Below, piece after piece: positions 1-64,000 of a DNA stretch of 64,000 nt. The stretch covers positions 117,940-181,939 of the forward strand of contig JAOAEL010000001.1 of the NCBI GenBank assembly GCA_026416845.1, read 5' to 3'. Within the stretch, counting starts at the first letter, position 1, and each line of letters opens with the position of its first letter. The position numbers were made by a program, and so were the translations under genes. The stretch is from Patescibacteria group bacterium. Lineage in GTDB: Bacteria; Patescibacteriota; Microgenomatia; UBA8517. The notes beneath the pieces are model-generated. The model saw nothing but the letters and a program-made list of their open reading frames with translations. It was not told where the DNA came from and did no database searches.

Positions 1-214
1 AAACATCTTTATCCAATCTCTTAAAAAAATTTTCAATTTCACTTTGACTTGACACATCAAGTTTTTGATAAAAAACTTCTGATTTTTTCTCTTTTGGCTT
101 AGTTTTGTTGTAAGTGGCTATAATTTGCAGTCTTTCTTGCAAAAGCAAATCAATCAAAGCCAATCCTAAAGGACTAGTACCTCCAAAAATTACAACTTTT
201 TTATTTTTGCGCAT
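1..214 (-). CDS. Partial CDS (N-terminus only, continues past the window start): SDR/NAD(P)-binding Rossmann-fold oxidoreductase or epimerase
   Basis: Reverse-complement translation from the ATG at 212-214 gives MRKNKKVVIFGGTSPLGLALIDLL..., a glycine-rich dinucleotide-binding N-terminus (GGxSxxG). It is open to the window edge and overlaps the stop of the next gene by ~14 nt. It is not in the supplied ORF track. Confidence 0.4.
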   Translation of the reverse strand, partial: MRKNKKVVIFGGTSPLGLALIDLLLQERLQIIATYNKTKPKEKKSEVFYQKLDVSSQSEIENFFKRLDKDV

Positions 215-1331
215 AAATTTTTTCAATTAAACTTAAGCTTTTCTTTTTTGCATCTTCCCATGAATACCTGCGAGAAAACAACAAACAAAATTTAACCATC
301 TTTTCATAATTTTTGTCAGACACAAGTGACATAATATACTTCCAAAGATTCTTTCTATCTTTAATATCAACTAAAACTCCCGACTTGCCGTTAACAATCG
401 AATCGCTACAACCTGACACACTATACGCAACAACCGGAGTGCCAGCGGCGGCCGCTTCAATATTTACAAGTCCCCATCCCTCACGAACAGATGGGTTTAC
501 CATAACATGAGCGCGCGACAAAAGATCAAATTTCTTGTGATCGTTAACATACCCAAAATATGTTGTGTTTTTCCCTATATTCAAAACCTTGATTCGCTTT
601 TTTAAATTATCTTTCATTTCAGGCGAAGCCCTGCCAACAATCCAAAATTGCCAATTCGCATCTCTAATATTTATCTCACCAAAAGCTTCCAAAGCATCAA
701 ATATACCTTTATCATAACTTATTGCTCCCAAAAATATAGCCGTTTTTCTCTTTTCCTTAGGAGGAAGCTTTTTTGGAATTTCATCTAGGTTTAAACCATT
801 ATTTATCACAGTAATATTTTTAGAAGGAATGCCACAATTTATTAAATCTTTTCTTGTTGATTCAGAAACCGTCATAAAAGCAATATTTCGATAAAAAAAT
901 TTAAAAATAAAAGGTTCCAAGTAATACCCCAAGAAACCAACTATTTTGTTAAATGGCCATTTCCACTCATTGAGCCACCAAACATCGCGAGCAACTTCGT
1001 GTATAAAAGCAAGCTTTTTGACTTTTACATATAAAGGAGTGAAAAAGGGAATTCCATGAAATTGGTCCACAACTAGATCATAATTTTGATGATTGCCAAA
1101 TATATACCAGAAAAAAGCCGATAAATGCACACCGCCCACACAACTGCCTTTTCTTATTATTTGCACTTGATCTATGAACTCTTCGCGTTTAGCTTTATTA
1201 AAATAAGAGCTAAACCAAGTAACACTATGCCCTTTTGATATCCATCCTTTTGCATGTTCCAACGTAACTTTTTCCGCTCCACCAGCATTGGGATGTTTAG
1301 GATCACGCCAGTTAAGAATCAGTATGTTCAT
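201..1331 (-). CDS. Glycosyltransferase family 4 (GT-B fold, group 1)
   Basis: C-terminal EGWGLVNIEAAAAGTPVVAYSVSGCSDSIVNGKSGVLV is the classic GT4 E-X7-E / nucleotide-sugar-binding motif. Size 376 aa. Confidence 0.8.
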   Translation of the reverse strand: MNILILNWRDPKHPNAGGAEKVTLEHAKGWISKGHSVTWFSSYFNKAKREEFIDQVQIIRKGSCVGGVHLSAFFWYIFGNHQNYDLVVDQFHGIPFFTPLYVKVKKLAFIHEVARDVWWLNEWKWPFNKIVGFLGYYLEPFIFKFFYRNIAFMTVSESTRKDLINCGIPSKNITVINNGLNLDEIPKKLPPKEKRKTAIFLGAISYDKGIFDALEAFGEINIRDANWQFWIVGRASPEMKDNLKKRIKVLNIGKNTTYFGYVNDHKKFDLLSRAHVMVNPSVREGWGLVNIEAAAAGTPVVAYSVSGCSDSIVNGKSGVLVDIKDRKNLWKYIMSLVSDKNYEKMVKFCLLFSRRYSWEDAKKKSLSLIEKIYAQK

Positions 1332-1391
1332 ATATCTTTGGGAAAAATCTAAAAATTACCAATTTGCAACGAAAACTTGATAAAGAAATTG

Positions 1392-2189
1392 CTAAATTGA
1401 CAAATATCTGGGAGTAATCCAATTTTTTCTATTTGAATCATCATAATAACGAATTATTTTCAACCTGTAAAAAACGGCCAAAGTATCCCAAATCATTTTC
1501 AAAACTGTTCTCCAAAACCCTTTGCTAACTATAGTGGAAGTGCCAAACTCCATTTTAAGCTCAACTGGGCCTTCATAAATTTTTCTATAACCTAAAAAAT
1601 GCGAAACAGACAGCAACTCTATATCAAAGGCAAACTCTTTTACTAAAACTCTTGGCAAAACTCTTTTTAACACCTCTCGCTTAAAAAATTTCATTCCAAC
1701 TTGAGTATCTTTGACATCTAATCCAAACAAAACTCTGACAAACATTTGATAACCAAAAGAAAGTATTCTCCTTTGCCAAGGATAAACAACTTTGCTTGCC
1801 TGGTGTCTTTTTGAACCAATTAGAATGTCAGCGTCATACCACTCAAAATGCTCAAGCAAAAGCGGTAAACCATAAGGGTTAAGATCCTTGCCAGCATCTA
1901 TAAATCCGATTATGTCTCCTTTGGCATTTGCCATTCCATAACGCACCGCATGCCCTTTCCCTAAGTTTTTTTCATAACTTAAAACCTTAACAATTCCAGG
2001 AAATTTTTTTTCAAGTTTTTTGGCTTCTTGTTCCGTTTTGTCCAAAACTCCATCTACAACACAAATAATTTCATAATTGTATCTAATTCTGTCTAAAACA
2101 TTTTTAAGAATTAACAAATTTTCCTTGATTGTTTTCTCAGCTTTATAAGCTGGTACGACAATAGAAACAAATCTTCTGCTACTTTTCAT
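1392..2189 (-). CDS. Glycosyltransferase family 2 (GT-A); start taken at the internal Met (MKSSRRF...)
   Basis: SIVVPAYKAEKTIKENL...VVDGVLDKT...IDAGKDL matches the GT2 N-terminal fold with a DxD-like motif. The longer ORF-track start (2237) would overlap the upstream flippase gene by 47 nt; the ATG at 2187-2189 avoids this. Confidence 0.7.
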   Translation of the reverse strand: MKSSRRFVSIVVPAYKAEKTIKENLLILKNVLDRIRYNYEIICVVDGVLDKTEQEAKKLEKKFPGIVKVLSYEKNLGKGHAVRYGMANAKGDIIGFIDAGKDLNPYGLPLLLEHFEWYDADILIGSKRHQASKVVYPWQRRILSFGYQMFVRVLFGLDVKDTQVGMKFFKREVLKRVLPRVLVKEFAFDIELLSVSHFLGYRKIYEGPVELKMEFGTSTIVSKGFWRTVLKMIWDTLAVFYRLKIIRYYDDSNRKNWITPRYLSI

Positions 2190-2190
2190 T

Positions 2191-3477
2191 TTAGAGAAAT
2201 TTATATTTCTTAAGCAAAAAATACAAAACAAATCCAAACGTCATGACACACACACTTATAGTAGACATTACAACTATTTGCAAAATTGATTCATTATACA
2301 ATCGAATTAGAATGTACTGCACAAATGCGGCAATAAGGGGAATTACGACAACTTTTGTATCATCACGAGACAAAAAATAATTTAGCATTAAAGCGCCAAT
2401 TGTATAAACACTTATAAAAATTCCAAATAAATATAGTTGATTAGCCGCAATTAAATATTTATCTCCATATAAAATATTTATAACAAGCTTTGGAAAAAGA
2501 AAATAAATAAATGTAACACCCAAACAAACCAAAACTGTCATGGACATGCTTATCAAAAATATGTCGTTTGAATTTTTTCTCTCTGAATATTTTTTCGCAA
2601 TTAAAGGAAACATTACACTTGCAATTGGAGCAGTTCCAAAAAATATTATCTTTCCCAAAGTAGATAAAGCAGCATAAATTCCAGCGTCAAAAGAGCTCAA
2701 ATGATGTTTTGCCAATAAAACATCTGTTGATATCAATGAATTTACAGAAAAAGTAGAAAAAAGGGTAGGTATAGCATATTTAAAAATTGACAGCTTGTTT
2801 TTTAGTTTGATTTTAAATTTTAAAACTAAAATATTTCTCAAATAATACAACATTACCATTATCTCCAAAACCAACGCTATCAAAAATCCAACCAACGCTC
2901 CTGCCACCTCCCAACCTAAATAAACAGCAATCACGCCAAGTGCTAATCTTGTTATTATCTGGACATTTGTCGAAAGCACATTTGGCAAAAACATTAAAAG
3001 ACCTTGCAATATTGATTTCAAAGCCATTGATACTATAAATAAACCGACAATTGGAGCTACAACATACATAATGCTTTGATGAATATGAAAAAATTTGGAG
3101 GTAAAAGGAGCAAGTGCAACAAGCAAAACGGCAATTCCAACACCTATGAAAATGCTTGCAAGTGAAAACCAGCTAATCACAGCTTTTTGCGCTTGCGCTT
3201 TTGAGGATGAAATAAATTTGACAACAACAATAGAAAGAAAAGACAAAGAAGTTATAACAAGCGAGATAAAAGTTATTGTAGTTGCCAACTCTCCATATTG
3301 ATTAGGATCAAGCATTCTTCCTATTACAAAGTGATATATTGACGCAAAAAAATTAGCAACATTAGAACCAAAAACCATAATCGCGCTACCAGCAAACACC
3401 GGATGAGAAACCGCATCTTTGAAAGAAACAGGCTTGCCAAAAAAACTAAATTTGAAGCTTGAAATTTTCTGCCACAT
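2191..3477 (-). CDS. Wzx-like polysaccharide/oligosaccharide flippase (MOP superfamily)
   Basis: 428 aa, about 12 predicted hydrophobic helices, typical flippase length and composition. Embedded in the GT cluster. Confidence 0.6.
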   Translation of the reverse strand: MWQKISSFKFSFFGKPVSFKDAVSHPVFAGSAIMVFGSNVANFFASIYHFVIGRMLDPNQYGELATTITFISLVITSLSFLSIVVVKFISSSKAQAQKAVISWFSLASIFIGVGIAVLLVALAPFTSKFFHIHQSIMYVVAPIVGLFIVSMALKSILQGLLMFLPNVLSTNVQIITRLALGVIAVYLGWEVAGALVGFLIALVLEIMVMLYYLRNILVLKFKIKLKNKLSIFKYAIPTLFSTFSVNSLISTDVLLAKHHLSSFDAGIYAALSTLGKIIFFGTAPIASVMFPLIAKKYSERKNSNDIFLISMSMTVLVCLGVTFIYFLFPKLVINILYGDKYLIAANQLYLFGIFISVYTIGALMLNYFLSRDDTKVVVIPLIAAFVQYILIRLYNESILQIVVMSTISVCVMTFGFVLYFLLKKYKFL

Positions 3478-4614
3478 TTAAGATATCCAATAACCTCTTG
3501 TAAAAAGCATCACTGTAAGACCTAAAATTGCAAAAAACGAAATAAACATTACATAAACTATACTTTTATTAACTTTGGAAAAATAAGTTGAATAAACAAT
3601 AAAAACCGGAAACGCAGTCAGAACATACCTTGGCAAAGATGAAAAACTTCCCGAGAAAGTCGATAATACAAAAATTAATGCCGAATAAAAAGCGTAAACA
3701 AACTTTTTCTGGATAAATAAAAGAACAATGCCAAAAATAAAAAATATTGCGCTAAACAACTCCAGAAAAACAGTATAAACAAAAGGTAAATAATTTAAAT
3801 CCAAATTTGGTATTATCTTAAAAAAATATCTATAAAGAATCTGCGGGAATAAAATAAAAGTGCCGGCTCTTTGCTCGCCAAAAACTTCTCCCAAATTTTT
3901 GGCAAACAAAAACGGATCTCCAAAATATAAAAACAAATATGCCATATAAACAAACAATCCCAAAGGCGCGATAAACAAACCAAAAAGAAATCTAGCATTA
4001 AATCTTTGTTTTGATAAAAGAAATTCAACCAGCAAAACCGGTATTAATGCTATTCCAGTTATTCTTGTTGCTGTTGACAAGGCACAGAAAATTCCAGCTA
4101 GAAACCACCTTTTTTTCCTAATAAAATAAAATGCCCAAACGGAAAACAACAAAAAAAGAGATTCCGTATAAAAGCTTGCAAAATAAAAAGAGGTTGGAAA
4201 AAGCAAAATAAAAAACAAAAATAACAATTGGTTTACATTTCTGAAATCCAATTTAATTATTTTTATTATCCCATACAAAGCAAAAATCAAAGAAAAATAG
4301 GAAACAAAAAGTCCGATATAAGCCAAATTCTCAAATCTATCACCTGTTAAATTATTCAAAAAAGAAATAATGAAAGGATATAAAGGAAAGAAAAAATGCT
4401 TTAGATTTTGATAGCCATTAGAAGCAATTGACAGGTAATGTTCCCCATCAAAATTAAGCCAAGCATAAGGGTATGGGTTATTTAAGTAATTAGATATTCC
4501 TCCACCCAAAAAATCATACCGCAAAGCAAAAATAAAAATGCCAAAAAACAAAAACATGTTGATAGCAAATAACCACAAAAAAACAATAAAAAATATTTTC
4601 AGAAACATAATCAT
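3478..4614 (-). CDS. Multi-pass membrane protein, probable GT-C fold mannosyltransferase-like (PIG-V/Gpi18-like pattern)
   Basis: Highly hydrophobic 378 aa. WLNFDGEHYLSIASNGY resembles the conserved N-terminal loop of the GPI-mannosyltransferase-2-like family. Assignment is tentative. Confidence 0.4.
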   Translation of the reverse strand: MIMFLKIFFIVFLWLFAINMFLFFGIFIFALRYDFLGGGISNYLNNPYPYAWLNFDGEHYLSIASNGYQNLKHFFFPLYPFIISFLNNLTGDRFENLAYIGLFVSYFSLIFALYGIIKIIKLDFRNVNQLLFLFFILLFPTSFYFASFYTESLFLLFSVWAFYFIRKKRWFLAGIFCALSTATRITGIALIPVLLVEFLLSKQRFNARFLFGLFIAPLGLFVYMAYLFLYFGDPFLFAKNLGEVFGEQRAGTFILFPQILYRYFFKIIPNLDLNYLPFVYTVFLELFSAIFFIFGIVLLFIQKKFVYAFYSALIFVLSTFSGSFSSLPRYVLTAFPVFIVYSTYFSKVNKSIVYVMFISFFAILGLTVMLFTRGYWIS

Positions 4615-5744
4615 TTTTGGATCAAGTTGTACACTTTGAGAGTGTCAAGCGCTGTTTTCCCCCAAGAATATTTTTTGGATATTTTTAAGCCTTCTTTGAT
4701 CATATTTGAACGAAGCAATGAATTGCAAAGAACTTCAGAGAGCTTACTCACAAGATCATCCACGTCATGTGGATCAAAATAAACAGCTGACTTACCGGCA
4801 ACTTCCACAAGCGCTTGAGTTTTGGCGCAGACCACAGGAGTGCCAACCGACATAGCTTCTGCAACAGGCATTCCAAAACCTTCATAATAAGAAGGTTGAC
4901 AATAAACAGTCGCTAGATTGTATATGCAATTTAGCATTTTGTCCTCCACATATCCTAATCTATAAACATTTTTGCTTTTAGAAAATTCTTCAATAAGATT
5001 CTTCAAATGAGCAATCTCGGGATGGTAGGTATTAAAAACTCTACGCAAGTGATCTCTAAAACCTTTGATACTTCCATAAATCGCCTGCTTGTCAACTTCA
5101 GCCGCGGCTTTTCCGCATATAACAAGCGGCATATCAATTTTTTGGCAAGCTTTAACCAATGAAACTAAATTTTTGTTGTAATTAACATCGCCAACATATA
5201 AAACAAAACGCGCGGGCAAGTTTAATTTCTTTCTTATTTTAGGCAACTCTAATTTGGATATCTTTTTAATAAAAGATCTACAAGATAAATGGGTAACATG
5301 AACTTTTTGAGGATCAATATCTGTAAATCGTATAATATCCTTTTTCGTAGTTTCTGAATTTGCAATAATCGCTTTAGCTTTCTTTAGAATCTTTTTTTGA
5401 ATTTGCCAATTAATATTTCCTCTTATTCCTCCCGGATAATTCCTAGGGTATATCAAAGGAATCATATCATGAATAGTTACCACAGAATTTTCCGGAAGTC
5501 TAAAAGGCAGTGACCTTTCAAAAATACTAAACGCCGTAAAATGAACCACATCATAATCAGTGAAAATCAACCTCGAATTTCTTGAAAAATCAAAGGCATT
5601 GACATTTAAATTGTAAGCTTTCGATTGCAATTTTTTTAAGTTGTTTATCAGCTCTTTGGCATAAGTCCCAACACCTCTAACGCTATGTCCAGATAAAGTC
5701 GGTCCAGAATCAATTGCGACTCTCATAAGAAAAAAATCATTCAA
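4611..5744 (-). CDS. Glycosyltransferase family 4
   Basis: EGFGMPVAEAMSVGTPVVCAKTQALVEVAGKSAVYF is a GT4 signature. 4-nt overlap with its neighbours. Confidence 0.8.
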   Translation of the reverse strand: MNDFFLMRVAIDSGPTLSGHSVRGVGTYAKELINNLKKLQSKAYNLNVNAFDFSRNSRLIFTDYDVVHFTAFSIFERSLPFRLPENSVVTIHDMIPLIYPRNYPGGIRGNINWQIQKKILKKAKAIIANSETTKKDIIRFTDIDPQKVHVTHLSCRSFIKKISKLELPKIRKKLNLPARFVLYVGDVNYNKNLVSLVKACQKIDMPLVICGKAAAEVDKQAIYGSIKGFRDHLRRVFNTYHPEIAHLKNLIEEFSKSKNVYRLGYVEDKMLNCIYNLATVYCQPSYYEGFGMPVAEAMSVGTPVVCAKTQALVEVAGKSAVYFDPHDVDDLVSKLSEVLCNSLLRSNMIKEGLKISKKYSWGKTALDTLKVYNLIQK

Positions 5745-6652
5745 AATTTTTTCAACTCAAGATCCTTTTTCACTTCTGAATAATATTTAAAATACGCAAT
5801 GGGAAAATGCAAAGCTGAAAAGAAAGACCATATAAATCCTCTCATACCATCCCTAAACCCCAAATGTCTAAAATACAATTTCACAAAAAACAAAGTTGGC
5901 TTAACAAAAGAATAATATAACAAGTTCCACAAGCTGACACTAACATTTTGCGACTTAAATTTCATCGCAGTCAAATCTGTGTATCTGTTTGCGCGATACA
6001 AATACCTTTCAAAAGTTGGAGAATCATAATGCAAAAGGTCAAAATAACACCAACTTACCCTGCCATTTACCTTCATTTGTTCATGAACTGATTCTCCGGG
6101 CAAATAAGCCTTGCCTTTTTTAAACAATCTAATCACACCATCAGGATAGACACCAGCATAAGTAATAGGTTTACCTAAAAATATGTTTTTTCTTGGCAAA
6201 TAATAGGCAACAACCTCGCCATCAGAATCGCGTCTCCCGTCTCGTTTGTTAATATTTTCCTGATGTTGGTAAAACAAACGGTCTTTATATTTTTTCAACT
6301 TTGAATTAATGTGTTTTGCAATAAACTGATCATGTTTGCCATCCAAAATACTTTTAATCTCCCACGCCAACTCTTCAGAGACACACTCATCAGCGTCAAG
6401 TTGCAAAATCCAATCTCCACAAGCCTTTTTGTTTGCTTTTTCTTTGGTTATATGAAAGATAGGTTCATGATCAGTATCAAAAACTTTTGCGCCAAAAGAT
6501 TTTGCTATTTTAACTGTATCATCGTTGGAATGTTCATCGAAAATCACTATCTCATCAGCAATATCTTTGACAGAATTAAGGCATCTTGCAATATTTGCTT
6601 CCTCGTTTTTGGTAGCCAAAGTCACAGAGAGCTTAGTTTTTCTTTTTCCCAT
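5741..6652 (-). CDS. Glycosyltransferase family 2
   Basis: LSVTLATKNEEANIARCLNSVKDIADEIVIFDEHSNDDT ... LQLDADE (DxD-type) is a GT2-like N-terminus. Confidence 0.75.
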   Translation of the reverse strand: MGKRKTKLSVTLATKNEEANIARCLNSVKDIADEIVIFDEHSNDDTVKIAKSFGAKVFDTDHEPIFHITKEKANKKACGDWILQLDADECVSEELAWEIKSILDGKHDQFIAKHINSKLKKYKDRLFYQHQENINKRDGRRDSDGEVVAYYLPRKNIFLGKPITYAGVYPDGVIRLFKKGKAYLPGESVHEQMKVNGRVSWCYFDLLHYDSPTFERYLYRANRYTDLTAMKFKSQNVSVSLWNLLYYSFVKPTLFFVKLYFRHLGFRDGMRGFIWSFFSALHFPIAYFKYYSEVKKDLELKKF

Positions 6653-7928
6653 TTTTTAGTATGAGCCTTGCAACTTTTATACCTAATTCTATCGCATAAT
6701 TAGTGCCTCTGTCGTATGGATAAACCTGTTGCATATTGCACAAATAAACTCCGGCAATCGGAGTTTCAAACGAAGGAATAAATTTAGAATAATTAACAGA
6801 AACAATAGGCTGAGCAAATTTTGCTTTAAAAACATATGCCTTTTTTATCCAACTCTTTGAAAAACCTTGATTTATCTTTTTCAAATGCGGCAAAAATTCG
6901 GCTATTAATTCCTCGGCCGATTTATTAAAATAAACATGATCATCCGGTAAATAATTGCCTATATAAACAATATGTTCATTGCCATAATTTTTTTTGTCCA
7001 TAAAGTTGGTGTGTTGCACAATCGCCAGAAAAGGCATTGATAAATCGTTTATATTTAACCAATAAGTATTATCTTCCAAAAAAGACTTGTTTAGTCTTAA
7101 AACAAGATTAATAGCCCCCAAACTTCTTGACTTTGTGAATTTCTTTACATATGAACTTGGCAATCCTTCAACAATTTTAACAAAATAAGCATTTGGTAAA
7201 GTACAAACAACTTTATCAAACACATAAGATGAGCCGTCTGAAGTTTCTAAAATCAAGCCTCTTTCTCGTTTTTTTATTTGAATCACCTTACTTTTATAAT
7301 TAATTGAGACTTCATACTTTTGTGTCATATGTTTTTGCAAATTGTAAGCAAAATTCAAAAAGCCTCCTTCTGGATACCCTAAACTGGCGCTTCTTTTATG
7401 AATTCTCGCCCAAAACCAAGTAGCTGAAATCAATTTTGCATAGTTGCCAAATTTTCCAATAAAAAGTGGACCCCACAAAACATTCCAAGAATTAATTCCG
7501 GCAGTTTGCACAATAAAATCATATGCTGTTCTTCCTTCTAAATTCCTCCAGAATGGAGAAAGCTTAAGATAAGAAAGCATAAAGGCAGTCTTTACTCGGT
7601 CAAGCAAAGGTAATTGGTTAAACCGCATCAAAGTAAACGGCGAATCTATTTGATAAATTTTCCCATTGTAATAAGTCGAGGTTTTAGGCCTTATAAAAAA
7701 AACCCGATGCCCTATATCTTGAGCTAAATTAAGCGCAGCGTTATCAGACCTAAACCAATGATGATAATGATATTCAAGCGTCCAGTTCCAATTTTTCTCT
7801 TTAAAACCAAGTGCCAAACCACCCGGCTTGTCTTCTGCTTCAAATACAACCACTTCAACACCATTTTTAGCCAATTCGTAAGCGCAAGCCAACCCGCCAA
7901 AACCAGCACCAATGATCGCAACTTTCAT
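6633..7928 (-). CDS. FAD/NAD(P)-binding oxidoreductase (amine-oxidase / protoporphyrinogen-oxidase-like; UDP-galactopyranose-mutase-like not excluded)
   Basis: N-terminal MKVAIIGAGFGGLACAYELAKNGVEVVVFEAEDKPGG is a GxGxxG dinucleotide-binding motif followed by the acidic residue, with a C-terminal GVYLCN... flavoprotein-like tail. Confidence 0.65.
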   Translation of the reverse strand: MKVAIIGAGFGGLACAYELAKNGVEVVVFEAEDKPGGLALGFKEKNWNWTLEYHYHHWFRSDNAALNLAQDIGHRVFFIRPKTSTYYNGKIYQIDSPFTLMRFNQLPLLDRVKTAFMLSYLKLSPFWRNLEGRTAYDFIVQTAGINSWNVLWGPLFIGKFGNYAKLISATWFWARIHKRSASLGYPEGGFLNFAYNLQKHMTQKYEVSINYKSKVIQIKKRERGLILETSDGSSYVFDKVVCTLPNAYFVKIVEGLPSSYVKKFTKSRSLGAINLVLRLNKSFLEDNTYWLNINDLSMPFLAIVQHTNFMDKKNYGNEHIVYIGNYLPDDHVYFNKSAEELIAEFLPHLKKINQGFSKSWIKKAYVFKAKFAQPIVSVNYSKFIPSFETPIAGVYLCNMQQVYPYDRGTNYAIELGIKVARLILKNGKKKN

Positions 7929-7955
7929 TTTAGATTCAGGTAAAAAAATAACTGC

Positions 7956-9650
7956 CTAATTTGCCACAACTAAAAAATACAAAAAATTGTTTGAACCATA
8001 AATTCTTTTTATTATGTTAGCTTCGGAAGGAATTTCCTTAGGACTGCCAATGATAATACTATCAGGATATTCTAAAGCAGTTTTATAAAAATCAATTGGT
8101 TCAAAGATAAAACGATCAAAAGCAGAAACAGTGGAAAACCCAAAATTATCTCTTGGAGTAAGATCGTGATTATTTTGAAAAACATATGGATCATACTTTA
8201 AGTAAAACAAAAATAAAATATAAGGCTGGTCGTAAAAATTTGTAATAACTATTTTTTTGTCTTTGTGATTTTCTCTTAAATAATCAACCAGTTCTTTTAC
8301 CCCATATTGAGAAGAATAAGGATATTCATAAGACATATGTTTATAATACATGTGCAAATAACGAAACAGGCTCCAACACAAAACACAAATCAGAAGCAAA
8401 CAACCAAAACCAAAGTAAATTTTGTTCTTATTCTCATAAATCCAATTGACTATTGAATAAAATCCTATAGAACTAATTATCGTTAAAGGCACAACCATAT
8501 TTTGTGCTCTTAAAGCATGAGGGGATTGAAATGTAAGTGCGGCCGCAAAAGGAGAAACGACAAGCCAACATAAAATAATCCCTAGATTTTTGTTACGAGA
8601 AAGACTAAAGATTGATTTGGCGTTAACTATTTGCAAAAGACCAATAATAATAAACAAAAGCTCAAATCCATACAACAAACCAGTCTCGGGAACCTTGTTT
8701 CTTTGTATATCATCTCCTGACAAAAACAAAAACTCTCCATGAAAATGATCAACATAATTTTGCAGAAAAGCCAAAAAATAATTCACATACTTATTGTGAA
8801 AACTCATTGCCCAAAAACTATTTGGGTGAAAATGTTCTCCTCTTTGTTCGTTAACTCTTGCTATTGGACCCGGATCAGCAAAGATTCCAACACCAGAAGC
8901 TCTGGAAATTCCGGCAGGACCAAAAAAATCAATTATTAAAGGAATCAGCAAAAACACTGACAAAGCAAAAGGAAATATCAGTTTTTTCCAATAAAGCATT
9001 AATATTTTTCTAAAAAAAATTGCCAAACCAAAAACCAAAAGAGGGACTATCACCCTTGAGGCATGATAGGTGTACAAAGACAAAACAAAACAAATGAGAG
9101 AAAATAACAAAAATTTAAATCTAAACAAGTTTGCGTCATTAAATTCTTTCTTCATGTAAACCAAGAAGAAGTAAACACCAAGAATAATAAAAAAAGTGGC
9201 GACATTGACTTCCCAAGCGCCACGCGAAAAATGAATATGCCAAGGAGAAATAGCAAGCAAAAAAGCGGACAGTTCTGGAAGCGAAAACTGAAAATTCAAA
9301 ATTGAAAATTTTCTGCAATTGGGAAATGATACATGAATCAACCAATACAAAATTATCACCGTGCCAACACCCGCCAAAGCTCCCGGAATTCTTACCGCCC
9401 ATTCATTTAACCCAAACAACCAAACAAATGGAATTGCCAAATACACATAAAAACCTGGTTTATAATCATTAAATGATTGAAAATGAATAGGAAATGGATT
9501 TGCGTGTTCGTCTTTGCCAGTTTTAATTAAAGAATAAGCGTTATAGCCAAGAGCCGCTTCATCCGCGTTCAACGCCGGATATCCACCTAGATTCCAAAAA
9601 CGCAATGTAAAAGCTATAAAAATTATCAAAAAAAATAAACTTTTTTTCAT
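7956..9650 (-). CDS. GT-C membrane glycosyltransferase, PMT/ArnT (GT39/GT83-like) family
   Basis: N-terminal loop NADEAALGYNAYSLIKTGKDEHANPFP carries the DE motif of ArnT/PMT-type enzymes. About 12 TM helices plus a C-terminal soluble domain. Paralogous to the four similar genes below. Confidence 0.75.
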   Translation of the reverse strand: MKKSLFFLIIFIAFTLRFWNLGGYPALNADEAALGYNAYSLIKTGKDEHANPFPIHFQSFNDYKPGFYVYLAIPFVWLFGLNEWAVRIPGALAGVGTVIILYWLIHVSFPNCRKFSILNFQFSLPELSAFLLAISPWHIHFSRGAWEVNVATFFIILGVYFFLVYMKKEFNDANLFRFKFLLFSLICFVLSLYTYHASRVIVPLLVFGLAIFFRKILMLYWKKLIFPFALSVFLLIPLIIDFFGPAGISRASGVGIFADPGPIARVNEQRGEHFHPNSFWAMSFHNKYVNYFLAFLQNYVDHFHGEFLFLSGDDIQRNKVPETGLLYGFELLFIIIGLLQIVNAKSIFSLSRNKNLGIILCWLVVSPFAAALTFQSPHALRAQNMVVPLTIISSIGFYSIVNWIYENKNKIYFGFGCLLLICVLCWSLFRYLHMYYKHMSYEYPYSSQYGVKELVDYLRENHKDKKIVITNFYDQPYILFLFYLKYDPYVFQNNHDLTPRDNFGFSTVSAFDRFIFEPIDFYKTALEYPDSIIIGSPKEIPSEANIIKRIYGSNNFLYFLVVAN

Positions 9651-9660
9651 CTTCTTATGC

Positions 9661-11388
9661 CTATTTAACTTTTACAACAGTAAACGCAATTGACCCATCA
9701 AGATTTTTTATCCTACTCACAAGTTCATATCCGCTCCATTTGTCAAAATCAGAAGGTATAGAGATCTCATTTCCAACTATTATTGACCCTTCTTCTGCAT
9801 GTTTAGGCCAACTAAAGTTTTCAAAATAAATACTGTCAATTGATTTAACCAATGAAACGTCATGTCTGTTTTCTTTATATCTTTCTAATTTTCTTGCTTG
9901 TAATTTACGAGGATCGTATTGGCTATAGAATAAATAGTAAATATAAGGTTGAGCATAAGATTGCTGAAATATAATCTTGTTCTCAGATTCAATATAAAGT
10001 TTTAATGATTGAACTACTTGTTTGTAACCAAATTGCCAATGCTTGGCATTATGAATTGGCTGATGGATAAAATACGCGTCAATAAAGTAAATAAAACTAA
10101 CTAAATAAGAAGTGAAAAGAAACCCAAATAAAGAGCTTCTTATCAACCAATTTTTAGATTTGTCCAAAAAATCAACAAAATAAATAAACCCAAAAGCGCA
10201 AATAATTGTCAAGGGTATTAACATATTCAAAGACCTCACTGCATGCACTTGATCGCGAGACAAAACCGCTGGCAATGGGGAAATAATCAACCAAGATACA
10301 ACAAACACGCTAAGTTTTAAACTGTTTATTTTAAATAAAGAATAAAAACCAAGAACAAGAAAAAGAACATCCGCAAAAAGCAAAACTCCATGATTGGGCG
10401 GTAAATGGCGCGGATTTTGCCAATCCCCTTCAAAAAACAAAAATCTCCCCGAGAAATGATTAAACCACCTTCCTAAAATGCCCCTTGCAAAATTCAGAGC
10501 TTCATTATGAAAAAGATAGTACTGCAAATCGCCTTTTTGCTCATTAGCTCTTTGCAAAAACTGATTAATGTATTCTTCAGATCTTGGGTAAGAAAAAACA
10601 CTAAAAACTTCCAATCTTCCAGCTTCGCCTGCCCTAAAACTTAACAAAACAGGAAAAATTACTATAAATGAAACAATAAAAGAAACCAAAAGATAGAAAA
10701 TCTTGCCTCTAAAATCCTTAAGCAACTCCTGATAAAAAACCAAAACAAGAACAAAAAATACAATCAATGAAGATAATTTCGCTCCTTGATATGTAAGCAA
10801 TGTCAAGGCAAACGCAAAAAATGAAAATATTAAACACTTGTAATTTTTTACACCTCTTATAAACATTAATATTCCAAACAACGTAATGGTCAAAGAAACA
10901 TTTGCTTCCCATCCTCCACGAGAAAAGGCGATGTGCCAAGGACTAACAGCCAATAAAAAACTTGCAACCAAAGGCGCAAAATAATAAATCTTAGACAATT
11001 TCTGATTTTTTTCCTGATTTTTAAGATTATCAAAAAATTCTTTTAATATTTTGTAAATCAAAAAAATCGCAAAAATGCCAGCAATAGCGCTAGGCAGACG
11101 CACACTTAACTCAGTCAAGCCAAGAAAAAAAACAAAAGGAATAACAAAATAAACATATAATGCAGGCTTGTAATCTCCAAAAGATTCAATGATTAGTGGC
11201 AAAAATTTTCCATGTTCATCTTTTCCGGTTTTCAAAATTGAATAAGCGTTATAGCCAAGAGCCGCTTCATCGGGGGTAAGCGAAGGAGGATTCGTGCTCA
11301 AATTATAAATTCTTAATAAACTTGCAATGAAAATAACTACAATTAAAACAAGTTTGTCAATTTTCTCAAATGAACAATTAATTTTCAT
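9661..11388 (-). CDS. GT-C membrane glycosyltransferase, PMT/ArnT-like (paralog 2); start taken at MKINCS...
   Basis: TPDEAALGYNAYSILKTGKDEHGKFLPL motif. 570-580 aa with many TM segments. Using the internal Met reduces the overlap with the upstream paralog to ~11 nt. Confidence 0.75.
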   Translation of the reverse strand: MKINCSFEKIDKLVLIVVIFIASLLRIYNLSTNPPSLTPDEAALGYNAYSILKTGKDEHGKFLPLIIESFGDYKPALYVYFVIPFVFFLGLTELSVRLPSAIAGIFAIFLIYKILKEFFDNLKNQEKNQKLSKIYYFAPLVASFLLAVSPWHIAFSRGGWEANVSLTITLFGILMFIRGVKNYKCLIFSFFAFALTLLTYQGAKLSSLIVFFVLVLVFYQELLKDFRGKIFYLLVSFIVSFIVIFPVLLSFRAGEAGRLEVFSVFSYPRSEEYINQFLQRANEQKGDLQYYLFHNEALNFARGILGRWFNHFSGRFLFFEGDWQNPRHLPPNHGVLLFADVLFLVLGFYSLFKINSLKLSVFVVSWLIISPLPAVLSRDQVHAVRSLNMLIPLTIICAFGFIYFVDFLDKSKNWLIRSSLFGFLFTSYLVSFIYFIDAYFIHQPIHNAKHWQFGYKQVVQSLKLYIESENKIIFQQSYAQPYIYYLFYSQYDPRKLQARKLERYKENRHDVSLVKSIDSIYFENFSWPKHAEEGSIIVGNEISIPSDFDKWSGYELVSRIKNLDGSIAFTVVKVK

Positions 11389-13087
11389 AAATTTCAAACG
11401 CAACCGAGCCATCTAAAAACTTTATTTGATCAATTTTATTCCAATTCACAGCGCCAATTTCATGAGAACTAAAAAGCAAACATTTAACTAAACTACAGTC
11501 TATTTCTTTCTTGCTTTCAGTTACAAAAATATTTGATTCAATTTTTTCATTTATTTGCCAGTCATTTACAAAAACAAATTTGTCAAAACCATCCACCCAC
11601 CACCAGTTTGATTGAAAAAACCTATTAAGATTTTGATCTTGAATATATTTGGCCGGGTCCCATTTCAAGTAAAACAAAACAAACATATGAGGCTCTCCGT
11701 ACTTTTTAGTAAAAACAATTCGATCGTAGTTGGAATAATTTCGCTTTACATAATCAAGCGCTTGTTTGTACCCATATTGCCAAGCTTGCGAATAACGCAA
11801 AGCATACTGGCTAAAATAATTTCTTAAATATTCTTCGGCAAATGTCCAAAAAGTGAGAATATAAAATACAACAAAAACAACTTTATATTTTTTAAACAAA
11901 ATTAATTTTTCTTTTAGAAAAAAGTAAGAACTGACTAATCCATAAGAAGTTATAATCATAGGCACTGGCAACATGGTAACGCTTCTTAACACATGAGGCG
12001 ATTCTCTGGTCAAGCTAGAAGCAAATGCGCCCGAAATAAGCCAGAATATAATTAAATATTTGTTTTTTAATTTTGAAAAAATCACAAAAACCAAACCTAA
12101 ATAGAAAAATACAATGTTTGCTTTATTTAATAAACCATACCCGGGAACGCTAAATTGATAATGAGATCCTCCGTTTGTAAAAAGATAAGAAACTTCAAAA
12201 TGAGATAGCAAATTCTGTGCGAATCGCCAAACTAAGTAAGTCCCCTTGTTGTACAAAATCCGATCAATAAAATCAGGGTATTCAGAAACTCTCCTTAATT
12301 CATTTATTTCATTTATCGCTCCTTCATCGATAATTGACACTTTCGAATACCTTGCTTGTCCAACTGGAGTAATTAATTGCACAAACATTGGAATAATCAT
12401 AAAAACTAATATTGCAACACTAATAAAAAATTTCGATTTTTCTGTCTTTGAAATATAAATCAAGTTCTTTCTGTAAATTAAAAACATAAATACCAAAATA
12501 GGGGGCACAAAAACCCTAGCTGAGTTATATGTCCAAGTTGACAAAGACAAAAAGAAAAAAGAGAAAGACAAGAATAAAGCATTTTGAAAAGATTTGAAAA
12601 AAAGTAAAATACCCAACACCACAAACGAAAATGCCAAATTAGCTTCAAAAGCTCCTCTGGAAATAAAAAACGTCCATGGCTCGATTGCGACAAAGAAAGT
12701 AGCCAAAATTGCTATAAATTCTTTATTTTTTTTATCCTTGAAAATCTCTTTAGACAAAAAGTAGGTAAATAAAACCGCAAGAGAACCAAACAAAATAGAA
12801 ACAAACCTCACTCCTAATTCATTAAGTCCAAAAACCGCGATTGAAGGCGCTGTAAAATATATATAAACAGGAAGTTTGTAATCTCCATAAGCTCTAAAAA
12901 TCAAAGGCATAAACTCTCCCCACTCGTCTTTAGCAGTTTTTAAAATCGAATAAGCATTATAACCATGCGAGATTTCGTCCCAATTGAGAGAAGGCGGAAT
13001 TTTTTCTATATTCCAAAAACGCAAAACAAAAGCAAAAATGAAAATGAAAAGAATTATTAATTTTGAATTTTTTAATAATTTACTCAT
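11378..13087 (-). CDS. GT-C membrane glycosyltransferase, PMT/ArnT-like (paralog 3)
   Basis: WDEISHGYNAYSILKTAKDEWGEFMPL motif, with the same architecture as its neighbours. Confidence 0.75.
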   Translation of the reverse strand: MSKLLKNSKLIILFIFIFAFVLRFWNIEKIPPSLNWDEISHGYNAYSILKTAKDEWGEFMPLIFRAYGDYKLPVYIYFTAPSIAVFGLNELGVRFVSILFGSLAVLFTYFLSKEIFKDKKNKEFIAILATFFVAIEPWTFFISRGAFEANLAFSFVVLGILLFFKSFQNALFLSFSFFFLSLSTWTYNSARVFVPPILVFMFLIYRKNLIYISKTEKSKFFISVAILVFMIIPMFVQLITPVGQARYSKVSIIDEGAINEINELRRVSEYPDFIDRILYNKGTYLVWRFAQNLLSHFEVSYLFTNGGSHYQFSVPGYGLLNKANIVFFYLGLVFVIFSKLKNKYLIIFWLISGAFASSLTRESPHVLRSVTMLPVPMIITSYGLVSSYFFLKEKLILFKKYKVVFVVFYILTFWTFAEEYLRNYFSQYALRYSQAWQYGYKQALDYVKRNYSNYDRIVFTKKYGEPHMFVLFYLKWDPAKYIQDQNLNRFFQSNWWWVDGFDKFVFVNDWQINEKIESNIFVTESKKEIDCSLVKCLLFSSHEIGAVNWNKIDQIKFLDGSVAFEIYEN

Positions 13088-14763
13088 AAAGTTCTAACAA
13101 TAAAAAATGCGATCTCGCCTGAGGGATAATTTATAGTTTCATAAGCTAAATTGACATTTGGCAACATTTCTTCAGGTAAAACAACCAAAATTTCCCCGTT
13201 TGACAATTCATTAAAATCAGAACTTTCTATTGCTTGAAAAGTGTATTTGCCAAGAGAGTATTTGTACATCTGATCCAAAAAAGTTAAGCCCTCTTCACGA
13301 TATCTAACCCAATCTTTAGCATTTTTTTGATATATCAAGGGATCGATTTTATTAACAAAAGCAAGATAAATATGAGGTTCAGATAATCTCCTACTAATTA
13401 CTACTTTATTAGCTGATATGCTTGAATTAAGATATTCAAATAATTCAATTCTCCCATATAACATAGCTTTTGCAACCAAATCATTTTGATTGCCCAAATA
13501 AGTCTGAATTGATAAACCCAACTGGTAAAAAACAAATAAAATTAAAATAAAAACAGAAAGATTAACTGCATATCTCAAATTATTAATTTTTTTAATCAAA
13601 GAAACAAAATAAGCAAATCCTAAAGCAGACGCTACATGAATGAAAGGCAACATTGTCGCCGCTCTGTTTGCCGCGTATCCAACTCCCATGGTCAACGCCG
13701 CTGGCAAAACAGCTATCAATAAAAAAATCAAAATAAAAATCAGCATTTTATTTTTTGACAAAATAGCAAAAAAAACAAAAAAAATTAAAGCAACCACTTC
13801 AATAAAATAAACAACTCCAATGCCTGGCACCATGCCATAAGTAGCTTCCCCCGGTCCTCTTGTAACCAAAAATTCTTTTGAAAAATATTTGATATAATTA
13901 TCTTTGAATCTACGCGCGACAACCAAGTATTTGTTGTTTGTAATTTTAGCCAAAGTAGGGTCTAATCCACTTTGTATAGCTTTGAGTCTTGCTTCGGCTT
14001 GCGCTTCCAAAGCTCCTCTAAAAATGCTTACATCCTGAGCTCTCTTTAATCCACCTTGGAAAAAAGTTGAAACAACCACTAAAAAAAATATCGCAAAAAC
14101 TGCCAACGAAACTATCAAATATTTAAGATTAACTTTTATAAGCTTTTTTAAAAAAAACATCACTAAAATTCCAACCACAATTGGTGTAACAAATCTAGCC
14201 GCATGATAAGTAAATAAATTAAGCCCAAAAACAAAAGCGCTCAATAACAAAAATTTATAATTTTCCAAACCCTTAAGAAACAAAAGTATTCCAAGAGGCA
14301 TAAAAAACGAAGTTAAATTTGCCTCAAAAGCGCCTCTTGATAGTTGAACGTGCCAAGGGGAAACAGCAAGTAAAAAAGAAGCTAAAAGTTCCACCTTAAA
14401 TTTATCTAAATTATGAGATTTCAAATAATTCATCCTAATATGTTTAATCAAAAAGTAAGTTACAAGAACCGCAAAAACTGAAAGCAAAGCATTAGGCAAT
14501 CTCACAACCCAAACCTCAAGACCAAAAAAAGCAACAAAAGGCACAAGCAAATATGCATAAAGTGGCGCTTTAAAATCTCCAAATGACTCCAAAACCAAAG
14601 GCAAAAATCTTCCCCACTGATCGCGCCCTGTGTGAAGTATTGAATATGCATCATAACCAAAAGAAGCTTCATCCGGAGTAAATCCATTTGGATATTGATG
14701 AATAAACAGAACTCGAAGCAAAACTGCCAATGACAAAATGGCTAACAAAATATATTTATCCAT
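13084..14763 (-). CDS. GT-C membrane glycosyltransferase, PMT/ArnT-like (paralog 4)
   Basis: TPDEASFGYDAYSILHTGRDQWGRFLPL motif. 4-nt overlap with paralog 3. Confidence 0.75.
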   Translation of the reverse strand: MDKYILLAILSLAVLLRVLFIHQYPNGFTPDEASFGYDAYSILHTGRDQWGRFLPLVLESFGDFKAPLYAYLLVPFVAFFGLEVWVVRLPNALLSVFAVLVTYFLIKHIRMNYLKSHNLDKFKVELLASFLLAVSPWHVQLSRGAFEANLTSFFMPLGILLFLKGLENYKFLLLSAFVFGLNLFTYHAARFVTPIVVGILVMFFLKKLIKVNLKYLIVSLAVFAIFFLVVVSTFFQGGLKRAQDVSIFRGALEAQAEARLKAIQSGLDPTLAKITNNKYLVVARRFKDNYIKYFSKEFLVTRGPGEATYGMVPGIGVVYFIEVVALIFFVFFAILSKNKMLIFILIFLLIAVLPAALTMGVGYAANRAATMLPFIHVASALGFAYFVSLIKKINNLRYAVNLSVFILILFVFYQLGLSIQTYLGNQNDLVAKAMLYGRIELFEYLNSSISANKVVISRRLSEPHIYLAFVNKIDPLIYQKNAKDWVRYREEGLTFLDQMYKYSLGKYTFQAIESSDFNELSNGEILVVLPEEMLPNVNLAYETINYPSGEIAFFIVRTL

Positions 14764-14770
14764 ATCTCAA

Positions 14771-16021
14771 TTATACCTTCTGCTTGGTAACCGATTTAAA
14801 AACAAAAACATACAAAAGAATATTCGCAAAACTTAAAATTAACTTGAAATGATAATTGCTAAGAACATTTTCCAAAAAAGGCAGTGAGGGCGACCAAAAC
14901 AAGTGATATAAATTCAAAAGATGAACAGCGGAAACCAAAAAATATAAAATCCAAATTTTAGGAATAAACGCCAATAAAAGGGTGGCATAAGGAAAAAATG
15001 GATAAAGATACCTTTCGTGAATTCTTGTCATGAACAAAAAAACGGTAAATGAAATTACCGCAAGAGCTGAAAATAATTTTTTATCTGAAAAGTCATTTTT
15101 TAATTTGTACATAAAATAAATTACTGCCCAAACAGGAATGACAAATCCCCAAATTCGCGCAGGCAAGCCGAAATAAGTTATAGAATCGAGTGTTTCCCCT
15201 GAATCAACTATCCACCAAAAATTAAAGGCGTTCGCGCTTAGATAACCTATTTCTCCCGGAATAAAACGCTGAGTGTAAATTCGCAAAAACCAGATGAAAA
15301 CATCAATCTTAGGATAAAACCAAACACAAGTTAGCAATACAACAAAAGCGCATACAAATAACGCTCTAAGCCAGTAGAATATTTTGTGCTTTTGAAAGAT
15401 CGCAACAATAAACAACACAGGAGCAAAATATAAAAGCGAACCTTTAAAAAGAACTGACAGGGTATAAAACAAAAACGCAATTGTTATTCTTTTTTGCAAT
15501 AAAGTAAATACCGATAAAATACCCAACAAATTGACAACAGAATCGGTCTGCCCCCACACCGAAGAGTTATACCAGATTACAGGATTTAATAACCAAACAA
15601 AACAAATTAATAAAGCTTTTCTTCGGCTAAAATTTTTAAAAATTAAATACTTATAAATAATTGCTCCAATTGCAATGTCCGCAATTATAGAGGGAAGTTT
15701 CATAAGTAAAACCATACCTTTGTCTTCCCAAAACCAAATAATAGTGGATGGAAAAAAACCAAAAGAATTGTTTAAATACCAAAAAGTATCTTTAAAAAAA
15801 TTCCATAAGAAAACCAAACCTCCAAGCATTAAAATAGTTAGAGGTGGCTGATTGGGGGCAGAGTATTGCCAACTATCTCTTTCGTAGAAATTCAAAATTC
15901 CGTTTTCATAAACTTCTATACCCCATGAAATTTGATTATTGAGATCACCATGGTATCCAATAAAAACAAATGATAACCTTAATATAAGAGAGAATAAAAA
16001 TATGACATGTAAAGGCTTCAT
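14771..16021 (-). CDS. Multi-pass membrane protein, probable GT-C glycosyltransferase (WGQ[TV]DS family; paralog of 16130-17359)
   Basis: 416 aa and highly hydrophobic. Shares NPVIWYNSSVWGQTDSVVNLLGI with the next gene (NSVIWGQVDSIVAFFLI). Confidence 0.45.
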   Translation of the reverse strand: MKPLHVIFLFSLILRLSFVFIGYHGDLNNQISWGIEVYENGILNFYERDSWQYSAPNQPPLTILMLGGLVFLWNFFKDTFWYLNNSFGFFPSTIIWFWEDKGMVLLMKLPSIIADIAIGAIIYKYLIFKNFSRRKALLICFVWLLNPVIWYNSSVWGQTDSVVNLLGILSVFTLLQKRITIAFLFYTLSVLFKGSLLYFAPVLFIVAIFQKHKIFYWLRALFVCAFVVLLTCVWFYPKIDVFIWFLRIYTQRFIPGEIGYLSANAFNFWWIVDSGETLDSITYFGLPARIWGFVIPVWAVIYFMYKLKNDFSDKKLFSALAVISFTVFLFMTRIHERYLYPFFPYATLLLAFIPKIWILYFLVSAVHLLNLYHLFWSPSLPFLENVLSNYHFKLILSFANILLYVFVFKSVTKQKV

Positions 16022-16129
16022 GTAAAAACTTTGATTAAAAAAACTATTAATTTATTTTGTCTCCGACAATAAAATAGTTAAAATTCGCATATATAAAAAT
16101 TTGACAATATTTTTCTTTAATCTCAAACC

Positions 16130-17359
16130 TTATTTGTTAAATCGAATTAAAAACTTAAAAACCAAAAAATAGTTTATTATGTTTAAAATAGACAAAGCAA
16201 AAACCATCATGTTGACCCAAGAGTTATTGGCATACGAAGCAAATTTATATGAATAAATCAAATTAACAAAATAAATCAGAAATAAAATATAAACACTAAA
16301 TCTTTTTAGTCCTTTAATAAAAGGTGTTGCCAAAAGAAGCAACACAAAACCATAGTAAGGATGTCTCTCATGCATTCTAGTCATAAACATTGGCAAAGCC
16401 AAAAAGATTATAGATCCATAAAAAATTAACATTCTATGCGCATCGAATATCCCAATATTGTTTTTAAACAAGAGGATATATCTAATGAATGCAAATGAAT
16501 ATACAAAAATAAAAAGTAGCAAGCCAATATTGTGATATGTCATACCCCAAATCTGCTCTTTATCTGAGACATAATTGAAACCGCCATGAAAGACATTTGT
16601 AATCACAAGCCAAAAATTAAACATGTTTAAAGTTGTATATTGCCAAAAATTAGCTGTATACAAGTTTCTCTCAATCACAAAATCAATAAAGTTCCCCTTC
16701 GCAAACGGCACAAAAGTAAGCAAAAACATTAATGCGAATGTCAAAAGAAAAACAAAAACTTTATTAAATCCATACCTTCGCAGTAAATAGTAAGCGAAAA
16801 AAGGCAAGATCAAGATAATTACTGGTTTTATTGATTGTCCCAAACCCAAAAAAATTCCTGAAAGCAAATATTTTTTACACAAAAACAAATAAATTGCACT
16901 AATCAAAAAGAAAGCAACTATGCTGTCAACTTGCCCCCAAATTACAGAATTCATCAAAAATCCGGGATAAAACGCATAAAAAGCTGAAACCATAAAAGCT
17001 TTTGCTCTATCAACCAATTTGCTTGAGATTAAATATATCAAAACACTGTTTGCTATATCGGTAAAAAACGATGGCAATTTATAAACAAACTCCAAATCAA
17101 TATAAAAAAGTTTGGTGTTAATAAAATAGTACAACTTGCCAATAAACCAAAGCGCATACAAGTAACCGGGAAGATAATCAGAATTCTCAATATCGTAAAA
17201 ATAACTCCACTTGTGCCTTATTAAAGACAAAGACCATTCACTAAATGTAAATATATCGGGATGAGAGTTGGAAAAAAATAGAAAGGGAATTCTAATCACA
17301 AAAGAAATTATAAAGACAAAAAAGATGCATGTTTTATCAGTTGTTAAAAACCTATTCAT
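16130..17359 (-). CDS. Multi-pass membrane protein, probable GT-C glycosyltransferase (WGQ[TV]DS family)
   Basis: 409 aa. Shares the WGQxDS motif and an R(M/I)HERY/HPY motif near the C-terminus with the preceding paralog. Confidence 0.45.
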   Translation of the reverse strand: MNRFLTTDKTCIFFVFIISFVIRIPFLFFSNSHPDIFTFSEWSLSLIRHKWSYFYDIENSDYLPGYLYALWFIGKLYYFINTKLFYIDLEFVYKLPSFFTDIANSVLIYLISSKLVDRAKAFMVSAFYAFYPGFLMNSVIWGQVDSIVAFFLISAIYLFLCKKYLLSGIFLGLGQSIKPVIILILPFFAYYLLRRYGFNKVFVFLLTFALMFLLTFVPFAKGNFIDFVIERNLYTANFWQYTTLNMFNFWLVITNVFHGGFNYVSDKEQIWGMTYHNIGLLLFIFVYSFAFIRYILLFKNNIGIFDAHRMLIFYGSIIFLALPMFMTRMHERHPYYGFVLLLLATPFIKGLKRFSVYILFLIYFVNLIYSYKFASYANNSWVNMMVFALSILNIINYFLVFKFLIRFNK

Positions 17360-19068
17360 TCTTTCGCAAACAAATAAAAAGCGGGTTCTCCTGATGGATA
17401 AGCTATTGCGTCAAGCAAAACAAGATCACCAGGAGTCCTTTCTGGTTCTTGTATTAAATTCACTTTTACTTCTTTTTCTGTTGCCAAATAAATGCTTTTA
17501 GATGGCAACACTTTCCCCCAATCATAAAGACCGGCATTTTGAGGACTTCCAAAATAGTATCTGTCAATAAAACCAACTTCACCAAATCCAGTTATATCAG
17601 CTTTTTTAAATGGATAACCTTTATGCCACCAGAAAGGATCATAAGGATACAAAGCGGCAAAAAATATCCAAGCAGGTTCACCATACATGCTAATAATTAT
17701 CTTGTCATAATTTTTTTCATAGTTTTTAAGTGAAGTAATAGCTTCTCTAAAACCATAATGCCACCACCTCTCTGAATCATATTTGTTATGTACCCAATAA
17801 TAATGACTGTAAAAAATAAAATTTGCCAAAAAAATTACAAAATAAGAACCAGTTAAAAAAATCTTTAATTTGAAATTCTGAATTGAAAACAGATAGTAAA
17901 TACCAAATGAAATTAGAAACACCAAAGGAACTAAAATAGTAATAAGACGAGTGGCATGATTCCCTCCATCACGAGTAAGCGAAGCTGGCAAAGCGCCAAA
18001 AATTAGCATAAAAACAATAAAATATTTATGCCTCTTAGTAATATTTTTAGAAGCAAAGAAAAACACAATACCAAAAATCAACAAAATAAAATCTACTTGA
18101 TAAAACTGACCCATTTGTTTTATAGAATGCCTCAAATTGGGATCGCCAGATATAAAAAGAAATTCTGTAGAGAATGACTTTAATAAATTATCAAAAATCA
18201 AAGAAATCCATAAAAAAAACTTATTATGATAAAACTTATCAGCAAAAGAAGGTTGCAATCCTTCTACCAATTCATTTCTGTCGTAAGCATCCAACATTCT
18301 AGCGGTACCAATTTCTGACTCTTTTGTCGGGTCTGTGAAAATACTTATGTAAGAAAATCTCTGTGTTCCACCACCAAAAAATGTTGAATAAAATGTTGGC
18401 AAACCTAAAAATATCAGGAAAATTAACGCGCTGAAAATTTCTTTTTTTGAAAATTTAAAAATTTCCCTAAACCAGAATAAAAAGAGAAAAAACATAAGAA
18501 AAGGAGTAAAAAATTTAGCAGTGCTGTAAATGAGAGGAGTTAAAGTAAGCAAAGAAACAGAAAGCCAAAAAAATTTGCCACCATTTCTGACCGAATAAAA
18601 GAAAAAATACAATCCAAAAACAAGAAAAAAAAGCAACATTGTAACTTCAAAACCAGCTCGTGAGTACTGAATATGCCATGGAGACAAGGCAAGAACAAAA
18701 GCGACAATCAAACCAAAATAATCTTTGTTAAATACTTGTTTTGCGAGAAGATAAATCCCTAAAATAGTTAGAATCCCAAAAATTGCGGCTGGCAATCTCA
18801 CTCCATAAGGGCTAATTCCAAATATAGCCACTGTTGGAACTGATGCATACAAATAAAGAGGCGTCCTCCATTCTGCCAGAGACTGAAAATGAAGTGGCAT
18901 AAAATTTCCTGAGTAATCTTTGCCTGTTTTCAAGATCGAATAAGCGTGATACCCCACATCCAATTCATCTCCAAACATAGAAACAGGCACTTCATCTAAT
19001 TTCCAAAGTCTTAAAAATGAAGCAATAAACAAAATAAAAAACAAAAATATTTTTTTCCTATTAAACAT
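17356..19068 (-). CDS. GT-C membrane glycosyltransferase, PMT/ArnT-like (paralog 5)
   Basis: FGDELDVGYHAYSILKTGKDYSGNFMPL motif. 570 aa. Confidence 0.75.
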   Translation of the reverse strand: MFNRKKIFLFFILFIASFLRLWKLDEVPVSMFGDELDVGYHAYSILKTGKDYSGNFMPLHFQSLAEWRTPLYLYASVPTVAIFGISPYGVRLPAAIFGILTILGIYLLAKQVFNKDYFGLIVAFVLALSPWHIQYSRAGFEVTMLLFFLVFGLYFFFYSVRNGGKFFWLSVSLLTLTPLIYSTAKFFTPFLMFFLFLFWFREIFKFSKKEIFSALIFLIFLGLPTFYSTFFGGGTQRFSYISIFTDPTKESEIGTARMLDAYDRNELVEGLQPSFADKFYHNKFFLWISLIFDNLLKSFSTEFLFISGDPNLRHSIKQMGQFYQVDFILLIFGIVFFFASKNITKRHKYFIVFMLIFGALPASLTRDGGNHATRLITILVPLVFLISFGIYYLFSIQNFKLKIFLTGSYFVIFLANFIFYSHYYWVHNKYDSERWWHYGFREAITSLKNYEKNYDKIIISMYGEPAWIFFAALYPYDPFWWHKGYPFKKADITGFGEVGFIDRYYFGSPQNAGLYDWGKVLPSKSIYLATEKEVKVNLIQEPERTPGDLVLLDAIAYPSGEPAFYLFAKE

Positions 19069-19867
19069 TGTAAATTTTTTTAACCAGCTGATTGGTTTTC
19101 ATGACAAACCAAATAAGATAATGCTTTAAAGCGCCATGATAAATTTTACTGGATGGAACAAGTCTTCTCCATTGATTATAACCATAACCGCTTTTGCCTA
19201 GATGATGAACAACTTTGACATATGGCAAGTAATATATAGATAAACCAAAATTTCTAATCTTTCTACAATAATCAAGATCCTCAAAATACATAAAATATTT
19301 TTCATTCAAAAATGGCGCATATCTTCTGGCAATAGGAGTAATAAGAAAAGCGGCCATAACAGCACTCTCAATTTCAACAGGAGCCTTGCCTTTGGGAACA
19401 TATTGCCCATAATTTCCTTTCATGTTAAACCAATATTCTAAAATGGCACCACTTAATGTTGGTAATTTGAACACAGACTTTTGAACTGAACCATCTGAAT
19501 TTAAAAGGCGCGGAACCACAACTCCAACATTAGGATGAAAATCGGCAAAATCAATCAAGCGATCAATGACATAATCGCTAATTTCAGCATCAGAATTAAG
19601 CAAAAATAAATACTTTCCCTTTGCTATTTTTATACCTTGATTATTAGCTTTTGCAAAACCCAAATTTTTATTATTTTTTATCAGTTTCAACTTACTTCCA
19701 AATTTTTGCAAGCTTTGGCAAGTGCCATCGCAAGAAGCGTTGTCAACAACTATTACCTCAATCTTCTTTTTAGTCTTTGAACGAAAAACTGATTTAACAC
19801 ACGACAAAGTGTAATTTTTGGTATTGTAACTTACAACAATAACAGAAACATCTATCTCTTTATCCAT
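19061..19867 (-). CDS. Glycosyltransferase family 2
   Basis: VSVIVVSYNTKNYTLSCVKSV...VVDNASCDGT...LLNSDAE is a GT2 N-terminal fold. Confidence 0.7.
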   Translation of the reverse strand: MDKEIDVSVIVVSYNTKNYTLSCVKSVFRSKTKKKIEVIVVDNASCDGTCQSLQKFGSKLKLIKNNKNLGFAKANNQGIKIAKGKYLFLLNSDAEISDYVIDRLIDFADFHPNVGVVVPRLLNSDGSVQKSVFKLPTLSGAILEYWFNMKGNYGQYVPKGKAPVEIESAVMAAFLITPIARRYAPFLNEKYFMYFEDLDYCRKIRNFGLSIYYLPYVKVVHHLGKSGYGYNQWRRLVPSSKIYHGALKHYLIWFVMKTNQLVKKIYNV

Positions 19868-19874
19868 ACTTTAA

Positions 19875-20771
19875 TCAACTAAACATTGCCAAAACTGCCT
19901 CATCTGATAACTTAATGTGTTTTTTTTCTTTTCTTCTAAAACTCGCAATTAAACCAATTTTTGTAAGCGCCATAATAACTACAACAATATATCCTGGATG
20001 CAACAAAGACCTATTGATTAAACCAAAAATATGCTTTTTCATCAGACTTTTCGAAGTAATATTCTTCCACATAAAAATAAGATGATTCCTTTCTTGAATC
20101 CTCATTTTAAATTTTTTATCAATGGCTCTTGTTGTGCCTTCGTGAATATGTGAAACAATAGCTTTTGGTTCCCACAAACATTTATAACCTCTCTTCCAAG
20201 CGCGATAGCTCAAATCAACATCTTCCCAGTAAAAAGGACTAAACAGATTAGCATCCATACCTGAAAGTTTTAGATAATAACTTCTTCTAAAAACACCAGA
20301 ACCTCCGCTAACCCACATAGTTTTTGTGGTTTCTTTCAATTCATCCAAACCTTTGTGAACAAAATAACCATTTTCAAAACTCCCAATAGCAGGCCCGTAA
20401 CCTCTTTCATGAAAAGATACACCAAAAACGGAAATATCTTCAAAATGTTTCAAGGTTGGAAATACAAAATTTTCGCTCACACTAACATCATTGTTAAGCA
20501 AGACAACCAGACTGCAACGTGAATTTTTAACTCCAGTATTAACAGCAAAAGAAAAACCGCGATTCTTTGAATGACGAAAAATTTTCACTTGCGGATATTT
20601 TTCTTTAATGTATGCGACACTATCATCAGTTGAACAGTCATCTACAACAATTATCTCCTTAATCATATTTAAATTATTTTTGCTAGCTTTTATCACTGAA
20701 GGCAAATGCTTTTTTAACAAATGCTTACCATTATAGTTAGGGATAATAACTGATACCGAGTTTTTATTCAT
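19875..20771 (-). CDS. Glycosyltransferase family 2
   Basis: VSVIIPNYNGKHLLKKHLPSV...VVDDCSTDDS...LLNNDV is a GT2 signature. Confidence 0.75.
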   Translation of the reverse strand: MNKNSVSVIIPNYNGKHLLKKHLPSVIKASKNNLNMIKEIIVVDDCSTDDSVAYIKEKYPQVKIFRHSKNRGFSFAVNTGVKNSRCSLVVLLNNDVSVSENFVFPTLKHFEDISVFGVSFHERGYGPAIGSFENGYFVHKGLDELKETTKTMWVSGGSGVFRRSYYLKLSGMDANLFSPFYWEDVDLSYRAWKRGYKCLWEPKAIVSHIHEGTTRAIDKKFKMRIQERNHLIFMWKNITSKSLMKKHIFGLINRSLLHPGYIVVVIMALTKIGLIASFRRKEKKHIKLSDEAVLAMFS

Positions 20772-23119
20772 TTTTCTTTGCGATAATTGCTATAAATTGT
20801 AAAAAAAGATAAAAACAAAAAAGTGGCAAGACTAATCCAGAGAGAATAATAAAATGTTTTTGGCTTATAAAACATCTCTATTTTATTTGTGCCAGCATTC
20901 ACATAAAAAGACTGAAAAATTAGATTTGCTTTAAATATTTTAGCCGGCAAACCGTTAACATATAATTTCCAACTGTCATCATAGCTAACCGAGTGAAAAA
21001 CATACGAATCTATTGAAGTTTCAATTTCAAAAGATATTTTGTTCTTACCAAGCAAATAATTTGTAACTTTATATTCAGGCTCTTCATTTGATGAAACTAC
21101 CAACTTTTCCTCTAAAAATATATATTTACCTTTTGTTGTTAGCATTTTTTGTATTAATTCTTTTTGATCACTTACAAAAAACACCTGATTAGACAACCAA
21201 ACTCTAGGCAAATAGAAAAGGTATTCATACACAGATATTCTCCCTTCATCAAAAACTTTTTTATAATTTTCAATGTTATTGCCGTTGTACAAATAACCAT
21301 TAACATCAATTCCACCCAGTCTATTTTTGGGATAATCAATAATATACTTCAGATTTGAATATGCCAAAAGCGGGGAAGAAAAATTATGCACCAATCCATA
21401 ACGTCCACTCAACGCAGATAAGTCCCCCTTGTTTACAACAGAATACCATTTGCTATTAATTTCTGGATAAATTGAATCATAACCTTCTACCGACTGAATA
21501 CGAAAAGGCATGAAGAGATTTAAAGGAATTCCTCCCGCAATTCTAAATTGCTCTTTTTCTGAGTGTTGTTTTAAAAAAGAAATTATCCTAGTTTCAGGAA
21601 AAACAAACTCTCTTTGAGAAAAAGGCGTATTTTTGTTTGCATACCAAACCATTTCAAATGTTAACAAAAATAAAAGTATATATCTTGCGTAATTCAATTT
21701 ATTAAATCTCTTGGCTGTATAAATTACAAAAACCATAAAAATCAGTACCAACGTAGCAGGAATCATATTTTTTAGAGAAACCTGCATTTTATTTTGATCA
21801 TTAGGGAAGAGATTAATACCATAGACTGAAATATATGGAGTAAAATAAATGAAAATTCCAATCCCTGCAGTAATCAACAACAAAACCAAACAAATTTTTA
21901 ATATTAAATTCGAACTGCCTTTTACTTCATCAAATCTCAATGCCGATAAAGTAGCAGCAAAAAAACCAACAACAAATAGTATTCTGCTTGCGGAGCTTGT
22001 GCCTAATCCCGGGATATTCAAAATGTACGGCAGATATGCCAAGGGTGTGGGGAAAAGCATTATTAAAGAAAACAAAATACCAATTTTAAAATATTTTTCA
22101 GATCTTGTTTTGCTTCTTTTAATAAAACCAAAAATTAAAAACACAAGAGCTGTAACACCAAAAAAAGCCATATATTCATGAAAACCAAATTTGCCCCAAT
22201 AATTTCCGGTGACAACGTTTCCATAAAAATCCGGCCATATAAAGTTTGTGATTTTGTGCCAATGCATAATTCCATAAAAATACTCAACAATATAAGGGTC
22301 GTCGCGACGTATTGAACTTAAATACAATTCCAAAGTTGGCAAAAGTTGTGGCAAAGATAAAAATACACCGAAAATTTGTCCAAGTATCGCCTTGATGAGA
22401 ATCTTGATCTTCTCATGAAACAAATAAAAAGCGTAAGTAAAATAAATGACAGTTATGTATAACGGCACTTGAAAATCACCAGCAGTGTAAACAAAGAAAA
22501 AACCTATTGAGATTAAAAATATGTACAAGAAGTTTTGTCTATTTGAATATTTATGCAAGCACCAAAGCAAAAAAGGCAACCATAAACCAGCGTGGCCACC
22601 AGTTGCAAATTCCAACCAAGCAATCATATAACCACTGTAAGAAAAAGCAATTGCCCCAAATAAAGATGCCAACTGTGATAAATTTAATTTCTTTAAAAAC
22701 AAATATGTAAAAACACCCGACAATAAAACTTGTGAATATACAAGCAAGCTCCAAGCATCAATATCATTTAAAAAAAGGTAAAAAACATTAAGAGGATAAA
22801 GCACAGCCGAATGTAGTGTTGCCAAAAATGGACTTCCAGAAAACATATAATGATTCCATAAAGGGACAGATCCGTTTCTCCAAAATTCTCCCACAAGTTG
22901 CCTCCAAGGATAGAATTGAGAAAAAGCATCGGTTTTCTCCAAATTTTTTATTGGGATACCAGTTGGATAATCATCCCAAGATATTTCCGTCCAAGGGATA
23001 TGCGCCCCAACCAAAGCATCGACAGGCAATGGAACTTTACCATTCAAAAAGTAAGGGTGAAAAAATATTGCTGAGATTAAAAATATATAAAAAAAACAAA
23101 GCCAATTTGAAAACTTCAT
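20768..23119 (-). CDS. Large polytopic membrane protein, YfhO-like (GT-C type glycosyltransferase candidate)
   Basis: 783 aa. N-terminal FFHPYFLNGKVPLPVDALVGAHIPW and overall TM-rich organisation with a C-terminal soluble domain resemble the YfhO family. Family call is tentative. Confidence 0.5.
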   Translation of the reverse strand: MKFSNWLCFFYIFLISAIFFHPYFLNGKVPLPVDALVGAHIPWTEISWDDYPTGIPIKNLEKTDAFSQFYPWRQLVGEFWRNGSVPLWNHYMFSGSPFLATLHSAVLYPLNVFYLFLNDIDAWSLLVYSQVLLSGVFTYLFLKKLNLSQLASLFGAIAFSYSGYMIAWLEFATGGHAGLWLPFLLWCLHKYSNRQNFLYIFLISIGFFFVYTAGDFQVPLYITVIYFTYAFYLFHEKIKILIKAILGQIFGVFLSLPQLLPTLELYLSSIRRDDPYIVEYFYGIMHWHKITNFIWPDFYGNVVTGNYWGKFGFHEYMAFFGVTALVFLIFGFIKRSKTRSEKYFKIGILFSLIMLFPTPLAYLPYILNIPGLGTSSASRILFVVGFFAATLSALRFDEVKGSSNLILKICLVLLLITAGIGIFIYFTPYISVYGINLFPNDQNKMQVSLKNMIPATLVLIFMVFVIYTAKRFNKLNYARYILLFLLTFEMVWYANKNTPFSQREFVFPETRIISFLKQHSEKEQFRIAGGIPLNLFMPFRIQSVEGYDSIYPEINSKWYSVVNKGDLSALSGRYGLVHNFSSPLLAYSNLKYIIDYPKNRLGGIDVNGYLYNGNNIENYKKVFDEGRISVYEYLFYLPRVWLSNQVFFVSDQKELIQKMLTTKGKYIFLEEKLVVSSNEEPEYKVTNYLLGKNKISFEIETSIDSYVFHSVSYDDSWKLYVNGLPAKIFKANLIFQSFYVNAGTNKIEMFYKPKTFYYSLWISLATFLFLSFFTIYSNYRKEK

Positions 23120-24150
23120 ACAATCTCTTTCACTTTCTTAAAAAAAACCTCCAACGAAAATTGTTTGGCTTTTTTAGTTGCATTTTTTGAAACTTGTTTT
23201 TGCAAATTAACATTGGAAAAAATTTCTGCAGTCTTTTTTACCAACTGTGATTGTTCTCTCCATAAAAATCCATCTACGCCATCACTAACTATTTCCTTAT
23301 GCCCCCCAGCATTATATGCAAAAACAACAGTACCTGAAGCCATAGCCTCTACCAATGAAATGCCAAAATGCTCAACTTTTTGAGGATATTTAATCTCATC
23401 AACTCCAAACCCAGAAGCTGTCCAAAATATCTTGGCTTTGGTATAATAATTTTTTACTATCTCATAATCAACGCTTGTATAAATTTCAATTGGAAATCCT
23501 TCTGACAATCGAATAAGATTTTTCACATATTTATCAGCGCCAATATCAGCACCCCCAATTAAAATTAGTTTAAAGTTTTGAAACTCTTTATGTTTTACAT
23601 ACAATTTCTTAAAAGCGGATACCAAAACATCTTGACGCTTTGCCTGAGCAAGCTGGGAAAATCTACCAACAGAAAGAATAATATTTTCTTTAGTTTTAGA
23701 TGCCTTAAGATCAGAAACTGAGACTGGTGGATACAAAACTATGCTGTTAATTCCGTATTCATTGTCAATCACGCTTTTTGTAAAATTTGAATTACAAATT
23801 ACTTCTTTCACCCTAAAAAGCTTCATTTTATTAATCAAAGATCTGCCATCAACACCCTTAAACGGCACCTGAAAATGAATAAAATTTCTCCTTGCGCTCA
23901 TAAGAGGTATGCTCCCATCAGATACCCAAAAACACAAATCGTATCCGTTACCTTTTCTTATATCGTGAACAATATTGATTTTCTTTAGAGAAAGTCCAAA
24001 TCGAGACTCTAGTTTGTCTTTGATGGAAGTATCATGCCAAAACAAATCTACATTATAACCTAGCTTGTTTAAAGCTATTGCAAAACACAAACTATATCTT
24101 TCTCCACCACCGAATGTATCCAAATAAGGATTATAAATTGCGGCTTTCAT
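23116..24150 (-). CDS. Glycosyltransferase family 4
   Basis: EHFGISLVEAMASGTVVFAYNAGGHKEIVSDGVDGFL is a GT4 motif. Confidence 0.8.
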   Translation of the reverse strand: MKAAIYNPYLDTFGGGERYSLCFAIALNKLGYNVDLFWHDTSIKDKLESRFGLSLKKINIVHDIRKGNGYDLCFWVSDGSIPLMSARRNFIHFQVPFKGVDGRSLINKMKLFRVKEVICNSNFTKSVIDNEYGINSIVLYPPVSVSDLKASKTKENIILSVGRFSQLAQAKRQDVLVSAFKKLYVKHKEFQNFKLILIGGADIGADKYVKNLIRLSEGFPIEIYTSVDYEIVKNYYTKAKIFWTASGFGVDEIKYPQKVEHFGISLVEAMASGTVVFAYNAGGHKEIVSDGVDGFLWREQSQLVKKTAEIFSNVNLQKQVSKNATKKAKQFSLEVFFKKVKEIV

Positions 24151-24967
24151 TTACTTTTTCATTAACAATTTGTAACTCCCAAAGCTTAGCGTACGTAAAA
24201 AACTTGCTCCACATTTGATAAATTGCATATATTATCCCTTCTATACCATCTTTATAGCTTTTTTGGACAATCATTCTAAAAATTAACTCACTAAACATTA
24301 TACGCAAAAATCTCCACCAAACCATTTTAGGATGTTTCGCTTCATATAACATCTTTGCCTCTATCAAAGACCACTTGTTAGTTTTTGTAACCATATCAGT
24401 TAAATTATCATGCTTTAAATGAATAATTGGATTTGTAAGATAACCAAGTTCGCCTTTGTAGACAGGCTCTTCATGCAAATCATTTTTGTAACCAATCAAA
24501 CTTTTTTTAAGAAAAAATCTCTTTTGATAATCAGGCCACTGCCCACCATATCTCATCTCCTTGCCCAAAATAAAATTTCTTCTTGGCACAGCATACGCTT
24601 TTGGCAACGATTTGTCTTCGGATTTAATAATTCCTAATATTTCTTCACCCAAATCATCAGTTAATCTTTCATCCGCATCAAGATAAAAAATCCACTTGCC
24701 CAAAGCTATCTTTAGTCCAGCATTTCTCCAATCGCTATATGATCCGTTTTTTAATTCCAAAACTTTAGCGAAAAAACCTTTTGCTATTTGAACAGTTTTA
24801 TCCATTGAACCGCTATCAACTAAAACAATCTCATCTGCATATTTACTTGCAGATTTAAGACATTCATATATTTTTAACTCTTCATTTTTGGCAATCACAA
24901 TAACACTTAAGTTGACTTTTTTTGCTTTTCTTCTAACAATCGCATTTTTCATACTCAAGATAATCAA
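24131..24967 (-). CDS. Glycosyltransferase family 2
   Basis: LSVIVIAKNEELKIYECLKSASKYADEIVLVDSGSMDKT ... YLDADE is a GT2 signature. Confidence 0.7.
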   Translation of the reverse strand: MIILSMKNAIVRRKAKKVNLSVIVIAKNEELKIYECLKSASKYADEIVLVDSGSMDKTVQIAKGFFAKVLELKNGSYSDWRNAGLKIALGKWIFYLDADERLTDDLGEEILGIIKSEDKSLPKAYAVPRRNFILGKEMRYGGQWPDYQKRFFLKKSLIGYKNDLHEEPVYKGELGYLTNPIIHLKHDNLTDMVTKTNKWSLIEAKMLYEAKHPKMVWWRFLRIMFSELIFRMIVQKSYKDGIEGIIYAIYQMWSKFFTYAKLWELQIVNEKVNESRNL

Positions 24968-25899
24968 ACTTTAAAACTACCTTTGCCAAAATTACCGGCA
25001 TAAAAATCAATTACTCCCCTACGTTGCCATTCTCTGCCAAAAAACAAAAATTTCATAGACTCTCTAAAAAGAGCAAATTTGGCTCTTAAATTGGCATATT
25101 TAAACCCAAATAAAAGCCTGTTTCTTGTAATATAGTAATCATTAAGATCGCTTCCAATACGCGAGCTTTGAGCTACCTTATGCCAAATAACAGCGCTTGG
25201 CACATACAACAATTTAAAGCCATTTTTTTGAATTCTCAAAGATAAATCTGTGTCTTCCAAATACAAAAAATATCTTTCGTCAAAAAACCCAGATTCCAAA
25301 ATAGCCTGTGTTTTATATAAAACACAGGCTCCAGTTGCAAAATCTGTTTTACAGACTTGGTCAAATTGTCCAACATCCATTTGATCAACTCCATGGTTCG
25401 AAGCGTAAACATTATCCCAATCTATGTCGCCACCGGCATACCAGATTACTCTGCCTAAATCTTTTTTTTTGTATCTGTTTTTGTGATATTCATATCCTTT
25501 GGCAAAGTAAATCTTAGGAGACAAAGCGCCAATTTTTTTATCCGTCATCCCAACATCAATCAAATTTTTCAAAAAATTTTTATCAACATATGTGTCATTA
25601 TTTAAAACCAATATATAATCCGCAGATTTTTCAACCGCCATTCGCAAACCAACATTATTGCCGCCGGCAAAACCTAAATTTCTTTTGTTTTTAACAAGAG
25701 ACAAATTAAAAACACTAGATCTAAAAGAACTCACAAAATTTTCAAGTTTCGCAAGCTCAATATTGTTAGAACAATTGTCAACCACTAAAACCTCGATACA
25801 GAAATTTGCTTTATTAATTTTTGCCAGAGATTCCAGACATTCTTTTGTGTCTTCAAATCTATTCCAATTAAGAACAATAATAAAAACGGTCAAACTCAT
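24964..25899 (-). CDS. Glycosyltransferase family 2
   Basis: TVFIIVLNWNRFEDTKECLESL...VVDNCSNN...LNNDTYV is a GT2 signature. It contains an A9 tract in the coding region (25472-25480 on the + strand). Confidence 0.7.
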   Translation of the reverse strand: MSLTVFIIVLNWNRFEDTKECLESLAKINKANFCIEVLVVDNCSNNIELAKLENFVSSFRSSVFNLSLVKNKRNLGFAGGNNVGLRMAVEKSADYILVLNNDTYVDKNFLKNLIDVGMTDKKIGALSPKIYFAKGYEYHKNRYKKKDLGRVIWYAGGDIDWDNVYASNHGVDQMDVGQFDQVCKTDFATGACVLYKTQAILESGFFDERYFLYLEDTDLSLRIQKNGFKLLYVPSAVIWHKVAQSSRIGSDLNDYYITRNRLLFGFKYANLRAKFALFRESMKFLFFGREWQRRGVIDFYAGNFGKGSFKV

Positions 25900-25907
25900 A
25901 CCTTTTA

Positions 25908-26804
25908 CTAAAACCTAAACTTTCTTTTGATCCTATAAACCAAGCCTTTGCCCTCTCTCAAACAAGCATCTGCGTGCCAATAATTTTTCTCACTCTTAAC
26001 CTCTCTAAAAACTTGCTCCAACTCTTGAAGTGACAATTGCTCCTGCCTAAACTTTTGATATTGCCACACTTTTAGATAAACGATAAATTCTGAAAATGCC
26101 TGCAACAAAGACAAAGCCAAGCCATGCAAACCATCTTTATAACCACTGGATTGATAAAACCTTCTAATAAACTCGATAGATGGCTTATTAATTAAGTCTT
26201 TCCAAGAAAAATTGTAATTTTTCTTTATCAAATCATTCGCTTGCGCAGATGTGTAACGCAACATTTTTTGCAAATATTGATCAATAGTTTGATAATTGTG
26301 ATGAATTATTGCGTATTTTTCATTTTCTTCAATATCTTTGCCTTTCCCAGAAGCATCAGGAACCGAATGTATTTCGTTCTTCCAAACAACACAACCTTTT
26401 TTAAAAAAACGTATATTGTAATCAGGCCACCACATTGAATTTTTAATCCATTTGCCAAAGATTATGTTTTTCCTGGGTAGCCTATAATAATCAATTTCCT
26501 TTTGATTGCTAAACTTTCTAAGCAAATCTGATAATTTAGGACCTATTTCTTCATCCGCGTCAAGCACCAACACCCAATCGTGAGTAACTTTTGATATAGC
26601 AAAATTTCGCGCTGGTTCAACATAATTAGTTCTAGGATGCCGATAAACCTTTGCGCCAAATTTTTTGGCAATTTCGCATGTTTTATCTTCCGAATCCATA
26701 TCCACAACGACAACTTCATCGGCAAGATTTCTAACTGACTTAAAAACCTTAGGCAAATTTTTTTCCTCGTTTAAGGTATTAATAACCACAGATATTTTAG
26801 CCAT
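25908..26804 (-). CDS. Glycosyltransferase family 2
   Basis: ISVVINTLNEEKNLPKVFKSVRNLADEVVVVDMDSEDKT ... LVLDADEE is a GT2 signature. Confidence 0.7.
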   Translation of the reverse strand: MAKISVVINTLNEEKNLPKVFKSVRNLADEVVVVDMDSEDKTCEIAKKFGAKVYRHPRTNYVEPARNFAISKVTHDWVLVLDADEEIGPKLSDLLRKFSNQKEIDYYRLPRKNIIFGKWIKNSMWWPDYNIRFFKKGCVVWKNEIHSVPDASGKGKDIEENEKYAIIHHNYQTIDQYLQKMLRYTSAQANDLIKKNYNFSWKDLINKPSIEFIRRFYQSSGYKDGLHGLALSLLQAFSEFIVYLKVWQYQKFRQEQLSLQELEQVFREVKSEKNYWHADACLREGKGLVYRIKRKFRF

Positions 26805-26869
26805 AGTTAGATTATATCCTAAGCAACGCCTACAAGATTAAATCTCAATCAAATTTTAGACCTTATCTG

Positions 26870-28573
26870 CTATTCACTAACTTTGTAAATATCTACTTCT
26901 TGGTTTTCAAAAATTCTGTATATTCCCAGTTGCGACTCTCCCAACCTTGCTCTTTGTCCTTTTATCCAATAAATGTATTTTATGTTATTATCTTTTAAAA
27001 ATTTCTGCGCCTTGTCAGCTTCGTCTTCCAACAAAAAATCTTCCACCATTTTTCTTCTTTGTCTCCAATTAAAATTAGTTATGTCAAGATTTACTTCATC
27101 TTCCAAAAAAGTTGGTTTCTTTGAAAAAGCCGACACATAAGCCGTAGATTCATACAAATAAAGCGGTCTTGGAGGGTTGCTCATGGCATCGTACGCTTTT
27201 TGTCTATCAAAAGGATATGTTAAAACCACCCCATCTTCTTGCAATGCTAAAAACGAAAGAGCTTCCAATTCATAAATAGACAATTTGGCAGGGGGTCTAT
27301 CTGGCAAATATTGATTTAACGCAAAAATGGTAGTTGGCAATGTCAAAAAAATCAAAACAATAGACAAGATTACTTTAATCAATAAAACTCTTACATTCTC
27401 TAAAAAATTACTAAAGGCTATACCAGATAATATCCCCAAAAAGAAAATCGAATAATAAAAAAACTGAATGCTGTTCCAAGGAGTTCCAATCTGAACAAAA
27501 AAAGTGGGTATTACGGTTCCTACAATTAAAATGCTAAAAACAAAGACACTAATCCAATCTATATTTGTTAGATTTCTAAAACTTTTCATAATTTCCCAAA
27601 CACCCAAAATTCTAGTCCCTGAATTCCCAACAAAAAAAATAATAAAGGCAATGCCATAAGCAAGCGCTACTTTTAAATAATCACCGCTAAGTCTGTAATT
27701 TGTCATAGCGCTATAATATTTATCCCATCCAAGTCTGTCTGATAAAGCCACCATTGACTCTAAAAACCAAAAAGGTTGCCAAATAAAAGTCGATTCTTTT
27801 CCTAAAAACGGAATCAAAAAAATAAAAAGAATTGCCAAAGAAAAAAAAGAAAAAGGCAAAAGAAAATATTTTCTACTAAAAAATGCCATATACAATGAAG
27901 AAACTACAAATCCAAAAACAACAAGCAAGCCGGAATAAGCTTTGATTTGTACTAAAAATCCAAAGATTATAGAAGCTAAAAACAAACTCAATTTGTTATT
28001 GCGCGCAATTCCATAATTCGCAAAAATCAAAGCCAAAAGCATTAATATCAAAGAAAGCGCAAACGGCGGATTTATGAGAGTAGATATCCCTTGCTGTGAC
28101 CAAAACATGCTCTCTCCACCAAAATTTCCCGTCCTAAAAAAACCAACTAACCAACCCCAACTTCCACCAAAGTAAACAAAAAAAACGGCCCACATGGCAG
28201 AACCATGGGATTTTTTCCACTCAAAAACAAATTTGTAAGCTAAAAAACCTATAAAAAAAGCCAAAACAGGAGGTAAGATATGAAAATATATGTTTATGAT
28301 TGGAATTTTGGTTAAATTGTGAATAGTTGCAACTAAAAAACTAAAACCCAAGTGATAATTTTTTATTTCTTCGCCTGAATAAATCGGCATTTCTTTTGAA
28401 CCTTTTGCAATACTTTCGGCTAAAGAAATATGCCAAATTGCATCGTGACCATTTGCACCCCAAAAGCCCATTCCATAGTCATACACTAATCCGCTTTTAA
28501 CCATAGTTAAAGACCAAACAATCGTGCCTAACAATATAAGAAAATATTTGGCAATTTTATCTATCATTTTCAT
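26870..28573 (-). CDS. Polytopic membrane protein with a C-terminal soluble domain (GT-C-like candidate, family unknown)
   Basis: 567 aa. N-terminal ~400 aa are highly hydrophobic (10+ helices); the C-terminal ~150 aa are hydrophilic. No recognisable motif. Confidence 0.35.
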   Translation of the reverse strand: MKMIDKIAKYFLILLGTIVWSLTMVKSGLVYDYGMGFWGANGHDAIWHISLAESIAKGSKEMPIYSGEEIKNYHLGFSFLVATIHNLTKIPIINIYFHILPPVLAFFIGFLAYKFVFEWKKSHGSAMWAVFFVYFGGSWGWLVGFFRTGNFGGESMFWSQQGISTLINPPFALSLILMLLALIFANYGIARNNKLSLFLASIIFGFLVQIKAYSGLLVVFGFVVSSLYMAFFSRKYFLLPFSFFSLAILFIFLIPFLGKESTFIWQPFWFLESMVALSDRLGWDKYYSAMTNYRLSGDYLKVALAYGIAFIIFFVGNSGTRILGVWEIMKSFRNLTNIDWISVFVFSILIVGTVIPTFFVQIGTPWNSIQFFYYSIFFLGILSGIAFSNFLENVRVLLIKVILSIVLIFLTLPTTIFALNQYLPDRPPAKLSIYELEALSFLALQEDGVVLTYPFDRQKAYDAMSNPPRPLYLYESTAYVSAFSKKPTFLEDEVNLDITNFNWRQRRKMVEDFLLEDEADKAQKFLKDNNIKYIYWIKGQRARLGESQLGIYRIFENQEVDIYKVSE

Positions 28574-28574
28574 C

Positions 28575-30065
28575 TCAGTTTTTTCTAATGAATTGACTAA
28601 TTATTTTTTTGATATCTTTTACTAGATCGTCTCCTGCAAATAAATATAGAGTTGCTAAATAAATTAAACCGCCAAGCAAAATCAAAGCGATTAAAGAAAG
28701 TAAAGAAATTGTCATCAATTTGCTCAAAAGAAAAACAAAAATGCCCATCAAAACTGAGGAAAACAAAGGTTTATAGATAGCAAACGCGATATCAAACTTA
28801 AAAATTTTTCTTGCCACAAATATAGCAACAATAGAACTGGATCCAACAATCGCATAACCCAAAGCCGCCCCATTTACACCATGAAAAATTGATAAAACAG
28901 GAATAAAAAGCCAAGTCAATAAAACCCACATTAACATTAAATAAAATGTGATTTTTATTCTGCCAGTTGCATTCAACAAATTGGTCAATGGAGTGGTTGC
29001 GGCGGCAAACATAGTGTTTATGGAAACCAAAAACAAAGGCACCAAAGCAGGTCGCCACTTTTCATAGTTTGGCAGTAAATCTAAAACAAAAGAAGATAAG
29101 ACAACCATACCCACAACACTCGGAAAAATCAAAGCACAGACAAAAAAAATCGATTTATTCACCGCTTTTATAAGATAATCTTTCTGCTCCTGCATTCTTG
29201 AGAACGCGGGAAATGTCACTTTCATAACATTATCCATAATTAAACGCAGAGGCGTCTGCGACCACTTTTGCGCCCATCCCAAATACCCCACACCAGATGT
29301 CCCTATAATTCCTCCAATAAAAGCTGTAATTCCATCGTCTTTTATAGTTGCCAAAAATGTGTTTAGTTGATAAGGAATCCCAAAACGCAAAAGTTGTTTT
29401 AATTCAACAAAGGAAAACGCAAATCCTATATTCCATGGACGAATCACATAGATCGCAACAAGTCCAACTATAGCTCTAGCAAGGATAGCCCAGAAAAAAC
29501 TATCAACTCCATACCCTAGCCACGCCAAAAACACAGCAACAACATGGTAGGTTAGATTTTCCAAAAGATCAGGAATTATTAACTTCTCAAATTTCAGTTC
29601 TCGTTCCAATAAAACTGATGGAATAGTTTTGAGCGACGCAAGAAAAAAAGAAAAACCAAACGCGAAAAGAAGCATGGTCACCTGATTTGTAAGGTTATAA
29701 AACTTGACTAAAAATGGAGTTAAAAAAGCTAAAACAAGCAAAATAAACAAAACCAAGATCTGCTGAACAGTGAAAGTTGTTCTTAATTGAGTATTTGTTG
29801 GATTATCCTTTTTTTGAATCAACGAAGCGGCAAGACCAATATCAGAAAAATATCTCAGAAAACCAATTACAGCGGAAACTATTAAAAAAATACCTATCTC
29901 TGACTGATCCAAAAAAACCGTCAAGAAAAAGAAGGCAACAAGGGATAAAGCTTGCATAAAAAATGTCCTGCCACCCATTATTGCAATGCCTCTTACTGAT
30001 CTTAACTTCACATCTGATAAATCTAGATTTTCTATCGAGTTTGAGTGGCTAGTTTTTTTACTCAC
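28575..30065 (-). CDS. Wzx-like oligosaccharide flippase (polysaccharide biosynthesis protein family)
   Basis: 496 aa with about 12-14 TM helices. It is the second flippase-type protein in the block. Confidence 0.6.
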   Translation of the reverse strand: MSKKTSHSNSIENLDLSDVKLRSVRGIAIMGGRTFFMQALSLVAFFFLTVFLDQSEIGIFLIVSAVIGFLRYFSDIGLAASLIQKKDNPTNTQLRTTFTVQQILVLFILLVLAFLTPFLVKFYNLTNQVTMLLFAFGFSFFLASLKTIPSVLLERELKFEKLIIPDLLENLTYHVVAVFLAWLGYGVDSFFWAILARAIVGLVAIYVIRPWNIGFAFSFVELKQLLRFGIPYQLNTFLATIKDDGITAFIGGIIGTSGVGYLGWAQKWSQTPLRLIMDNVMKVTFPAFSRMQEQKDYLIKAVNKSIFFVCALIFPSVVGMVVLSSFVLDLLPNYEKWRPALVPLFLVSINTMFAAATTPLTNLLNATGRIKITFYLMLMWVLLTWLFIPVLSIFHGVNGAALGYAIVGSSSIVAIFVARKIFKFDIAFAIYKPLFSSVLMGIFVFLLSKLMTISLLSLIALILLGGLIYLATLYLFAGDDLVKDIKKIISQFIRKN

Positions 30066-30080
30066 AAACTTATTGTATCG

Positions 30081-31895
30081 CTAGAGATAGAATGATCGAA
30101 GTGATAAAAGTTTTTTCCCTATCATGAGATAAAAAAACAATACCCAAGAACCAAACGAAATTAAATTAGAAATTGTGCGTATTGGCGTGTTAAAAAGTTG
30201 CACATAAATAAAATTATCTCCCTTCTCTAGATCTATATACATTCTCCCCCATTCTTCATCATCAGCGATATATTTTTTTGTTTCCTTTCCATTTACAAAA
30301 ACTCTCCAACCGGGAAAATCAAGAATGTTTATGCGAATTTGTGCTAAATCAGTTGTCACCAAAATATTGCCTTTGCTCCAATACGTGCCATTTTCTTCCT
30401 TTGAAACTGCACCAGAACCAAAAACAAATTCAAAAGTTTCCTTTTTGGGGCTTTTTGGGGCCGTCTTTGCATGCACTGGCAAATAGTCATAAATTCCCGC
30501 AGTTTGCTGTAATTCCCAAGCAACACCAGAAAACTTCTCCTCATCAGTTAATTTTCCCATTTTGCCATACTCAGGCAAGAAATAGTTCCAATTAAAAACC
30601 ATCACAGCAAAAATAAAAAGAAAACCTAAAAACACTGAAAATCTACCTTTTATGTATACAAAAATAGCGCCTACTACAAATGACAATGAAAAAATAACAA
30701 TAGTCATGAATCTCCACGGAAATTGAAGATACTTAAGCTGATCAATCGCCATCCAAATATTTATTGACCGCACGTGTGTCATAAACGCACCAAACCATCC
30801 AACCATAAACAAAAATAAAACAGCCATTATAGTTTTATCTTTAAAAGCGATAATAAAACCTTCTTCCCTAGATTTGATAACTAATCTAGAAAAAACATAA
30901 ACAAAAACAACCAAACTCAAAACCCAATGTAAGTATCCTATCTGAAAAGACATTTTGTCCTCCTCTAGCCAGACTGATGGTCCATAACCCCAATATCGCG
31001 AAAAAAGCAATTGATTTAAACTAACAAAATGAGCGTTGTAATCATAATAACCTTCCAATTGAGACTTTATTTGTGTATATTTGTTTTCAAAAATTGCGGG
31101 TAAAGTAAAAAAAGCCGCCATCCCCAAAGACAACAAACCAGACAAAAAAAGTTTAGGTATTTTACCCCAAGCATTTTCTATCCATAAAATCAAAAGCAAC
31201 CAGGCAAAAAAAACTGGTGTAAAAATCAAAACCATTAAATTGTGTGAAGTAAAAAGAGCAAAATAAGAAAAAGCAAAAGCCAGAAACCAAAATCTTGAAT
31301 TTTCCTTTGTGGCAGTAATTAATTTATATGAAGTATAAAAAATCAACGGAAACCAAGTTAGAGCCCATGATTCATTCATAGCTCCTCGGACATATACATC
31401 GACAGCATGGTAAGGCGCCCAAATATAAAAAGCGGAAGACACAATCGCTGGCATATGCAATTTAAGATTCCCAATTTTTAAGCTATTCATCAAAAATTCA
31501 CGCGATAGGTAATACATAAACACACCAGATAAAATAACAGATGCAGAAAAAGTGTATTTGACAGTATTAACAAAACTAAAACCTAAAATTCTAAAAATTT
31601 GACCAATTAAATATGGTAGCGGAGGATAAAAGTTAAAAAGAGGAAACCCATAACCGTATCCCATATCAGGCACCCATCTGCAGGGAATTTGTCCATCCTG
31701 GAAGCATTTCTCCATCTGCAATTGTCTCATCATCTGAAGATCATCGTGCATGTTAAAATAACCTTCCTGGAAAATAAGCGTTCTGCAGGCCAATACGCCA
31801 ATTATAATTACTGTCCACAAATTCAAATCAAAAAGTGTAGATTTTATTTTTTTGATCATAAAAGACAATAAAAAAGTCAACCTTGCAAAAAGCAA
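30081..31895 (-). CDS. Polytopic membrane protein with a C-terminal soluble domain (GT-C/YfhO-like candidate)
   Basis: 604 aa. TM-rich N-terminal two thirds and a hydrophilic C-terminus. No confident family assignment. Confidence 0.35.
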   Translation of the reverse strand: MLFARLTFLLSFMIKKIKSTLFDLNLWTVIIIGVLACRTLIFQEGYFNMHDDLQMMRQLQMEKCFQDGQIPCRWVPDMGYGYGFPLFNFYPPLPYLIGQIFRILGFSFVNTVKYTFSASVILSGVFMYYLSREFLMNSLKIGNLKLHMPAIVSSAFYIWAPYHAVDVYVRGAMNESWALTWFPLIFYTSYKLITATKENSRFWFLAFAFSYFALFTSHNLMVLIFTPVFFAWLLLILWIENAWGKIPKLFLSGLLSLGMAAFFTLPAIFENKYTQIKSQLEGYYDYNAHFVSLNQLLFSRYWGYGPSVWLEEDKMSFQIGYLHWVLSLVVFVYVFSRLVIKSREEGFIIAFKDKTIMAVLFLFMVGWFGAFMTHVRSINIWMAIDQLKYLQFPWRFMTIVIFSLSFVVGAIFVYIKGRFSVFLGFLFIFAVMVFNWNYFLPEYGKMGKLTDEEKFSGVAWELQQTAGIYDYLPVHAKTAPKSPKKETFEFVFGSGAVSKEENGTYWSKGNILVTTDLAQIRINILDFPGWRVFVNGKETKKYIADDEEWGRMYIDLEKGDNFIYVQLFNTPIRTISNLISFGSWVLFFYLMIGKKLLSLRSFYL

Positions 31896-31901
31896 AAATT
31901 G

Positions 31902-33452
31902 TCAGTTTAACTTATAAAGAAACAAAGTTTCGCTAACTCCCAAATTTTCATATTCTTTTGTGCCTTTTTGTCTTTGCGCTTTAGGAAATGAAATTACTTC
32001 CTCCAACCCAACATCTGTTGGGTTAACTTTCAACCTTGAATCGTTAATAACCAAATAAGTTTTGTTGCCATGTTCTTTTGACTCTTTAAGACTTTTAGGA
32101 ATTTCTTTCAAATCAATTCCAACTCCAATAACTGTTATTTCAGGCACATCATTCAAATAAATCTGCAAACCATCAGGAAGAGTACCAAAATAACCTTCAG
32201 TGCCAACAACTATTTTTGTTTTAGGATCATTTTTATATTCTTCTTTCAAATATCTTGATATTTCATAAATCCCAGTGCCAGCAGTCCATTCTTCCAAATA
32301 TCCCGATCTTTCTCCTGTAGGCAAAGACGCTTTGGCAGGATTAGTTAACAAATAATAATTTAAAACCAAAGATTGAGCAAAAAAAACAATCAAAGCCCCA
32401 TATGACAATTTTTTAATCCATGTATTAGAAATAAAAAAAGCAGAAGCCAAAATACAAAAGTATGGAACTGTAAACAAAATATACCTAGCAGTATACACTT
32501 TGGCAAATGTTGCTGTAACAAGTATAGGCAAAAGCCCCATAATTAGCAAAAAAAACAACTCCTTCTTTTTGCCTTTTGAAATTAAAACGCAAATCCCTAA
32601 AAAAACCAAAAATACAAATCCCAAAGTCCCCAACATCAAATACCACTCAAATGCCCTATGTAAGAAAGGTAACAAAGGATCAAATGGACTATCAAAAATG
32701 TGCGATAAAGGATAAACATAATCTTTGTTCCTAATTGCGAGCATGTGAAAATTTGGTCCCAACCTCATTATGTTCTGGATCACAAAAGCAATTATATAAA
32801 TTACCAAATAAAATCCAATTATCTTTAAAATTTGATGCAATTTTTTCACTTTTTTATCAAATTTAAAAAAAACCAAAGCAAAAGGCGCTAGTATAGCAAA
32901 AAAAATCGCGGGCGATTTTGTCAAGAAAGCAAGCCCCAACAAACCACCAGCTATCATTGCTGTATCAAGTCTTTTGTAAAAAACTGTAAAAACAATAAAA
33001 ACGCTCGTCCATACACCAATCGCAGTAAGCAAGGAATCCACAAGCGCCATGCGATCAAAAAACACCAAATAAGGAACAATCGCAGAAATTAAAGCAGAAA
33101 CAATCGCCAAAGCAAAATTTCTAAACAACAAAAAGCTCAACAAAAAAGTTCCTGAAATTGTAAACATTCCAGAAATTACAGAAACAAATCTGCCAGCTAC
33201 AAGTGGATCATCAAACACTTTTAGAAAAGGAATTGTAACCCACATAAAAAGAGGTTGTTTCCCATCAGAAAGAGGCAAAAAACGCAAAGTGGCATCCGCG
33301 TGCATTATTTGCGACCACCTTATATAAATAGCCTCATCAGCAAAAACAGGTAATACAGTAAGGTTTATAAATCGCAAACAAAAACCTATAAACAAAATCA
33401 AACTAACTAACAAAAATATATTGCTAACTCTAACCTTAAATTCAGATTTCAT
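31902..33452 (-). CDS. GT-C membrane glycosyltransferase, ArnT/PMT-like
   Basis: LPVFADEAIYIRWSQIM is the ArnT-type DEA.Y loop motif. 516 aa and TM-rich. Confidence 0.7.
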   Translation of the reverse strand: MKSEFKVRVSNIFLLVSLILFIGFCLRFINLTVLPVFADEAIYIRWSQIMHADATLRFLPLSDGKQPLFMWVTIPFLKVFDDPLVAGRFVSVISGMFTISGTFLLSFLLFRNFALAIVSALISAIVPYLVFFDRMALVDSLLTAIGVWTSVFIVFTVFYKRLDTAMIAGGLLGLAFLTKSPAIFFAILAPFALVFFKFDKKVKKLHQILKIIGFYLVIYIIAFVIQNIMRLGPNFHMLAIRNKDYVYPLSHIFDSPFDPLLPFLHRAFEWYLMLGTLGFVFLVFLGICVLISKGKKKELFFLLIMGLLPILVTATFAKVYTARYILFTVPYFCILASAFFISNTWIKKLSYGALIVFFAQSLVLNYYLLTNPAKASLPTGERSGYLEEWTAGTGIYEISRYLKEEYKNDPKTKIVVGTEGYFGTLPDGLQIYLNDVPEITVIGVGIDLKEIPKSLKESKEHGNKTYLVINDSRLKVNPTDVGLEEVISFPKAQRQKGTKEYENLGVSETLFLYKLN

Positions 33453-33454
33453 CG

Positions 33455-34213
33455 CTAAATTTTGTATTTTCCCATAATTGAATTAAGTCTAACCTTTATA
33501 AGGTCAAAAAGCCCATCAATGGAATCTTTAATTGGATTTACCCTAACAGTGCCTTTATGGTGCCATTTAACAGGAACTTCTCTGACTTGAAGAGAAAGTT
33601 TCCTTGCAATGTACAAAAGCTCTAAATCAAACCCAGCTTTGACTGCTGAACCTTTTATTTGTTGATTATTACGAAACACTTTCATTTTTTTGAAAATTAC
33701 ACGGGCAGCATTTTTCTTAAAAGCTTTAAAACCACATTGCGTGTCTTTGTAAGGCAATCTAAGAATCAAATACCTTAAGATAGAAAATCCTGCCGCCATG
33801 GCACGACGCACTAAAGGAGCTCCTTCTCTACCAGAACGAGAACCAATTACTATATCTACATTATTATCAAATTCAGGCAAAATCTTTTCCAACTGGTCTA
33901 TCGGAGTTGCTTGATCCATATCGGTAAATAAAATAATTTCACCTTTGGCTTTTAACATCCCGGCAATAACAGTTGCCGCTTTGCCTCTATGTGGTTCGTT
34001 ATACAAGTAAAAATTTTTGTGTCTTTTAACAAAGTCTAAAACCATTTTTGAAGTATCATCTGTGCTTCCATCGTTAACAACCAAAACTTCCCAAGAATAA
34101 TTTTGTTTCTTTAAATAATTGTAAACCTCATCAAGAACCTTGTTTCTTAGATTAGAAACTTCATTATAAGCCGGTATCACAACAGATAAAAACACTTTAT
34201 TCTTCTTTTTCAT
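33455..34213 (-). CDS. GT2 polyprenol-phosphate sugar transferase (DPM1/ArnC/GtrB-like)
   Basis: LSVVIPAYNEVSNLRNKVL...VVNDGSTDDT...FTDMDQA, 252 aa. It sits immediately downstream of an ArnT-like GT-C gene, a classic lipid-linked sugar donor/user pair. Confidence 0.75.
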   Translation of the reverse strand: MKKKNKVFLSVVIPAYNEVSNLRNKVLDEVYNYLKKQNYSWEVLVVNDGSTDDTSKMVLDFVKRHKNFYLYNEPHRGKAATVIAGMLKAKGEIILFTDMDQATPIDQLEKILPEFDNNVDIVIGSRSGREGAPLVRRAMAAGFSILRYLILRLPYKDTQCGFKAFKKNAARVIFKKMKVFRNNQQIKGSAVKAGFDLELLYIARKLSLQVREVPVKWHHKGTVRVNPIKDSIDGLFDLIKVRLNSIMGKYKI

Positions 34214-34230
34214 AAACTTTTTTTAACTAT

Positions 34231-35766
34231 CTAATCAGTATAACCCCACATAGTGTCAGTTATGTTCTCGTTTGGTCCTTTGCACCTATCTAATACACCA
34301 TCTTGATCGTACCTATCATAATCCGGATATATTAAACCTAAAGAACCAAAATTCACATCAGTTGGAAATATATCCTTTAAAGGAAAAACTATAGTGTACA
34401 CAGGGACATCTTTACTAGGTTTAGTAACATGCATTTTTTCTAACCAAAAAAGATAACGATATCCTAAATTGTAACCCGGATCTGTTATATAAGACACCGC
34501 CACACAAGGATAACCTTTCTCATACGCGTCTTTTTTTATCTCCTTCACCAAAGCTAGCTTATGAACATATTCAATACCAGCAGGTTTGAAACTGTATAAC
34601 CTATTTATGTTATGAAAAGCAAAAATTAAAGCAAGAATTAATCCCAAAATTCGGAACTTTTTACTTAGCCAAACATAATTGAATAAAAGAACAATAATAA
34701 AAATCCACGGAAAAACCAGACCATTAAGATAGTATTCTGAAACTGGCTTGGAATAAAGCGAAAAAAATAAAATCAAAAACAAATTCCAAAGCAAAAAAAT
34801 TATTATTAGACTTTTATCCAAAACCTTTTTTCTAAACAAATAAACGCTTGCGAATACCAAAAATAGCGGTAGTAAATAATAAAAGGAAGAATCAGGATGC
34901 CAAACCAATGTTGTTATGTTCTGAGCTGAAATATGCAAAACTCTATAAAATTGAGCCAAACCTTCATACGTAGATCCTTGATCAGCGCTAAAAGCATTTA
35001 CCAAAGATTTTATTTGAATAAAATTATGACGAAACTCAAAAATAAAAAACGGAGCAGAAGTCAGCAAAAAAGAAAGAAAGCCAATAAAAATCTCTTTCAA
35101 TCTTGGTTTAATACGTGCCAAAATAATAGCAACTGCAATCAAAGGCAACAAAAGAGCTAGAGAAACATGAATATGCCATATTAAACCAACTAAAATGCCA
35201 ACAACAAAAAACCCTTGCAAATGTTTGCCGTCAATTATTTTTTTAATACCAAAAAAATACCAAATACACCATAACAACATAGGAGACGTAGGGAAAACCC
35301 CTCGATCGTTGCTAACGGCAAAGTATGAAATTGAATAAAAAAACGAAGCCCACAAACCAACACTTTTATTAAATAAATTATTAAAAACATAATAAATGCT
35401 ATAAATTGTCAGAAGTCCAATTAATGTCATCATCCATATCCCGCCCACTGGACTCATATTGAAAAAAATATAAAAAGGCACCAACAAATAATAAAAAAGG
35501 GGGCCAATAAAAACTCCTTGTGTGGAAGTTTCTTGACCAATTAACCTAAGATGCTTGTTTTCAACAATATCTTTGATTATCCACCCAGCTAAATCTTGAT
35601 CATGCCCATGATTTAGCCACTGCACACTTTGATAAGTTCTTAAATGCAATCCAATTAAAAGAATTATTAGTAAAACCCAGTTTTGCTTTAAGAAAAACAA
35701 AAAATTTTCACTGAAATTTCTAAACATGTCAAATTCTCTCTCTTCTCTGGACAAATATGCCACCAA
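34231..35766 (-). CDS. GT-C membrane glycosyltransferase candidate (PMT_2-like, D-[EQ]-G-R-D-A subfamily); true start probably at an internal Met
   Basis: NHGHDQDLAGWIIKD...LIGQETSTQGVFIGPLFYYLLVPF is shared with the 35729 and 37854 genes. The overlap with the upstream gene suggests a later start. Confidence 0.5.
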   Translation of the reverse strand: MVAYLSREEREFDMFRNFSENFLFFLKQNWVLLIILLIGLHLRTYQSVQWLNHGHDQDLAGWIIKDIVENKHLRLIGQETSTQGVFIGPLFYYLLVPFYIFFNMSPVGGIWMMTLIGLLTIYSIYYVFNNLFNKSVGLWASFFYSISYFAVSNDRGVFPTSPMLLWCIWYFFGIKKIIDGKHLQGFFVVGILVGLIWHIHVSLALLLPLIAVAIILARIKPRLKEIFIGFLSFLLTSAPFFIFEFRHNFIQIKSLVNAFSADQGSTYEGLAQFYRVLHISAQNITTLVWHPDSSFYYLLPLFLVFASVYLFRKKVLDKSLIIIFLLWNLFLILFFSLYSKPVSEYYLNGLVFPWIFIIVLLFNYVWLSKKFRILGLILALIFAFHNINRLYSFKPAGIEYVHKLALVKEIKKDAYEKGYPCVAVSYITDPGYNLGYRYLFWLEKMHVTKPSKDVPVYTIVFPLKDIFPTDVNFGSLGLIYPDYDRYDQDGVLDRCKGPNENITDTMWGYTD

Positions 35767-37261
35767 ATCTAGACTCTTCTAAGATTTTGGTGTTTCCTTG
35801 ATACTTCAAAAGCCAATTTTCTAATCTTTCAGGATGAGGTGGGTCAACTTCATAAAGCACATATAAAACAGATTGCTTTTCTTTCTTGTCATATCCACAA
35901 AGACTTTTGCCACATCGTCTTTCGCCAATCCACAAAAACAAATAATCATAAGCATAAGGTATTACAGGTGGCACATAGACATCTATGTTATAACTTTTGA
36001 TATTGTTTTTATAAGCATTATCATATATCCAATTTACAGCTTGTTTTTGGTTACCTAAAGTAATATGAGTCGGCCCGTCAACACCGGCATTCAAAAAATT
36101 TCTAAGAAGAATTGAATTCTGATACAGAAAACCAATAAAGAAAAGAGATACCACTAATTTGCCCATAAAAGAAGACTTAAACAAAACAGCAAGACCAATT
36201 GCAAAAAAAAGAATCATCGGCAAATAGTAGCCAGTTAAATAATAATCATAAATATTGCCATAATTTCCTTGAAAAAGGATATAAAAGAAAGCAGGCACAG
36301 CAAAAAAAATTCCAAAAATTATAAATATATTTTTGTTTAGACTATTTCTGAAATACAATAAAGTCAAAAAAGACAATAAAGAAATTGCATGAGAATATTT
36401 GGTAAGACCCAAGAATAGTTTTGACTGGAAAACATCCCAAAAATAAGCTAATCTTATATTCAACACATCCCAAAAATTTAGTCTGAAACTTTTTTGTTCA
36501 ACAATTACCTTGTAGAAATTATTAAAAAGCAAATTGTCATGTCTGAAATTAAACAGTATCTGAGGCAACAAAGTTAAAAAAAAGATAAAAAAACTAATCA
36601 AGAATGTTTTAGGACTAGGAAAATTTGATTTAAATACAAGACTGAAAATTATAACAATAGGTATATAAAACACTCCGCTTGCAGATTCAAATTGCATGGA
36701 TGCTCCAACCAAAAAAGCGACAACAGGCCACAAAATATGACTGTTTTTATTGCCTTTGGCAATCTCCCACAACGCCCAAAGCAATAAAACACTGGTAAGT
36801 AAAATCGGGGTTGGATTGGAAACCCATCTGCCTGCAAGAACAATGTAATAAGATATGGCACATAATAAAACCGCAAAAAGCCCGGCAGTTCTAGAATGCA
36901 TTTCTTTCCCCAAAACATAAACGACCAAAAGAGCCAAAGTAGAAATGAAAGCCAAAAAATATGCCACAAATATAGGATCTCCTCTTCCCAGAAGATAAAA
37001 TGGCGCAATTAAGTAATAGTATAAGGGACCTAAAAAAATGCCAGCCAAACCTGTCACAGGACCTACTAAAAACAACTTCCCTTCATTCCAAAATCTCCAA
37101 ATAACCAAAGCGTCACGACCTTGATCGTAATAAAACCCTATCAGATCCTCTGCTCTATACACTCTAAGAAAAAAAGCAATTATTAGTAAAAGTAATAAAA
37201 ATAAGTAAGCGAGTTTATTTTGTTTTATTTCCAAGAAGATGCTGTTAAAAACTTTTAACAT
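35729..37261 (-). CDS. GT-C membrane glycosyltransferase candidate (PMT_2-like, DQGRDA subfamily)
   Basis: YYDQGRDALVIWRF...LVGPVTGLAGIFLGPLYYYLIAPF. 510 aa and TM-rich. Confidence 0.5.
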   Translation of the reverse strand: MLKVFNSIFLEIKQNKLAYLFLLLLLIIAFFLRVYRAEDLIGFYYDQGRDALVIWRFWNEGKLFLVGPVTGLAGIFLGPLYYYLIAPFYLLGRGDPIFVAYFLAFISTLALLVVYVLGKEMHSRTAGLFAVLLCAISYYIVLAGRWVSNPTPILLTSVLLLWALWEIAKGNKNSHILWPVVAFLVGASMQFESASGVFYIPIVIIFSLVFKSNFPSPKTFLISFFIFFLTLLPQILFNFRHDNLLFNNFYKVIVEQKSFRLNFWDVLNIRLAYFWDVFQSKLFLGLTKYSHAISLLSFLTLLYFRNSLNKNIFIIFGIFFAVPAFFYILFQGNYGNIYDYYLTGYYLPMILFFAIGLAVLFKSSFMGKLVVSLFFIGFLYQNSILLRNFLNAGVDGPTHITLGNQKQAVNWIYDNAYKNNIKSYNIDVYVPPVIPYAYDYLFLWIGERRCGKSLCGYDKKEKQSVLYVLYEVDPPHPERLENWLLKYQGNTKILEESRFGGIFVQRRERI

Positions 37262-37263
37262 TC

Positions 37264-37851
37264 TTATAACCCTAAAAGTTGCACTAGCTTTTTATAAACT
37301 TCATATGTGGCATAAGCATCAGTTAATGCTCCATGAACATCATCAACTTTTATTTCTAACTCTCTTGCTATGGTTCGCAAGGACAATTTACTAGGTTTAT
37401 TTCTATTCTTAAAATAAATGTAAGCCAAAGAAATCACATCCAAAAAATGGTAATCAAATTTTGGTTTGATTCTTGCTTTTTCAAAAGAAAGGCCCAAAAA
37501 AGACCAATCAAATGCGATATTCCATCCAATTAACATAGCTTTATCAGCTAGATCATTTAATATATTTAAAGCCGTAACAATATCTACACTATCTTTCCAA
37601 TCCTCATCTCTGAACTTTATTATTTCAAGAGCGACAGGATCAGCGTCTTTTAGCTTAGTTGGTGCAACTTTTATGCTTTTCTTTGTCAAAACCTGCAAGC
37701 TTTTTTGTTCAACCACAACCAAACCTATCTCTAAAACCTCATGAGTCAATACATCTAAACCGCTCATTTCCAAATCTATAAAAACCAGCTTCCTGTCTCT
37801 AAAATCAAATTTCTCCTTCTCTTCACCCATGCTCATAAAAGACTTTGACAT
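37264..37851 (-). CDS. DEDDh 3'-5' exonuclease (DnaQ/oligoribonuclease-like)
   Basis: Exo I FIDLEMSGLD..EVLEIG, Exo II LIGWNIAFDWSFL and Exo III HGALTDAYATYEVY motifs are all present in the canonical order. Confidence 0.75.
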   Translation of the reverse strand: MSKSFMSMGEEKEKFDFRDRKLVFIDLEMSGLDVLTHEVLEIGLVVVEQKSLQVLTKKSIKVAPTKLKDADPVALEIIKFRDEDWKDSVDIVTALNILNDLADKAMLIGWNIAFDWSFLGLSFEKARIKPKFDYHFLDVISLAYIYFKNRNKPSKLSLRTIARELEIKVDDVHGALTDAYATYEVYKKLVQLLGL

Positions 37852-37853
37852 AT

Positions 37854-39431
37854 TTAGTTATTATAATGAACTAATTTATAAAGTGTTACACCAGATACAT
37901 CCCATTCAGACTCCACTTTGCTCCAACCAAAATTTGCAATTTCAGCTTTCGCATTGGTTGTCGGATTGCATTTGTCTTTTGGCAATTCGCAAACCACAAA
38001 AAGTTGCTTGGCTATTGTGTATTCCAGTCGTAATGGATCGATTTTTAACAAATTGGAATTTTCTTTCTCCAAAAAATACTGATATGCTCCTTCATAATTC
38101 CTCTCCGCAATTACAGCAAAATTAAACGGTTTGCCTTGAGATTCACTGATAATTTTGTTAGCAACCTCCATGGATCTTTGCAATTGTTTATTGGGATGAT
38201 ATTTTAGAGGAGTTTGTGAGAAATGCAAATAAAAAATGTAAAAAATCAAGATTGCTGACACAAAAAAACTAATTGGCAAGACTTTCTTAAGATCAAAAAC
38301 CAACATCGAAAACAAAATAAAAGGGGCAGTAAACAAAAAGCCAAAATAATGATCGTAAATTTCTTGTTTGTAATTACCTAGGCCAATAAAAGCAAAAATA
38401 AGCCATAAACAAACTAATAAATAAGGGGATTCCAAAATAAACTTCTTTTTTGATTTGATTAATAAAATCACTCCAGACAAAACTAAAAACCATGAAACTA
38501 TTAGTCCGCCAGTTTTATCTGTAGCCGCGATCAAGCGGGAATTTAAATTTTCAAAAAGCGGCCAAAATTTTGGCAAGGCATTCCATGGTTTTGCGGAAAC
38601 AGTTTCCTGGCGATTAGAGAAAAAGGTTGCAATTGCTGAAAAGTTTCGCCATCCATGTCTGGCATCAAAAATAAAAAGAGGACTCATCAAAAAAGCAAAT
38701 ATTAAAAACCCAATTATTGAATTTTTAAGAAACAATTTCAACTTAAACTTGTCTTTTTTCGCTTTAAAAAAGGTAAACAAAAAATACAATAAGATGGTGG
38801 GCAAAAGCAACAAACCAAGATAATGAGACTGCAACACAAAAGCAAAACTAATTCCTAAAACAATAAGCCACTTAAAGTCTAAATTTTTATAAATTTTCCA
38901 TATTGAATATACGCACAACAAAGAAAAAAACGGCATTATATTAGGATTCCACGAAGATCTGTTATAGATAATTACAATTGGAGATGTACTATATAAAAAA
39001 GCCGCCAGCAAAGCGACATAATTGGTTTGTCCCTTTTTACAAGGAAAAACTTCCTTAACAAACAACCAAATTAAAAATGCTGTTACGACACCAAAAAGTG
39101 CAACCATCACAGAAGGTCCAACAGGAGAAAAATTAAATATCAACAAAAATGGCGCAATTAGATAATAATACAAAGGCCCCAAATACATATTGCCAATGGA
39201 AGTTCCTGGTCCTATCAAAATAAGGTCAAAATTTACAAGCAAATTTCTGACAATAATAGCGTCTCGTCCTTCATCCCCCAAAAAAGTCATATATTCAGAT
39301 ATTCTATAAAGGCGTAAAAAACCACCTATAAATAAAATAAAAATCAAAGAGAAATTTTCCTGAGGATTTTTGTAAAACCAATTTTTTATTATGCAAACAA
39401 AACTAAAAAGAGCTACCTTAGCTTTCTCCAT
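37854..39431 (-). CDS. GT-C membrane glycosyltransferase candidate (PMT_2-like, DEGRDA subfamily)
   Basis: FLGDEGRDAIIVRNL...LIGPGTSIGNMYLGPLYYYLIAPF. 525 aa. Confidence 0.5.
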   Translation of the reverse strand: MEKAKVALFSFVCIIKNWFYKNPQENFSLIFILFIGGFLRLYRISEYMTFLGDEGRDAIIVRNLLVNFDLILIGPGTSIGNMYLGPLYYYLIAPFLLIFNFSPVGPSVMVALFGVVTAFLIWLFVKEVFPCKKGQTNYVALLAAFLYSTSPIVIIYNRSSWNPNIMPFFSLLCVYSIWKIYKNLDFKWLIVLGISFAFVLQSHYLGLLLLPTILLYFLFTFFKAKKDKFKLKLFLKNSIIGFLIFAFLMSPLFIFDARHGWRNFSAIATFFSNRQETVSAKPWNALPKFWPLFENLNSRLIAATDKTGGLIVSWFLVLSGVILLIKSKKKFILESPYLLVCLWLIFAFIGLGNYKQEIYDHYFGFLFTAPFILFSMLVFDLKKVLPISFFVSAILIFYIFYLHFSQTPLKYHPNKQLQRSMEVANKIISESQGKPFNFAVIAERNYEGAYQYFLEKENSNLLKIDPLRLEYTIAKQLFVVCELPKDKCNPTTNAKAEIANFGWSKVESEWDVSGVTLYKLVHYNN

Positions 39432-40132
39432 AATCTAAAAAGATCCACAAAACTTTTGATAATCACATTTAAATTGGCGCCTGTTCCTACACCTTTTTTA
39501 CGGGGATAATGACTAACTGGAATTTCTACTATTTTAAACTTGTTCTTTTTTGCTTTTATTAAAAATTCGCTTGATATGAACGCTCCTCTTTCGGACTCTA
39601 ATTTGGGTATTTCTTCAATTACTTTTTTACTAATTAATTTAAATCCACAATCAATATCTCTTACTTTCAATCCAAAAAGCAAATAAACCATAGTTTCCCA
39701 TAAAAAACTATTTACTTTTCTATAAAATGGGACTTGCCGCTTGCGATAATATCCAATAACAAGATCAGCATTTGTTTTTTTTTGAGTTGCGATGAATTTA
39801 TCTATCTCAGAAAAATCAAATTGTCCATCCGCATCTGTAAAGGCTATCCAAGAATATTTTGCATTGTAAAAGCCACTCTTAAGAGCGGCGCCATAACCCC
39901 TGTTTTTAGAGTGATTTATAACTTTAACTCTTTTATCATCGCTGGCAAGCTTTTTGGCAATTGCAAGAGTTTTATCTTTAGAGCCATCATTAATTATCAG
40001 AATTTCCCATTTAGAAGCAATGTCATTTAAAACTTTAACAGCTTTCAATACAGTCTCTTTGATATTTCCTTCTTCATTGTAGGCTGGAAAAAACACAGAA
40101 ATTTCATCAATAAGAGAATTTTTATTTTTCAT
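39413..40132 (-). CDS. GT2 polyprenol-phosphate sugar transferase-like
   Basis: ISVFFPAYNEEGNIKETVLKAVKVL...IINDGSKDKT...FTDADGQ, 239 aa. Confidence 0.75.
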   Translation of the reverse strand: MKNKNSLIDEISVFFPAYNEEGNIKETVLKAVKVLNDIASKWEILIINDGSKDKTLAIAKKLASDDKRVKVINHSKNRGYGAALKSGFYNAKYSWIAFTDADGQFDFSEIDKFIATQKKTNADLVIGYYRKRQVPFYRKVNSFLWETMVYLLFGLKVRDIDCGFKLISKKVIEEIPKLESERGAFISSEFLIKAKKNKFKIVEIPVSHYPRKKGVGTGANLNVIIKSFVDLFRLWRKLR

Positions 40133-40213
40133 TTTATGTCAAAGTCTAACATAAATTTAGAGAGAATAACCATAACTTGTAAAATTGCTAAATTTGAGTA
40201 TATCATCTGATGG

Positions 40214-41374
40214 ATGGCAAAAAGCTTTTTGAAAACAATATCTCTTATTGTCATTTTTTCTCTTGCGCCTACATTTTTACTGTGGCTGCCTTTTTTCTTA
40301 AGAATAGAAAACGTATTTGGTATACCTCTCCCCAAAGATGGCATGGCAACAGTTGTGGCTAATTATGATGGACCTTTGTACATCGTCGTATCTAAAACTT
40401 TTTACGATCCTCAAGCTGTGGGCGAATTTCCATTCACACTTCCATCTGAATACTATGCAGCGCATTTTCCTTTATTTCCTTTATTAATCAAAATTTTTTC
40501 CTCGTTCACCAATTCCATATACGCAATGCTTATAGCAACCATTTTATTCAGTATTATAGGTACTTATTATTTCTATTTACTTGCCAAAGATATTGTCGGA
40601 GAAAAAAAGGCACTATGGCTTGCGTTTGTATTTAGTATTTTCCCAGCAAGATGGTTAATTGTAAGATCTGTAGGCGCCGCAGAGCCAATGTTTTTAGCGG
40701 CAATTACAGCGTCATTGTACTACTTTAGAAGAGAAAATTACTGGATGGCAGGAACATGGGGAGCGTTAGCGCAACTAACAAAATCTCCCGGAATCCTGCT
40801 TTTTATAGGATTTTGCATTTCAATAATCATAGCACATTTCAGAAAAACAGCTTTTGCAAGCATACTAGAAGCATTCTCATTAAAAAGTTTGATAAAAACT
40901 ATCCCACTACTTCTAATCCCTATCGCACTAGTAGGAGTTTTTTGCCTGTACTACTTTAGAATGGGAAACTTTTTTGCTTACTTTAATTCTGGAGACAACA
41001 TACATTTGTTTTTCCCACCTTTTCAAGTCTTTAACTATTCACAAGCATGGGTAGGCACATTTTGGCTTGAAGAAATAATATTTTTGTATCTCTTGGGACT
41101 TCTTGGATTTTTCAAGCTAGTTTCAATGAAAGAAGAAAAATTATATTGCTTTTATGCAGTTTTTTTAATCTCACTTTTTTTTGTCGCACACAGAGACATA
41201 CTTAGATATGGGCTTCCGATCGCTCCATTGGCTTTAATTGCCTTTCATGAAACTCTTACCAAAAAAGAATTTAAAATAATATTTGGAATTTTGTTACTGC
41301 CAATATATCTTTACGCGCTCACATACATATCTCAAAACACAATGCCAATCACAAACTGGAGTAAGCTGATATAA
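40214..41374 (+). CDS. Polytopic membrane protein (GT-C-like candidate); it is the only plus-strand gene inside the glycosylation block
   Basis: 386 aa with about 11 TM helices. VANYDGPLYIVVSKTFYDP loop. Divergently oriented from the 39413 GT2. Confidence 0.4.
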   Translation: MAKSFLKTISLIVIFSLAPTFLLWLPFFLRIENVFGIPLPKDGMATVVANYDGPLYIVVSKTFYDPQAVGEFPFTLPSEYYAAHFPLFPLLIKIFSSFTNSIYAMLIATILFSIIGTYYFYLLAKDIVGEKKALWLAFVFSIFPARWLIVRSVGAAEPMFLAAITASLYYFRRENYWMAGTWGALAQLTKSPGILLFIGFCISIIIAHFRKTAFASILEAFSLKSLIKTIPLLLIPIALVGVFCLYYFRMGNFFAYFNSGDNIHLFFPPFQVFNYSQAWVGTFWLEEIIFLYLLGLLGFFKLVSMKEEKLYCFYAVFLISLFFVAHRDILRYGLPIAPLALIAFHETLTKKEFKIIFGILLLPIYLYALTYISQNTMPITNWSKLI

Positions 41375-41386
41375 ATTTTTTATTCT

Positions 41387-42583
41387 TTAAGAAGACAAAA
41401 AGTTTGAATTTTTGTTCTTAATTATATTCCTTATCCTCTCAACAAAAGGCACTTTCCAAGTTCTCCATATCACCGCATTGTACATAAAATAGTTATAAGG
41501 CATGATGAAAAACAAAATTATAAACGGAAGCAATAATTGCCTATACTGACTACCAAAAATAAAAACACCCAAAGAACCAACTGTCGTTTGAATCAGTAAA
41601 GCGCCCATAGAAGTCAAGTTAAACTGAAAAAACTTAAGCGCCCATTTATGAAATCCGCGAATTCTTTCTTTCCTAAAAGTCCAAAAATTATTTAACAAGA
41701 AATTGTTTATTATTGCCATCTCAACAGCTAATGCCCAAATCACTGGTTCAGGCAAAAAATCCTCATACCTGCCAAAAAACCACAATCCAGTGGCATTGAC
41801 CAGATAACCAACAAATCCAACAGTCCCAAATTTTACGAATCTCTTTTTGTCCAAAATTCCAAGAATAATTGCAAGCTTGAATGTTGAGATCATTTCTTTG
41901 GCATCAAATTTTGACTTCTCTTCTGTTCTTGGGGCAAACTCAAGCGGAATCTCAACAACATTTTTGGCAAGCTTTATACTTTGATACAACAAATCAACTT
42001 TATAAGCAAAACGTTTCAGTTCCCTAATATTCTCCAAATCTATTTTATCTAAAACCCCATTTACTTTAGTTAATCTAAAACCTGTTGTTAAATCATGTAT
42101 TTTAAAATTAAGCAAAGCCAGTCTGATAAAGAGATTTCCAAAATAGCTCACAATTCTTCTTGAAATCGCCCACTCTTTTGGAATAGATCCTCCTTTGATA
42201 TATCTTGAACCTATCACATAATCTGCACCTTTGAGATATGCTTCAACCATAGGAATCACAAATCGTGGCGGATGTTGGAAATCCGAATCCATTTCTATAA
42301 CAGCATCAGCTTTTAAGTTTTCCATTGCATATCTAAATCCCCAAATATAAGCCCAACCCAAGCCTCTTTTTTCCGGCTCAAGCAATAAATGCAAGTTTTT
42401 ATAACCTTTAAGCAATTTTTTGACATACTGGCCAGTGCCATCTGGAGAATTTCCATCTACTATAAGAAGGTGCATCTGAGCATTTTTAATTTTTGGAAAT
42501 ACATCATCCAAAAGGGCAGGAATCATCCTCTTGATATTTGCCAATTCATTGTAAGTTGGCATCACAATTACAATTTTGTCCAT
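41387..42583 (-). CDS. GT2 polyprenol-phosphate glycosyltransferase fused to a C-terminal GtrA-like 4-TM domain
   Basis: VIVMPTYNELANIKRMIPAL...IVDGNSPDGT...EMDSDFQH (GT2) followed by C-terminal GTVGFVGYLVNATGLWFF...NNFWTFR (GtrA-type). Confidence 0.75.
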   Translation of the reverse strand: MDKIVIVMPTYNELANIKRMIPALLDDVFPKIKNAQMHLLIVDGNSPDGTGQYVKKLLKGYKNLHLLLEPEKRGLGWAYIWGFRYAMENLKADAVIEMDSDFQHPPRFVIPMVEAYLKGADYVIGSRYIKGGSIPKEWAISRRIVSYFGNLFIRLALLNFKIHDLTTGFRLTKVNGVLDKIDLENIRELKRFAYKVDLLYQSIKLAKNVVEIPLEFAPRTEEKSKFDAKEMISTFKLAIILGILDKKRFVKFGTVGFVGYLVNATGLWFFGRYEDFLPEPVIWALAVEMAIINNFLLNNFWTFRKERIRGFHKWALKFFQFNLTSMGALLIQTTVGSLGVFIFGSQYRQLLLPFIILFFIMPYNYFMYNAVIWRTWKVPFVERIRNIIKNKNSNFLSS

Positions 42584-42716
42584 ATATTGATGTTAACAAA
42601 TAAAACGAACTATTACACAACACATTCAAAAAATCAAATGCTAAAATATGACATATCTGTATACCTAATACTTTAATCTGAACAACATTTGAACAACAAA
42701 AGAAAATAAACTCATT
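42584..42716. promoter_or_regulatory. Divergent promoter region between the minus-strand glycosylation block and the plus-strand exporter operon
   Basis: 133 bp AT-rich gap flanked by outward-facing starts (42583 minus, 42717 plus). No specific -35/-10 assignment made. Confidence 0.3.
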
Positions 42717-43787
42717 ATGTTTTCACTTATAGGATGGTTAAACAAAAATAAAAAAAAGTTTTTTTTGACTTTTCTTGGTCTAGCTCTAATTGCATGGTGG
42801 ATTTGGTCGTCGCAGGGTAAGCCTACCGAAGTAGATATAGCTACCGCTTACGAAGGAGAAATCATTCAATACGTATCAGCGTCAGGCAAAATTGCCGCAA
42901 GTCAAGCCGTTAATTTAACTTTTCAAACTTCAGGCAAATTGGCATATGTTGGCGTATCAGAAGGAGACAAAATAAAAAAGGGAAAACTTGTAGCCGCGCT
43001 TGACAAAAAGCGACTAGAACAAACGCTAAGAAAATATTTAAATGCTTTTGAGAAAGAATTTAGCAATTTTGAAGACTCAAACGATTCAATCAAGGATTTG
43101 GTACTCACAGACTCAGTCAGACGTATCAAAAACAGAGCGCAAATTGATCTAAATCAAGCAGTTTTAGATGTTGAAATCCAGAATGAAACTATCCGCTTAG
43201 CTAATTTATATTCGCCAATTGACGGCATAGTAATAACAGCAAATCCTAAACATGCAGGCATGAATGTAAATCCAGGAAACGCAAGTTTTGAGATAGTAAA
43301 CCCTCAAACAGTATATTTTGAAGCAAAAGTGAACGAAACAGATATATCTCAAATACAAGAAGGTTTGCCGGTTGAATTAAAACTTGACGCGTATCCTGAT
43401 GAAATTTTATACCAGAAGGTAAATTCAATTTCTTTTTCAAGCACAACGACCTCAACTGGAGCAACAGCGTATATTGTAAACGTTTCTCTCCCACCAAATG
43501 AAAATCTGAAATACAGACTTGGAATGAATGGCGATATAAAAATCATAATAGCCCAAAAAAAAGATGTTATTTTAGCGCCTCAAACCGCGCTCGTGGAAAC
43601 AGAAAACAAAAAATATATTTGGATAATCGAAAACGGCTTATCAAAAAAAGTTGAAGTTGAGACAGGAATTTTCTCAACAAATGAAATAGAGATAATAAAA
43701 GGATTAAGAAAAGGAGATCAAATTATAAATAGGCCGCCATCTGATCTTAAGGAAAATGCAAAGGTAATACAAAAACGCAAAAAATAA
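42717..43787 (+). CDS. Periplasmic adaptor / membrane-fusion protein (HlyD/MacA-like)
   Basis: N-terminal TM anchor, then a biotinyl/lipoyl-like hairpin (GKIAASQAVNLTFQTSGKLAYVGVSEGDKIKKGKLVAAL), a coiled-coil region and beta-barrel domains. Sits upstream of the ABC pair. Confidence 0.7.
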   Translation: MFSLIGWLNKNKKKFFLTFLGLALIAWWIWSSQGKPTEVDIATAYEGEIIQYVSASGKIAASQAVNLTFQTSGKLAYVGVSEGDKIKKGKLVAALDKKRLEQTLRKYLNAFEKEFSNFEDSNDSIKDLVLTDSVRRIKNRAQIDLNQAVLDVEIQNETIRLANLYSPIDGIVITANPKHAGMNVNPGNASFEIVNPQTVYFEAKVNETDISQIQEGLPVELKLDAYPDEILYQKVNSISFSSTTTSTGATAYIVNVSLPPNENLKYRLGMNGDIKIIIAQKKDVILAPQTALVETENKKYIWIIENGLSKKVEVETGIFSTNEIEIIKGLRKGDQIINRPPSDLKENAKVIQKRKK

Positions 43788-43813
43788 TTTAAGTTAATGT
43801 CCCAAAACTTTTC

Positions 43814-44497
43814 ATGGATAAAGTTGTAGTTCTTCAATCAATTAAAAAAATATATCCAATTGGAGATGCGCAAATAGAAGTTCTTAAGAATGTTTCACTT
43901 GCCATATACGAAGGTGAATTTGTGGCAATTGTAGGGCCTTCAGGAAGCGGCAAATCCACACTAATGCACATTATCGGACTTTTAGATAAACCAACAAGCG
44001 GAGAGGTAATACTTGTCAACCGCAATGTTTCATCATTTACTGAAACAGAACTTGCGGAACTTAGAAACAAATATATTGGCTTTGTATTTCAATTTTTTAA
44101 TTTACTGCCACGCACAAGCGCGATAGACAACGTAATTTTACCTCTAACTTATTCAAAAGTACCTCAAAAAGAATGGCAAGAAAAAGCAAAAGCGATGCTT
44201 GATGTAGTTGGGCTGTCGCAAAGAATATACCATACTCCATCTCAATTGTCAGGCGGACAACAACAAAGAGTGGCAATAGCAAGAGCTTTAATAAATAATC
44301 CTAAAATAATACTAGCAGACGAACCAACAGGAAATTTAGACAGTAAATCTGGCCAAGAAATAATAAATATTTTCAAAAAACTAAACAAAGAAGGTAACAC
44401 AATAGTTTTAGTCACTCATGAACCTGATATTGCCAAACAAGCTAAAAGAATAATCGAAGTGAAAGACGGCGAAATTATAAGAGACACAAAAGTATGA
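43814..44497 (+). CDS. ABC transporter ATP-binding protein (MacB/LolD-type)
   Basis: Walker A GPSGSGKST, signature LSGGQQQRVAIARAL, Walker B ILADEPTGNLD. 227 aa, ends with a TGA stop. Confidence 0.9.
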   Translation: MDKVVVLQSIKKIYPIGDAQIEVLKNVSLAIYEGEFVAIVGPSGSGKSTLMHIIGLLDKPTSGEVILVNRNVSSFTETELAELRNKYIGFVFQFFNLLPRTSAIDNVILPLTYSKVPQKEWQEKAKAMLDVVGLSQRIYHTPSQLSGGQQQRVAIARALINNPKIILADEPTGNLDSKSGQEIINIFKKLNKEGNTIVLVTHEPDIAKQAKRIIEVKDGEIIRDTKV

Positions 44498-45690
44498 AAG
44501 AGGTTGTTGTTTTGTCTTTCAAAAACATTCTGCGGAACAAAGTGCGATCTGCTCTTACTATGCTTGGAATAATAATAGGAGTATCTGCCGTCATACTTCT
44601 AATATCCGTAGGACAAGGATTGCAAAAATACATAACAAGTCAATTTGAAAGACTAGGTGCAAACACAATTAATGTTTTACCCGGCAAAGTCACCTTGGAT
44701 GAAGGGTTCGCAGGTAGCGGACCAAACTTTGCAGGCAGTAAGTTAACATTAGAAATGGCTAACGATCTCCAAAAAATAGGCGATCCAATAAGCATAGTAG
44801 GAGCGGAAAATGAAGTCTCGGCAACAGTTTCATACAAAGGCAAATCAAAATACACAACAGTCGCCGGCATAACTGTGGGTTACGCAAAAATACTTAATCT
44901 GGAAATAGAAGAAGGAAGAGAAATATCTCAAACCGATATTGACTTAGGCAGAAAAGTGGTAGTCATAGGCAAATCAATACAAGAAGACCTTTTTGGACAA
45001 AGTACAGCCATAGGCAAACAAATAACAATAGCCCAAGAACGTTATGAAGTTATAGGAATACTTGCCGAGATAGGTTCGGCGGGGATAGGAATTGACATTG
45101 ATAATTTCGTCGCAATCCCAATCACAACCGCAAGTAGAATCTCAGGGTCTGACAAAATTCAGGTTATTTCAATAAAAGCTAAATCCAAAGATGACATGGA
45201 TGAAACAATAGAAATCACCAAAAGGTATTTAAGCACTAAACTAAAAGAAGACGAATTTAGCATTATTGATCAATCAAATCTTTTAAGCACTATTACACAA
45301 ATACTTAATGTTCTCACACTAGCACTTGGAGGAATTGCCGCGATCTCTCTTGTGGTAGGCGGTGTTGGGATCATGAATATAATGCTAGTCTCAGTAACGG
45401 AAAGAACAAGAGAAATAGGACTTAGGAAAGCAGTGGGAGCCAAACCAAATGATATACTAATTCAGTTTTTAATAGAAGCGACAACATTATCAGTTGCCGG
45501 TGGAACAATAGGCATACTAATTGGTTGGGGAGGATCAATTGTACTAAATCAGTTTTTCCCTACATCTGTTACAATTTGGGCTGTGACTTTGGCTTTTGGA
45601 GTATCAGCGGCAGTTGGTATAATCTTTGGCGTCGCCCCTGCCATCAGAGCATCGCGATTAAATCCTATAACCGCCTTACGATATGAATAA
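44494..45690 (+). CDS. ABC transporter permease, FtsX/MacB-type
   Basis: N-terminal TM, large extracytoplasmic domain, then three C-terminal TM helices (FtsX fold). ATGA overlap with the ATPase gene. Confidence 0.85.
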   Translation: MKEVVVLSFKNILRNKVRSALTMLGIIIGVSAVILLISVGQGLQKYITSQFERLGANTINVLPGKVTLDEGFAGSGPNFAGSKLTLEMANDLQKIGDPISIVGAENEVSATVSYKGKSKYTTVAGITVGYAKILNLEIEEGREISQTDIDLGRKVVVIGKSIQEDLFGQSTAIGKQITIAQERYEVIGILAEIGSAGIGIDIDNFVAIPITTASRISGSDKIQVISIKAKSKDDMDETIEITKRYLSTKLKEDEFSIIDQSNLLSTITQILNVLTLALGGIAAISLVVGGVGIMNIMLVSVTERTREIGLRKAVGAKPNDILIQFLIEATTLSVAGGTIGILIGWGGSIVLNQFFPTSVTIWAVTLAFGVSAAVGIIFGVAPAIRASRLNPITALRYE

Positions 45691-45757
45691 AAAAGGGGTA
45701 TAAATTAAAAATTCAGATTTAAACTAAAACAAATATTTAATCTTATACAACAAAATT

Positions 45758-46414
45758 ATGAAAATAGATATTCTAACACTTTTCCCTGAAATGTTTTCTG
45801 CTGTATTTGAATATTCAATTATTGGCAGAGCGCAAAAAGAAAATTATGTGTCAATTAACATACATCAATTGCGCAATTGGGCAGATGGAAAGTATCAAAA
45901 GGTTGATGACAGGCCATTCGGTGGCGGAGTTGGAATGCTTCTTAAAATAGAACCAATTCATAAAGCTATAAAATCACTGAATAGCAATCAGAACGCAAGA
46001 GTAATACTCACAGATGCCGGCGGAGAAATATTTACACAAAAAAAAGCGCAAAAACTTTGCAAAGAAAAACACCTGATATTTATCTGTGGAAGATACGAAG
46101 GAGTTGATCATAGGGTGCATGAACACATAGCAGACGAGATATTATCAATAGGAGAATTTGTTTTAACAGGCGGTGAAATTCCAACTATGATAATGGTAGA
46201 CACAATAGTAAGACTAATCCCCGGAGTGCTTCGCAAGGAAGAAGCTGTTTTATATGAATCGTTTTCCGAAAGCAAAGATCAAACAATCTTAACAGAATAC
46301 CCGCAATACACAAGACCAGAAATTTATAATAACTGGAAAGTACCTGAAATTCTACTGAGTGGAGATCACAAAAAAATAGCGGAATGGAGAAATCTAAAAT
46401 CAAAAAAAACGTAA
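45758..46414 (+). CDS. trmD: tRNA (guanine37-N1)-methyltransferase
   Basis: MKIDILTLFPEMF..., GGGVGMLLKIEPI and RYEGVDHRV are hallmark TrmD segments. 218 aa. Confidence 0.9.
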   Translation: MKIDILTLFPEMFSAVFEYSIIGRAQKENYVSINIHQLRNWADGKYQKVDDRPFGGGVGMLLKIEPIHKAIKSLNSNQNARVILTDAGGEIFTQKKAQKLCKEKHLIFICGRYEGVDHRVHEHIADEILSIGEFVLTGGEIPTMIMVDTIVRLIPGVLRKEEAVLYESFSESKDQTILTEYPQYTRPEIYNNWKVPEILLSGDHKKIAEWRNLKSKKT

Positions 46415-46434
46415 AAATGTAAAAAAGTTAGATC

Positions 46435-47277
46435 TTAATACCCTTTATAACTTGGCAATGTAAAATTGTTGTTATATCTCATATCAATCCTTATACTAAG
46501 CTTCTTTAAAAGTCTATTTAATAACATGACACTAGGACTGATACTAGCCAAAAAAAATAATTCAAAAGAAAAATTCCTCGCAATAATTCTAGGAACGGAA
46601 TATAAGTCAGATCTTGGCAAAATAACGTTGTTATCATATGACAAAGCCATCCAGTATCTTGCCTTCTTCACAGAAGAAACAATAGATTGGCTGTACTTGC
46701 CATAGGGATAAGAAAAGAAACGAATATTAAAACCAAGTTTTTTTAGCTTTAATTTTGAATCCCTAATTTCTTTTTTTCTCTCCAAAGAAGAAAGCTTGCC
46801 AAAATCAGCATGGCTATCTGAATGACAACCTATATCCCACCCCTCAGAAGATAACTTGTGTAAACTTCTCTTATTAAGACAATCATATTGATGGTTGGCA
46901 GAAGAGTTTTTCCTATCTGATATTACAAAAACAGTCGGTTTAATACCATTCTCTTTTAGGAAATCTTTAACTAATAAAATACTTTTATCTCCTCCGTCAA
47001 AAGTAACCGCAAAACTTTTTTTAACCAAAGCCTTTTTGTCTAAAATATGGTAATAAACATCATATAAAGAAACGGGATTTCTGTGCTTTAGCAAAATGTT
47101 TATTTGTTTTTTGAAGTTATCAATCGAAATGCTATCAGGATCCGACCTTCCTATTGTTTTATAACACAAGACAACCACTTTTGCATGACGATCAAAAATC
47201 ACATCGACAAAGTATAAAATTAAACAAACAATTTTGTACAAAAAACCCAAAAATGAAAACTTGATAGATTGAAACAT
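46435..47277 (-). CDS. Polysaccharide deacetylase family protein (NodB-homology domain)
   Basis: FAVTFDGGDKS...TVFV and the downstream HSDSHADF histidine motif fit the CE4 deacetylase fold. It has an N-terminal hydrophobic segment. Confidence 0.6.
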   Translation of the reverse strand: MFQSIKFSFLGFLYKIVCLILYFVDVIFDRHAKVVVLCYKTIGRSDPDSISIDNFKKQINILLKHRNPVSLYDVYYHILDKKALVKKSFAVTFDGGDKSILLVKDFLKENGIKPTVFVISDRKNSSANHQYDCLNKRSLHKLSSEGWDIGCHSDSHADFGKLSSLERKKEIRDSKLKLKKLGFNIRFFSYPYGKYSQSIVSSVKKARYWMALSYDNNVILPRSDLYSVPRIIARNFSFELFFLASISPSVMLLNRLLKKLSIRIDMRYNNNFTLPSYKGY

Positions 47278-47384
47278 TGGAAAAACAAAATTGAGGCAGA
47301 AAACTCTAGCTTTGGAAACAGCTTCTTACATGCAGGAAGCTAGTATACAAAAACTTGCATCATAAAAGCAAATTTGTGCAAAAT

Positions 47385-48263
47385 CTAAAGAACCAATTTA
47401 TCAACAATATCTCTTATAGATCTTTGTGGTAGATCTAAAGTTTTGCAAGATTCTTCACACAAAAGACCTCCATATTGAGGGTACCTTCTTTTGTCTTCAT
47501 CTGACATTTTTATTCCTCTTAAGTCAATAGATTTCTTGAAAACCTTGGACAAGTAATAAGACGCTATATCATAAGGGGAACTTACATCCGAAGAACTAAC
47601 ATGAAATGTGCCGGGGGAAATATCCTTTTGAATAATTTTGGTTAAAGCCACAGCCACATCATCGATAAATGTCAATCCAATTTTTTGATCAGTAAACAAA
47701 GGATACAAATTCCCACTTTCATAAAGATTTAATATTTTGTGAAGATAATCTAATTTTGCTTCAAAATTAACACGCACTGGGTTGTTTATCCTTACGATAT
47801 AAGCACTACTTGGGAGATTTTCTCTAACATAACTTTCGGCCAACGCTTTTGTATAACCATACCAATTAAGAATTTCAGAATCTAAAACTGGCATACTGCT
47901 TTCAGGATATGGACCCTTATTATCAGGTCTTCCTGAAAAAACCATATCAGTAGATATATATATAAACTTTATTCCTTTGCCTTTAGCAGCATCAACCAAA
48001 TTTTTTGTACCCTCAAAATTTACAACATAACACTCTCCTTTTTTATCATTCCGTTGTTTCTCAGCTTCGGAGACATTGGTAAAAGCGGCAAAATGCACAA
48101 CCGCGCAAAAATCAAAACTTGAAAACAAAGCGTTTATCGAAACTGGATCGGTAATATCTAGCTCAATTTCTTTAGGATAATGCAACAAATCAGAATCTGG
48201 GTAAAGTTCTATAAATCTAGACCCTACCAGTCCTGTTGACCCTGTAACAAGTATGCGCTTCAT
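47385..48263 (-). CDS. rmlD: dTDP-4-dehydrorhamnose reductase-like NAD-dependent reductase
   Basis: MKRILVTGSTGLVGSRF Rossmann N-terminus. ~290 aa. It is the last gene of the rmlA-B-C-D run. Confidence 0.65.
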   Translation of the reverse strand: MKRILVTGSTGLVGSRFIELYPDSDLLHYPKEIELDITDPVSINALFSSFDFCAVVHFAAFTNVSEAEKQRNDKKGECYVVNFEGTKNLVDAAKGKGIKFIYISTDMVFSGRPDNKGPYPESSMPVLDSEILNWYGYTKALAESYVRENLPSSAYIVRINNPVRVNFEAKLDYLHKILNLYESGNLYPLFTDQKIGLTFIDDVAVALTKIIQKDISPGTFHVSSSDVSSPYDIASYYLSKVFKKSIDLRGIKMSDEDKRRYPQYGGLLCEESCKTLDLPQRSIRDIVDKLVL

Positions 48264-48265
48264 AT

Positions 48266-48787
48266 TTAAATTTTAGATAGCGGCAAGGAATTCTTATCAG
48301 CATTAGAAAGTTCAGGAGCCTTCGTAGGCCAAGGGGTATTTAATTCAGGGTCATTCCAAGCTATACGTCTCATTCCATCTTCAGTATAGTATTTATCCAC
48401 CAAATAAAAATAGTCGATAGGTTTGTCACCCAAAACATAATAAGCATTTGCCAACATGGGTAGCAAGAAAAAAGCGCAACAATCGTAAGATGAAACTTTG
48501 CAAGTATATACCTTCTTGTACGTTGACGAATTAGGATCAATATCTGCTATTGCTATAAAAACCTCACCAACCGGATATATCAACTTCGCCCATGGATTTG
48601 CATGAAAACCACGCAAAACATTTGGATTTGAACGGGAATGGTTCCATTGAACAGGTAGAAATTCATAATTGGTTTCAGACAACAAAGATTTTCTAAAGAC
48701 TTCACAAAAAAAACCTCTGGAATCTTTTATTAGATCAAGTTCTATCTTCCAAAGGCCGTTAATGTGAGTTTTTTGAATTTTTGCCAT
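48266..48787 (-). CDS. rmlC: dTDP-4-dehydrorhamnose 3,5-epimerase; start taken at the internal MAKIQKT...
   Basis: INGLWKIELDLIKDSRGFFCEVF...LRGFHAN is an RmlC cupin signature. The ORF-track N-terminal extension would run 77 nt into rmlB. Confidence 0.8.
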   Translation of the reverse strand: MAKIQKTHINGLWKIELDLIKDSRGFFCEVFRKSLLSETNYEFLPVQWNHSRSNPNVLRGFHANPWAKLIYPVGEVFIAIADIDPNSSTYKKVYTCKVSSYDCCAFFLLPMLANAYYVLGDKPIDYFYLVDKYYTEDGMRRIAWNDPELNTPWPTKAPELSNADKNSLPLSKI

Positions 48788-48788
48788 G

Positions 48789-49793
48789 TTAAATTTGCAT
48801 CGTCTTTTTGTACAACTTTTCAGACTTTTTCTTGATTGGCTCCCACCACCATCTATTTTTTTCATACCAGTTTATCGTTTTTGCAATATAGTCGTCAAAA
48901 CTAAAAAGCGGTTTCCAATTAAGTTGCTTTCTTATCTTTGAAGAATCAATAGCATACCTGCGATCATGACCAGGCCTATCTTTTACAAACTGTATTTTAG
49001 AATCAGGCAAATTCATTGTGCGAAGTATAATTTTTGCTACTTCCAGATTATTTATTTCGCGATCGCTCCCACCAACCAAATAAGTTTCTCCTTCTTTTCC
49101 ACTTTTGATGACAAGATCAATCGCTCTCACATGATCCTCCACATACAACCAATCACGAACATACTTGCCATCTCCATATATTTTAATATTCTCTCCTGTC
49201 AATAAATTCGTAATCATTCTTGGGATAAATTTTTCAGTATCTTGATACGGCCCATAATTATTCGAGGTATTTGTAATTGTCACCGGCAATCCATAAGTAT
49301 AAAAATATGCTCTTGCCAAATGATCTGCAGCCGCTTTGCTTGCTGCATATGGGCTTCTTGGATTATAAGAAGTCTGTTCAGTGAATTTTCCTCCATGAAA
49401 AGGCAATTCCCCAAAAACTTCGTCTGTTGAAACAAGGTGAAATCTTTTTATTTTATTTTTTAAAGCGGCATCAAGCAAATTTTGTGTGCCAAGCACATTC
49501 GTTTTAACAAAAATTAACGGATCAAGTATAGATCTGTCCACATGAGTCTCCGCCGCAAAATGAACAACAATATCAGTTTCCTTAATCAAATCATTTACCA
49601 ATTTGCGATTGCAAATATCTCCCTTGACAAATCTATAATTACTTTGGTTTGAAAAATCAAAAGTGGAAGACAGATGACCCGCATATGTTAGCTTGTCAAG
49701 GTTTACAACCTGATGATCAGGATACTTTGCCAACCAATAACGAATAAAATTGCTACCTATAAACCCACAACCACCTGTAACTAGCAATTTCAT
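48789..49793 (-). CDS. rmlB: dTDP-glucose 4,6-dehydratase
   Basis: MKLLVTGGCGFIGSNFIRYWL..., catalytic YAASKAAADHL (YxxxK), 334 aa. Confidence 0.9.
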   Translation of the reverse strand: MKLLVTGGCGFIGSNFIRYWLAKYPDHQVVNLDKLTYAGHLSSTFDFSNQSNYRFVKGDICNRKLVNDLIKETDIVVHFAAETHVDRSILDPLIFVKTNVLGTQNLLDAALKNKIKRFHLVSTDEVFGELPFHGGKFTEQTSYNPRSPYAASKAAADHLARAYFYTYGLPVTITNTSNNYGPYQDTEKFIPRMITNLLTGENIKIYGDGKYVRDWLYVEDHVRAIDLVIKSGKEGETYLVGGSDREINNLEVAKIILRTMNLPDSKIQFVKDRPGHDRRYAIDSSKIRKQLNWKPLFSFDDYIAKTINWYEKNRWWWEPIKKKSEKLYKKTMQI

Positions 49794-49796
49794 AAC

Positions 49797-50513
49797 TCAA
49801 CTGTTTTTCTTTTGAAACCAATAACTATTTACTTCAAAAAGTGAATCGAAAGTCCCCGCGTCACGCCAGTAACCCTTCAATTCTGACCAAGAAAGTTTAT
49901 TTTCTTTTAAATACAACCTGTTCACATCTGTGATCTCTAATTCTCCTCTTTTTGATGGTTTGATGTTTTTGATTTTATCAAAAACAGTATTATCGTATAT
50001 ATAAAGTCCAGTTACAGCGTATGAAGATTTAGGGTTTTTAGGTTTTTCTGTTATTTCTATTATCTTTCCGTCCGAATCAAAGGTGGTCACTCCAAAGCGA
50101 TGGGGATCAATCACTTTCTTTAGAAAAATTTTGGCGCCATCTGAAAATTCTTTTACATCATCAGAGATATCAGCGTCTGTGCAATTATCACCTAGAATTA
50201 CAACTACATTTTCATTATCCGCATAATCCTCAGCTAAAGACAACGCATCGGCAATGCCACCTTCTCTCTCCTGGTACGCAAATGATAAATTTTTTATCCC
50301 TAAATGTTTACCGTTTCTTAAAACTCTCAAAAAGTGTCCCGCATGAGGTCCCCCTACAACAATCATAATATCTGTTATTCCAGCTTTCACCAAAGTTTCT
50401 ATTGGATAAAAGATCATTGGTTTATCGTAAACAGGAAGCAAATGTTTATTTGTTGCGTGCGTAAGTGGATACAATCTAGTTCCAAGTCCGCCTGCAAGTA
50501 TTACACCTTTCAT
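49797..50513 (-). CDS. rmlA: Glucose-1-phosphate thymidylyltransferase (short form)
   Basis: MKGVILAGGLGTRLYPLTHATNKHLLPVYDKPMIFYPIETL is a sugar-nucleotidyltransferase signature. The position upstream of rmlBCD supports the RmlA call. Confidence 0.75.
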   Translation of the reverse strand: MKGVILAGGLGTRLYPLTHATNKHLLPVYDKPMIFYPIETLVKAGITDIMIVVGGPHAGHFLRVLRNGKHLGIKNLSFAYQEREGGIADALSLAEDYADNENVVVILGDNCTDADISDDVKEFSDGAKIFLKKVIDPHRFGVTTFDSDGKIIEITEKPKNPKSSYAVTGLYIYDNTVFDKIKNIKPSKRGELEITDVNRLYLKENKLSWSELKGYWRDAGTFDSLFEVNSYWFQKKNS

Positions 50514-50748
50514 GCAAGGAAATTATATTCACTTAGTAAAAATTTGTACATATCAAAAATATCTCCTGCCAAATGCTTCCTTTATCCAAAAAATTCTCTT
50601 GTTTTTTGAACTACATTTTTAATCAAAAGTTTACAAAACTATAAATTCTTCTATCTTCAACTTTGCAATCTTCATTCATGTATATTTGTCAGCAACTTTT
50701 GATACTTTTCAACTTTATTGTTTTGTTTTTGCCACAAATCTAATTCAT

Positions 50749-51192
50749 TTAACTACACCAACAACCTCTTTTATCATCTTTTGCGTTAACCCAAAAAAAC
50801 CAACATCTACCTATATGCATTTCGAGCTCATACTTTGCCAAAAACGCATAGTCGTTTATTTCAAATTCAATCGCATGCGCAAGAGATAAACTAATAAGCG
50901 TTTGAGTGTATATTTTGTCTCTCAGGACTGGTTTCCTTTTGTATATTTTCTTTTTCCAAAATATCTGGCACTTTTTTATTGCGATACATAATAACAACAG
51001 TCACAAAACCAACTTCGCAAGCGCCACATCAATTATCTTTGCGCAAAAATCAGTACCAACAATAAGCTTGTAAACGCTTAACGGATCATCTTTTATAAAT
51101 AAAAATATTTCATTAATAACTCCAGCAAGCGACATCTGACCTTTTGTGGAACTAAAAAAGGCGTTTTTTGGGCTTAACTCAGAGTATAACAA
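50749..51192 (-). pseudogene. Possible gene remnant: 146-codon reading frame interrupted by a single in-frame TGA (51001-51003)
   Basis: ORF-track entries 51001-51192 and 50749-50997 are in the same frame and are separated only by one TGA. There are no recognisable motifs. They lie inside a 767-bp non-coding stretch. Confidence 0.15.
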
Positions 51193-51280
51193 TTTGTTTC
51201 ATAATCCCTCAAAAACAACAACGTACATAAAAGATTATAGCTTGATTAACTAAAATCTTTGTGTTGTATAATAACCAAGC

Positions 51281-52177
51281 ATGGCAAAATTTAACCCAAT
51301 TAAAAAAGCTGTGATTGCGGCGGCTGGATACGGCACAAGATTTCTTCCAGCGACTAAAAATCAACCAAAAGAAATGCTACCTATAATAGACAAGCCAATT
51401 ATTCAATATTTGGTGGAGGAAGCAATAGATAGTGGAATTGAAGACATTATTTTAGTGACAAGACATGGGCATTCAGCAATGGAAAATCATTTTGATTCCA
51501 ATTACGAATTGGAAGTAATGTTGGAAAGTCAAGGAAAAACGGAACTGTTGGAAAAAGTCAGAAGAGTTTCCCAAATGGCAAATGTGGTATATGTAAGACA
51601 AAGAAAACATTTGCCATACGGCAATGGAACCCCGCTTCTGACAGTAAAAGACTTAATAAGCCAAAACGAAAGATTTGTTTATATGTTTGGAGACGATTTG
51701 GTTTTATCTAAAATACCATGCACAAAACAAATCATTGATTATTCTGACAAAAAGGATGGAGCCGTTATCGCAGCTGTTCAAGAAGTGCCTTTGGAGGAAG
51801 TAAAAAGATACGGCATATACAAAATTGCCAAAGGATCAAATGATAAAGTCGAAAATGCCATAGAAAAGCCATCGCCAGAAGAGGCCCCATCACAACTTGC
51901 ACAATTTGGTAGGTTTGTGCTTAATTATGAAATCATAAATGTGCTTAATAAAAACTATAAAGAAGGGAAGCTTGGCAAGGATGGCGAGCTCTGGCTTACA
52001 GACGCGATAATATCTTACGCTCAAAAAAATCCTGTCTACGCGGCAAAAATAGATGGTGAATGGATGACAACTGGCGATCCTCTCAGGTACATGCAAGCAC
52101 AAGTAAAATTTGCGCTGGCAAGAGAAGATATAGGCAAAAGCTTTGCAGAATTCTTAAAAACTCTTAAACTCGATTAA
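51281..52177 (+). CDS. galU: UTP--glucose-1-phosphate uridylyltransferase
   Basis: KAVIAAAGYGTRFLPATKNQPKEMLPIIDKPIIQYLVEEA and the downstream VEKP motif region. 298 aa. Confidence 0.85.
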   Translation: MAKFNPIKKAVIAAAGYGTRFLPATKNQPKEMLPIIDKPIIQYLVEEAIDSGIEDIILVTRHGHSAMENHFDSNYELEVMLESQGKTELLEKVRRVSQMANVVYVRQRKHLPYGNGTPLLTVKDLISQNERFVYMFGDDLVLSKIPCTKQIIDYSDKKDGAVIAAVQEVPLEEVKRYGIYKIAKGSNDKVENAIEKPSPEEAPSQLAQFGRFVLNYEIINVLNKNYKEGKLGKDGELWLTDAIISYAQKNPVYAAKIDGEWMTTGDPLRYMQAQVKFALAREDIGKSFAEFLKTLKLD

Positions 52178-52192
52178 AAAATAATCTTTTTC

Positions 52193-52456
52193 TTAGGACC
52201 TAAGCAACAAAGAAAATACAACAGTTACACCTAAAATCGCGATCATAATATACTCTGCCACAATAGAAATCTGCAAATCCCCTTTTGTGTGATGGTGAAC
52301 AATCCCCCAAGCTACATAACCAGTCGCCATAGCTATCACAACAGCCATTCTTGCGCCTAAATCGTAAGAAAACACATTAAATCCAATTACTCCAGCCAAA
52401 AGCACACCAAAAAGTGGAAGATATTGTTGAGCATATTTTGCTATTTTTTTCTTCAT
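52193..52456 (-). CDS. Small membrane protein (2-3 TM), unknown function
   Basis: 87 aa with hydrophobic stretches LPLFGVLLAGVIGF and IMIAILGVTVVFSLLL. Co-directional with the CAP-domain gene. Confidence 0.3.
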   Translation of the reverse strand: MKKKIAKYAQQYLPLFGVLLAGVIGFNVFSYDLGARMAVVIAMATGYVAWGIVHHHTKGDLQISIVAEYIMIAILGVTVVFSLLLRS

Positions 52457-52496
52457 ATAAAATTTGATTATTTTTTTTAATTCAATTTAACTTTTT

Positions 52497-53447
52497 TTAA
52501 AGAATCTCTCCAGCCTTGGCTACAATAATAATTACTATAATCATGACCAAAAAAGCAAAATGCGCAAAATTCTTGCCCCCTATACGCGGAACTTTTCTAA
52601 CTGCAATTAAAGCGCCATCAATAACTGTAGCAATAGACAATAAACCAACTACAATCAAGGAAACATTCTTTGTAGTGTCAAAAGGAGAAATCTTCAAAGA
52701 TGAATCTTTCTCAACCAAACCCGTAGAAGATGCGACATATACTACAACAGGTTCTGTTTCGCTTGGCGTATGAGTGGGAGTTGGAATAATAGTTGGACTT
52801 TTGACAGCAGTTTCAAATTTTGATTCAGGCAGTTTTTTCGAAACGCTATTTTTTTGAGCAACCGGCAATTGGGATGAAGATGCTTGAGTCCCAAAAAGCT
52901 GGACAATTATTGTAGTGTCAACTCCATTTAAATCACCTTCAACAACAGCAACGCCAATTTCCGTGTATTTTGGAGAAAGCAAATTTTCCTTGTGCGAAGG
53001 GGAAGCCATCCAAGCATCAACAGCAGAAACTGCATTGGCAAAATCGCGTGCCAAATTCTCGCCGGCATATTTGTAATTGTATCCAACCAAATTAAAAAAA
53101 TACCAAGGCTGAGTCCCATCAGGAGCCACATGCGCCCAATAATCATTGGCTAGCATATGCTCACCTTTTTTTCTGGCGGCTTCGGCAAGCAATGGGTTAT
53201 TCTTAAGCTCGGGCAAACCATTAGCCACACGCTTTTGATTAGAAATAGAAATCACTTCAGTAACAGATATTTGAGAAGCATACCCCAAAACACGAGCTCC
53301 TGTTTGCGGCAAGAAACTAATTATGGCTTGAACCAAAAGCAAAAATGCCAAAACATAAGTAAGAAAGCTAAAATGCAAAACTCTTGCTCTTTGATTGTTG
53401 CTATGATGTGGAGTGAAATAATGCAAAAAAAGGCTAACAAGTATCAT
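52497..53447 (-). CDS. CAP/SCP-domain (YkwD-like) protein with an N-terminal TM, a Pro/Thr-rich linker and a C-terminal membrane anchor
   Basis: NDYWAHVAPDGTQPWYFFNLVGYNYKYAGENLA...WMASPSHKENLLSPKYTEIGVAV is a CAP-domain signature, followed by the PTIIPTPTHTPSETEP linker and C-terminal hydrophobic helices. Confidence 0.7.
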   Translation of the reverse strand: MILVSLFLHYFTPHHSNNQRARVLHFSFLTYVLAFLLLVQAIISFLPQTGARVLGYASQISVTEVISISNQKRVANGLPELKNNPLLAEAARKKGEHMLANDYWAHVAPDGTQPWYFFNLVGYNYKYAGENLARDFANAVSAVDAWMASPSHKENLLSPKYTEIGVAVVEGDLNGVDTTIIVQLFGTQASSSQLPVAQKNSVSKKLPESKFETAVKSPTIIPTPTHTPSETEPVVVYVASSTGLVEKDSSLKISPFDTTKNVSLIVVGLLSIATVIDGALIAVRKVPRIGGKNFAHFAFLVMIIVIIIVAKAGEIL

Positions 53448-53595
53448 ACCTAAAATTAAAAGGCAATTTATCTATTCATATTAGTTAGATAAAAGCCAAA
53501 TGGCAACCAATAATTTTTATTACGATGTTACAAATTGATATTTTTAAGTCTACAAATGACTAACTTTGCTTTTATTTGCGCATTTAAGATATGGT

Positions 53596-53630
53596 TGACA
53601 CAAAAACCGAAACAGGATTTAAATAAGTTA
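53596..53630 (+). promoter_or_regulatory. Candidate sigma70-type promoter upstream of the first TasA-like gene
   Basis: TTGACA (53596-53601), a 17-nt spacer, then TTTAAAT as a -10-like element. GGAG is 9 nt before the ATG at 53673. Confidence 0.3.
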
Positions 53631-53672
53631 GCTTTAGCTTCTTAACTGTCAACCGCTCACGGAGACATTGAG

Positions 53673-54860
53673 ATGGTTTGTACCCTTAATTTACGGTTTG
53701 TTTTTCTCATGAAGCAAATATTACTGTCCATCGCCACAATAGCCGCAATAGGAAGCATATCTTTTGGCTTGTCCTCGGCTTTTTTTTCTGACACAGAAAC
53801 TTCGCAGGCAAACTCTTTGACTGCTGGATCTTTTGACCTTTTGTTAAACGGAGGCAACAACACTTCCGCGATTGTGAACATTAATGATTTAAAACCGGGA
53901 GACAATCAAATAGTAGAAAAATCTTTGCGAATAGAAGATAACTCGGGTTATGTTTTCATGCACATAAAAGATCTGTTACCTTCTCAAGGCACGCAAACAG
54001 AACCTGAGATCTTAGAAGAAAATGGCACTCCAAAATTTGACATACAAAACTACATCAAATACGATCTTGAAGCAAACAACCAAACAATCATTTCATTAGA
54101 CAACCAAGTTTTTCTGCCGGAAGTCGTCTCTTGCTGGATACCTCTTGGAGAATTGCCAGGACAAACAAATGTTTCTGTAAAACAAAGTTTTCACTTGGAT
54201 CCGAACGTCACAAATTGGGCACAAGGAGACACGCTTAGCTTTGTTGAAGAATTTTATTCTGTTCAGAGCAGAAACAACTCCAATCCAGCTCCGCCAGTTT
54301 CTTTGACTGGAAGAATTTGGGATAAAAACATCAAAAAGTGTGTAAATTGTCCATCTGGGATTCTTTTTGCCGACGGAGTAGACAGCGCAAATACCAAACA
54401 AGGCACTTTGAAAAACGGCAATCCAATAACAGATCCAAATAGAACAAATCCTTTAAACGCAACAGGACCTAATAACTGGGTAAACGGCACAGGAACAAAC
54501 TTTTTCTCACTGGGAAAAGGAGGGTATATTACTCTGACTTTTTCATCGCCGGTGGTTAACGAACTAGGCAATGATCTTACCTTCTACGAAGCCACAAATG
54601 GCAGAGCGACATATCCTGAAGAGAAAGCGGATGTTTATGTAAGTTTTGATGGAGTCAGCTACTTTTTCATTGGCACAGTAACAAGTGAACCGGGTCCCGG
54701 TGGAGACGGCATTATGGAGTTAGATATCGCGCCTTCGGGATTGCCTTCCATAAAATATGTGCGTTTAATAGACACGACAAATTTCACTCCTCACGCAAAC
54801 AACGCTGACGGCTACGACATTGACGCGGTAAAAGCAAAAAGCGCATGTCTAAAACAATGA
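53673..54860 (+). CDS. Secreted TasA/camelysin-like protein with a SipW-cognate-class signal peptide (alternative start at 53709, MKQILLS)
   Basis: N-terminus ...LLSIATIAAIGSISFGLSSAFFSDTETSQANSLTAGSFDL carries the A-FFSDTETS hallmark of SipW-dependent signal peptides. A NINDLKPGDNQIVEKSLRIEDN core motif is shared with the two paralogs. Confidence 0.7.
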   Translation: MVCTLNLRFVFLMKQILLSIATIAAIGSISFGLSSAFFSDTETSQANSLTAGSFDLLLNGGNNTSAIVNINDLKPGDNQIVEKSLRIEDNSGYVFMHIKDLLPSQGTQTEPEILEENGTPKFDIQNYIKYDLEANNQTIISLDNQVFLPEVVSCWIPLGELPGQTNVSVKQSFHLDPNVTNWAQGDTLSFVEEFYSVQSRNNSNPAPPVSLTGRIWDKNIKKCVNCPSGILFADGVDSANTKQGTLKNGNPITDPNRTNPLNATGPNNWVNGTGTNFFSLGKGGYITLTFSSPVVNELGNDLTFYEATNGRATYPEEKADVYVSFDGVSYFFIGTVTSEPGPGGDGIMELDIAPSGLPSIKYVRLIDTTNFTPHANNADGYDIDAVKAKSACLKQ

Positions 54861-55012
54861 ACAAAAAATCAAAATGGAACAAAAAAGATTTATCAATTTT
54901 CTTAAGTTAAAAAACTTTATCATTTTTGTCACTTCCAAGTCAAAAGCTTAAAGTGGCATGATGACAAAGTTTTTGCAAATCAAAAAAAGGGGGTGAAAAA
55001 AATTAAGTTTAT

Positions 55013-55933
55013 ATGAAAAAGATTTTAATAAGTTTGTTAACAATTGGCGCGGTTGGAAGCCTTGCTTTCGGAGCAACATCGGCATTTTTCTCTGATACAG
55101 AAACGTCAACAAACAACAAAATAGTCGCTGGGAAACTAGATCTGAAAGTTGATAGCACTGCCCATTATGCTGGAATGGTATGTAAAAATAATGTCTGGAC
55201 AGATGAAGATAATGATCAAACAAACAATCCAAGACCTGAACTTCTAGGTAAAACTTGTTCGGGCACTTGGACATCAACCGATCTTGGTCCAACAAATCAG
55301 TTTTTCAATTTGTCAGATGTGAAACCGGGCGACACTGGAGAAAATACGCTCAGTCTTACGGTTTTGGACAATGATGCTTGGGCATGCATTGTAATGAAAA
55401 ATCTTAAAAATGATGAAAATCAATGTACAGAGCCTGAATCTGACCCGCAAAGCGGCAACGACACAACATGCGGAAACGATCCGGTTGGAGCAGGACTGGG
55501 CGAACTTGCTCAAAATCTGTACTTTACAGCATGGTTGGACCAGGGGAATCAAGCAGGTTGGCAAAATTCAGATAATGACAATACAAATGACGATCCGGGT
55601 GAAGGAGATAACAAGTGGCAAGGTCCAACACTTGAACCTTTGTTATTCTCAAACCAACAAGGTCCCGCGTCTGATGTCCTAAATGGAAAAGTATACGCTC
55701 TGGCTGATTCCACAAACGGGAATTATTTAGCTGGTAGCGTTACTAATTACATCGGGCTTCAGTGGTGCGCTGGACAAATGACTATATCTGGAAACACTAT
55801 CAGTTGTAACGGGGCGACAATGGGCAATAATACCCAAACCGATTCCTTGACAGCGGATGTTTCCATTTATGTGGAACAACGCAGAAACAATCCGGCATTT
55901 AAATGCGCCGGGGCGAATCTGCTTCCTAATTAA
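55013..55933 (+). CDS. Secreted TasA/camelysin-like protein with a SipW-cognate-class signal peptide (paralog 2)
   Basis: MKKILISLLTIGAVGSLAFGATSAFFSDTETSTNNKIVAGKLDLKVD, followed by FNLSDVKPGDTGENTLSLTVLDN. Confidence 0.7.
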   Translation: MKKILISLLTIGAVGSLAFGATSAFFSDTETSTNNKIVAGKLDLKVDSTAHYAGMVCKNNVWTDEDNDQTNNPRPELLGKTCSGTWTSTDLGPTNQFFNLSDVKPGDTGENTLSLTVLDNDAWACIVMKNLKNDENQCTEPESDPQSGNDTTCGNDPVGAGLGELAQNLYFTAWLDQGNQAGWQNSDNDNTNDDPGEGDNKWQGPTLEPLLFSNQQGPASDVLNGKVYALADSTNGNYLAGSVTNYIGLQWCAGQMTISGNTISCNGATMGNNTQTDSLTADVSIYVEQRRNNPAFKCAGANLLPN

Positions 55934-55952
55934 TGATTGTTTTTCCAAAAAC

Positions 55953-55982
55953 CCCTCGGGCGAAATTTGTTTCGCCCGAGGG
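55953..55982. terminator. 13-bp perfect GC-rich hairpin (CCCTCGGGCGAAA / TTTG / TTTCGCCCGAGGG) between TasA-like gene 2 and sipW; candidate attenuator or partial terminator
   Basis: Seen directly. The stem is exceptionally GC-rich for this genome. The + strand has no U-tract after it (AAAGGGAG...), but the minus-strand reading is followed by GUUUUUGG. Confidence 0.45.
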
Positions 55983-56062
55983 AAAGGGAGAATAGTAAAA
56001 CAAAAAAAATTGCAATATATCAAATTTAAAAAATTAGGCACAAAAGTTTATGAGATCAGAAT

Positions 56063-57292
56063 ATGAAATACTTTAGGAACTTTTTTTATGTTTTCAAAAA
56101 CGCAAGTTTAATTTTGCTCTTCACAGCGGCTTCATTAATAACTCTTTCACATTTTGGGTATTTAAAAACAATTAAACCATACATTGTTCAATCAGGCTCT
56201 ATGGAACCGTCAATACCAACAGGAAGCGTGATCTTTTCTCTCCATTCCAAACTTTATCAGCCGGGAGACATAATCACTTTTTTTGCAAACGGTGATCCTA
56301 AAACTGTTGTTACACACAGGCTCAATTTCAAAATTTTTAAAGACAATCAAACTATATACATCACCTCTGGAGACGCAAACGAAGACTTTGACAAATGGGA
56401 AGTGAGATATGAGCATATAGTTGGCAAAGTTGTGGCAATCATACCACATCTTGGGCATGTGATCGATTTTGCCAAAACACCACAAGGATTTATAGCTCTT
56501 GTGGTTGTTCCTGCAACAATCGTAATCTATGAAGAACTAAAAAACCTCCTGCGAGAAATTGGCAAGCTCGTTTTGGCAATCAAAATTTTTTTTAAAAAGA
56601 AAAAGGAAGAAAATTCAAGTCTATTTAATTTCGCAAAAAGCGTCAATCTAAATAGAATTTTTGTTTTTGTGCCAATTTTAGGAGTGTTTGTCTTTATAAC
56701 CGCAAATTCCGGAGGATACTTTTTAGATACAGAAAAAAGCGCAGGGAACGTTATAGGAGTTGCAACATCGTATAATTCGCCAACAATAACACCTACCAAC
56801 TCAAACTCACCCTCGCCAACCATCTCTCCTACAAGCACACTACCACCCACAAACACAATAACCGCCACAGCAACGCCAACAACAACTCCCACAATTTCTC
56901 CTATGGTTAAGCTAAACGAAGCCGCGCCTGCAACTAATCCCGAATGGGTAGAAATTTACAACACATACCCTACTGCCGATTTTCTTAAAAATTACTGGCT
57001 TGACGATGACACTAGTTTTACAAGCGACTCAGGAAACTCCCCAAAAGTGCTAATGTCATCGCTTGACACATCGAACACTTTATTCCCAACCATAGACCTT
57101 ACAAATCCAATTTTTAACAATACCGGAGATTTTATAGTTATTTTTGATAACTTGGGAAATCTTGTGGACTCGGTTAATTACACCAGTAATTTTGGCACTA
57201 AATCCATCGGTCGAGAAATTGACGGAACAGGAATATGGAAATTCCCTTGCGCTAATTCAACAAAAGGAGCAAGCAACAACACAAAATGTTAA
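56063..57292 (+). CDS. sipW: SipW-type (archaeal/ER-type) signal peptidase I fused through a Pro/Thr-rich linker to a C-terminal lamin-tail domain (LTD)
   Basis: TM helix, then catalytic-Ser box QSGSMEPSIPTGSVIF, His box TVVTHRL, second TM GFIALVVVPATIVIY, linker TPTNSNSPSPTISPTSTLPPTNTITATATPTTTPTISP, then LNEAAPATNPEWVEIYN...GDFIVIFDNLGNLVDSVNY, which matches the LTD consensus. Confidence 0.8.
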   Translation: MKYFRNFFYVFKNASLILLFTAASLITLSHFGYLKTIKPYIVQSGSMEPSIPTGSVIFSLHSKLYQPGDIITFFANGDPKTVVTHRLNFKIFKDNQTIYITSGDANEDFDKWEVRYEHIVGKVVAIIPHLGHVIDFAKTPQGFIALVVVPATIVIYEELKNLLREIGKLVLAIKIFFKKKKEENSSLFNFAKSVNLNRIFVFVPILGVFVFITANSGGYFLDTEKSAGNVIGVATSYNSPTITPTNSNSPSPTISPTSTLPPTNTITATATPTTTPTISPMVKLNEAAPATNPEWVEIYNTYPTADFLKNYWLDDDTSFTSDSGNSPKVLMSSLDTSNTLFPTIDLTNPIFNNTGDFIVIFDNLGNLVDSVNYTSNFGTKSIGREIDGTGIWKFPCANSTKGASNNTKC

Positions 57293-58311
57293 AAAAGATT
57301 TTTCTATTATCAATATCGACAGCGGCAATTTTAACAGTGATCTTTTGGCACAAAAACACGACAAAAAATGTCTACGCAATAGATCCTCTGATAATAACAT
57401 ACAACAATTCGCCCACACCAAATCCAGTTTTTAATGTGGCAAATTTCTTACCCGGAGACAATAAGATCGAGAAAATTAAAGTAAAAAACAATTTGCCAAG
57501 CGGAAGCTTCGGAGTCTCGGTGGATGGGATATTGGATCAAGAACAAAAAAACTTGGCAGAAATACTACAAATTACTATCACAGAAGTTGGTTTTGGGGAT
57601 ATTTATGGAGGTTCAACTGGCAAAAAAACTCTTAAACAGTTTCTGAACTCGCCACCAATTAACTTGGGAGTATTCCCATCAGGAAGTGAGAAAGAATATG
57701 AATACAAAATATTTTTCCCACATGAATCAGGCAACGAATATAAAAACGGGCATGTTGTCTTTACGCTAATTTTCAACAATTTTATAACAATTGATCTTCC
57801 AAAAGAATGCGCTCACTTGGCAAATCAAATTGTCAACGTAATTGAAGGCACTGAAGGCAATGACAACATACATTCAACCTACCTTAGCGACCTAATACTT
57901 GCCAAAGGAGGTAACGATAAAATCAGAGCTTCAAGCGGAAGCGATTGTATTGTAGCCGGAGACGGCAATGACACAATAGACGCAGGCACAGGCAATGAAG
58001 TTATTTTAGGCGGAGGAGGAAATGACAACATAAGAGGTGGTACAGGAAACGACACTATCTATGGAGGAAGCGGAAATGACAGAATCGACGCGGGAAGCGG
58101 AGACGATGTAGTCTATGGCGATGATGGAGATGACAACATAGAAGGCGGAAGCGACAAAGATAAACTATATGGCGGCAAAGGCAAAGATGACATAAGAGGC
58201 GGAAGCAACAACGACCTTTTAGACGGAGGAGAGGATTTTGACAAATTAAATGGAAATTCCGGCCAAGACACGTGCAAATTCGGCGAAGTGCTTAGTTCTT
58301 GTGAACTGTAA
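57286..58311 (+). CDS. Secreted TasA-like core protein with C-terminal RTX (hemolysin-type) calcium-binding repeats
   Basis: Signal anchor MLKKIFLLSISTAAILTVIFW; FNVANFLPGDNKIEKIKVKNN core shared with the two TasA-like paralogs; then 12 tandem GGxGxDxxx nonapeptides (GGNDKIRAS ... SNNDLLDGG). ATGTTAA overlap with the sipW stop. Confidence 0.7.
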   Translation: MLKKIFLLSISTAAILTVIFWHKNTTKNVYAIDPLIITYNNSPTPNPVFNVANFLPGDNKIEKIKVKNNLPSGSFGVSVDGILDQEQKNLAEILQITITEVGFGDIYGGSTGKKTLKQFLNSPPINLGVFPSGSEKEYEYKIFFPHESGNEYKNGHVVFTLIFNNFITIDLPKECAHLANQIVNVIEGTEGNDNIHSTYLSDLILAKGGNDKIRASSGSDCIVAGDGNDTIDAGTGNEVILGGGGNDNIRGGTGNDTIYGGSGNDRIDAGSGDDVVYGDDGDDNIEGGSDKDKLYGGKGKDDIRGGSNNDLLDGGEDFDKLNGNSGQDTCKFGEVLSSCEL

Positions 58312-58470
58312 ATATCATGAAAAGTAAAATTTTATTGTTTGAATCATATTTTAAAAAATTTTTTATATATTTTCTCATTTTAACCTGCTTTAATTTATTT
58401 GGCGCTTATGCCGTCTAATAAATTTTGTCAGCAGGATTAAGATTAAAAAGAAAGGAGGTGAAAAGAGAAA

Positions 58471-59061
58471 ATGTTACTCAAAAAGATAACAAGCAGTTTG
58501 GCAACATCTGGCGCTTTGTTGGTGTTGGCAACTGGAGCGGTATTTGCAAGCACAGATGTTACCATCTCGGGAAACGGAGAAGATTCAGTAAACACTGTGA
58601 AAGTTAACTTAACTAACACAACATCCGTTTACCAAAGCAATGCAACAAATGTCAAAAACGATGTCTCATCAAGTGCGTCAACCGGCTCAAACACCATTTC
58701 AAAAACAACAAATGGTAATGCCAAGATAGACACTGGGGACGCGACAAGCATGGTGTCTGTTATGGTTGCCGGCGGGAATAATCACCTGTCTAGCAATCCA
58801 TGCGGATGTGTAAATGGCGAAACGACAGTGACCGTCAAAAATAACGGAGCTGACTCAACCAACAAAGTAAAAGTGAAGTCTAAAAACACTTCACAACAAG
58901 GACAGCACGGAGAAACAAATGTATCAACATCTGTTTCTTCTAAAGCCAAAACCGGTAAAAATAAGGTTAAAAAAGCCACCGGTGGCAATTCTGAAGTCAA
59001 AACAGGTGACAGCGAAAGCGCCGTGTCTGTAATAGTAACCGGAGGCCATAATTATTTGTAA
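58471..59061 (+). CDS. Secreted two-repeat protein of an unrecognised N/T/S-rich repeat family (TGDA family)
   Basis: Signal peptide MLLKKITSSLATSGALLVLATGAVFA. Two ~80-aa repeats, each ending ...TG.N.....T.GN.....TGD..S.VSV.V.GG.N.L, plus a CGC pair. Strong RBS AAAGGAGGTG before the ATG. Confidence 0.6.
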   Translation: MLLKKITSSLATSGALLVLATGAVFASTDVTISGNGEDSVNTVKVNLTNTTSVYQSNATNVKNDVSSSASTGSNTISKTTNGNAKIDTGDATSMVSVMVAGGNNHLSSNPCGCVNGETTVTVKNNGADSTNKVKVKSKNTSQQGQHGETNVSTSVSSKAKTGKNKVKKATGGNSEVKTGDSESAVSVIVTGGHNYL

Positions 59062-59082
59062 TGAAAGCCTAACGGTTTAATC

Positions 59083-59122
59083 AAAAAACCTCCTGCCTAA
59101 GCGTAGGGGGTTTTTTATTTTT
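59083..59122. terminator. Bidirectional rho-independent terminator between the convergent 58471(+) and sortase(-) genes
   Basis: AAAAAA-CCTCCTGC-CTAA-GCGTAGGGGG-TTTTTTATTTTT: an 8-bp stem (with G-U pairs) flanked by an A-run on one side and a T-run on the other. Confidence 0.55.
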
Positions 59123-59129
59123 AGATAAA

Positions 59130-59681
59130 CTAGTCGACGGACAAAACAACAACCAATCTCTTGGAATCTTTATAGCCGCTACAAGTATACAAGGTAAGCT
59201 TTTTTTCTTCGCTCGATGGCGCAATAATTTTTGTATCCGTTGGCAAAACTTCCAAAACATCATCAACTTTATATTCAAACCAAGTTTTATTAGTTAAAAC
59301 AAAAACAGAGTCTCCTTTTTTTATATACTTTAAATTGCCAAACAAATTATCTTTTGCATGCCCAAATATGACCACATTGCCAATTTCTCCTGGATATGCG
59401 GACCCTACACCCCATCCAGCTTTATCATCAAACACCTCCCAATAACCACTTTTTACAAAAGATACTTGGACATTAACATTTAGTTTAAGATCTGGAATAA
59501 GTATTTTTTGCGGGATTTTTTCAGCGTCAATTTCATTGATTAAAGCAAATTCTTCCAGTGTTGCAACTTGATTAACAGATAAAACTGAAGCGTCCGCTTT
59601 TGGTTTAAACAAAAGCAACAAAACGCCAAGGGCAAAAAGACAAATGCCTATTGTAATTTTAGAAGGGTAATTTATTCTCAT
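59130..59681 (-). CDS. Sortase (cysteine transpeptidase), with an N-terminal membrane anchor
   Basis: Catalytic His in VIFGHAKDNLFGN, TLxTC-type Cys in KLTLYTCSG, Arg in RLVVVLS. The start is taken at the second Met (MRINYPSK); 59708 is also possible. Confidence 0.8.
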   Translation of the reverse strand: MRINYPSKITIGICLFALGVLLLLFKPKADASVLSVNQVATLEEFALINEIDAEKIPQKILIPDLKLNVNVQVSFVKSGYWEVFDDKAGWGVGSAYPGEIGNVVIFGHAKDNLFGNLKYIKKGDSVFVLTNKTWFEYKVDDVLEVLPTDTKIIAPSSEEKKLTLYTCSGYKDSKRLVVVLSVD

Positions 59682-60810
59682 TTTCACTCGCTTTTCCCGC
59701 CGAATCAATTATCATACCCAAACCCAAAACCAAAAACAAAATTCCAAACAAATAATTTAGATCCAAACTTTTTTCGCTTGAAGTTTTTGAAAGGCCCAAA
59801 ATTTCTCCGCCGCCAATGGCATTTTCGCCCAAAAAACTGGTTTTGCTTAAAAAATTTGCGTTATTGTTGTTTGCAGATCCGTCGTTTGGATTTTTAATGA
59901 TTGAATCTTCAGGAACAGTCGGAGGGTCATCAGGATCATCCCCATTATCAAAAAAACAACAATTAAAACTAATAAAATTTGAATTTATATAATCATTTCT
60001 TAAAAGAATATCTAAAAAAATATCGCCTGTAATTATTGCCGAATCTCCCAAATTGCCGCCAATGAAATTTTCACCACTATTTGCGTCAACAAAAACTTCA
60101 TTTAGAATCACTGAACTATTCTCAACAAAAACATTATTTTTTAAATTTTTGAAATTGTTTGCGCTACTCCCACCGACATAAGCGTTGTCAATAAACCTGA
60201 AACTTGAAGCATCTTCTGAAAGATTGGCAGGCAAACTAGAAATAGATGAATTAATTGGACCATTTTTTACAGATGTTACAACTTTTACATCCCCTGTTGT
60301 TATTTTTGTATTGCGAGAATTATCATTTGCTTTATTGAGACCAGTGTTTGCAACCCCAACAATTTTAGTTTTAATTACAGCGCTATTTTGAGAAACAAAA
60401 TTATTTGACAAATTGCTTGAAGAACTAACTGTATTTGTTGAATTAGAACCATTGTTATTAATGTTAACCTGCTGGTTTATCTTGGCAGTTTCACAACAAT
60501 TATCTTTAAAACCATTTTGATTTGATAAATTAATCGCGGTCTGACTAATTTTCGCGTCGCCAGTTTTTACGTTAACTTCATCTCCACTTTGATCAATTAA
60601 ATTTGATCCGGTGTTTGTATTAGAAAAGACATCGTTTTGAATAGATGAGTTGTTTGTTTGCAAAACATTTACCGAATTTGACAATTGAACAATCGCCTGA
60701 CTTGAAGAATCGGAACCGTTATCAGATATCGTCAACTCATACCCAAGCGCACACTTTGGTTGACATAAAAATATGAAAAAAAAGATTAGAAAAACAAAAA
60801 ATTTAGACAT
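59659..60810 (-). CDS. Secreted repeat protein, TGDA family (paralog)
   Basis: Signal peptide MSKFFVFLIFFFIFLCQPKCALG. Repeats ISDNGSDSS...NTNTGSNLIDQSGDEVNVKTGDAKISQ and NNGSNSTNTV...ANTGLNKANDNSRNTKITTGDVKVV. Has a CC pair and a C-terminal hydrophobic segment without LPxTG. Confidence 0.6.
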   Translation of the reverse strand: MSKFFVFLIFFFIFLCQPKCALGYELTISDNGSDSSSQAIVQLSNSVNVLQTNNSSIQNDVFSNTNTGSNLIDQSGDEVNVKTGDAKISQTAINLSNQNGFKDNCCETAKINQQVNINNNGSNSTNTVSSSSNLSNNFVSQNSAVIKTKIVGVANTGLNKANDNSRNTKITTGDVKVVTSVKNGPINSSISSLPANLSEDASSFRFIDNAYVGGSSANNFKNLKNNVFVENSSVILNEVFVDANSGENFIGGNLGDSAIITGDIFLDILLRNDYINSNFISFNCCFFDNGDDPDDPPTVPEDSIIKNPNDGSANNNNANFLSKTSFLGENAIGGGEILGLSKTSSEKSLDLNYLFGILFLVLGLGMIIDSAGKASENENKLPF

Positions 60811-60872
60811 AGCAAAAATTGCGTTCTGAGGAAATCTGAGATTAATACTTTTGAGGATTTTCCTTTAAAAAA

Positions 60873-63221
60873 TCACTTTCTCGAGAACATCGCAAGTATA
60901 GCGTTTTTGTTTTTTGCAATAAATAAACCCGTGAAAATTGGGATTAATGTCAGAAGCCATGCAAGATTTATGTTGATAGTTTTTTTCTCATTTCTGATTT
61001 CAGCACTTTCAACAAAGGCGTCTACATCACCAACAATCCCAGTTTCGCTTTGATCTTTAGAACCTGAAAATGCCAAAACTGATTTGTTGGAATTACTAGC
61101 TTTTTTCGATATCGCTTTATTTGAAAAAATCTTTTTATTTGATTCTTCCTTCATATTTGTAACTTCATTATAAACCTGAAAACCGGAAGTGTTTGGGTTT
61201 GCAAGAGTGCTACTTTTGTCTTTTTCGGCTACTCCTCCGCGTCCACTATCGTTAACTGAAGATGGCTTCGAACCAACATAATCAGGAGAGACAAAATTAC
61301 CAACCCAACTGCCAAACACATTTACAACTGTCACGAATAATCTGCCGCTACCGACTATATTGTTATTTACAAAGTTAACCAAATTGGCAACAATGTTTGC
61401 GTCTCCGGTAACAATATTTGTATTGCCACCGGTATTTTTGCTTGCCTGATTTTTGCCAGTATTAGCCGAAAGATTCAAATTATTAGTGACATTTGCAGTG
61501 TTTGATTGAACAATTGTATTGTTTGCGATTGAAGAGCTAAAAGCATTGTTAAATGAATTTGCGCCATTGCCATTATTTGAAGCATAAATTTCTCCATTTT
61601 CATCAACTAAAAACTCAATCCCATTTGATCCAGCCAAATTTGCGCCTTCAGGAGACCCCAATATTCTACCAACCCAATTTCCAGCCTGATTAATAAGAAC
61701 AAGCCACCAATCCCCGCCAACTATATTTGTGTTTGCAACATTGATAACTTGCGCAGTGACATTTGCATTCCCTGAATTAACAGTGTTATTGCCATCTGTA
61801 TTTTTACTCACTTCGTTTTCACCCGTGTTGGCGTCAAAAAACAAGTTGTTGTTTATATTGGCATTATTAAACTGATACAACTGATCGTTTGAACTGACAC
61901 TTGCATCCGCAGTGTTTGTAGAGTGTGCGCCATTGCCTGTATTTTGAACATTGCCAGACAAAAGACAACAAGGCAAACCAAATCCGAAAGGAGCAATTAT
62001 GTCTCCAACCAAATTGCCAAAAATATTTACAACACCATAAATCACATTGCCAGCTATGTTATTGTTTACAAAAGTCAAAGCGTTTGCAGAAACATTCGCA
62101 TCGCCAGTGGTAATTGTCACATCTCCGCCAGTATTTTTATCCGCATAATTTTTGCCGGTATTGGAATCAAGCTTAAGTGTGTTCAAAACCACAGCATCGT
62201 TAGTCTGAAATTTATTTGTGTTTAGCGCATAATCAAGCAAAGCGTTATTCGAAGAATTCGCGCCATTTTGATGGTTGGCAACATTACCTCCACCCAAAGT
62301 TGAACAGTTAACTATGCACGCATTGCCAAAATCCAAAACAATATCCCCAATGTGATCATCTTCAACATTAAACTCTGCAATAACCACCCCATCAACATTT
62401 GTGTTGACAGAAGTAATAATAGTGCCAGTTGTATTTGCGTTGCCTGTTTTAATGTTTACATTGCCAACATTTTTGGAAGCGGAATTTCCGCCAGTGTTAG
62501 TATCTTGAGAAACTGAATTTATAACAACAGCTTTATTGTCTTGAATTGTGTTTGAATTATTTTCAGAAACAAAAGCTCCATTGTTTGCAGAACCAGATCC
62601 ATTGCCTTCATTAACAACAGCAGAAGCACCACCTGCCAAGCCGGTAGGCACTGCCGATAAATTGCTGTTTGCAACCACAGCTCCGGTGACAGAATTTGTC
62701 GCATTGCCAGTTCTTAGATCAGTTTTACCCGAATTTCCATCTGAGTTTTGTCCCCCTGTAGAATTATCAACAGCCAAACTTTTAGGAGAAACTGAAGAAG
62801 ACTGCTGGTTCTCAGCAGGTGAACTTGAATTATCTGAAGCGGCAAAATCAGAGTTAATTGATCTATCTCTTTTTGTTTTTTCATTTGAACTTTCTGAATT
62901 TTTTGGTTTGGAATTATTACCAGATTGATCACCTTGAGAAGAACCAGAATTTTGGCTATCTGGCAAATTATTTAGACTGCCAGAGGGAATGGTAGGAGCA
63001 GTCGGGGCAACAGGAGGAATTGGAGCCGCAGGTGGAGTTGGAGACAAAGGCGGAGATGGCGCGTTGGGAGCCATAGGCGCCGACGGAGCAACCGGAGCGC
63101 TTGGCACTGATGGAATTTCAGAAGCCAAAACCCCTGCCACTTGCACAAATAAAATTACAAATATAGTAAAAAGGGCAATTATTCTTTTAGTTATACTTTT
63201 TATAAATTTTATAAATTGCAT
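60873..63221 (-). CDS. Large (782 aa) secreted surface protein: Pro-rich N-terminal tract, four or five ~110-aa TGDA-family repeats, and a C-terminal hydrophobic anchor
   Basis: Signal peptide, then PSVPSAPVAPSAPMAPNAPSPPLSPTPPAAPIPPVAPTAPTIPSG. Repeats such as LDSNTGKNYADKNTGGDVTITTGDANVSANALTFVNNNIAGNV and LSANTGKNQASKNTGGNTNIVTGDANIVANLVNFVNNNIVG. C-terminal LAWLLTLIPIFTGLFIAKNKN. Confidence 0.65.
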   Translation of the reverse strand: MQFIKFIKSITKRIIALFTIFVILFVQVAGVLASEIPSVPSAPVAPSAPMAPNAPSPPLSPTPPAAPIPPVAPTAPTIPSGSLNNLPDSQNSGSSQGDQSGNNSKPKNSESSNEKTKRDRSINSDFAASDNSSSPAENQQSSSVSPKSLAVDNSTGGQNSDGNSGKTDLRTGNATNSVTGAVVANSNLSAVPTGLAGGASAVVNEGNGSGSANNGAFVSENNSNTIQDNKAVVINSVSQDTNTGGNSASKNVGNVNIKTGNANTTGTIITSVNTNVDGVVIAEFNVEDDHIGDIVLDFGNACIVNCSTLGGGNVANHQNGANSSNNALLDYALNTNKFQTNDAVVLNTLKLDSNTGKNYADKNTGGDVTITTGDANVSANALTFVNNNIAGNVIYGVVNIFGNLVGDIIAPFGFGLPCCLLSGNVQNTGNGAHSTNTADASVSSNDQLYQFNNANINNNLFFDANTGENEVSKNTDGNNTVNSGNANVTAQVINVANTNIVGGDWWLVLINQAGNWVGRILGSPEGANLAGSNGIEFLVDENGEIYASNNGNGANSFNNAFSSSIANNTIVQSNTANVTNNLNLSANTGKNQASKNTGGNTNIVTGDANIVANLVNFVNNNIVGSGRLFVTVVNVFGSWVGNFVSPDYVGSKPSSVNDSGRGGVAEKDKSSTLANPNTSGFQVYNEVTNMKEESNKKIFSNKAISKKASNSNKSVLAFSGSKDQSETGIVGDVDAFVESAEIRNEKKTININLAWLLTLIPIFTGLFIAKNKNAILAMFSRK

Positions 63222-63297
63222 ATAATTTTTTTGTATTTTTTAGTTTCTTTACTTTAAAAAATTTTTAAACTTTATTTTTTATCTTCTACCTTCTGGT

Positions 63298-63335
63298 TTT
63301 GGGTGATCCGTCGAAGTGCAAACGAATCACCCAAA
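63298..63335. repeat. Perfect 10-bp inverted repeat TTTGGGTGAT ... ATCACCCAAA with an 18-nt loop, between two repeat-protein genes
   Basis: Read directly from the sequence. It lies 3' of the 63354 gene and 5' of the 60873 gene. No U-tract on either strand, so it is more likely an operator or RNA-processing hairpin than a classical terminator. Confidence 0.4.
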
Positions 63336-63353
63336 TACCTTATAAAGGCTGGT

Positions 63354-64000
63354 CTACCCCATAAGGAATTCCAAAAGATCTCTCAAATTAAACGAAATGT
63401 TTAAATTGAAACCATACATTGGAAATTCCCATTCAGGAGTTTCACCATAAACATTGGAATTACCACCGTTTGTAACTTCCACATAGCTTTCGGCATCACC
63501 GGTTTTGATATAAGGATCTGATCCATCATAACCAGTTCCTTTCTTGGATTCGTTATAACCAGTGCCTGCGTCAGCATAAACTAAATTGTCGACACCGTAA
63601 CCGCCATTTGATTGAAAAACGCCAAGAGAGTCATCAAAGACTGCTTCAATGTCGTTTCTCGAATCATAACCATTTCCATGGATTTTTGCCAAAACATCAA
63701 AAAGACATCCGCAATCAACGTCTGCCCAATTGAAGTTTGTCATTGTGTCAACAACCACATCCACAGTGGCATCTCCTGTCTCTATGACAAAGTCACCACC
63801 TGTGTTTTTGTTTGCTTTATTGGAACCAGTTCCGGCATCAACATCAACTTTGTTGTAAACAGAAGCTGAGTTGTTTTGCACAACATTTAGATCGTGACCA
63901 AAGTCTAGATCCAAATCGTTTCTGCTATCAGCGCCGTTTCCAACAACCCAAGCGCTAAGAGTTTTGGCTCCGTTTCCGTTAGCACCAACTCTTGCAGAAT
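63354..64000 (-). CDS. Partial CDS (C-terminal part; N-terminus lies beyond the window end): secreted repeat protein, TGDA family
   Basis: The frame is open to the window edge: ...NGNGAKTLSAWVVGNGADSRNDLDLDFGHD is upstream of the ORF-track TTG start. Repeats DAGTGSNKANKNTGGDFVIETGDATVDVVV and DAGTGYNESKKGTGYDGSDPYIKTGDAESYVEV, plus a CGC pair. Confidence 0.55.
   Translation of the reverse strand, partial: SARVGANGNGAKTLSAWVVGNGADSRNDLDLDFGHDLNVVQNNSASVYNKVDVDAGTGSNKANKNTGGDFVIETGDATVDVVVDTMTNFNWADVDCGCLFDVLAKIHGNGYDSRNDIEAVFDDSLGVFQSNGGYGVDNLVYADAGTGYNESKKGTGYDGSDPYIKTGDAESYVEVTNGGNSNVYGETPEWEFPMYGFNLNISFNLRDLLEFLMG

Follow-up and report, generated by a model that had tools for sequence, protein, structure and literature searches.

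The window, the 64,000-nucleotide stretch of DNA analysed in this study, contains two adjacent cell-surface gene modules, a TasA-type fibre cassette (g1–g4) and an operon of repeat (REP) proteins with a sortase (g5–g9). Each module is conserved independently, and the host genome is of the Microgenomates type of Patescibacteria (CPR). All genes named in an earlier interpretation made without database searches (the sequence-only reading) were found in place among the window ORFs. The features are as follows:

52497..53447, minus strand: CAP/YkwD-like secreted or membrane protein (PF00188, E 4e-15; TIGR02909, E 3e-29)
53709..54860, plus strand: g1, TasA/CalY-like subunit with SipW-type signal peptide (PF12389, 34.8 bits)
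55013..55933, plus strand: g2, TasA-superfamily fibre subunit (TIGR04088, PF12389, fold matches)
55952..55983, no strand: GC-rich hairpin with a 14-bp stem, directly 3' of g2
56063..57292, plus strand: g3, archaeal/SipW-type signal peptidase I with LTD (TIGR02228, PF00932)
57286..58311, plus strand: g4, secreted RTX protein with divergent TasA-like N-domain (PF00353, E 3e-29)
58471..59061, plus strand: g5 (REP-D), small secreted two-repeat protein (two REP units)
59083..59116, no strand: terminator-like hairpin with a 14-bp stem, between convergent g5 and g6
59130..59708, minus strand: g6, membrane-anchored sortase (PF04203, 85.4 bits)
59659..60810, minus strand: g7 (REP-B), signal peptide, three REP units, C-terminal motif and TM
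60873..63221, minus strand: g8 (REP-A), signal peptide, Pro-rich stretch, 4–5 REP units and TM
63354..64000, minus strand: g9 (REP-C), at least two REP units, 5' end beyond the window end

The hairpin behind g2 has no T-run on the plus strand and may stabilise the mRNA or act as an attenuator behind the major-subunit gene. The hairpin between g5 and g6, bounded by A-runs and, on the opposite side, T-runs, probably acts as a bidirectional terminator. Two sets of loci were compared with the window, namely the 80 best loci picked by similarity to its peptidase (peptidase-centred) and 43 loci of at least 8 kb centred on REP genes (REP-centred). The CAP gene that flanks the locus recurs beside both module types (19/80 peptidase-centred and 11/43 REP-centred loci), and glycosyltransferase genes, like CAP genes, also cluster in the region.

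The sequence-only reading had recognized three TasA-like paralogues, two of them with an AFFSDTETS core, and for these two it was correct. In g1 (383 aa; MCX7928202.1, 'CalY family protein' in GenBank) the core lies within SSAFFSDTETS, and the protein exceeded the PF12389 cutoff of 22.5 bits in a Pfam profile search (34.8 bits). In g2 the signal peptide terminates in TSA, with FFSDTETST next to it, and g2 passed both PF12389 (23.0 versus 22.5 bits) and TIGR04088 (32.5 bits versus the curated cutoff of 19). Despite a core identical to that of g2, g1 remained slightly under the 19-bit TIGR04088 cutoff (16.8 bits). A copy of g2 with 99% identity is already named 'CalY family protein' in GenBank. 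The PF12389 matches are confined to profile positions 2–74 (g1) and 4–50 (g2), covering the signal peptide and first strands, so that PF12389 alone leaves the core unestablished and a fold comparison was needed. This comparison bore out the TasA assignment: the best solved matches of the predicted g2 model were TasA (fibre 8AUR) and archaeal TasA-superfamily filaments, and the model has the jelly-roll/beta-sandwich core resembling solved filament subunits by which the superfamily is recognized structurally. Residues 25–33, in the N-terminal segment, are disordered in the predicted monomer. g2 is likely the main shaft protein. The extra C-terminal domain of g1 (about 180 aa) recurs in 17 loci and gave no Pfam match up to E 10.

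The Pfam name Peptidase_M73 (camelysin) and the GenBank label 'CalY family' would suit secreted camelysin-type metalloproteases instead of fibre subunits. We regard this as highly improbable, given that HExxH is absent in g1, g2 and g4, that g2 has a single His, that filament subunits gave the closest structural matches, and that the locus, as fibre operons do, pairs several paralogues with a dedicated peptidase.

The third proposed paralogue, described as an RTX-bearing TasA-like variant, held up in its RTX part. g4 has a C-terminal RTX calcium-binding beta-roll (PF00353, 100.9 bits over six stretches, E 3e-29), a PGD motif in its divergent N-domain and a Cys pair at its terminus. g4 itself matched no TasA model; 8 of 16 orthologues matched PF12389 (best E 4.9e-6), and the hhalign alignment of g4 with the g2 family was limited to 23 columns at the PGD motif (probability 65%). 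Its signal peptide is of the ordinary AxA type with no SipW-type features, and a SipW-type signal was absent from all 16 TasA4-RTX ORFs. The g4 start overlaps the g3 end by 7 nt. The two AFFSDTETS genes were thought to flank the peptidase gene; both lie upstream of it, and only g4 lies downstream.

g3, named 'signal peptidase I' in GenBank, had been called a sipW-type peptidase, which applies in the broad sense only. It exceeded the cutoff of TIGR02228, the archaeal-type signal peptidase I model (82.4 versus 51.85 bits), and scored 83.9 bits against the SipW equivalog NF046067, below the 190-bit cutoff; judged by these profile scores, g3 is a relative of SipW and not an equivalog. The catalytic residues Ser46, His85 and Asp104/Asp110 are invariant among 27 relatives. 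The peptidase part (aa 1 to about 175) includes TM1 and TM2 and is followed by a basic cytoplasmic loop (9 K/R versus 3 D/E between TM2 and TM3). Then come a third hydrophobic segment with a SipW-substrate-like motif (aa 199–231, nt 56657–56755, GGYFLDTEKSAGN), a Pro/Thr/Ser linker, and the LTD (aa 282–374, nt 56906–57184), whose PF00932 match is marginal in g3 (34.8 bits versus a threshold of 34.3) and is present as precomputed annotation in most homologues. Three hydrophobic segments were found in 25 of the 27 relatives.

Among SipW ORFs of at least 300 aa, 28 of 31 contain a SipW-type signal-peptide segment in their interior (best 28.5 bits), and the internal motif shares about 50% identity with the N-terminal motifs of TasA proteins. 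Because these long peptidases carry a SipW-type signal peptide ahead of the LTD, the enzyme and a TapA-like substrate look fused, and g3 resembles sipW joined to what is, in other CPR lineages, the next gene. Besides the internal signals, the motif identity and the three-helix topology, this reading draws on stand-alone LTD ORFs, 21 of 35 of which have an N-terminal SipW-type signal, and on the precedent for a TapA-like role (Roske et al., 2023). The arrangement would place TM2, the basic cytoplasmic loop, a signal-peptide-like third helix, an FxDxExSxxN motif, a Pro/Thr linker and the Ig-like LTD in series. By analogy, the g3 peptidase would free its own LTD protein by self-processing, and this protein would then work like TapA; with a donor strand and an Ig-fold domain it may start or cap the fibre, perhaps as an adhesive end.

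Alternatively, the third helix and FxDxExS motif might tether the LTD ectodomain to the peptidase, so that the LTD never joins the fibre and instead holds the enzyme at the assembly site or occupies or regulates its own active site. The motif of g3 itself is weak (10.8 bits, iE 0.15) and degenerate (GGYFLDTEKS), and the SipW-LTD fusion is stable over many Microgenomates-type genomes. The C-terminus of B. subtilis SipW reportedly has a peptidase-independent role, which also speaks for a tether. We nevertheless consider the tether possible but doubtful, since elsewhere the LTD protein is a separate gene with its own SipW-type signal, the motif keeps positions conserved in true substrates, and the predicted topology puts it on the active-site side of the membrane. 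We therefore prefer the reading of a peptidase fused to its substrate.

Relatives of the peptidase are encoded in at least 521 species-representative genomes. Of the 80 peptidase-centred loci, 79 contain TasA-like genes next to the peptidase, 50 an LTD and 52 a gene of the g4 type, and a TasA/SipW cassette is near-universal around peptidases of the g3 type in Patescibacteria. Together with the model matches and the folds of 8AUR and the archaeal filaments, this supports the earlier reading as a TasA/SipW-type fibre locus comparable to the tapA-sipW-tasA operon. The same commonness speaks against the view of the arrangement as unusual: GenBank names exist, and PF12389 in Patescibacteria was already noted (Wang et al., 2022; PMC9245690). 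Both modules are common in CPR bacteria, and our literature search found no paper describing either module in these bacteria.

The second module is built on the repeat that the sequence-only reading had rightly called unfamiliar and had counted in four or more proteins. These are g5 (two units), g7 (three), g8 (four to five) and g9 (at least two), and the REP family was defined in the present analysis and has no database entry. An alignment of ten window units, from which an eleventh, weaker unit in g8 was excluded, gave a unit of about 80 aa in which N, G, S, TG, N and G are invariant and which follows the pattern GNGxxSxN ... QxNxAxVxN ... NTGxNxAxxNTGG ... TGDA ... NxN. The family comprises at least 3,106 clusters at E ≤1e-3, with no Pfam match up to E 10 and no sequence relative in PDB; its AF2 model reached a pLDDT of 48. 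g5 is a 'hypothetical protein' in GenBank, and in at least 11 of the REP-centred loci the sortase gene has a convergent two-repeat REP ORF, about 200 aa long, behind it. g8 has a Pro-rich N-terminal stretch (xAPxAP) and ends in an ININLAW motif (aa 751–755, nt 60957–60971), a TM and a basic tail; the INLAW-TM-basic ending recurs in 40 of 69 large REP-family representatives. g9 carries the conserved C-terminal tail NISFNLRDLLEFLMG, with no TM.

The sortase was also identified correctly. g6 exceeded the cutoffs of PF04203 (85.4 versus 26.6 bits) and TIGR01076 (59.3 versus 39.35 bits) and has the TLYTC catalytic motif, the FGH His and an N-terminal TM; it fell under the cutoff of every sortase class model, A–F and GN, with class E the best (53.2 versus 160). 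The g7 C-terminus has the sequence EILG-LSKTS (aa 340–344, nt 59779–59793), then a TM and a tail that is only weakly basic, and g7 is the presumed substrate of g6. REP ORFs immediately upstream of sortase genes end in LPATG, LPITG, LPISG or [IV]LGLSxT[SG], then a TM and tail, and LPMTG, LPATG and LPASG occur in loci L001, L002 and L011. In locus L084, a REP protein has a PEF-CTERM-like tail and an exosortase gene lies one intervening ORF away.

At least two multi-repeat REP genes are present in 41 of the 43 REP-centred loci and a sortase in 30. The conserved order is REP-C, REP-A, REP-B, sortase and a convergent small REP gene, and locus L011 has the same gene order as the window. REP and sortase genes form a self-standing conserved operon, to which, and not to the TasA operon, g5 is assigned by synteny. 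Multi-repeat REP genes occur in 12 of the 80 peptidase-centred loci, against about 2% expected by chance on a rough estimate, a figure that is not phylogenetically independent because the 80 loci were selected by similarity to the window's peptidase. Conversely, the TasA cassette occurs in only 3/43 REP-centred loci.

The sequence-only reading took the whole as a single dedicated assembly locus. One integrated, obligate machine of TasA-like fibres, REP proteins and sortase, in which for example the sortase anchors TasA-type fibres to the wall through REP proteins, would fit the contiguous cluster of the window, of L001, where the overall cluster is as in the window, and of L011, L103 and L124. 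It would also fit the fusions, in which TasA-like proteins from six loci have a REP unit inserted within their LTD (E 1e-15 to 3e-7) or a REP unit is joined through a linker to SipW (L082, E 1.4e-13), as well as C. perfringens, where a sortase gene adjoins the sipW-bsa operon and some BsaB proteins have LPXTG. However, the cassette is missing from 40 of the 43 REP-centred loci, and in 68 of the 80 peptidase-centred ones no multi-repeat REP gene lies within 10 kb. None of the window's TasA-like proteins carries a sorting signal, and the two modules are transcribed towards each other as separate units with a terminator-like hairpin between them. We consider such a machine unlikely.

It is quite unlikely, too, that the adjacency is accidental, with functionally unrelated modules in a 'surface-protein island' where secreted-protein genes merely cluster. 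The arrangement is a minority one seen from either module, the relative order and orientation of the modules differ between loci, and CAP genes and glycosyltransferases cluster here too. Yet independent fusions join REP to LTD, TasA-like and SipW proteins, and the adjacency recurs in the distant CPR classes Woesebacteria, Moranbacteria and Giovannonibacteria. The fusions suggest a real functional tie, and from them the modules probably cooperate at the cell surface and are not one obligate machine. What the analysis shows directly, namely which genes are present, their families and folds, the synteny figures, the motifs and the fusions, is best explained by two cooperating but separable modules, a fibre cassette with a peptidase-substrate fusion and a REP/sortase operon, which we judge probable. 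The observation of the sequence-only reading is confirmed, and its interpretation is partly supported.

In B. subtilis, TasA forms the fibre (PDB 8AUR) and TapA is the donor-strand initiator (PMC10151520; PMC9674648). Like tapA-sipW-tasA, the window has a dedicated ER/archaeal-type peptidase beside jelly-roll subunits with a cognate signal peptide and an accessory protein that joins a TasA-like N-terminal strand to an Ig-like fold, and TasA is the best fold match of g2. The window departs from B. subtilis in having an LTD as its accessory domain, fused to the peptidase, in its pair of shaft-type paralogues, of which one is extended by a further C-terminal domain, and in an additional TasA-like protein that bears RTX repeats and has an ordinary signal peptide. 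g3 also lies far below the SipW equivalog cutoff, and the host is an ultrasmall CPR bacterium. The supposed novelty of a sortase beside sipW is countered by C. perfringens, in which srtB adjoins sipW-bsaA-bsaB-bsaC and in most strains one TasA-like BsaB protein has LPXTG (PMC7395162, PMC11580942); in the window, by contrast, the sorting-signal proteins are REP and not TasA-like, and the VWA protein is absent. Archaeal TasA-superfamily filaments, including AbpA bundling pili (7UEG), Saci_0406 threads (7PNB), AbpX, Tafi and cannulae, assemble by donor-strand complementation, often with signal peptidase I genes co-located, with calcium in some members and with loci that include tip and anchor accessories (PMC9245690; bioRxiv 10.64898/2026.01.04.697558). 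They differ from the window, where calcium is predicted to be bound by an appended RTX domain and not at interface sites, where the peptidase looks fused to a substrate, and where the lineage is bacterial (CPR).

The REP operon resembles Gram-positive sortase systems in its TLxTC sortase, in the substrate gene directly upstream, in the substrate layout (signal peptide, repeats, low-complexity spacer, motif, TM and tail) and in the canonical LPATG of many orthologues. It differs in that only one of four REP paralogues has the signal, the window motif, LSKTS, is of the LGLSxT[S/G] class, and the sortase falls outside every defined class. Some single-repeat REP proteins end in VPEF..TM..KKRF, as in PEP-CTERM/PEF-CTERM proteins, and one lies near Exosortase_EpsH (L084), whereas the partner enzyme in the window is a sortase and not an exosortase or archaeosortase. 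Pam pili of Ca. Mycosynbacter amalyticus are a CPR-specific filament with reported Microgenomatia homologues; the paper on them contains no mention of TasA or of any signal peptidase, and sortase comes up once, in an Introduction list of known pilus types (bioRxiv 10.64898/2026.03.03.709456). Like them, the window may encode an extracellular filament of Ig-like/beta-sandwich subunits with donor-strand exchange, as proposed from its genes. Pam pilins are described as having two domains and a linker donor strand, with PapD-like membrane-anchored chaperones that have a C-terminal TM, and a Pfam search recognized no such chaperone-like gene in the window.

Considering these results, we propose a plausible model of two cooperating modules. 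g1 and g2 would be exported via SipW-type signal peptides and cleaved by the dedicated Ser/His/Asp peptidase g3. As in TasA, AbpA and thread filaments, they would then polymerise, the freed N-terminal strand (FFSDTETS...) entering the next subunit. g4 probably serves as an accessory or terminal subunit that depends on calcium. Given a sortase specificity for the variant LSxT[S/G] signal, g6 would attach REP-B (g7) to the cell wall, REP-A (g8) is predicted to be held in the membrane by its INLAW-TM tail, and REP-C (g9) and REP-D (g5) to be secreted; by co-assembly, the REP proteins probably jointly form a repeat-protein surface coat or fibril.

Three points are new here. A signal peptidase looks fused to its own TapA-like substrate, REP is a large repeat family with no Pfam family or solved relative, and sortase-adjacent REP-B proteins carry a variant 'LGLSxT[S/G]' sorting motif as a putative signal.

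Ten relevant genes were found in the region 53.6-64.0 kb of the window, where the G+C content is 30-41%, including a TasA/SipW cassette (module 1, g1-g4) and an operon of ~80-aa repeats (REP) with a sortase (module 2, g5-g9):

g1: 53709-54860, + strand; TasA/CalY-like protein with AFFSDTETS behind a hydrophobic leader, start as in GenBank
g2: 55013-55933, + strand; TasA/CalY-like protein with AFFSDTETS behind a hydrophobic leader
g3: 56063-57292, + strand; SipW-type peptidase, matching the archaeal-type signal peptidase I model TIGR02228 at 82.4 bits (cutoff 51.85)
g4: 57286-58311, + strand; RTX protein with six RTX stretches (E 3e-29), overlapping the end of g3 by 7 nt
g5: 58471-59061, + strand; small repeat protein (REP-D)
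Hairpin: 59083-59116; strong, the - strand genes converging on g5 across it
g6: - strand; sortase (PF04203, 85.4 bits) with a TLYTC motif
g7, g8 and g9: - strand; repeat proteins (REP-B, REP-A and REP-C), g9 extending past the window end

The sequence-only reading had named TasA-like, SipW-type peptidase, RTX, sortase and repeat genes here, and the model scores, together with ten aligned repeat units, confirmed their presence. Of the model matches it expected, PF12389 (TasA/camelysin) was obtained for g1 (34.8 bits) and g2 (23.0 bits; cutoff 22.5), the lamin-tail domain (LTD, PF00932) for the C-terminus of g3 (34.8 bits; cutoff 34.3) and the sortase model for g6, whereas the SipW-cognate signal peptide model TIGR04088 was reached by g2 (32.5 bits) and missed by g1 (16.8 bits; cutoff 19). 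Against the B. subtilis SipW equivalog model, g3 scored only 83.9 bits (cutoff 190). In GenBank, a Patescibacteria group bacterium MAG has a protein 100% identical to g3 under the name "signal peptidase I"; g1 and a 99%-identical copy of g2 are each a "CalY family protein", relatives of g2 appear as "TasA family protein" or as "SipW-dependent-type signal peptide-containing protein", and g4 and g5 are each a "hypothetical protein". Most of the components can be recognised, and automatic annotation already covers part of them.

A strong, GC-rich hairpin (55952-55983; 14-bp stem, 9 GC pairs, no + strand T-run) lies directly 3' of the g2 stop and may set the ratio of the major subunit to the downstream genes. 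The promoter scan gave a signal no higher than in shuffled controls. Elsewhere in the window, a long same-strand gene run (7956-39431, - strand) encodes a large set of membrane-protein paralogues, ~500-600 aa in length; of eight tested, three matched PMT_2 (GT-C glycosyltransferase), a 783-aa protein matched YfhO, and the other tested paralogues were without a Pfam match. These proteins could glycosylate Ser/Thr/Pro-rich linkers on the neighbouring surface proteins.

The Pfam matches of g1 and g2 cover the leader and first strands only, and PDB sequence searches with both proteins returned nothing relevant. The comparison of a TasA-like core with TasA fibres proposed earlier was made for g2. 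Its AlphaFold2 model, built from 70 database homologues, was confident (pLDDT 87.1) with residues 25-33 (the FFSDTETST segment) disordered, and the best and single Foldseek match in the PDB under E 1e-3 was the TasA fibre 8AUR. The solved folds matched by g2 come from TasA-superfamily filaments that are held together by donor-strand complementation (PMC9245690; bioRxiv 10.64898/2026.01.04.697558). Reading the TasA-like proteins as camelysin proteases was rejected as unlikely because the HExxH motif is absent. The C-terminal ~180 aa of g1 (54315-54857; motif ...ADGYDIDAVKA) have no Pfam match even at E 10 and recur behind TasA-like N-domains in 17 loci; they could serve as a tip domain of the adhesin or lectin-like kind. 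As for g4, its N-domain itself matched no TasA model, 8 of 16 orthologues did match one, and a profile-profile comparison with the g2 family left the FxxxxxPGD motif as the sole shared feature. The leader of the g4 family is of the ordinary AxA type, in contrast to those of g1 and g2, and a SipW-type signal was present in 0 of 16 RTX proteins of this kind.

When one genome per species was scanned with a profile built from 27 SipW-LTD proteins, at least 521 species-level genomes proved to encode a relative of the peptidase. The best 80 loci were nearly all from Patescibacteria (the CPR), on both the Microgenomates and Parcubacteria sides, and their neighbours were counted in a six-frame survey.

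Genes near the peptidase in the best 80 loci
TasA-like genes: 79/80
g4-type protein: 52/80
LTD protein: 50/80
Any REP gene: 20/80
CAP (YkwD-like) protein: 19/80
RTX: 15/80
Sortase: 13/80
Multi-repeat REP genes: 12/80

These counts therefore show that the TasA/SipW part is a standard CPR cassette and no rarity. PF12389 in Patescibacteria was already noted by Wang et al. 2022 (PMC9245690), and our literature search found no paper on this cassette in CPR bacteria. The 80 loci also include one Candidatus Bathyarchaeota contig (PIXZ01000069.1) with the layout seen elsewhere, two TasA-like genes followed by the peptidase, which hints at inter-domain transfer or common ancestry. The CAP protein, with C-terminal membrane segments, recurs beside both modules, near the SipW cassette as counted above and near the REP operon in 11 of 43 loci; it is encoded at 52497-53447 (- strand) of the window and in L001, L092, L107, L120 and other loci.

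The organization of the peptidase gene differed between the two sides of the radiation. Parcubacteria-type loci have two genes, one for a peptidase of ~180 aa and, after it, one for an LTD protein, and 21 of 35 such separate LTD ORFs start with a SipW-type signal peptide; in Microgenomates-type loci, the window included, peptidase and LTD form a single ORF. Among the peptidase ORFs of at least 300 aa, 28 of 31 contained a segment matching the TasA-leader profile past the C-terminal helix of the peptidase (best 28.5 bits), consisting of a hydrophobic core and then A[F/Y]FSDxExSxxNxFxAG. The corresponding segment of g3, GGYFLDTEKSAGN, was weak (10.8 bits). Three hydrophobic segments were detected in 25 of 27 peptidase relatives, and the g3 loop ahead of the third holds 9 K/R against 3 D/E, a charge that fits a cytoplasmic n-region. 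The internal motif and the motifs at the N-termini of the TasA-like gene products share ~50% identity. Co-variation between the two was considered (within-locus 0.51 vs between-locus 0.48, permutation p ~2e-4) and is not claimed because the effect is too small and confounded by relatedness; the value shows a shared motif only.

On the simplest reading, g3 would have originated by fusion of sipW to the gene of its downstream substrate, and cleavage would release a donor-like strand, a Pro/Thr linker and the LTD. From the sequence we infer that g3 may be cleaved in this way and its LTD incorporated into the fibre. The released product would resemble TapA, an Ig-fold SipW substrate whose donated N-terminus initiates the TasA filament (Roske et al. 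2023). In L082, a locus from another genome, the SipW-type peptidase (15802-16860, - strand) ends in a Pro/Thr linker and one REP unit with no LTD; its TasA-like neighbour has another leader motif, AVYTSQATAAA, which is resembled by the stretch behind the TM of the peptidase (SLFVAQATICG).

The repeat family proposed as new in the sequence-only reading proved real: the ten ~80-aa units align with N, G, S, TG, N and G positions invariant throughout, g8 holding one extra, weaker unit, and the family matched no Pfam family even at E 10. Two REP profiles found no sequence relative in the PDB. A profile of the window's repeats matched at least 3,106 clusters (50% identity) at E <=1e-3, in two main size classes of ~400-440 aa and ~720-800 aa. 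AlphaFold2 on g5 with an alignment of 48 rows was unusable (pLDDT 48), hinting at no more than an all-beta fold. The jackhmmer labels "LTD" and "TasA4" on pure REP proteins in L082-L084 were artefacts of REP-containing fusions in the query sets. Paired cysteines (CxC or CC) occur between REP units (g5 aa 109-111 CGC, g7 NCCE, g8 LPCC, g9 DCGC), and the REP unit found inside LTD proteins is enclosed by a conserved pair of cysteines; these pairs may be disulfides or metal sites, and would fit the reported enrichment of thiol-disulfide oxidoreductases in CPR bacteria (PMC6744442).

The REP-centred metagenome scan used a tight alignment that mainly picked up REP-C-type genes. It gave 43 loci of at least 8 kb, with two or more multi-repeat REP genes in 41 and a sortase in 30. 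The operon order is REP-C (~420 aa, C-terminal tail ...NISFNLxDLLxxL), REP-A (~740 aa, Pro-rich at its N-terminus and ending in an INLAW motif, a TM and a basic tail), REP-B (~380 aa) and sortase; in 11 of the REP-centred loci listed, a two-repeat REP of ~200 aa converges on these genes. The window order g9, g8, g7, g6, g5 matches this operon exactly, as does L011. A small DUF2292 protein adjoins REP genes in two unrelated loci (L001 9271-9453 and L082 9416-9631).

The REP ORF directly upstream of the sortase ends either in LPATG, LPITG or LPISG or in [I/V]LGLSxT[S/G], each followed by a TM and tail; further REP endings elsewhere are LPMTG, LPATG, LPASG and LSFTG. The g7 ending EILGLSKTSS belongs to the second class, with a putative g6 cleavage point LSKT|S in the peptide EILGLSKTSSEK. 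Judged from these endings and the position upstream of sortases, REP-B is therefore a likely substrate of the adjacent sortase, and the g7 class suggests a variant recognition motif. Single-repeat REP proteins in L084 (1040-2935 region) and L083 (3220-3627) end in a PEF-CTERM-like VPEF-TM-KKRF, and in L084 a single 153-aa ORF separates this REP gene from an Exosortase_EpsH gene (2003-2935) close by on its downstream side, which suggests that the same domain is paired with a different sorting enzyme. Considering the sortase and exosortase cases together, REP domains therefore seem to be displayed on the surface by whichever sorting enzyme is present.

Whether the two modules form one dedicated locus, as had been supposed, received a divided answer. 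The SipW/TasA cassette was found in just 3 of the 43 REP-centred loci (L103, L124 and L130). Multi-repeat REP genes near the peptidase exceeded the ~2% expected for a random 20-kb window of a 1-Mb genome (binomial p ~7e-8, with loci that are not phylogenetically independent and a rough baseline), and the two gene sets of the window are convergent units. Therefore, the REP/sortase operon is self-standing, and its adjacency to the cassette is a recurrent minority arrangement; the proposed co-occurrence of sipW, TasA-like, sortase and REP genes holds for some loci. By contrast, domain fusions elsewhere tie REP to the cassette and indicate a functional link: in six loci a g4-type TasA-like domain is followed by an LTD with an inserted REP unit (E 1e-15 to 3e-7), and in L082 SipW is joined through a linker to a REP unit (E 1.4e-13). 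The complete set lies within one cluster in L001 (402-kb contig). An LTD protein (260-300 aa; signal peptide and C-terminal membrane anchor) recurs independently of SipW in 11 of 43 loci, L100, L107, L126, L130, L134 and L142 among them, at a distance of ~5 kb on the upstream side of the REP operon.

The window cassette probably works like tapA-sipW-tasA and the archaeal TasA-superfamily loci and differs from them in its fused LTD substrate, its RTX paralogue and its host. A sortase adjoining a sipW operon is already known from C. perfringens; with this precedent, auto-annotated parts and a widespread cassette, the arrangement is less exceptional than first thought. CPR Pam pili have a different pilin architecture and PapD-like chaperones; the paper on them (bioRxiv 10.64898/2026.03.03.709456) leaves TasA and signal peptidase unmentioned and has sortase just in a general pilus-type list. 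Undescribed, as far as we found, are the enzyme-substrate fusion in the long peptidases, the REP family, large and without annotation, together with its sortase operon and variant sorting motif, and the fusions joining REP to the fibre cassette. It is possible, and in our judgement rather doubtful, that long CPR peptidases cut their own LTD or REP into a TapA-like initiator or adhesin, that REP, as a previously unknown surface polymer held by sortase or exosortase, docks TasA-type fibres, and that the whole is a main attachment apparatus of Microgenomates-type ultrasmall bacteria.

A life in attachment to other microbes is generally assumed for Patescibacteria. To our knowledge, their surface filaments have so far been tied solely to type IV pili and to the Pam pili of a 2026 preprint. 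Our results add that a peptidase of this type is, across the radiation, part of a TasA-superfamily fibre cassette, and that the peptidase is often fused to an apparent TapA-like substrate of its own. Furthermore, the sortase, whose enrichment in Microgenomates was known, stands directly after a candidate substrate gene with a variant motif, and other genomes contain fusions of REP units with parts of the fibre cassette.

Follow-up and report, generated by a model that had tools for sequence, protein, structure and literature searches.

A conserved stem-loop without a U-tract between a TasA-like gene and the signal peptidase gene sipW in Patescibacteria

The locus

The hairpin described here lies within a string of five co-directional plus-strand genes of the window, by which we mean the whole stretch of 64,000 nucleotides that was analysed (Table 1). 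Two genes for TasA-like proteins are followed by the gene for a SipW-type signal peptidase, an RTX-repeat protein gene and a gene for another repeat protein. The string closes at a canonical terminator, behind which a sortase gene follows in convergent orientation. Judging from this layout the five genes probably form an operon, and the closing terminator shows that the organism does use U-tract terminators. The preliminary description of this DNA had placed the hairpin between TasA-like gene 2 and sipW, and the domain matches on both sides agree with this (TIGR04088 and PF12389 upstream, TIGR02228 downstream). It starts 20 nt past the stop of TasA-like gene 2, which ends in tandem stop codons (TAA TGA), and 80 nt separate its end from the ATG of sipW. 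A consensus scan detected no convincing plus-strand promoter between the hairpin and sipW, so that expression of sipW probably depends on read-through. TasA-like gene 1 does not have a comparable hairpin at its 3' end, the best structure in 54861-55012 reaching -13.6 kcal/mol, and in this it differs from gene 2 and from most of the homologues. A strong hairpin behind TasA-like genes is therefore not a universal rule.

Table 1. Coordinates of genes and sequence features around the hairpin
Feature	Position	Strand	Basis and remarks
TasA/camelysin-like gene 1	53673-54860	+	PF12389; 395 aa, extra C-terminal domain
Promoter-like TTGTCA-17-TAAAGT, upstream of TasA-like gene 2	54926-54954	+	Consensus scan; suggestive only
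Strong Shine-Dalgarno-like GGGGGTGA, ahead of TasA-like gene 2	54989-54996	+	Read from sequence; suggestive only
TasA/CalY-like gene 2, 306 aa	55013-55933	+	SipW-dependent signal peptide TIGR04088 (E 6.5e-8); PF12389
Tentative lower stem, 5' strand AUUGUUUUUCC	55936-55946	+	Minimum-free-energy and centroid folds; begins 3 nt past the stop
T5-CC-A5 element directly 5' of the hairpin	55940-55951	+	Yields antisense U5; conserved in relatives
Hairpin, 5' arm CCCTCGGGCGAAA	55953-55965	+	Sequence, fold, perfect-stem scan
Hairpin, tetraloop TTTG	55966-55969	+	Sequence; 1-nt insertion here in L001, stem untouched
Hairpin, 3' arm TTTCGCCCGAGGG	55970-55982	+	Sequence, fold, perfect-stem scan
Purine-rich, Shine-Dalgarno-like tail GGGAGAAUAGU; tentative lower stem, 3' strand	55986-55996	+	Fold
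SipW/archaeal-type signal peptidase I fused to lamin-tail domain	56063-57292	+	TIGR02228 (82 bits), NF046067 (84 bits), PF00932
RTX-repeat protein gene	57286-58311	+	
196-aa repeat protein gene	58471-59061	+	
Bidirectional intrinsic terminator, A6-stem-T6, canonical	59083-59116	.	Consensus scan, fold scan

Several further observations concern the neighbourhood. The peptidase carries a long C-terminal extension, which consists of a Thr/Pro-rich linker and the lamin-tail domain, and the same fusion is found in the related loci L001, L002 and L205. The 196-aa repeat protein has two paralogs encoded on the minus strand (59659-60810 and 63354-63914), all three sharing the repeat N.V.N.V...A.TG.N......G...I.TGDA. 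The first and the second of them gave no match in Pfam or NCBIfam, while the third is 35% identical to the first. These paralogs adjoin the sortase gene (59130-59708) and resemble an uncharacterised family of surface proteins. Between divergent genes at 50514-51280 there is a gap of 767 nt with no open reading frame of at least 110 aa, unusually long for such a compact genome, and neither a tRNA nor an Rfam match was found in it.

Structure and rarity of the hairpin

The stem comprises 13 uninterrupted pairs, nine of which are G-C, around a loop of four nucleotides (CCCTCGGGCGAAA-TTTG-TTTCGCCCGAGGG), and its folding energy as RNA is about -26 kcal/mol. The plus strand of the surrounding 141-nt intergenic stretch folds with z = -5.9 and none of 200 dinucleotide shuffles folds as well, the minus strand of the same 141 nt reaching z = -4.35 against dinucleotide shuffles. 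In a sliding scan of 44-nt folds over both strands of the window 55953-55982 ranks first, and no other perfect stem of at least 9 bp has more than 5 G-C pairs. At the composition of the window (33.7% GC) 4e-6 hairpins with 13 perfect pairs, at least 9 of them G-C, are expected by chance, and 40 block shuffles of the window gave neither a stem of 13 bp nor any stem of at least 8 bp with more than 5 G-C pairs. A second copy is not present in the 64 kb, whether searched exactly or with up to two mismatches, and no exact copy came up when public metagenome contigs were scanned. The looser core pattern CCTCGGGCG-N8-14-CGCCCGAGG retrieved from the metagenome contigs, among the matches listed, only unrelated contigs with more than 50% GC. 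No family of Rfam 15 matches the window or 20 relatives at the gathering threshold; with E values up to 10 there are only generic-hairpin matches far under threshold.

On the sense strand the stem is followed by AAAGGGAGAA (also given as AAAGGGAG), which does not contain a single U. The U-rich tract of 7-9 nt immediately behind the stem that characterises a sense-strand intrinsic terminator is thus absent, and the plus strand received no terminator-like call. Read on the antisense strand, the stem is followed by GUUUUUGG, in the context GGGG-TTTTT-GG. The consensus scan accordingly reports a terminator-like site on the minus strand (14 pairs, 9 of them G-C, tail TTTTTGGAAA), which is its top match of this kind. 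It makes this assignment because the T5 tract sits on the antisense side. The preliminary description had given the sequence of the hairpin exactly as we find it. Its statements that a chance origin is very unlikely at about 33% GC and that a sense-strand U-tract is missing are borne out by the numbers above, and folding of the region, which it had proposed as a check, gives a stable stem. It had overlooked the U-tract of the antisense strand.

In the predicted folds of the sense RNA the hairpin stands on a lower stem of 11 pairs (55936-55946 with 55986-55996). Four of these are G-U pairs, so that this stem could form in the sense RNA only. Its 5' strand aligns with helix P0 of the motif R1 described below. 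The lower stem was not recovered by RNAalifold in the consensus of the four sequences of the hairpin type of the window, and therefore it stays tentative. The 80 nt 3' of the hairpin contain more G than C, are A-rich and are not rut-like. Therefore, a Rho-dependent end with subsequent trimming is not specifically indicated and such a processing step is hypothetical.

Two other roles of the site were considered and rejected. The purine tail is 66 nt away from the ATG of sipW and does not qualify as its ribosome-binding site, and stop-codon read-through or recoding by the hairpin is at odds with the tandem stops in the window. Read-through was also rejected for the R1 family, where the in-frame extension is short and variable. 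The window contains additional palindromic structures in other contexts, namely a strong minus-strand hairpin of -21 kcal/mol at 3867-3910, inside the coding region 3478-4614, and a perfect 12-bp palindrome at 25303-25330 (AGCCTGTGTTTT/AAAACACAGGCT), inside the coding region 24964-25899.

Conservation in relatives

The protein encoded by TasA-like gene 2 has 545 homologues, nearly all of which belong to Patescibacteria. Looking up the exact protein gave no record, and the nearest genome in the collection that was searched is GCA_025057695.1 (a 5.9-kb contig). At the orthologous site, three loci have a hairpin of the same type. In L001 (99% protein identity) the stem is intact and the only changes are an insertion of one nucleotide into the loop and one substitution in the tail. 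L002 (77% protein identity) has the same gene order from the CAP-domain gene through to the sortase gene, and its site reads TTGTTTTTCTAAAAAT-CACCTCGGGCGG-aagaagtgc-CCGCCCGAGGTG. Here the core CCTCGGGCG is retained and both ends of the stem are altered on both sides, a C-G pair at the base having become A-U and an A-U pair further inside G-C. In L207 (56% protein identity; GGGTTTTTAGAAA-TCCCTCCGGAGG-TTTT-TCCGGAGGGA-CGGAG) a G-C pair has been replaced by C-G and a C-G pair by A-U. Thus, the inner arms diverge (GGGCGAAA, GGGCGG, CGGA) and the pairing is maintained. The RNAalifold consensus of the four sequences has ten pairs, of which three show compensatory double changes in L002 and L207 and none is broken. 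As there are only four sequences of this type, the covariation rests on three pairs. Compensatory changes at an orthologous site indicate selection on the pairing and not on the sequence. The T5-CC-A5 element is retained in L001, reads TTTTT-CT-AAAAA in L002 and is partial in L207 (TTTTT-AG-AAA). Both L001 and the 13 kb that were read from the 43-kb contig of L002 contain one orthologous copy each. In L205 (59% protein identity) different strong hairpins stand after both TasA-like genes, including one just before the gene for the SipW-lamin-tail fusion. The hairpin of the window is a real, non-random and conserved feature, and the conservation in relatives, whose absence the preliminary description had listed among the refuting conditions, extends to proteins of 99%, 77% and 56% identity.

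The arms and tails of these structures partly resemble signals of translation. The 3' arms and tails of L002 and of the window (55970-55996) contain GAGGUG, GAGGG and GGGAG, similar to strong Shine-Dalgarno sites, but the following start codon is too far away for such a role. The 5' arm of the L002 hairpin (L002:6983-7016) contains AUCACCUC, which we take to be the sequence of the anti-Shine-Dalgarno end of 16S rRNA.

Hairpins behind TasA-like genes across the phylum

The wider distribution of such hairpins was surveyed in 80 Patescibacteria loci with relatives, obtained by a genome scan. Open reading frames were called crudely, TasA-like genes were recognised by their AFFSD-type SipW signal, and each gene was scored by the best 46-nt hairpin within 110 nt past its stop codon. 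The median energy of this best hairpin is -21.9 kcal/mol for the 124 TasA-like genes compared with -12.0 kcal/mol for the 284 other genes (Mann-Whitney p = 1e-15), and hairpins at -15 kcal/mol or better number 94 and 102, respectively. Among the strong hairpins, at least five T in the 8-nt tail occur in 1% of those behind TasA-like genes and in 15% of the others, an A-rich head, corresponding to an antisense U-tract, in 9.6% and 6.9%, and at least one G-U pair in sense orientation in 88% and 73%. The 8-nt tail contains on average 5.4 purines behind TasA-like genes and 3.8 behind the others. From these contrasts it follows that the general object is a stem-loop of the sense strand that lacks a U-tract and accompanies the 3' ends of TasA-like genes, irrespective of which gene comes next. 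A similar structure is present elsewhere in the window: the minus-strand hairpin at 63294-63337 (UUUGGGUGAUUCG...CGGAUCACCCAAA; -21.9 kcal/mol as a 44-nt fold and -25.9 kcal/mol as a 46-nt fold) is strong, lacks a sense U-tract and has a purine-rich tail. The repeat-protein gene 63354-63914 ends with a TAG stop about 17 nt before this hairpin, and 60873-63221 comes after it. It resembles the L205 hairpin after a TasA-like gene.

In about 30 species of Patescibacteria a conserved motif, here called R1, begins at the stop codon of the TasA-like gene, which is mostly TAG. Its consensus is cTAGUCYUCU-CUAGCC-GUWC-(covarying 11-bp stem)-GYGG-GCUG-purine-rich loop-CAGC, as for example at L028:3894-3962. 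The R1 loci are L008, L010, L017, L020, L023, L024, L027, L028, L032, L034, L037, L040, L043, L048-L052, L056, L064, L066, L071, L073, L074, L078, L079 and L084. RNAalifold and pair counting over 27 sequences found 97% of the cells paired, with 111 double-change cells compared with 31 in shuffles and none of 500 shuffles attaining 111. All 11 pairs of helix P2 covary and the core of P1, UAGCC...GGCUG, is nearly invariant. At one pair 23 of the 27 sequences have U-G, and scores of the R1 model on the minus strand are far lower; the U-G pairs fix the sense strand. The covariance model has 48 plus-strand matches in the loci, about 42 of them directly after an open reading frame with a SipW-type signal, and most matches stand before another paralog with such a signal. 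A further hairpin, P3 (GCUGN...N'CAGC), can be formed in 34 of 38 instances compared with 38% of shuffles, and its fifth and sixth pairs covary. Because P1 and P3 both need the same GCUG, they are mutually exclusive. R1 matches no Rfam family, and in the literature searched we found no description of it.

The relation of the window hairpin to R1 is one of likeness in position and in topology. Both follow the stop codon of a SipW-dependent gene, lack a U-tract and have G-U pairs that point to the sense strand, and both consist of a pyrimidine-rich 5' flank, an internal loop, a long G-C-rich upper stem and a purine-rich 3' flank. However, the invariant UAGCC/GGCUG core, the GUW/YG internal loop and P3 are features of R1 that the window hairpin does not have. 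With default filters the R1 model does not match the window. With the filters off it matches 55936-55998 (+) with 15.7 bits and a rough E value of 0.003, which is the best match within 11 kb, compared with 42-79 bits in the sequences from which the model was built and 41-70 bits in the further strong matches. In this alignment P0 and P2 find their counterparts and P1 is absent, all of its five pairs being non-standard or gapped, and no complementary segment that could act as P3 exists downstream of 55996 in the window. Hence, the window hairpin is a positional and topological analogue of R1, and membership in R1 fails on the defining core. That it is a diverged member of an as yet undescribed class of structured 3' RNA elements marking TasA-like fibre-subunit genes across Patescibacteria appears rather unlikely. 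In R1 itself P2 covaries, the core is invariant and the helices P1 and P3, in an element that starts at the stop codon, exclude each other, which points beyond a passive barrier. An element of the R1 type could be a switch or processing signal that is coupled to translation termination and would set the expression ratios of tandem fibre paralogs and peptidase.

Function of the hairpin

Most likely, the hairpin would protect or end the mRNA of the subunit, and subunit would thereby be produced in excess over peptidase. Our preferred reading, to which we tentatively assign a probability of roughly 45%, is that it is a sense-strand 3' stabiliser or decay barrier that belongs to TasA-like gene 2. 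RNA polymerase would mostly pass the hairpin, because there is no U-tract, and the 3' end would then arise by cleavage in the A-rich spacer or by termination further downstream. Exonucleases degrading from 3' to 5' would halt at the stem of -26 kcal/mol. As a consequence the subunit mRNA would outlive and outnumber the mRNA of sipW-LTD and the RTX gene, and the cell would obtain much fibre subunit and little peptidase. The transcript ends, the block to exonucleases and the effect on stoichiometry are what we infer for the hairpin. The reading is suggested by the stability, uniqueness and improbability of the stem, by its compensatory conservation, by the habit of TasA-like genes across the phylum and by the precedent of selective RNA processing and stabilisation (SRPS) in Clostridium, discussed below, as well as by the position 20 nt past the stop of a gene with a strong Shine-Dalgarno-like sequence in a co-directional string. 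Against it stand the antisense position of the sole canonical terminator signature found here, the lack of such a hairpin at gene 1, the 80 nt downstream, which are not rut-like, and the small number of covarying pairs, three in all.

The same positional and comparative evidence would also fit a leaky terminator or attenuator on the sense strand, at which the stable hairpin pauses and partly releases RNA polymerase, perhaps helped by NusA/NusG or another factor, so that only a fraction reaches sipW. The probable need of sipW for read-through is in accord with this, and internal terminators that set stoichiometry in ABC-importer operons are reported (PMC9045158). However, the tail AAAGGGAG is entirely without U, and where operons truly end this organism uses a canonical U-tract terminator (59083-59116). 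Mycobacterial RNA polymerase is reported to require a U-tract at intrinsic terminators (PMC3993855), which argues against efficient termination by a hairpin alone. We therefore regard the attenuator as rather unlikely. A U-tract is available on the opposite strand, where the hairpin and GUUUUUGG could end an antisense or small RNA that begins within the 5' end of sipW or close to it, or could shield the highly expressed subunit gene from antisense transcription. A G-C-rich stem and a U-tract are both present in this direction, the scan ranks the site first, the T5 is retained in L001 and L002, and an RNA started at a weak promoter-like site at 56097-56070 (-) would be about 115 nt long. Yet the five genes around the hairpin all read in the plus direction with no minus-strand gene upstream, and promoter matches of this quality are at chance level (46 found, 38 expected). 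In L207 the antisense tract has decayed to UUUCU and the hairpin is retained. The relatives also speak against a minus-strand function: the A-rich head is present in only 9.6% of their hairpins behind TasA-like genes, and the G-U pairs in 88% of them would turn into A-C mismatches in an antisense RNA. As the predicted lower stem, too, could form in the sense RNA alone, a minus-strand terminator appears quite improbable.

The hairpin could furthermore be part of a larger cis-regulatory RNA acting on the downstream genes. A ribosome at the stop codon might melt the pyrimidine strand 3 nt away and free the Shine-Dalgarno-like purine strand, resulting in a translation-coupled switch; alternatively, the structure might be a processing site of the RNase III type or might protect the sipW transcript at its 5' end. 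The two-tier fold with its pyrimidine 5' strand and purine 3' strand would suit such a device. The R1 family at the same position has the mutually exclusive P1 and P3, the latter covarying, and the unfiltered R1 model places its best match in 11 kb exactly here. Still, the window has a counterpart of neither P1 nor P3, the lower stem is missing from the four-sequence consensus, and the purine strand is too far from the sipW start codon for a ribosome-binding site. This makes a larger regulatory RNA in the window unlikely to a similar degree as the minus-strand terminator. A perfect intergenic palindrome beside a possible sipW promoter might also be an element of the DNA, either an operator to which a regulator binds or a repeat of the REP-like or mobile kind, as the preliminary description had considered. 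The arms drift while the pairing stays, which excludes an operator palindrome. A single copy in 64 kb together with selection on pairing at an orthologous site excludes a REP-like repeat. With no copies elsewhere in the loci of the relatives and no exact ones in the public metagenome contigs scanned, the probability left to any such DNA-level element is very small indeed.

Among the three roles that had been proposed at the outset, the comparative evidence thus favours the two acting through RNA, the attenuator and the 3' stabiliser, and the compensatory changes speak against a protein-binding palindrome; no repeat copies turned up in the 64 kb. The proposal that the hairpin sets the stoichiometry of subunit and peptidase fits the strong U-tract-less hairpins after TasA-like genes throughout the phylum. 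Its comparison to tapA-sipW-tasA, in contrast, has no documented basis in the literature searched. We found no internal attenuator documented there for the Bacillus sipW-tasA genes, and the order in Bacillus is reversed, sipW preceding tasA.

Patescibacteria are uncultivated episymbionts with reduced genomes, and to our knowledge almost nothing is known about their control of gene expression. Of their surface-structure loci, those for TasA-like fibres and a dedicated SipW peptidase belong to the most frequent. If the preferred reading, a 3' stabiliser of the subunit mRNA, is true, the conserved RNA device would be a concrete and testable case of post-transcriptional control of stoichiometry in these organisms. 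Terminator predictors that require a U-tract would miss such elements or assign them to the wrong strand. The association across the phylum and the motif R1 are a more novel result than the hairpin and lie outside the window. R1, which is not represented in Rfam, lends itself readily to work on the structure and processing of RNA.

Comparison with known systems

The window hairpin is an intercistronic 3' stem-loop and as such belongs to a known type of device, here found in a little-studied phylum. In the Rhodobacter puf operon, at the REP element between malE and malF of Escherichia coli and behind the pilin gene papA, hairpins that follow the gene of the major subunit block 3' exonucleases. 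By such decay-terminating hairpins the upstream segment of the polycistronic mRNA becomes more stable than the downstream genes. We know of no relation in sequence between any of these hairpins and that of the window, and the malEFG element is a dispersed repeat, whereas the window hairpin is present once in 64 kb. In phage T7 the RNase III signals such as R1.1 lie between cistrons. They combine a lower and an upper stem, about 24 bp in total, with an asymmetric internal loop between the two, and cleavage there provides the upstream mRNA with a protective hairpin at its 3' end. The window has the same arrangement of lower stem, asymmetric internal loop and upper stem between cistrons, its lower stem being predicted only. 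With Rho-independent terminators the hairpin shares the G-C-rich stem and the tetraloop just past a stop codon, but it has no U-tract on the sense strand and the U5 is on the opposite one. Conserved 3' stem-loops without a U-tract have been reported as the trimmed ends that remain after Rho-dependent termination (PMC13613805). They resemble the window hairpin in being conserved, covarying, close to the stop codon and free of a U-rich tract; they differ in that a 'bubble' with more C than G follows downstream, compared with the 80 A-rich nucleotides with more G than C in the window. In the literature searched we found no prior description of RNA motifs of TasA, SipW or camelysin genes or of terminators of Patescibacteria.

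The closest parallel that has been tested are the stem-loops of the Clostridium SRPS. Within operons there, the ratio between the transcripts of adjacent genes correlates with the folding energy of the stem-loop that stands at the 3' end of a strongly expressed subunit gene (PMC4423207). A stem-loop of -24 kcal/mol without poly(U) that was placed between two reporters gave a ratio of upstream to downstream transcript more than 200% above that of poly(U)-tailed stem-loops, and according to the published rule a stem-loop without poly(U) and with at most four U in its tail is a stabiliser (PMC8219983). The tail of the window hairpin, AAAGGGAGAA, has no U at all, and the arrangement is also that of the SRPS, a stem-loop of -26 kcal/mol between co-directional genes that end at 55933 and start at 56063. 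Like the stabiliser stem-loops (SSLs) in the cip-cel operon of C. cellulolyticum (about -24 kcal/mol there), the hairpin is stable, has no poly(U) and occupies an intergenic position 3' of the gene of an abundant structural subunit. Unlike the Clostridium SSLs, it belongs to Patescibacteria, and its stem is perfect and unusually rich in G-C pairs for a genome of 34% GC. The role in stoichiometry, which has been shown for the Clostridium SRPS, is the one that we propose for the hairpin of the window.

Follow-up and report, generated by a model that had tools for sequence, protein, structure and literature searches.

The window, meaning the whole analyzed stretch of 64,000 nucleotides from an uncultured, ultra-small Patescibacteria bacterium, carries at 56063-57292 (+) one uninterrupted 409-aa reading frame with zero internal stops, here called sipW-LTD. 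From N- to C-terminus it encodes a SipW-type (ER/archaeal-type) signal peptidase, a 46-aa Pro/Thr linker and, at the C-terminus, a lamin-tail domain (LTD). The original prediction had likewise seen no stop between the peptidase and LTD parts, and the single open reading frame is confirmed. NCBI holds an identical protein under the name 'MAG: signal peptidase I [Patescibacteria group bacterium]'. The gene and its neighbors are as follows.

53673..54860, +, TasA/camelysin-like secreted protein 1, SipW-type signal peptide ...SSAFFSDTETSQAN (PF12389, 34.8 bits; segment HMM, described below, E 2.1e-7)
55013..55933, +, TasA/camelysin-like secreted protein 2, SipW-type signal peptide ...TSAFFSDTETSTNN (PF12389, 23.0 bits; TIGR04088, 32.5 bits; segment HMM, E 7e-8)
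56063..57292, +, sipW-LTD, whole ORF, 409 aa, SipW-type signal peptidase and substrate-type LTD module
57286..58311, +, secreted RTX-repeat protein, conserved downstream neighbor (PF00353, E 3.3e-29)
58471..59061, +, Asn/Gly/Thr-rich secreted repeat protein, last gene of the plus-strand cluster (no family match)
59130..59708, -, sortase, convergent with the cluster (PF04203, E 3.3e-24)

The true start of the first TasA/camelysin-like protein is probably the Met at 53709. The RTX gene begins (57286) within the end of sipW-LTD, overlapping its stop by 7 nt, and an RTX protein gene lies downstream of sipW-LTD in the related loci L001 and L003 as well. The conserved operon thus comprises one or more TasA-like genes, sipW-LTD and the RTX protein gene, with a sortase further along in both the window and L003. 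The product of 58471..59061 gave zero Pfam or NCBIfam matches; L003 encodes, at the matching place in its operon (10762-11361), a protein that resembles it by eye.

Given that the operon holds fibre-type TasA/camelysin-like substrates, the earlier suggestion of a link between the peptidase and fibres it processes is reasonable. The two neighbors are called TasA-like from their N-terminal Pfam and NCBIfam matches only, and a PDB sequence search for TasA, with a TasA-like neighbor alone and with a 19-sequence profile, gave nothing at E <= 1. Pfam and NCBIfam recognized no TapA-like anchor gene in the window operon. A cargo domain shared between the C-terminal domain of the 53673-54860 product and the cargo of the protein P0094 was suspected, and comparison of the two gave no support for it.

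Domains and predicted topology of the sipW-LTD protein

Within the 409-aa protein the following parts can be distinguished, all on the plus strand.

56090..56158, +, TM1, N-terminal anchor, about residues 10-32 (hydropathy, charge count; AF2 helix 2-30)
56168..56482, +, catalytic domain, residues 36-140, extracytoplasmic by prediction (TIGR02228, SEC11C/A alignment, near-invariant columns, Foldseek)
56198-56200, 56315-56317, 56372-56374 and 56390-56392, +, catalytic-box residues S46, H85, D104 and D110, respectively
56489..56539, +, TM2, residues 143-159, GFIALVVVPATIVIYEE, C-terminal anchor of the peptidase itself (hydropathy; within SipW profile NF046067)
56540..56656, +, predicted cytoplasmic loop, residues 160-198, like a signal-peptide n-region (charge count, 10 K/R vs 3 D/E)
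56657..56707, +, TM3, residues 199-215, IFVFVPILGVFVFITAN, putative retained signal-peptide h-region (hydropathy, segment HMM)
56708..56767, +, predicted cleavage site plus N-terminal motif of the TasA family, residues 216-235 (segment HMM; conserved positions)
56768..56905, +, linker rich in Pro, Thr and Ser, residues 236-281, disorder predicted (sequence; low pLDDT)
56906..57289, +, lamin-tail domain, residues 282-409 (Cys pair C395 and C409 at its C-terminal end)

Judged by profile and alignment, the N-terminal part is a signal peptidase of the ER/archaeal type (SipW-type, Ser-His). Residues 14-159 score 82.4 bits on TIGR02228 (sigpep_I_arch; cut-off 51.85), and 112 of 120 relatives match this model as well. 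The residues S46, H85, D104 and D110 sit in the boxes SGSMEP, THR and GDANEDFD, which line up with SGSMEP, HR and GDNN in human SEC11A/C, with Ser-His and not Lys, and they are at least 90% conserved among the 120 relatives. Foldseek on the full-length AF2 model gave 7p2q_A and 7p2p_A as top matches; the matches fall mostly on the peptidase part, and the C-terminal domains of LexA and lambda repressor are among them. The match to the Bacillus SipW equivalog profile NF046067 extends over TM2 (up to position 179 of 189) and scores 83.9 bits against a cut-off of 190, so the protein is SipW-like in type and context rather than an equivalog.

Hydropathy gives three hydrophobic helices (about residues 10-32, 143-159 and 199-215), where the original prediction had described two. 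The catalytic domain is flanked by membrane anchors on both sides, TM1 and TM2, and the third helix is additional to these. As the N-terminus ahead of TM1 has 3 K/R and 0 D/E, it is placed in the cytoplasm. From hydropathy and charge the likely topology is N-terminus in, TM1, catalytic domain out, TM2, Lys/Arg-rich loop in, TM3, and then motif, linker and LTD out. What places the LTD outside, by prediction, is the third helix, which follows a loop with 10 K/R vs 3 D/E; two helices alone would leave it in the cytoplasm. Among the relatives with the extended architecture, K/R exceed D/E in the corresponding loop in 219/221, and its median length is 37 aa. A Pro/Thr linker is present (about residues 236-281), as had been proposed, though it does not directly follow the second helix: the loop, the third helix and a substrate motif intervene.

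At the C-terminus, Pfam LTD (PF00932) matches residues 282-374 with an E of 2.3e-8 and 34.8 bits, barely over the gathering score of 34.3, and scanning the C-terminal part alone yields 33.6 bits. The Pfam check proposed for this domain therefore bears it out, if marginally. The predicted structure of the LTD is a complete beta-sandwich. In the AF2 model pLDDT falls below 50 over residues 231-274, in line with a disordered linker. The closest matches to the window LTD (47%) are stand-alone LTD proteins with ordinary signal peptides and C-terminal anchors. A SipW-type peptidase joined through a Pro/Thr linker to an LTD, predicted to be extracytoplasmic, was thus rightly recognized at this locus.

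An internal segment of signal-peptide type

Directly after the third helix lies a SipW-substrate motif (residues 216-235) that was overlooked in the original prediction. The sequence there reads S216-G217-G218, then Y219-F-L-D-T-E-K-S-A-G-N-V-I-G-V-A, with the predicted cut between G218 and Y219. This SGG/YFLDTEKSAGN..GVA type of signal peptide and N-terminal motif is also found on the two TasA/camelysin-like proteins encoded upstream. The segment has the layout of a SipW-type signal peptide, with a basic loop, TM3, small residues at S216 and G218 and Y-F-L-D-T-E-K-S-A-G-N, but it is internal (residues about 160-235) and not N-terminal.

A profile of the segment was trained on 86 relatives; neither the window protein nor its three closest relatives were among them. 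This segment HMM finds the internal region of the window protein at E 8.7e-16, and in a set of 1,017 six-frame ORFs it matches only fused peptidases, internally, and the N-termini of seven TasA-like neighbors (E 1.5e-10 to 2.1e-7; next match E 0.4). In the aligned fused members P3 is S/T/A in 90/90 and P1 is S/A/G in 90/90, with P2 variable. The same pattern, followed by F, D, E, S, N and A at P2', P4', P6', P8', P11' and P15', occurs in 139 true N-terminal substrates; at P3, P1, P1' and these six positions the same residues are kept in the 90 fused proteins and the 139 substrates. Helix and motif are retained in 221 of 241 retrieved relatives, whatever sequence follows.

The family model TIGR04088 ('SipW-dependent-type signal peptide') gave zero match to the window's own segment (residues about 185-248), where the motif reads GGYFLD against a consensus of SAFFSD, and Pfam gave zero matches to the same residues in isolation. 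TIGR04088 is matched internally at E <= 0.01 by 8/120 relatives, the best at E 4.9e-6. By its sequence pattern, then, the internal segment is a retained substrate-type signal peptide, or pseudo-signal peptide, behind the peptidase.

An internal translation start yielding a separate LTD pre-protein was considered and rejected, as a Met occurs in only 71/221 of the loops and in none of the positions of the window's loop, and promoter-like sites are no commoner than in shuffled sequence.

Fused and unfused relatives and the alternative explanations

The fusion had been described as not seen before; it recurs in public data. The extended architecture is found in 221 of the 241 relatives retrieved, down to 26% identity and in many assemblies. 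By a family HMM, 120 of the 221 carry an LTD, most with a precomputed PF00932 match, and the rest have other domains or merely a tail of 30-50 aa. In public metagenomes the fusion is common and labeled only 'signal peptidase I'. A rough neighbor-joining tree of the catalytic cores suggests one large fusion clade and up to three others.

Related loci were scanned in genomes with an alignment of the catalytic core. TasA/camelysin-type substrates with the SipW-type signal peptide are encoded together with sipW in 21/25 extended and 46/58 short sipW loci. In other Patescibacteria, the ORF directly 3' of a short sipW (start at -32 to +95 nt relative to the sipW stop) encodes an LTD in 30/67 testable loci; 16 of these 30 LTD ORFs have a SipW-type N-terminus over the HMM threshold, and most others have one by eye. 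Ten unfused downstream proteins were tested, with Pfam LTD over cut-off in 8/10 and Peptidase_M73 in 3/10. Since sipW is followed elsewhere by a separate, substrate-type LTD gene, the window protein is best described as a peptidase-substrate gene fusion. Pairwise BLASTP of the window's C-terminal module against the unfused LTD proteins of loci L074 and L035 was not significant (E 0.38 and 0.48), and the correspondence between fused and unfused forms is therefore one of architecture and profile, not of close orthology. The short-sipW loci (e.g. L035, L054, L060, L065 and L074) resemble the window in operon position, signal-peptide motif and Pfam LTD; they differ in having two genes, not one, and several of the unfused proteins have a TasA-like body (Peptidase_M73) between motif and LTD.

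In the unfused relatives the end of sipW and the start of the LTD gene share a few bases, which means that one wrong base in sequencing or assembly could join adjacent genes, and the related locus L023, which looks broken the other way, might be taken as a sign of such errors. Against this, the architecture is continuous in 221 independent relatives, which come from many assemblies and reach as low as 26% identity, and a second assembly (L004) has an identical catalytic core. With so many independent occurrences an artefact is effectively refuted, and the frameshift or two-gene alternative raised at the outset is ruled out by the extended architecture common to these relatives and by the exact protein in NCBI.

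The original prediction proposed a permanent tether, in which the chain would stay uncut, TM3 would only return the C-terminus to the outside and the LTD would hold an active peptidase to the wall, to fibres or to a host surface. The predicted outside location of the LTD agrees with this, and its close LTD relatives P0110, P0113 and P0118 are stand-alone, membrane-anchored surface proteins, which makes a membrane-tethered LTD a normal state in these organisms. However, a topological adaptor needs neither small residues at P3 and P1 in 90/90 nor the full F-x-D-x-E-x-S-x-x-N motif, and helix and motif are retained where no LTD or other cargo exists to tether. Nor is the LTD simply appended: it brings its own retained signal peptide (TM3), a (-3,-1) site and a TasA-family motif that matches real substrates position by position, and related genomes have a separate gene directly downstream of sipW. 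The evidence favors a fused and likely cut-off substrate over a permanent tether, which we regard as unlikely. An intact chain could instead form the membrane-anchored base of a fibre, with the first TasA-like subunit receiving its donor strand from the motif outside TM3, the peptidase anchoring the fibre and the LTD making an extra contact. The motif does match the N-terminal region of fibre-type substrates, variants without cargo retain it, as would fit a role of the motif itself, and no TapA-like anchor gene was recognized by Pfam or NCBIfam in the operon. Yet the strict (-3,-1) pattern points towards cleavage, and the strand would start about three residues from the membrane, leaving little room for insertion into a folded subunit; such a fibre base seems to us improbable. 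The segment might also serve as a pseudo-substrate, filling the binding groove and gating the peptidase, and be released never or only on a signal. It has all the features of a substrate and is held covalently beside the active site, but in the unfused genomes the LTD protein is an ordinary substrate with a gene of its own, which speaks for a secreted product and not a regulator, and we give regulation of this kind very little credence.

Proposed role and comparison with known systems

TasA-type fibres form a matrix and pilus system that is widespread in bacteria and archaea. Their start and anchoring are understood only in Bacillus subtilis, via TapA, and even within the genus Bacillus TapA is not conserved (PMC10151520). 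SipW cleaves TapA, whose minimal active unit is the N-terminal residues 44-57 (Roske et al. 2023, PMC10151520). With its complete Ig fold TapA can only initiate a fibre, it is roughly as scarce as SipW, and the stop codon of tapA and the start codon of sipW overlap (PMC10151520).

On balance, it is somewhat likely that sipW-LTD is an in-frame fusion of a SipW-type peptidase and a substrate LTD that is cut after G218 to give a TapA-like fibre initiator or tip. The peptidase probably cuts off its own tail; the released tail perhaps starts or caps fibres of the proteins encoded by the neighboring genes. In such a scheme, TM3 would offer S-G-G/Y-F-L-D-T-E-K-S to the peptidase active site of the same chain or of a neighboring copy. 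A cut after G218 would leave a three-helix peptidase in the membrane and free a 191-aa LTD module with the TasA-family N-terminal strand motif at its new N-terminus. As this module would have the strand and lack a TasA-like body to accept another subunit's strand, it could plug into a TasA-like subunit encoded upstream and occupy the fibre end, as TapA does in B. subtilis, with the LTD as the adhesive or anchoring head of the fibre. The fusion would supply peptidase and initiator in equal amounts and in the same place. Zero matches to the TapA families in Pfam and NCBIfam were found in the sipW-LTD protein, and the comparison is meant as 'works like' TapA, not 'is a' TapA, with strand donation predicted. 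Counting against this explanation, the variants without cargo would free a mere short peptide.

More tentatively, the protein can be imagined as a self-priming fibre machine, a peptidase with its first substrate in its own chain, in which one cut, intramolecular or neighbor-to-neighbor, would both activate the three-helix peptidase and free, right beside it and in a one-to-one ratio, the LTD-headed initiator or tip of TasA-like fibres. We find this possible, with some doubt. It would be, to our knowledge, the first case of a signal peptidase I that has its substrate built in. What the fusion predicts is specific: a cut between G218 and Y219 that depends on S46.

All components are of known kinds, and the architecture is already in public databases under a generic name. 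It is not described in the literature surveyed on signal peptidases with an LTD, SipW/TasA in Patescibacteria, LTDs in CPR bacteria, and SipW fusions or extensions. Throughout the Patescibacteria, sipW and the TasA-like genes have a conserved third partner, an LTD protein that bears a SipW-type signal peptide and that one large clade carries fused to the peptidase, making sipW-LTD a concrete candidate for the missing fibre initiator or anchor in these bacteria. Their surface appendages have, as far as we know, hardly been studied experimentally. If the proposed role is correct, such fibres could let the ultra-small Patescibacteria attach to surfaces or hosts.

Self-cleavage would have a precedent among the structural relatives of the peptidase. 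LexA, UmuD and lambda CI (family S24) self-cleave at a site in the same chain. Their catalytic fold is related, but they are soluble Ser-Lys repressors cut at Ala-Gly in the cytoplasm and unrelated to secretion or fibres; if sipW-LTD does cut itself, self-cleavage of the LexA kind would extend to membrane signal peptidases. Streptococcus pyogenes SipA/LepA (PDB 4n31) shares the signal-peptidase fold (Foldseek E 9.3e-4) and is dedicated to surface-fibre assembly. This signal-peptidase homologue is required for pilus polymerisation and is described as a chaperone without the catalytic residues. Unlike SipA/LepA, the window protein keeps S46, H85, D104 and D110 and has a fused substrate.

The bundling pili AbpA/AbpB of Pyrobaculum calidifontis are a TasA-like fibre built by strand donation, for which a TapA-like initiator or adhesin has been proposed (PMC9245690). 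They have neither a dedicated signal peptidase encoded nearby nor a fusion. The tapA-sipW-tasA operon of B. subtilis also encodes an ER/archaeal-type Ser-His peptidase together with TasA/camelysin substrates bearing an A-F-x-D... motif. Beside sipW it likewise has a minor substrate composed of a signal peptide, an N-terminal strand and a complete Ig-like domain (PMC10151520). In the window, by contrast, peptidase and minor substrate form one covalent chain with the substrate at the rear, the order is sipW then accessory rather than tapA then sipW, and the globular domain is an LTD in place of the TapA domain.

Domain architecture and membrane topology

The gene sipW-LTD and its neighbourhood in the window comprise the following features.

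201-40132, minus strand: about 30 co-directional genes
52497-53447, minus strand: CAP/YkwD-family protein, secreted, containing a Pro/Thr stretch plus hydrophobic segments at the C-terminus; it lies immediately upstream of the fibre operon
53673-54860, plus strand: TasA-like protein
55013-55933, plus strand: TasA-like protein
55952-55983: strong GC-rich hairpin (14 pairs, 9 G-C) with a T-run on the minus-strand side only
56063-57292, plus strand: sipW-LTD, 409 aa
57286-58311: RTX-repeat (HemolysinCabind) secreted protein, its ATG inside the sipW-LTD stop region (7-nt overlap, ATGTTAA)
58471-59061, plus strand: Asn/Gly/Thr-rich protein
59130-59708, minus strand: sortase
59659-60810, minus strand: Asn/Gly/Thr-rich protein
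60873-63221, minus strand: Asn/Gly/Thr-rich protein
63354-63914, minus strand: Asn/Gly/Thr-rich protein

Profile matches bore out the original prediction of a SipW-type peptidase, a linker and a lamin-tail domain (LTD) in one protein, encoded by a single ORF with no internal stop or frameshift between the parts. The N-terminal part matches TIGR02228 (82.4 bits; cut-off 51.85), which makes it a signal peptidase of the ER/archaeal type; against the Bacillus SipW equivalog model it reaches 83.9 bits, under the 190-bit cut-off. Of the expected Pfam matches the LTD was found (residues 282-374, E 2.3e-8, 34.8 bits, barely over the gathering score of 34.3), while the S24 and S26 models both stayed below their cut-offs. 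Human SEC11C and SEC11A are phmmer matches in the PDB, and in alignment with them the catalytic residues S46, H85 and D104/D110 fall on the SGSMEP, HR and GDNN boxes, each conserved in at least 90% of 120 relatives. The same two proteins head the Foldseek matches of the full-length AlphaFold model (mean pLDDT 84.9), followed by S. pyogenes SipA and the cleavage domains of LexA and lambda repressor. Modelled alone, residues 270-409 form an all-beta domain (pLDDT 86.7) for which Foldseek returned nothing significant. These matches establish the domain identities: the order peptidase-linker-LTD is real, and the LTD assignment for this sequence by itself is acceptable but not strong. The 64-kb window holds no second LTD and no second SipW-type peptidase.

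Two transmembrane helices had been claimed, but hydropathy gives three, at about 10-32, 143-159 and 199-215, with positive-inside charge. Helix two is the C-terminal anchor that SipW-type enzymes canonically have. Because the 39-residue loop behind it carries 10 K/R and 3 D/E, it should be cytoplasmic, and the third helix is predicted to bring the chain back outside. With only two helices the LTD would therefore be intracellular; the proposed extracytoplasmic LTD agrees with the predicted topology, whereas the two-helix layout would leave it inside.

An internal SipW-type substrate-like segment

Immediately behind the third helix, and overlooked originally, sits S216-G217-G218-Y-F-L-D-T-E-K-S-A-G-N-V-I-G-V-A. 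Both upstream TasA-like genes, which pass the Pfam cut-off for Peptidase_M73 (camelysin/TasA), start with a signal peptide followed by S-A-F-F-S-D-T-E-T-S-x-x-N, so the C-terminal extension opens like the peptidase's own substrate. The TIGR04088 model ("SipW-dependent-type signal peptide", cut-off 19) scores 32.5 bits on 55013-55933 and 16.8, just under the cut-off, on 53673-54860; it does not reach the segment of sipW-LTD itself, and it matches internally in 8 of 120 relatives (best E 4.9e-6).

An HMM of helix and motif was built from 86 relatives, with the window protein and the three relatives nearest to it excluded, and searched against all 1,017 six-frame ORFs (40 aa or longer) of the window and three related loci. 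Its only matches were internal ones in fused peptidases (E 8.7e-16 for the window's sipW-LTD) and N-terminal ones in seven TasA-like neighbours (E 1.5e-10 to 2.1e-7); the first match beyond these came at E 0.4.

The classical signal-peptidase rule asks for small residues at -3 and -1 and leaves -2 free. Across 90 aligned internal segments, P3 is S/T/A and P1 S/A/G in 90/90 each, and P2 is variable. Further positions are Y/F at P1' (88/90), F at P2' (79/90), D at P4' (89/90), E at P6' (82/90), S at P8' (83/90), N at P11' (87/90) and A at P15' (75/90). Among 139 genuine N-terminal substrates from 83 loci, P3 is T/S/A and P1 A/S in 139/139, with F, D, E, S, N and A at the matching positions. The internal segment is thus indistinguishable from substrate signal peptides, and it is conserved independently of the cargo. 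At the TasA site that SipW cuts, the hallmark residue is Phe at P2' (PMC10269814).

Distribution, unfused pairs and gene neighbourhood

NCBI lists the identical protein under the title "MAG: signal peptidase I [Patescibacteria group bacterium]". When 1.84 billion cluster representatives were scanned in full with HMMER, 210 proteins matched at E <= 1e-30 and 4,006 at E <= 1e-10. The fusion had originally been presented as not seen before, but the architecture recurs: peptidase, internal helix and motif (the extended form) are present in 221 of 241 retrieved proteins, with K/R exceeding D/E in the loop in 219 of the 221. An LTD follows in 120; the remainder carry other domains or end 30-50 residues past the motif.

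Scanning GTDB representatives (one genome per species) with the catalytic core gave 457 relatives, and the loci of the best 80 are essentially all from Patescibacteria (Woesebacteria, Chisholmbacteria, Moranbacteria, Saccharibacteria and others). The Patescibacteria-type operon is carried by a few third-party MAGs (L005, L011, L012, L014, L017, L020, L024 and others) titled "uncultured Gammaproteobacteria", "Pseudomonadales" or "Bdellovibrionales", titles that are probably wrong. The best 80 loci among these 457 relatives, plus three related loci (L001-L003), contain 26 peptidase ORFs of the extended form, 16 with an LTD, and 75 of the short canonical form (143-354 aa). A rough neighbour-joining tree groups 23 extended forms, the window's included, in a single pure clade and places three among short forms. 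L002 carries tandem extended paralogues in one genome, the first (6672-7535) with a different short cargo and the second (8001-9293) with an LTD. In L023 the extended gene (7860-8663) ends where the LTD should start, and the LTD resumes in an overlapping ORF (8653-9057), likely through frameshift, pseudogene formation or assembly error.

Among 67 short sipW genes away from contig edges, 30 are followed by an LTD in the next same-strand ORF, whose start lies between -32 and +95 nt relative to the stop of sipW. A SipW-type N-terminus exceeds the segment-HMM threshold in 16 of these 30 and is visible by eye in most of the rest (e.g. NAFFSDKATIEGSTF, NAFFGDAETSDTNGF, AYFNDTEGYENN); of ten tested with Pfam, eight pass the cut-off for LTD and three for an N-terminal Peptidase_M73 match. 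Since short sipW so often precedes such a gene, sipW-LTD is very probably a fusion of sipW with a downstream substrate gene, whose cytoplasmic loop would derive from the sipW C-terminal tail and the basic n-region of the signal peptide. The match of fused and unfused forms is one of architecture and position only, because pairwise BLASTP of the C-terminal part against two unfused examples was not significant and the closest LTD (47% identity, E 3e-29) belongs to P0113, a stand-alone LTD protein that has an ordinary signal peptide and is anchored at its C-terminus. This suggests that cargo has been swapped over evolution in sipW fusions. P0110, P0113 and P0118, stand-alone relatives of this LTD subtype, share an ordinary signal peptide, LTD, long Pro/Thr linker and C-terminal membrane anchor; this layout resembles a general format for surface display in Patescibacteria.

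TasA-like substrates adjoin the extended sipW gene at 21 of 25 loci and the short one at 46 of 58. L001 (Woesebacteria) repeats the window's gene order, with TasA-like gene(s) first, then sipW-LTD and, directly 3' of it, the RTX-repeat protein; so does L003, where the peptidase shares just 26% identity with the window's and where, as in the window, a sortase lies further along. The hairpin at 55952-55983 separates sipW-LTD from the second TasA-like gene and, by attenuating or stabilising the transcript, might set the ratio of subunit to accessory proteins. Clustered around the sortase, the four Asn/Gly/Thr-rich proteins share a recurring "...N-x-G-x-x-S-x-N ... T-G-D-A..." repeat and have no Pfam or NCBIfam match; a similar-looking protein (by eye) is encoded in the L003 operon at 10762-11361. 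In 201-40132, models of dolichyl-phosphate-mannose-type glycosyltransferases (PMT or PMT_2) match 8 of 10 large proteins scanned, four of them over the Pfam cut-off, and one further protein matches YfhO. As PMT-type genes adjoin this linker-rich operon, the Pro/Thr linkers may be O-glycosylated.

Predicted cleavage and comparison with TapA

The third helix would be oriented as a signal peptide, N-terminus in and C-terminus out, exposing S-G-G|Y on the outer face, the side on which the peptidase has its active site. A cut after G218, by the same chain or a neighbouring copy, would free residues 219-409, and on the site pattern we consider such cleavage somewhat likely. Were the chain left uncut, the LTD could hold the peptidase as a permanent tether, which we regard as unlikely, or the protein could serve as a membrane-anchored fibre base, a slightly less likely role; against both stands the strict -3/-1 pattern across a family diverged to 26% identity. 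That the segment acts as a pseudo-substrate regulator seems highly improbable, and an assembly artefact is excluded by 221 independent occurrences.

The literature searched describes neither a signal peptidase-LTD protein nor a SipW-type signal peptide in an internal position; TasA homologues have been noted in Patescibacteria, with nothing further on the subject (PMC9245690). The databases hold many members, annotated "signal peptidase I". The components are all of known kinds, and their combination and logic are not described.

TasA subunits of B. subtilis are linked by a donor strand, residues 28-41 (PMC10151520). TapA, also cut by SipW, carries an Ig fold that is complete; for function its N-terminal residues 44-57 suffice, and it has been proposed as an initiator only. 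Its abundance is as low as that of SipW, and the stop codon of tapA overlaps the start codon of sipW (PMC10151520). Like TapA, the freed sipW-LTD module would combine an N-terminal strand resembling that of a subunit with a linker and an Ig-like domain complete in itself, without a TasA body to accept a strand. Confidence drops from fusion to cleavage to function; because of this shared layout, we tentatively propose that the module may be a TapA-like initiator or tip with the LTD as its head.

Follow-up and report, generated by a model that had tools for sequence, protein, structure and literature searches.

A TasA-like core without a donor strand, joined to an RTX beta-roll, in a Patescibacteria group bacterium: a candidate terminating or anchoring subunit of a donor-strand-exchange fibre

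Introduction

Fibres of the TasA type are now viewed as ancient matrix or pilus filaments of both bacteria and archaea, built by donor-strand exchange. To our knowledge, how these fibres start, stop and are tied to the cell is largely unknown, even in Bacillus. There, the donor-only protein TapA is called the anchor, and the polarity of the fibre relative to the cell is unsettled.

In TasA, the donor strand consists of residues 28–38 at the mature N-terminus (PMC9674648), and for TapA a nucleating role through strand donation is proposed (PMC9674648, PMC10151520). In the haloarchaeal Tat-fimbriae (Tafi), filaments of the donor-strand type assembled without a chaperone, TafF is predicted to take the donor strand of TafA and so to act as terminator and anchor (PMC11821415). 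Similarly, LPXTG anchors are predicted to join AbpX fibrils via donor-strand complementation (bioRxiv 10.64898/2026.01.04.697558).

Here we describe a protein encoded in a 64,000-nucleotide stretch of the genome of a Patescibacteria group bacterium (the window). The original prediction, made from the DNA letters, had placed a TasA-like core and RTX repeats in a single reading frame at 57286–58311, and this observation holds.

Results

The target protein is identical to the NCBI MAG protein NZM26_04850 (P0179) of a Patescibacteria group bacterium (Table 1). The SipW-LTD reading frame lies directly upstream, and its stop codon and the ATG of the target overlap by 7 nt; the target gene is co-transcribed or translationally coupled with this SipW-type signal peptidase gene. 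Counts from a promoter and terminator scan equalled the shuffled expectation. Two TasA-like subunit genes also lie upstream of the target in the window. The first, whose true start is probably Met13 (nt 53709), encodes a SipW-type signal, the FFSDTETS donor strand, a TasA core and an extra C-terminal domain for which Pfam gave no match. The second encodes the same type of signal and donor strand, followed by a TasA core with a large insertion. In the peptidase fusion we recognise a third transmembrane (TM) helix, an internal FFSD-like motif (aa ~210–231), a Pro/Thr linker and a lamin-tail domain (aa 282–374). The internal motif scores weakly as a donor strand in the window (E 0.02) and at 1.5e-6 to 2e-3 in seven orthologous fusions.

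Table 1. Coordinates of the target gene, its parts and the neighbouring fibre genes in the window.
Feature	Position	Strand	Evidence or remarks
TasA-like subunit 1	53673..54860	+	PF12389 E 2e-8; donor HMM E 1.8e-15
TasA-like subunit 2	55013..55933	+	TIGR04088 E 6.5e-8; PF12389 E 7.8e-5; donor HMM E 8.4e-22
SipW-type signal peptidase fusion	56063..57292	+	TIGR02228 E 3.1e-23; SipW model E 1e-23; LTD E 2.3e-8
Target ORF, 341 aa	57286..58311	+	Signal peptide, donor-strand-less TasA-like core, RTX beta-roll, Cys tail
Predicted signal peptide, aa 1–31 (MLKK, hydrophobic helix, ...VYA/IDP)	57286..57378	+	AlphaFold helix 2–22
TasA-like jelly-roll core, aa 32–170, without FFSDTETS donor strand	57379..57795	+	
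Linker, short helix 173–178 and conserved 'LPxEC' (Cys175)	57796..57846	+	AlphaFold helix
Predicted RTX beta-roll, 16 in-register nonapeptide units, aa 188–331	57847..58278	+	PF00353, CyaA matches, strand period
C-terminal tail D-T-C-x-x-G-E-x4-C-E-L and stop codon	58279..58311	+	Conserved in RTX-type relatives

The order TasA-like gene(s), sipW, family member recurs in 10 of the 10 Patescibacteria loci examined (the window, L003/4, L005/6, L007, two clusters in L008, L010, L011, L012 and L014), and this gene order makes it likely that the protein plays a minor or accessory part in the fibre. A locus search with the single target protein yielded the source MAG, one locus from Clostridia and nothing else.

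An AxA-type site directly before the first core strand is predicted in the target and conserved in the family. Across a 40-sequence alignment, position −1 is Ala in 33 and position −3 is A, V, I, T, S or L in 39. From this pattern we infer signal-peptide cleavage between VYA and IDP. If the N-terminal helix were left uncleaved, the topology would be that of an N-terminal membrane anchor.

The connection between the target core and TasA is visible only by fold or profile–profile comparison. Taken alone, the target has no match to PF12389 even at E<=10 and none to TIGR04088; its N-terminal domain alone gave no usable match in Pfam or NCBIfam and nothing in a word-indexed homologue search. Relatives of the core were gathered by exhaustive HMMER search. 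As originally described, the target carries the motif shared with both TasA-like paralogs (here F-N-V-x-N-F-L-PGD ... V-K-N), which fits them given a 2-residue gap, and pairwise BLASTP of the core against the two is weak (E 0.013 and 0.23). At the profile level the similarity lies far above chance: hhalign aligned the family with its TasA-like neighbours, represented by PF12389-positive proteins, over 140 columns (E 5.7e-14, probability 98.2%). Run over all 352 stop-to-stop ORFs in the window, the family HMM ranked the two TasA-like paralogs (E 5e-4 and 0.014) highest once the target itself was set aside. PF12389 is matched directly by 26 of 140 family members on their own, at best with E 1.8e-5. 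Against PDB sequences the family profile HMM gave chance-level matches only (streptococcal pilin FctB, E 0.06).

Structural comparison found the anticipated jelly roll of TasA type in the core, with TasA and archaeal pilins as top matches; TapA (6HQC) was absent among the top 50–60. A single-sequence AlphaFold model of the whole target left the core unmodelled (pLDDT <50 over most of aa 1–170). Taken as a whole, the profile and fold comparisons support homology of the target core to the two SipW-cognate TasA-like proteins, and a TasA jelly-roll fold.

What the target lacks is a segment of ~14 residues, FFSDTETSxxNxL, that aligns with the TasA donor strand. The original prediction was correct that FFSDTETS is absent but described it as a leader; the segment is the counterpart of TasA residues 28–38, the donor strand at the N-terminus of the mature protein. 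A signal-plus-donor HMM does not match the target, whereas it matches the paralogs at 8e-22 and 2e-15, and the donor motif was found in 0 of 140 family members scored versus 7 of 7 TasA-like neighbours tested. The hhalign alignment of the family to the syntenic TasA-like proteins opens just past FFSDTETS. The rest of the core is kept despite the loss, including the GNEYQ...F-D-L end strand. The N-terminal strand IDPLIITY, equivalent to TasA 41–47, might act as a short donor. A candidate donor-strand peptide for the target core is FFSDTETSTNNKIV.

In the C-terminal half of the target, PF00353 (HemolysinCabind) reaches 100.9 bits, where the cut-off is 23 (E 3.3e-29), bearing out the clean run of RTX repeats first noticed. 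The earlier count of 12 nonapeptides was an undercount, because 16 consecutive units can be read in register, of which ~13–14 fit (G/A)GxGxDxUx well. Among PDB sequences, the RTX blocks of CyaA are matched at 2e-28. The single-sequence AlphaFold model shows 17 short strands at 9-residue spacing (aa 184–330), with pLDDT 80–90 over aa 200–300, and on this basis the C-terminus is predicted to form a true RTX parallel beta-roll. The expected Cys-containing tail is present and reads ...DTCKFGEVLSSCEL. Cysteines 175, 221, 330 and 339 are each kept in 66–68 of 69 RTX-bearing relatives (Cys175 in 68), and 65 of 69 RTX-type relatives have the D.C...C tail at the extreme C-terminus; in the target, two disulfides are predicted. 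Neither Pfam nor NCBIfam detected a catalytic domain in the target.

We found no type I secretion (T1SS) features in the target and no T1SS genes adjacent to it here or in 10 related loci. An HlyD/MacB pair is encoded at 42717–45690, 12 kb upstream of the target, and is not conserved at the other loci. Export by a T1SS was rejected on the basis of the N-terminal Sec-type signal peptide and the lack of conservation of HlyD/MacB at related loci.

The core is common to ~395 cluster representatives (50% identity); current database labels in this family include 'calcium-binding protein', 'RTX toxin-like' and 'hypothetical'. RTX repeats occur in 73 of 140 family members scanned; other C-terminal modules in this set are LTD (19) and Pur_ac_phosph_N/fn3 (22 and 8). 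A hydrophobic segment followed by a K/R tail ends 21 of 150 representatives; P0043, a membrane-anchored member, was traced to a 1.7-kb contig only. The C-terminus of L008_213 consists of LPSTG, a TM segment and RR, and Clostridial relatives, which adjoin a TasA-like gene and sipW, end in PPxTG, a TM segment and RRR. The C-terminus of the target has no TM segment and no LPXTG; the RTX roll and Cys tail stand there instead. We rejected a one-off gene fusion or assembly chimera, given that this architecture is repeated across hundreds of clusters and on many independent contigs. The first suggestion of a chimeric and unusual protein, taken as a one-off, is not supported.

Discussion

We propose, with a probability of roughly 0.55, that the target serves a TasA-like fibre, built by donor-strand exchange, as a minor and acceptor-only subunit that would terminate or anchor it. 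With a fibre-subunit fold, an RTX tail and no linking strand, the target most likely acts at the end of the fibre or as its anchor, and not in starting or building it. Following export and cleavage of the signal peptide, the mature core would accept the donor strand left free at the N-terminus of the last TasA-like subunit. The fibre would end at the target because it has no strand to pass on, and the target is expected to be a non-polymerising minor subunit. FimH-type subunits without an N-terminal extension follow the same end-of-fibre logic. By its position, the Ca2+-folded RTX roll, closed by the Cys tail, may link the end of the fibre, in a calcium-dependent manner, to the cell envelope or a target surface; in relatives, the module on this core is a membrane anchor, a sortase signal, or LTD or fn3-like domains. 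We use the term anchor by analogy with these relatives, because the target itself is without an anchor in membrane or wall, and its RTX roll could equally serve as a distal adhesin.

Alternatively, the target may be an acceptor-only adhesin at the far tip of the fibre, with the RTX roll as a Ca2+-dependent adhesive or rigid spacer, as in FimH and RTX adhesins. The architecture equals that of a FimH-type pilin domain joined to an effector domain, the swappable modules of the family are typical of adhesins, and the lack of a cell anchor in the target would fit. Counter to this, the relatives with a readable C-terminal fate (TM segment, LPSTG or PPxTG) are cell-anchored, and the Tafi model puts the acceptor-only subunit proximal to the cell. 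For a tip position, the fibre would also have to grow outward from the cell at its donor end and be capped last. We regard this placement as unlikely, at perhaps one chance in five.

Somewhat less probable still is a role as a freely secreted protein of the calcium-binding or matrix kind, or as a camelysin-like enzyme, reusing the TasA-type beta-sandwich outside any fibre. Such a role would agree with the database names, with the commonly soluble nature of RTX exoproteins and with a core that itself falls below the PF12389 threshold. It is at odds with the strict place beside sipW and TasA-like genes at every locus examined, with the translational coupling, and with the loss of only the donor strand from an otherwise conserved core; moreover, no catalytic domain was found and no T1SS is linked to the gene.

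That the target starts the fibre or chaperones the first TasA-like subunit, loosely like TapA as first suggested, is improbable: it does occupy the accessory-gene slot of a tasA/sipW operon, as tapA does, but the N-terminal TasA-like strand that TapA is proposed to donate (PMC9674648, PMC10151520) is absent from the target and all 140 relatives scored, the fold is that of TasA and not of TapA, and a closer analogue at the locus is the donor-like motif and LTD fused to SipW. Of the two roles put forward at the outset, nucleator or anchor, the second fits better, given the C-terminal membrane anchors and sortase signals of relatives.

Returning to the target as an acceptor-only subunit, its matching, donor-only initiator is probably to be found in the SipW-LTD fusion, as the C-terminal module. 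More tentatively, Patescibacteria may possess a complete chaperone-free donor-strand-exchange pilus cassette. In this scheme, which we consider possible but doubtful, SipW would carry, as a fusion, a cleavable initiator of its own (TM, FFSD-type donor strand, Pro/Thr linker, LTD), the shaft would be made of one or two TasA-like proteins and the acceptor-only family would terminate the fibre. The swappable C-terminal module (RTX, membrane anchor, LPXTG, LTD, fn3) would decide attachment, and the RTX version would be calcium-switched.

The family amounts to a natural experiment in which a TasA core has lost the donor strand alone, beside its peptidase and with varied end modules. If the acceptor-only reading is true, it would provide a rule, open to testing, for how fibres are oriented and terminated, and a function for hundreds of Patescibacteria proteins labelled 'calcium-binding' or 'hypothetical'. 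It would also offer a handle on the attachment of these tiny episymbionts to hosts or surfaces, and a defined capping reagent for TasA-like polymerisation.

Comparison with known systems

With TasA and camelysin (PF12389; B. subtilis TasA, 5OF1/5OF2/8AUR) the target shares the PGD and GN-x-YQ-...-F-x-F landmarks, a Sec signal peptide and an operon with a SipW-type peptidase. Unlike TasA, it is without the N-terminal donor strand, falls below the PF12389 and TIGR04088 thresholds, and adds a 150-aa RTX beta-roll.

Closest in predicted role are TafF (PMC11821415) and the LPXTG and SLH anchors of AbpX loci, likewise predicted minor pilin-like acceptors whose genes lie beside that of a dedicated signal peptidase. 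The likeness to TafF is one of predicted role. TafF, an archaeal protein, carries C-terminal transmembrane helices, whereas the target comes from a CPR bacterium and has an RTX roll but not its own anchor. Like TapA of B. subtilis and AbpB of Pyrobaculum, the target belongs to a TasA-type operon as an accessory protein that is either processed by SipW or encoded alongside it. TapA, however, has a different beta-sandwich fold and is a strand donor, whereas the target would have the opposite polarity as an acceptor only; TapA-like logic would sit in the C-terminal module of SipW-LTD.

The GGxGxDxUx repeats, the predicted parallel beta-roll and the structured C-terminal cap are shared with RTX proteins (PF00353; CyaA RTX blocks, serralysins, RTX adhesins). 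In contrast to these, the target uses an N-terminal Sec signal in a host expected to have no outer membrane, has no T1SS linkage, and is capped by a conserved Cys-x8-Cys-E-L tail, with four conserved cysteines. Chaperone–usher pili belong to an unrelated fold family and machinery, and the target locus has no chaperone or usher. Nevertheless, as with the FimH and PapG tip subunits and the PapH terminator, the place of the target in the fibre would be set by one half of the donor/acceptor pair, with an effector fused to an acceptor-only pilin domain.

The target gene and its operon

The window comes from a Patescibacteria (CPR) MAG. The gene for the 341-residue target protein (NCBI NZM26_04850, annotated there as 'hypothetical protein') closes a same-strand block, its ATG lying within a 7-nt overlap with the TAA of the upstream signal peptidase gene. 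Its N-terminal domain is 100% identical to a 5.9-kb contig of isolate SKYG105. The order TasA-like gene(s), sipW, family member recurs at all related Patescibacteria loci with enough flank: L003/L004 (Candidatus Levybacteria), L005/L006, L007, L008 (two clusters), L010, L011, L012 and L014, where LTD replaces RTX on the family member.

Coordinates of features in the window
Feature	Position	Strand	Remarks
Paralogous membrane proteins	about 2000-41400	mostly -	about 25, 500-600 aa
YfhO-like protein	20768-23119
HlyD-type membrane-fusion protein and MacB/FtsX-type ABC permease	42717-45690
Sugar-nucleotide genes	46-52 kb
TasA-like 1	53673-54860	+	PF12389 Peptidase_M73/TasA, E 2e-8
TasA-like 1, extra C-terminal domain	54318-54860		aa ~215-395
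TasA-like 2	55013-55933	+	TIGR04088 SipW-cognate signal, E 6.5e-8; PF12389, E 7.8e-5
Hairpin	55952-55983
Archaeal/SipW-type signal peptidase I with lamin-tail domain (LTD)	56063-57292	+	peptidase E about 1e-23
Internal motif of SipW fusion	about 56690-56755
LTD of SipW fusion	56906-57184
Target ORF	57286-58311	+
Repeat-built secreted protein	58471-59061	+
Sortase	59130-59708	-	beside repeat-built proteins
Repeat-built secreted protein	59659-60810	-
Repeat-built secreted protein	60873-63221	-
Repeat-built secreted protein	63354-63914	-

The listed start of TasA-like 1 (MVCTLNLRFVFLM...) places 12 extra residues ahead of a typical signal peptide (MKQILLSIATIAAIG...), and translation probably begins at the ATG at 53709. 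Pfam gives no match to the additional C-terminal domain of TasA-like 1 (...FFSLGKGGYITLTF...GYDIDAV...), which is seen again at the end of L014_454, a protein of locus L014, and in L008_b directly after a donor-strand motif. The 130-nt gap between TasA-like 2 and sipW holds a GC-rich hairpin (14-bp stem, 9 GC pairs) with no U-tract on the + strand, which might attenuate read-through and so favour shaft subunits over the downstream minor components.

A TasA core apparently without its donor strand

By pairwise BLASTP the target N-terminal domain resembles the two paralogs weakly (E 0.013 and 0.23), and the domain alone has no Pfam match. Exhaustive HMMER searching recovered the same domain in 395 cluster representatives (79 at E<=1e-10). 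Among the 140 representatives scanned, 73 carry RTX repeats and 26 match PF12389; Pur_ac_phosph_N is present in 22, LTD in 19 and fn3 in 8. Comparison by hhalign of the 40-sequence family profile (A3) with seven TasA-like proteins (the two paralogs together with five drawn from four related loci) gave a probability of 98.2% (E 5.7e-14) over 140 columns, from the A-G-x-L-D-L strand via PGD to the terminal GN-x-YQ...F-D-L strand. When the family HMM, built without the target, was run on the window's 352 ORFs, the two paralogs came out as the top non-self matches. The AlphaFold model built with the family alignment (pLDDT 90.2) matched the TasA fibre 8AUR first in a Foldseek search of the PDB (E 4.1e-5), followed by the TasA monomers 5OF2/5OF1 (TM 0.52-0.53) and the archaeal donor-strand pilins 9H8B, 7UEG and 7PNB. 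The kinship with the paralogs proposed in the original prediction, which an absence of similarity after proper alignment would have undone, is therefore borne out, and the core is genuinely homologous to TasA.

Both paralogs carry FFSDTETS at the TasA donor-strand position, immediately past the SipW cleavage site. From the TIGR04088 motif and the TasA sequence, with numbering that agrees with the published residues, we take AFNDIKSK of TasA to be the aligned segment. In TasA, residues 28-38 at the mature N-terminus are the strand donated to complete the next subunit, and residues 48-61 self-complement the monomer (PMC9674648). The target family alignment begins right past the FFSDTETS segment, and the first core strand is immediately preceded by a conserved (A/V/I)-x-A site in which 33 of 40 sequences have Ala at -1. 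The donor-like motif occurs in none of the 140 family members scored, compared with all seven TasA-like neighbours tested, and a signal-plus-donor HMM trained on sequences of other loci finds the window paralogs (8e-22 and 2e-15) with no match to the target. Thus, at the level of sequence, the family appears to be a TasA core from which the donor strand has been specifically deleted.

The RTX roll and the ends of relatives

The C-terminal half of the target matches PF00353 (100.9 bits, E 3.3e-29), confirming the predicted RTX repeats, of which there are 16 (G/A)GxGxDxUx nonapeptides in register (residues 188-331) rather than the 12 originally counted. Among sequences of known structure, CyaA RTX blocks and the beta-rolls of serralysins or lipases come nearest, and AlphaFold places short strands at nine-residue intervals (pLDDT 80-90). 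Four cysteines are kept in 66-68 of 69 RTX-bearing relatives: Cys175 (LPxEC linker), Cys221 (GxDC repeat), and Cys330 and Cys339 (terminal DTCxxGExxxxCEL). This conservation suggests two disulfides, one closing a C-terminal cap.

Elsewhere in the family, a hydrophobic segment and K/R tail form the C-terminus of 21 of 150 representatives, the L008 protein L008_213 ends in LPSTG, TM and RR, and distant clostridial relatives end in a sortase-type PPxTG, TM and RRR, with a TasA-like gene and SipW adjoining. Judging from these termini, the donor-less core appears to have been tied repeatedly to the cell envelope. A long spacer, acidic or rich in Ser/Thr, follows the N-terminal helix of the clostridial proteins (P0232-P0246; L009, a Clostridia MAG); at L009 (6001-8126) the donor-less-core gene comes before a gene for a small TasA-like protein and one for a SipW-like peptidase.

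A donor-like module on SipW

Beyond the peptidase domain, CPR SipW proteins have a basic stretch, a third hydrophobic helix, the motif (Y/F)F(S/L)D..(S/T)S..N.F.AA, a Pro/Thr linker and usually LTD. The window's internal motif (GG followed by YFLDTEKSAGNVIG) resembles the cleavage-site and donor-strand motif of the substrates (A followed by FFSDTETS). A donor HMM matches the internal site in all eight SipW fusions (E 1.5e-6 to 0.02), with the weakest match in that of the window, and none of the stand-alone SipWs, and TIGR04088 scores above cut-off on the L005 module (23.5 bits). At L008 the module is a separate gene following a short SipW. The SipW-LTD type of fusion was found at eight related loci. 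The module looks like a substrate-like, donor-only (TapA-like) unit, and may be a self-processed initiator.

Other genes in the window

The repeat-built secreted proteins (N-x-(A/S)-x-V-x-N...TG-(G/S)-N...TGDA) have no Pfam or NCBIfam match, and neighbouring genes homologous to theirs come after the TasA cassette at L005, L008 and L011. In the 59659-60810 product, as in L011_203 from locus L011, GGEILGLS lies just ahead of the C-terminal TM; L008_213 contains GEVLGISTLPSTG. The paralogous membrane proteins have weak PMT/PMT_2 (GT-C glycosyltransferase) matches. Rhamnose-pathway genes also adjoin the cassette in L007, L010 and L012. The target carries a Sec signal, and the HlyD/MacB pair is both distant and unconserved at related loci; for these reasons the pair was rejected as an RTX exporter.

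Proposed assembly and comparison with known systems

We propose that the fibre proteins would be exported and then cleaved, that the SipW-borne donor-only module would initiate the fibre, and that the shaft would grow through donor-strand exchange between the two TasA-like proteins. Uptake of the last free donor strand by the acceptor-only target would end the fibre. The predicted RTX roll, expected to fold only in extracellular Ca2+, sits where relatives have an anchor and could attach the fibre end to envelope or surface. Since the target itself is without an anchor, it may instead be a distal adhesin. Of the nucleator and anchor roles first suggested, an anchor is plausible; a TapA-like nucleator is not supported, as the polarity proposed for the target is opposite to that of TapA (PMC9674648; PMC10151520).

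Previous mention of TasA homologues in Patescibacteria is limited to a Pfam distribution (PMC9245690). In the literature searched we came across nothing on SipW-LTD fusions or CPR camelysin-like proteins, and no account of RTX repeats joined to a TasA core that lacks the donor strand. That terminal subunits can be defined by missing one half of the donor/acceptor pair is already known. The proposed cassette mirrors the roles predicted for archaeal Tafi (PMC11821415), where TafC would be the tip or initiator and TafF would terminate and anchor the filament, and the proposed role of the target also mirrors that predicted for LPXTG anchors in AbpX loci (bioRxiv 10.64898/2026.01.04.697558).
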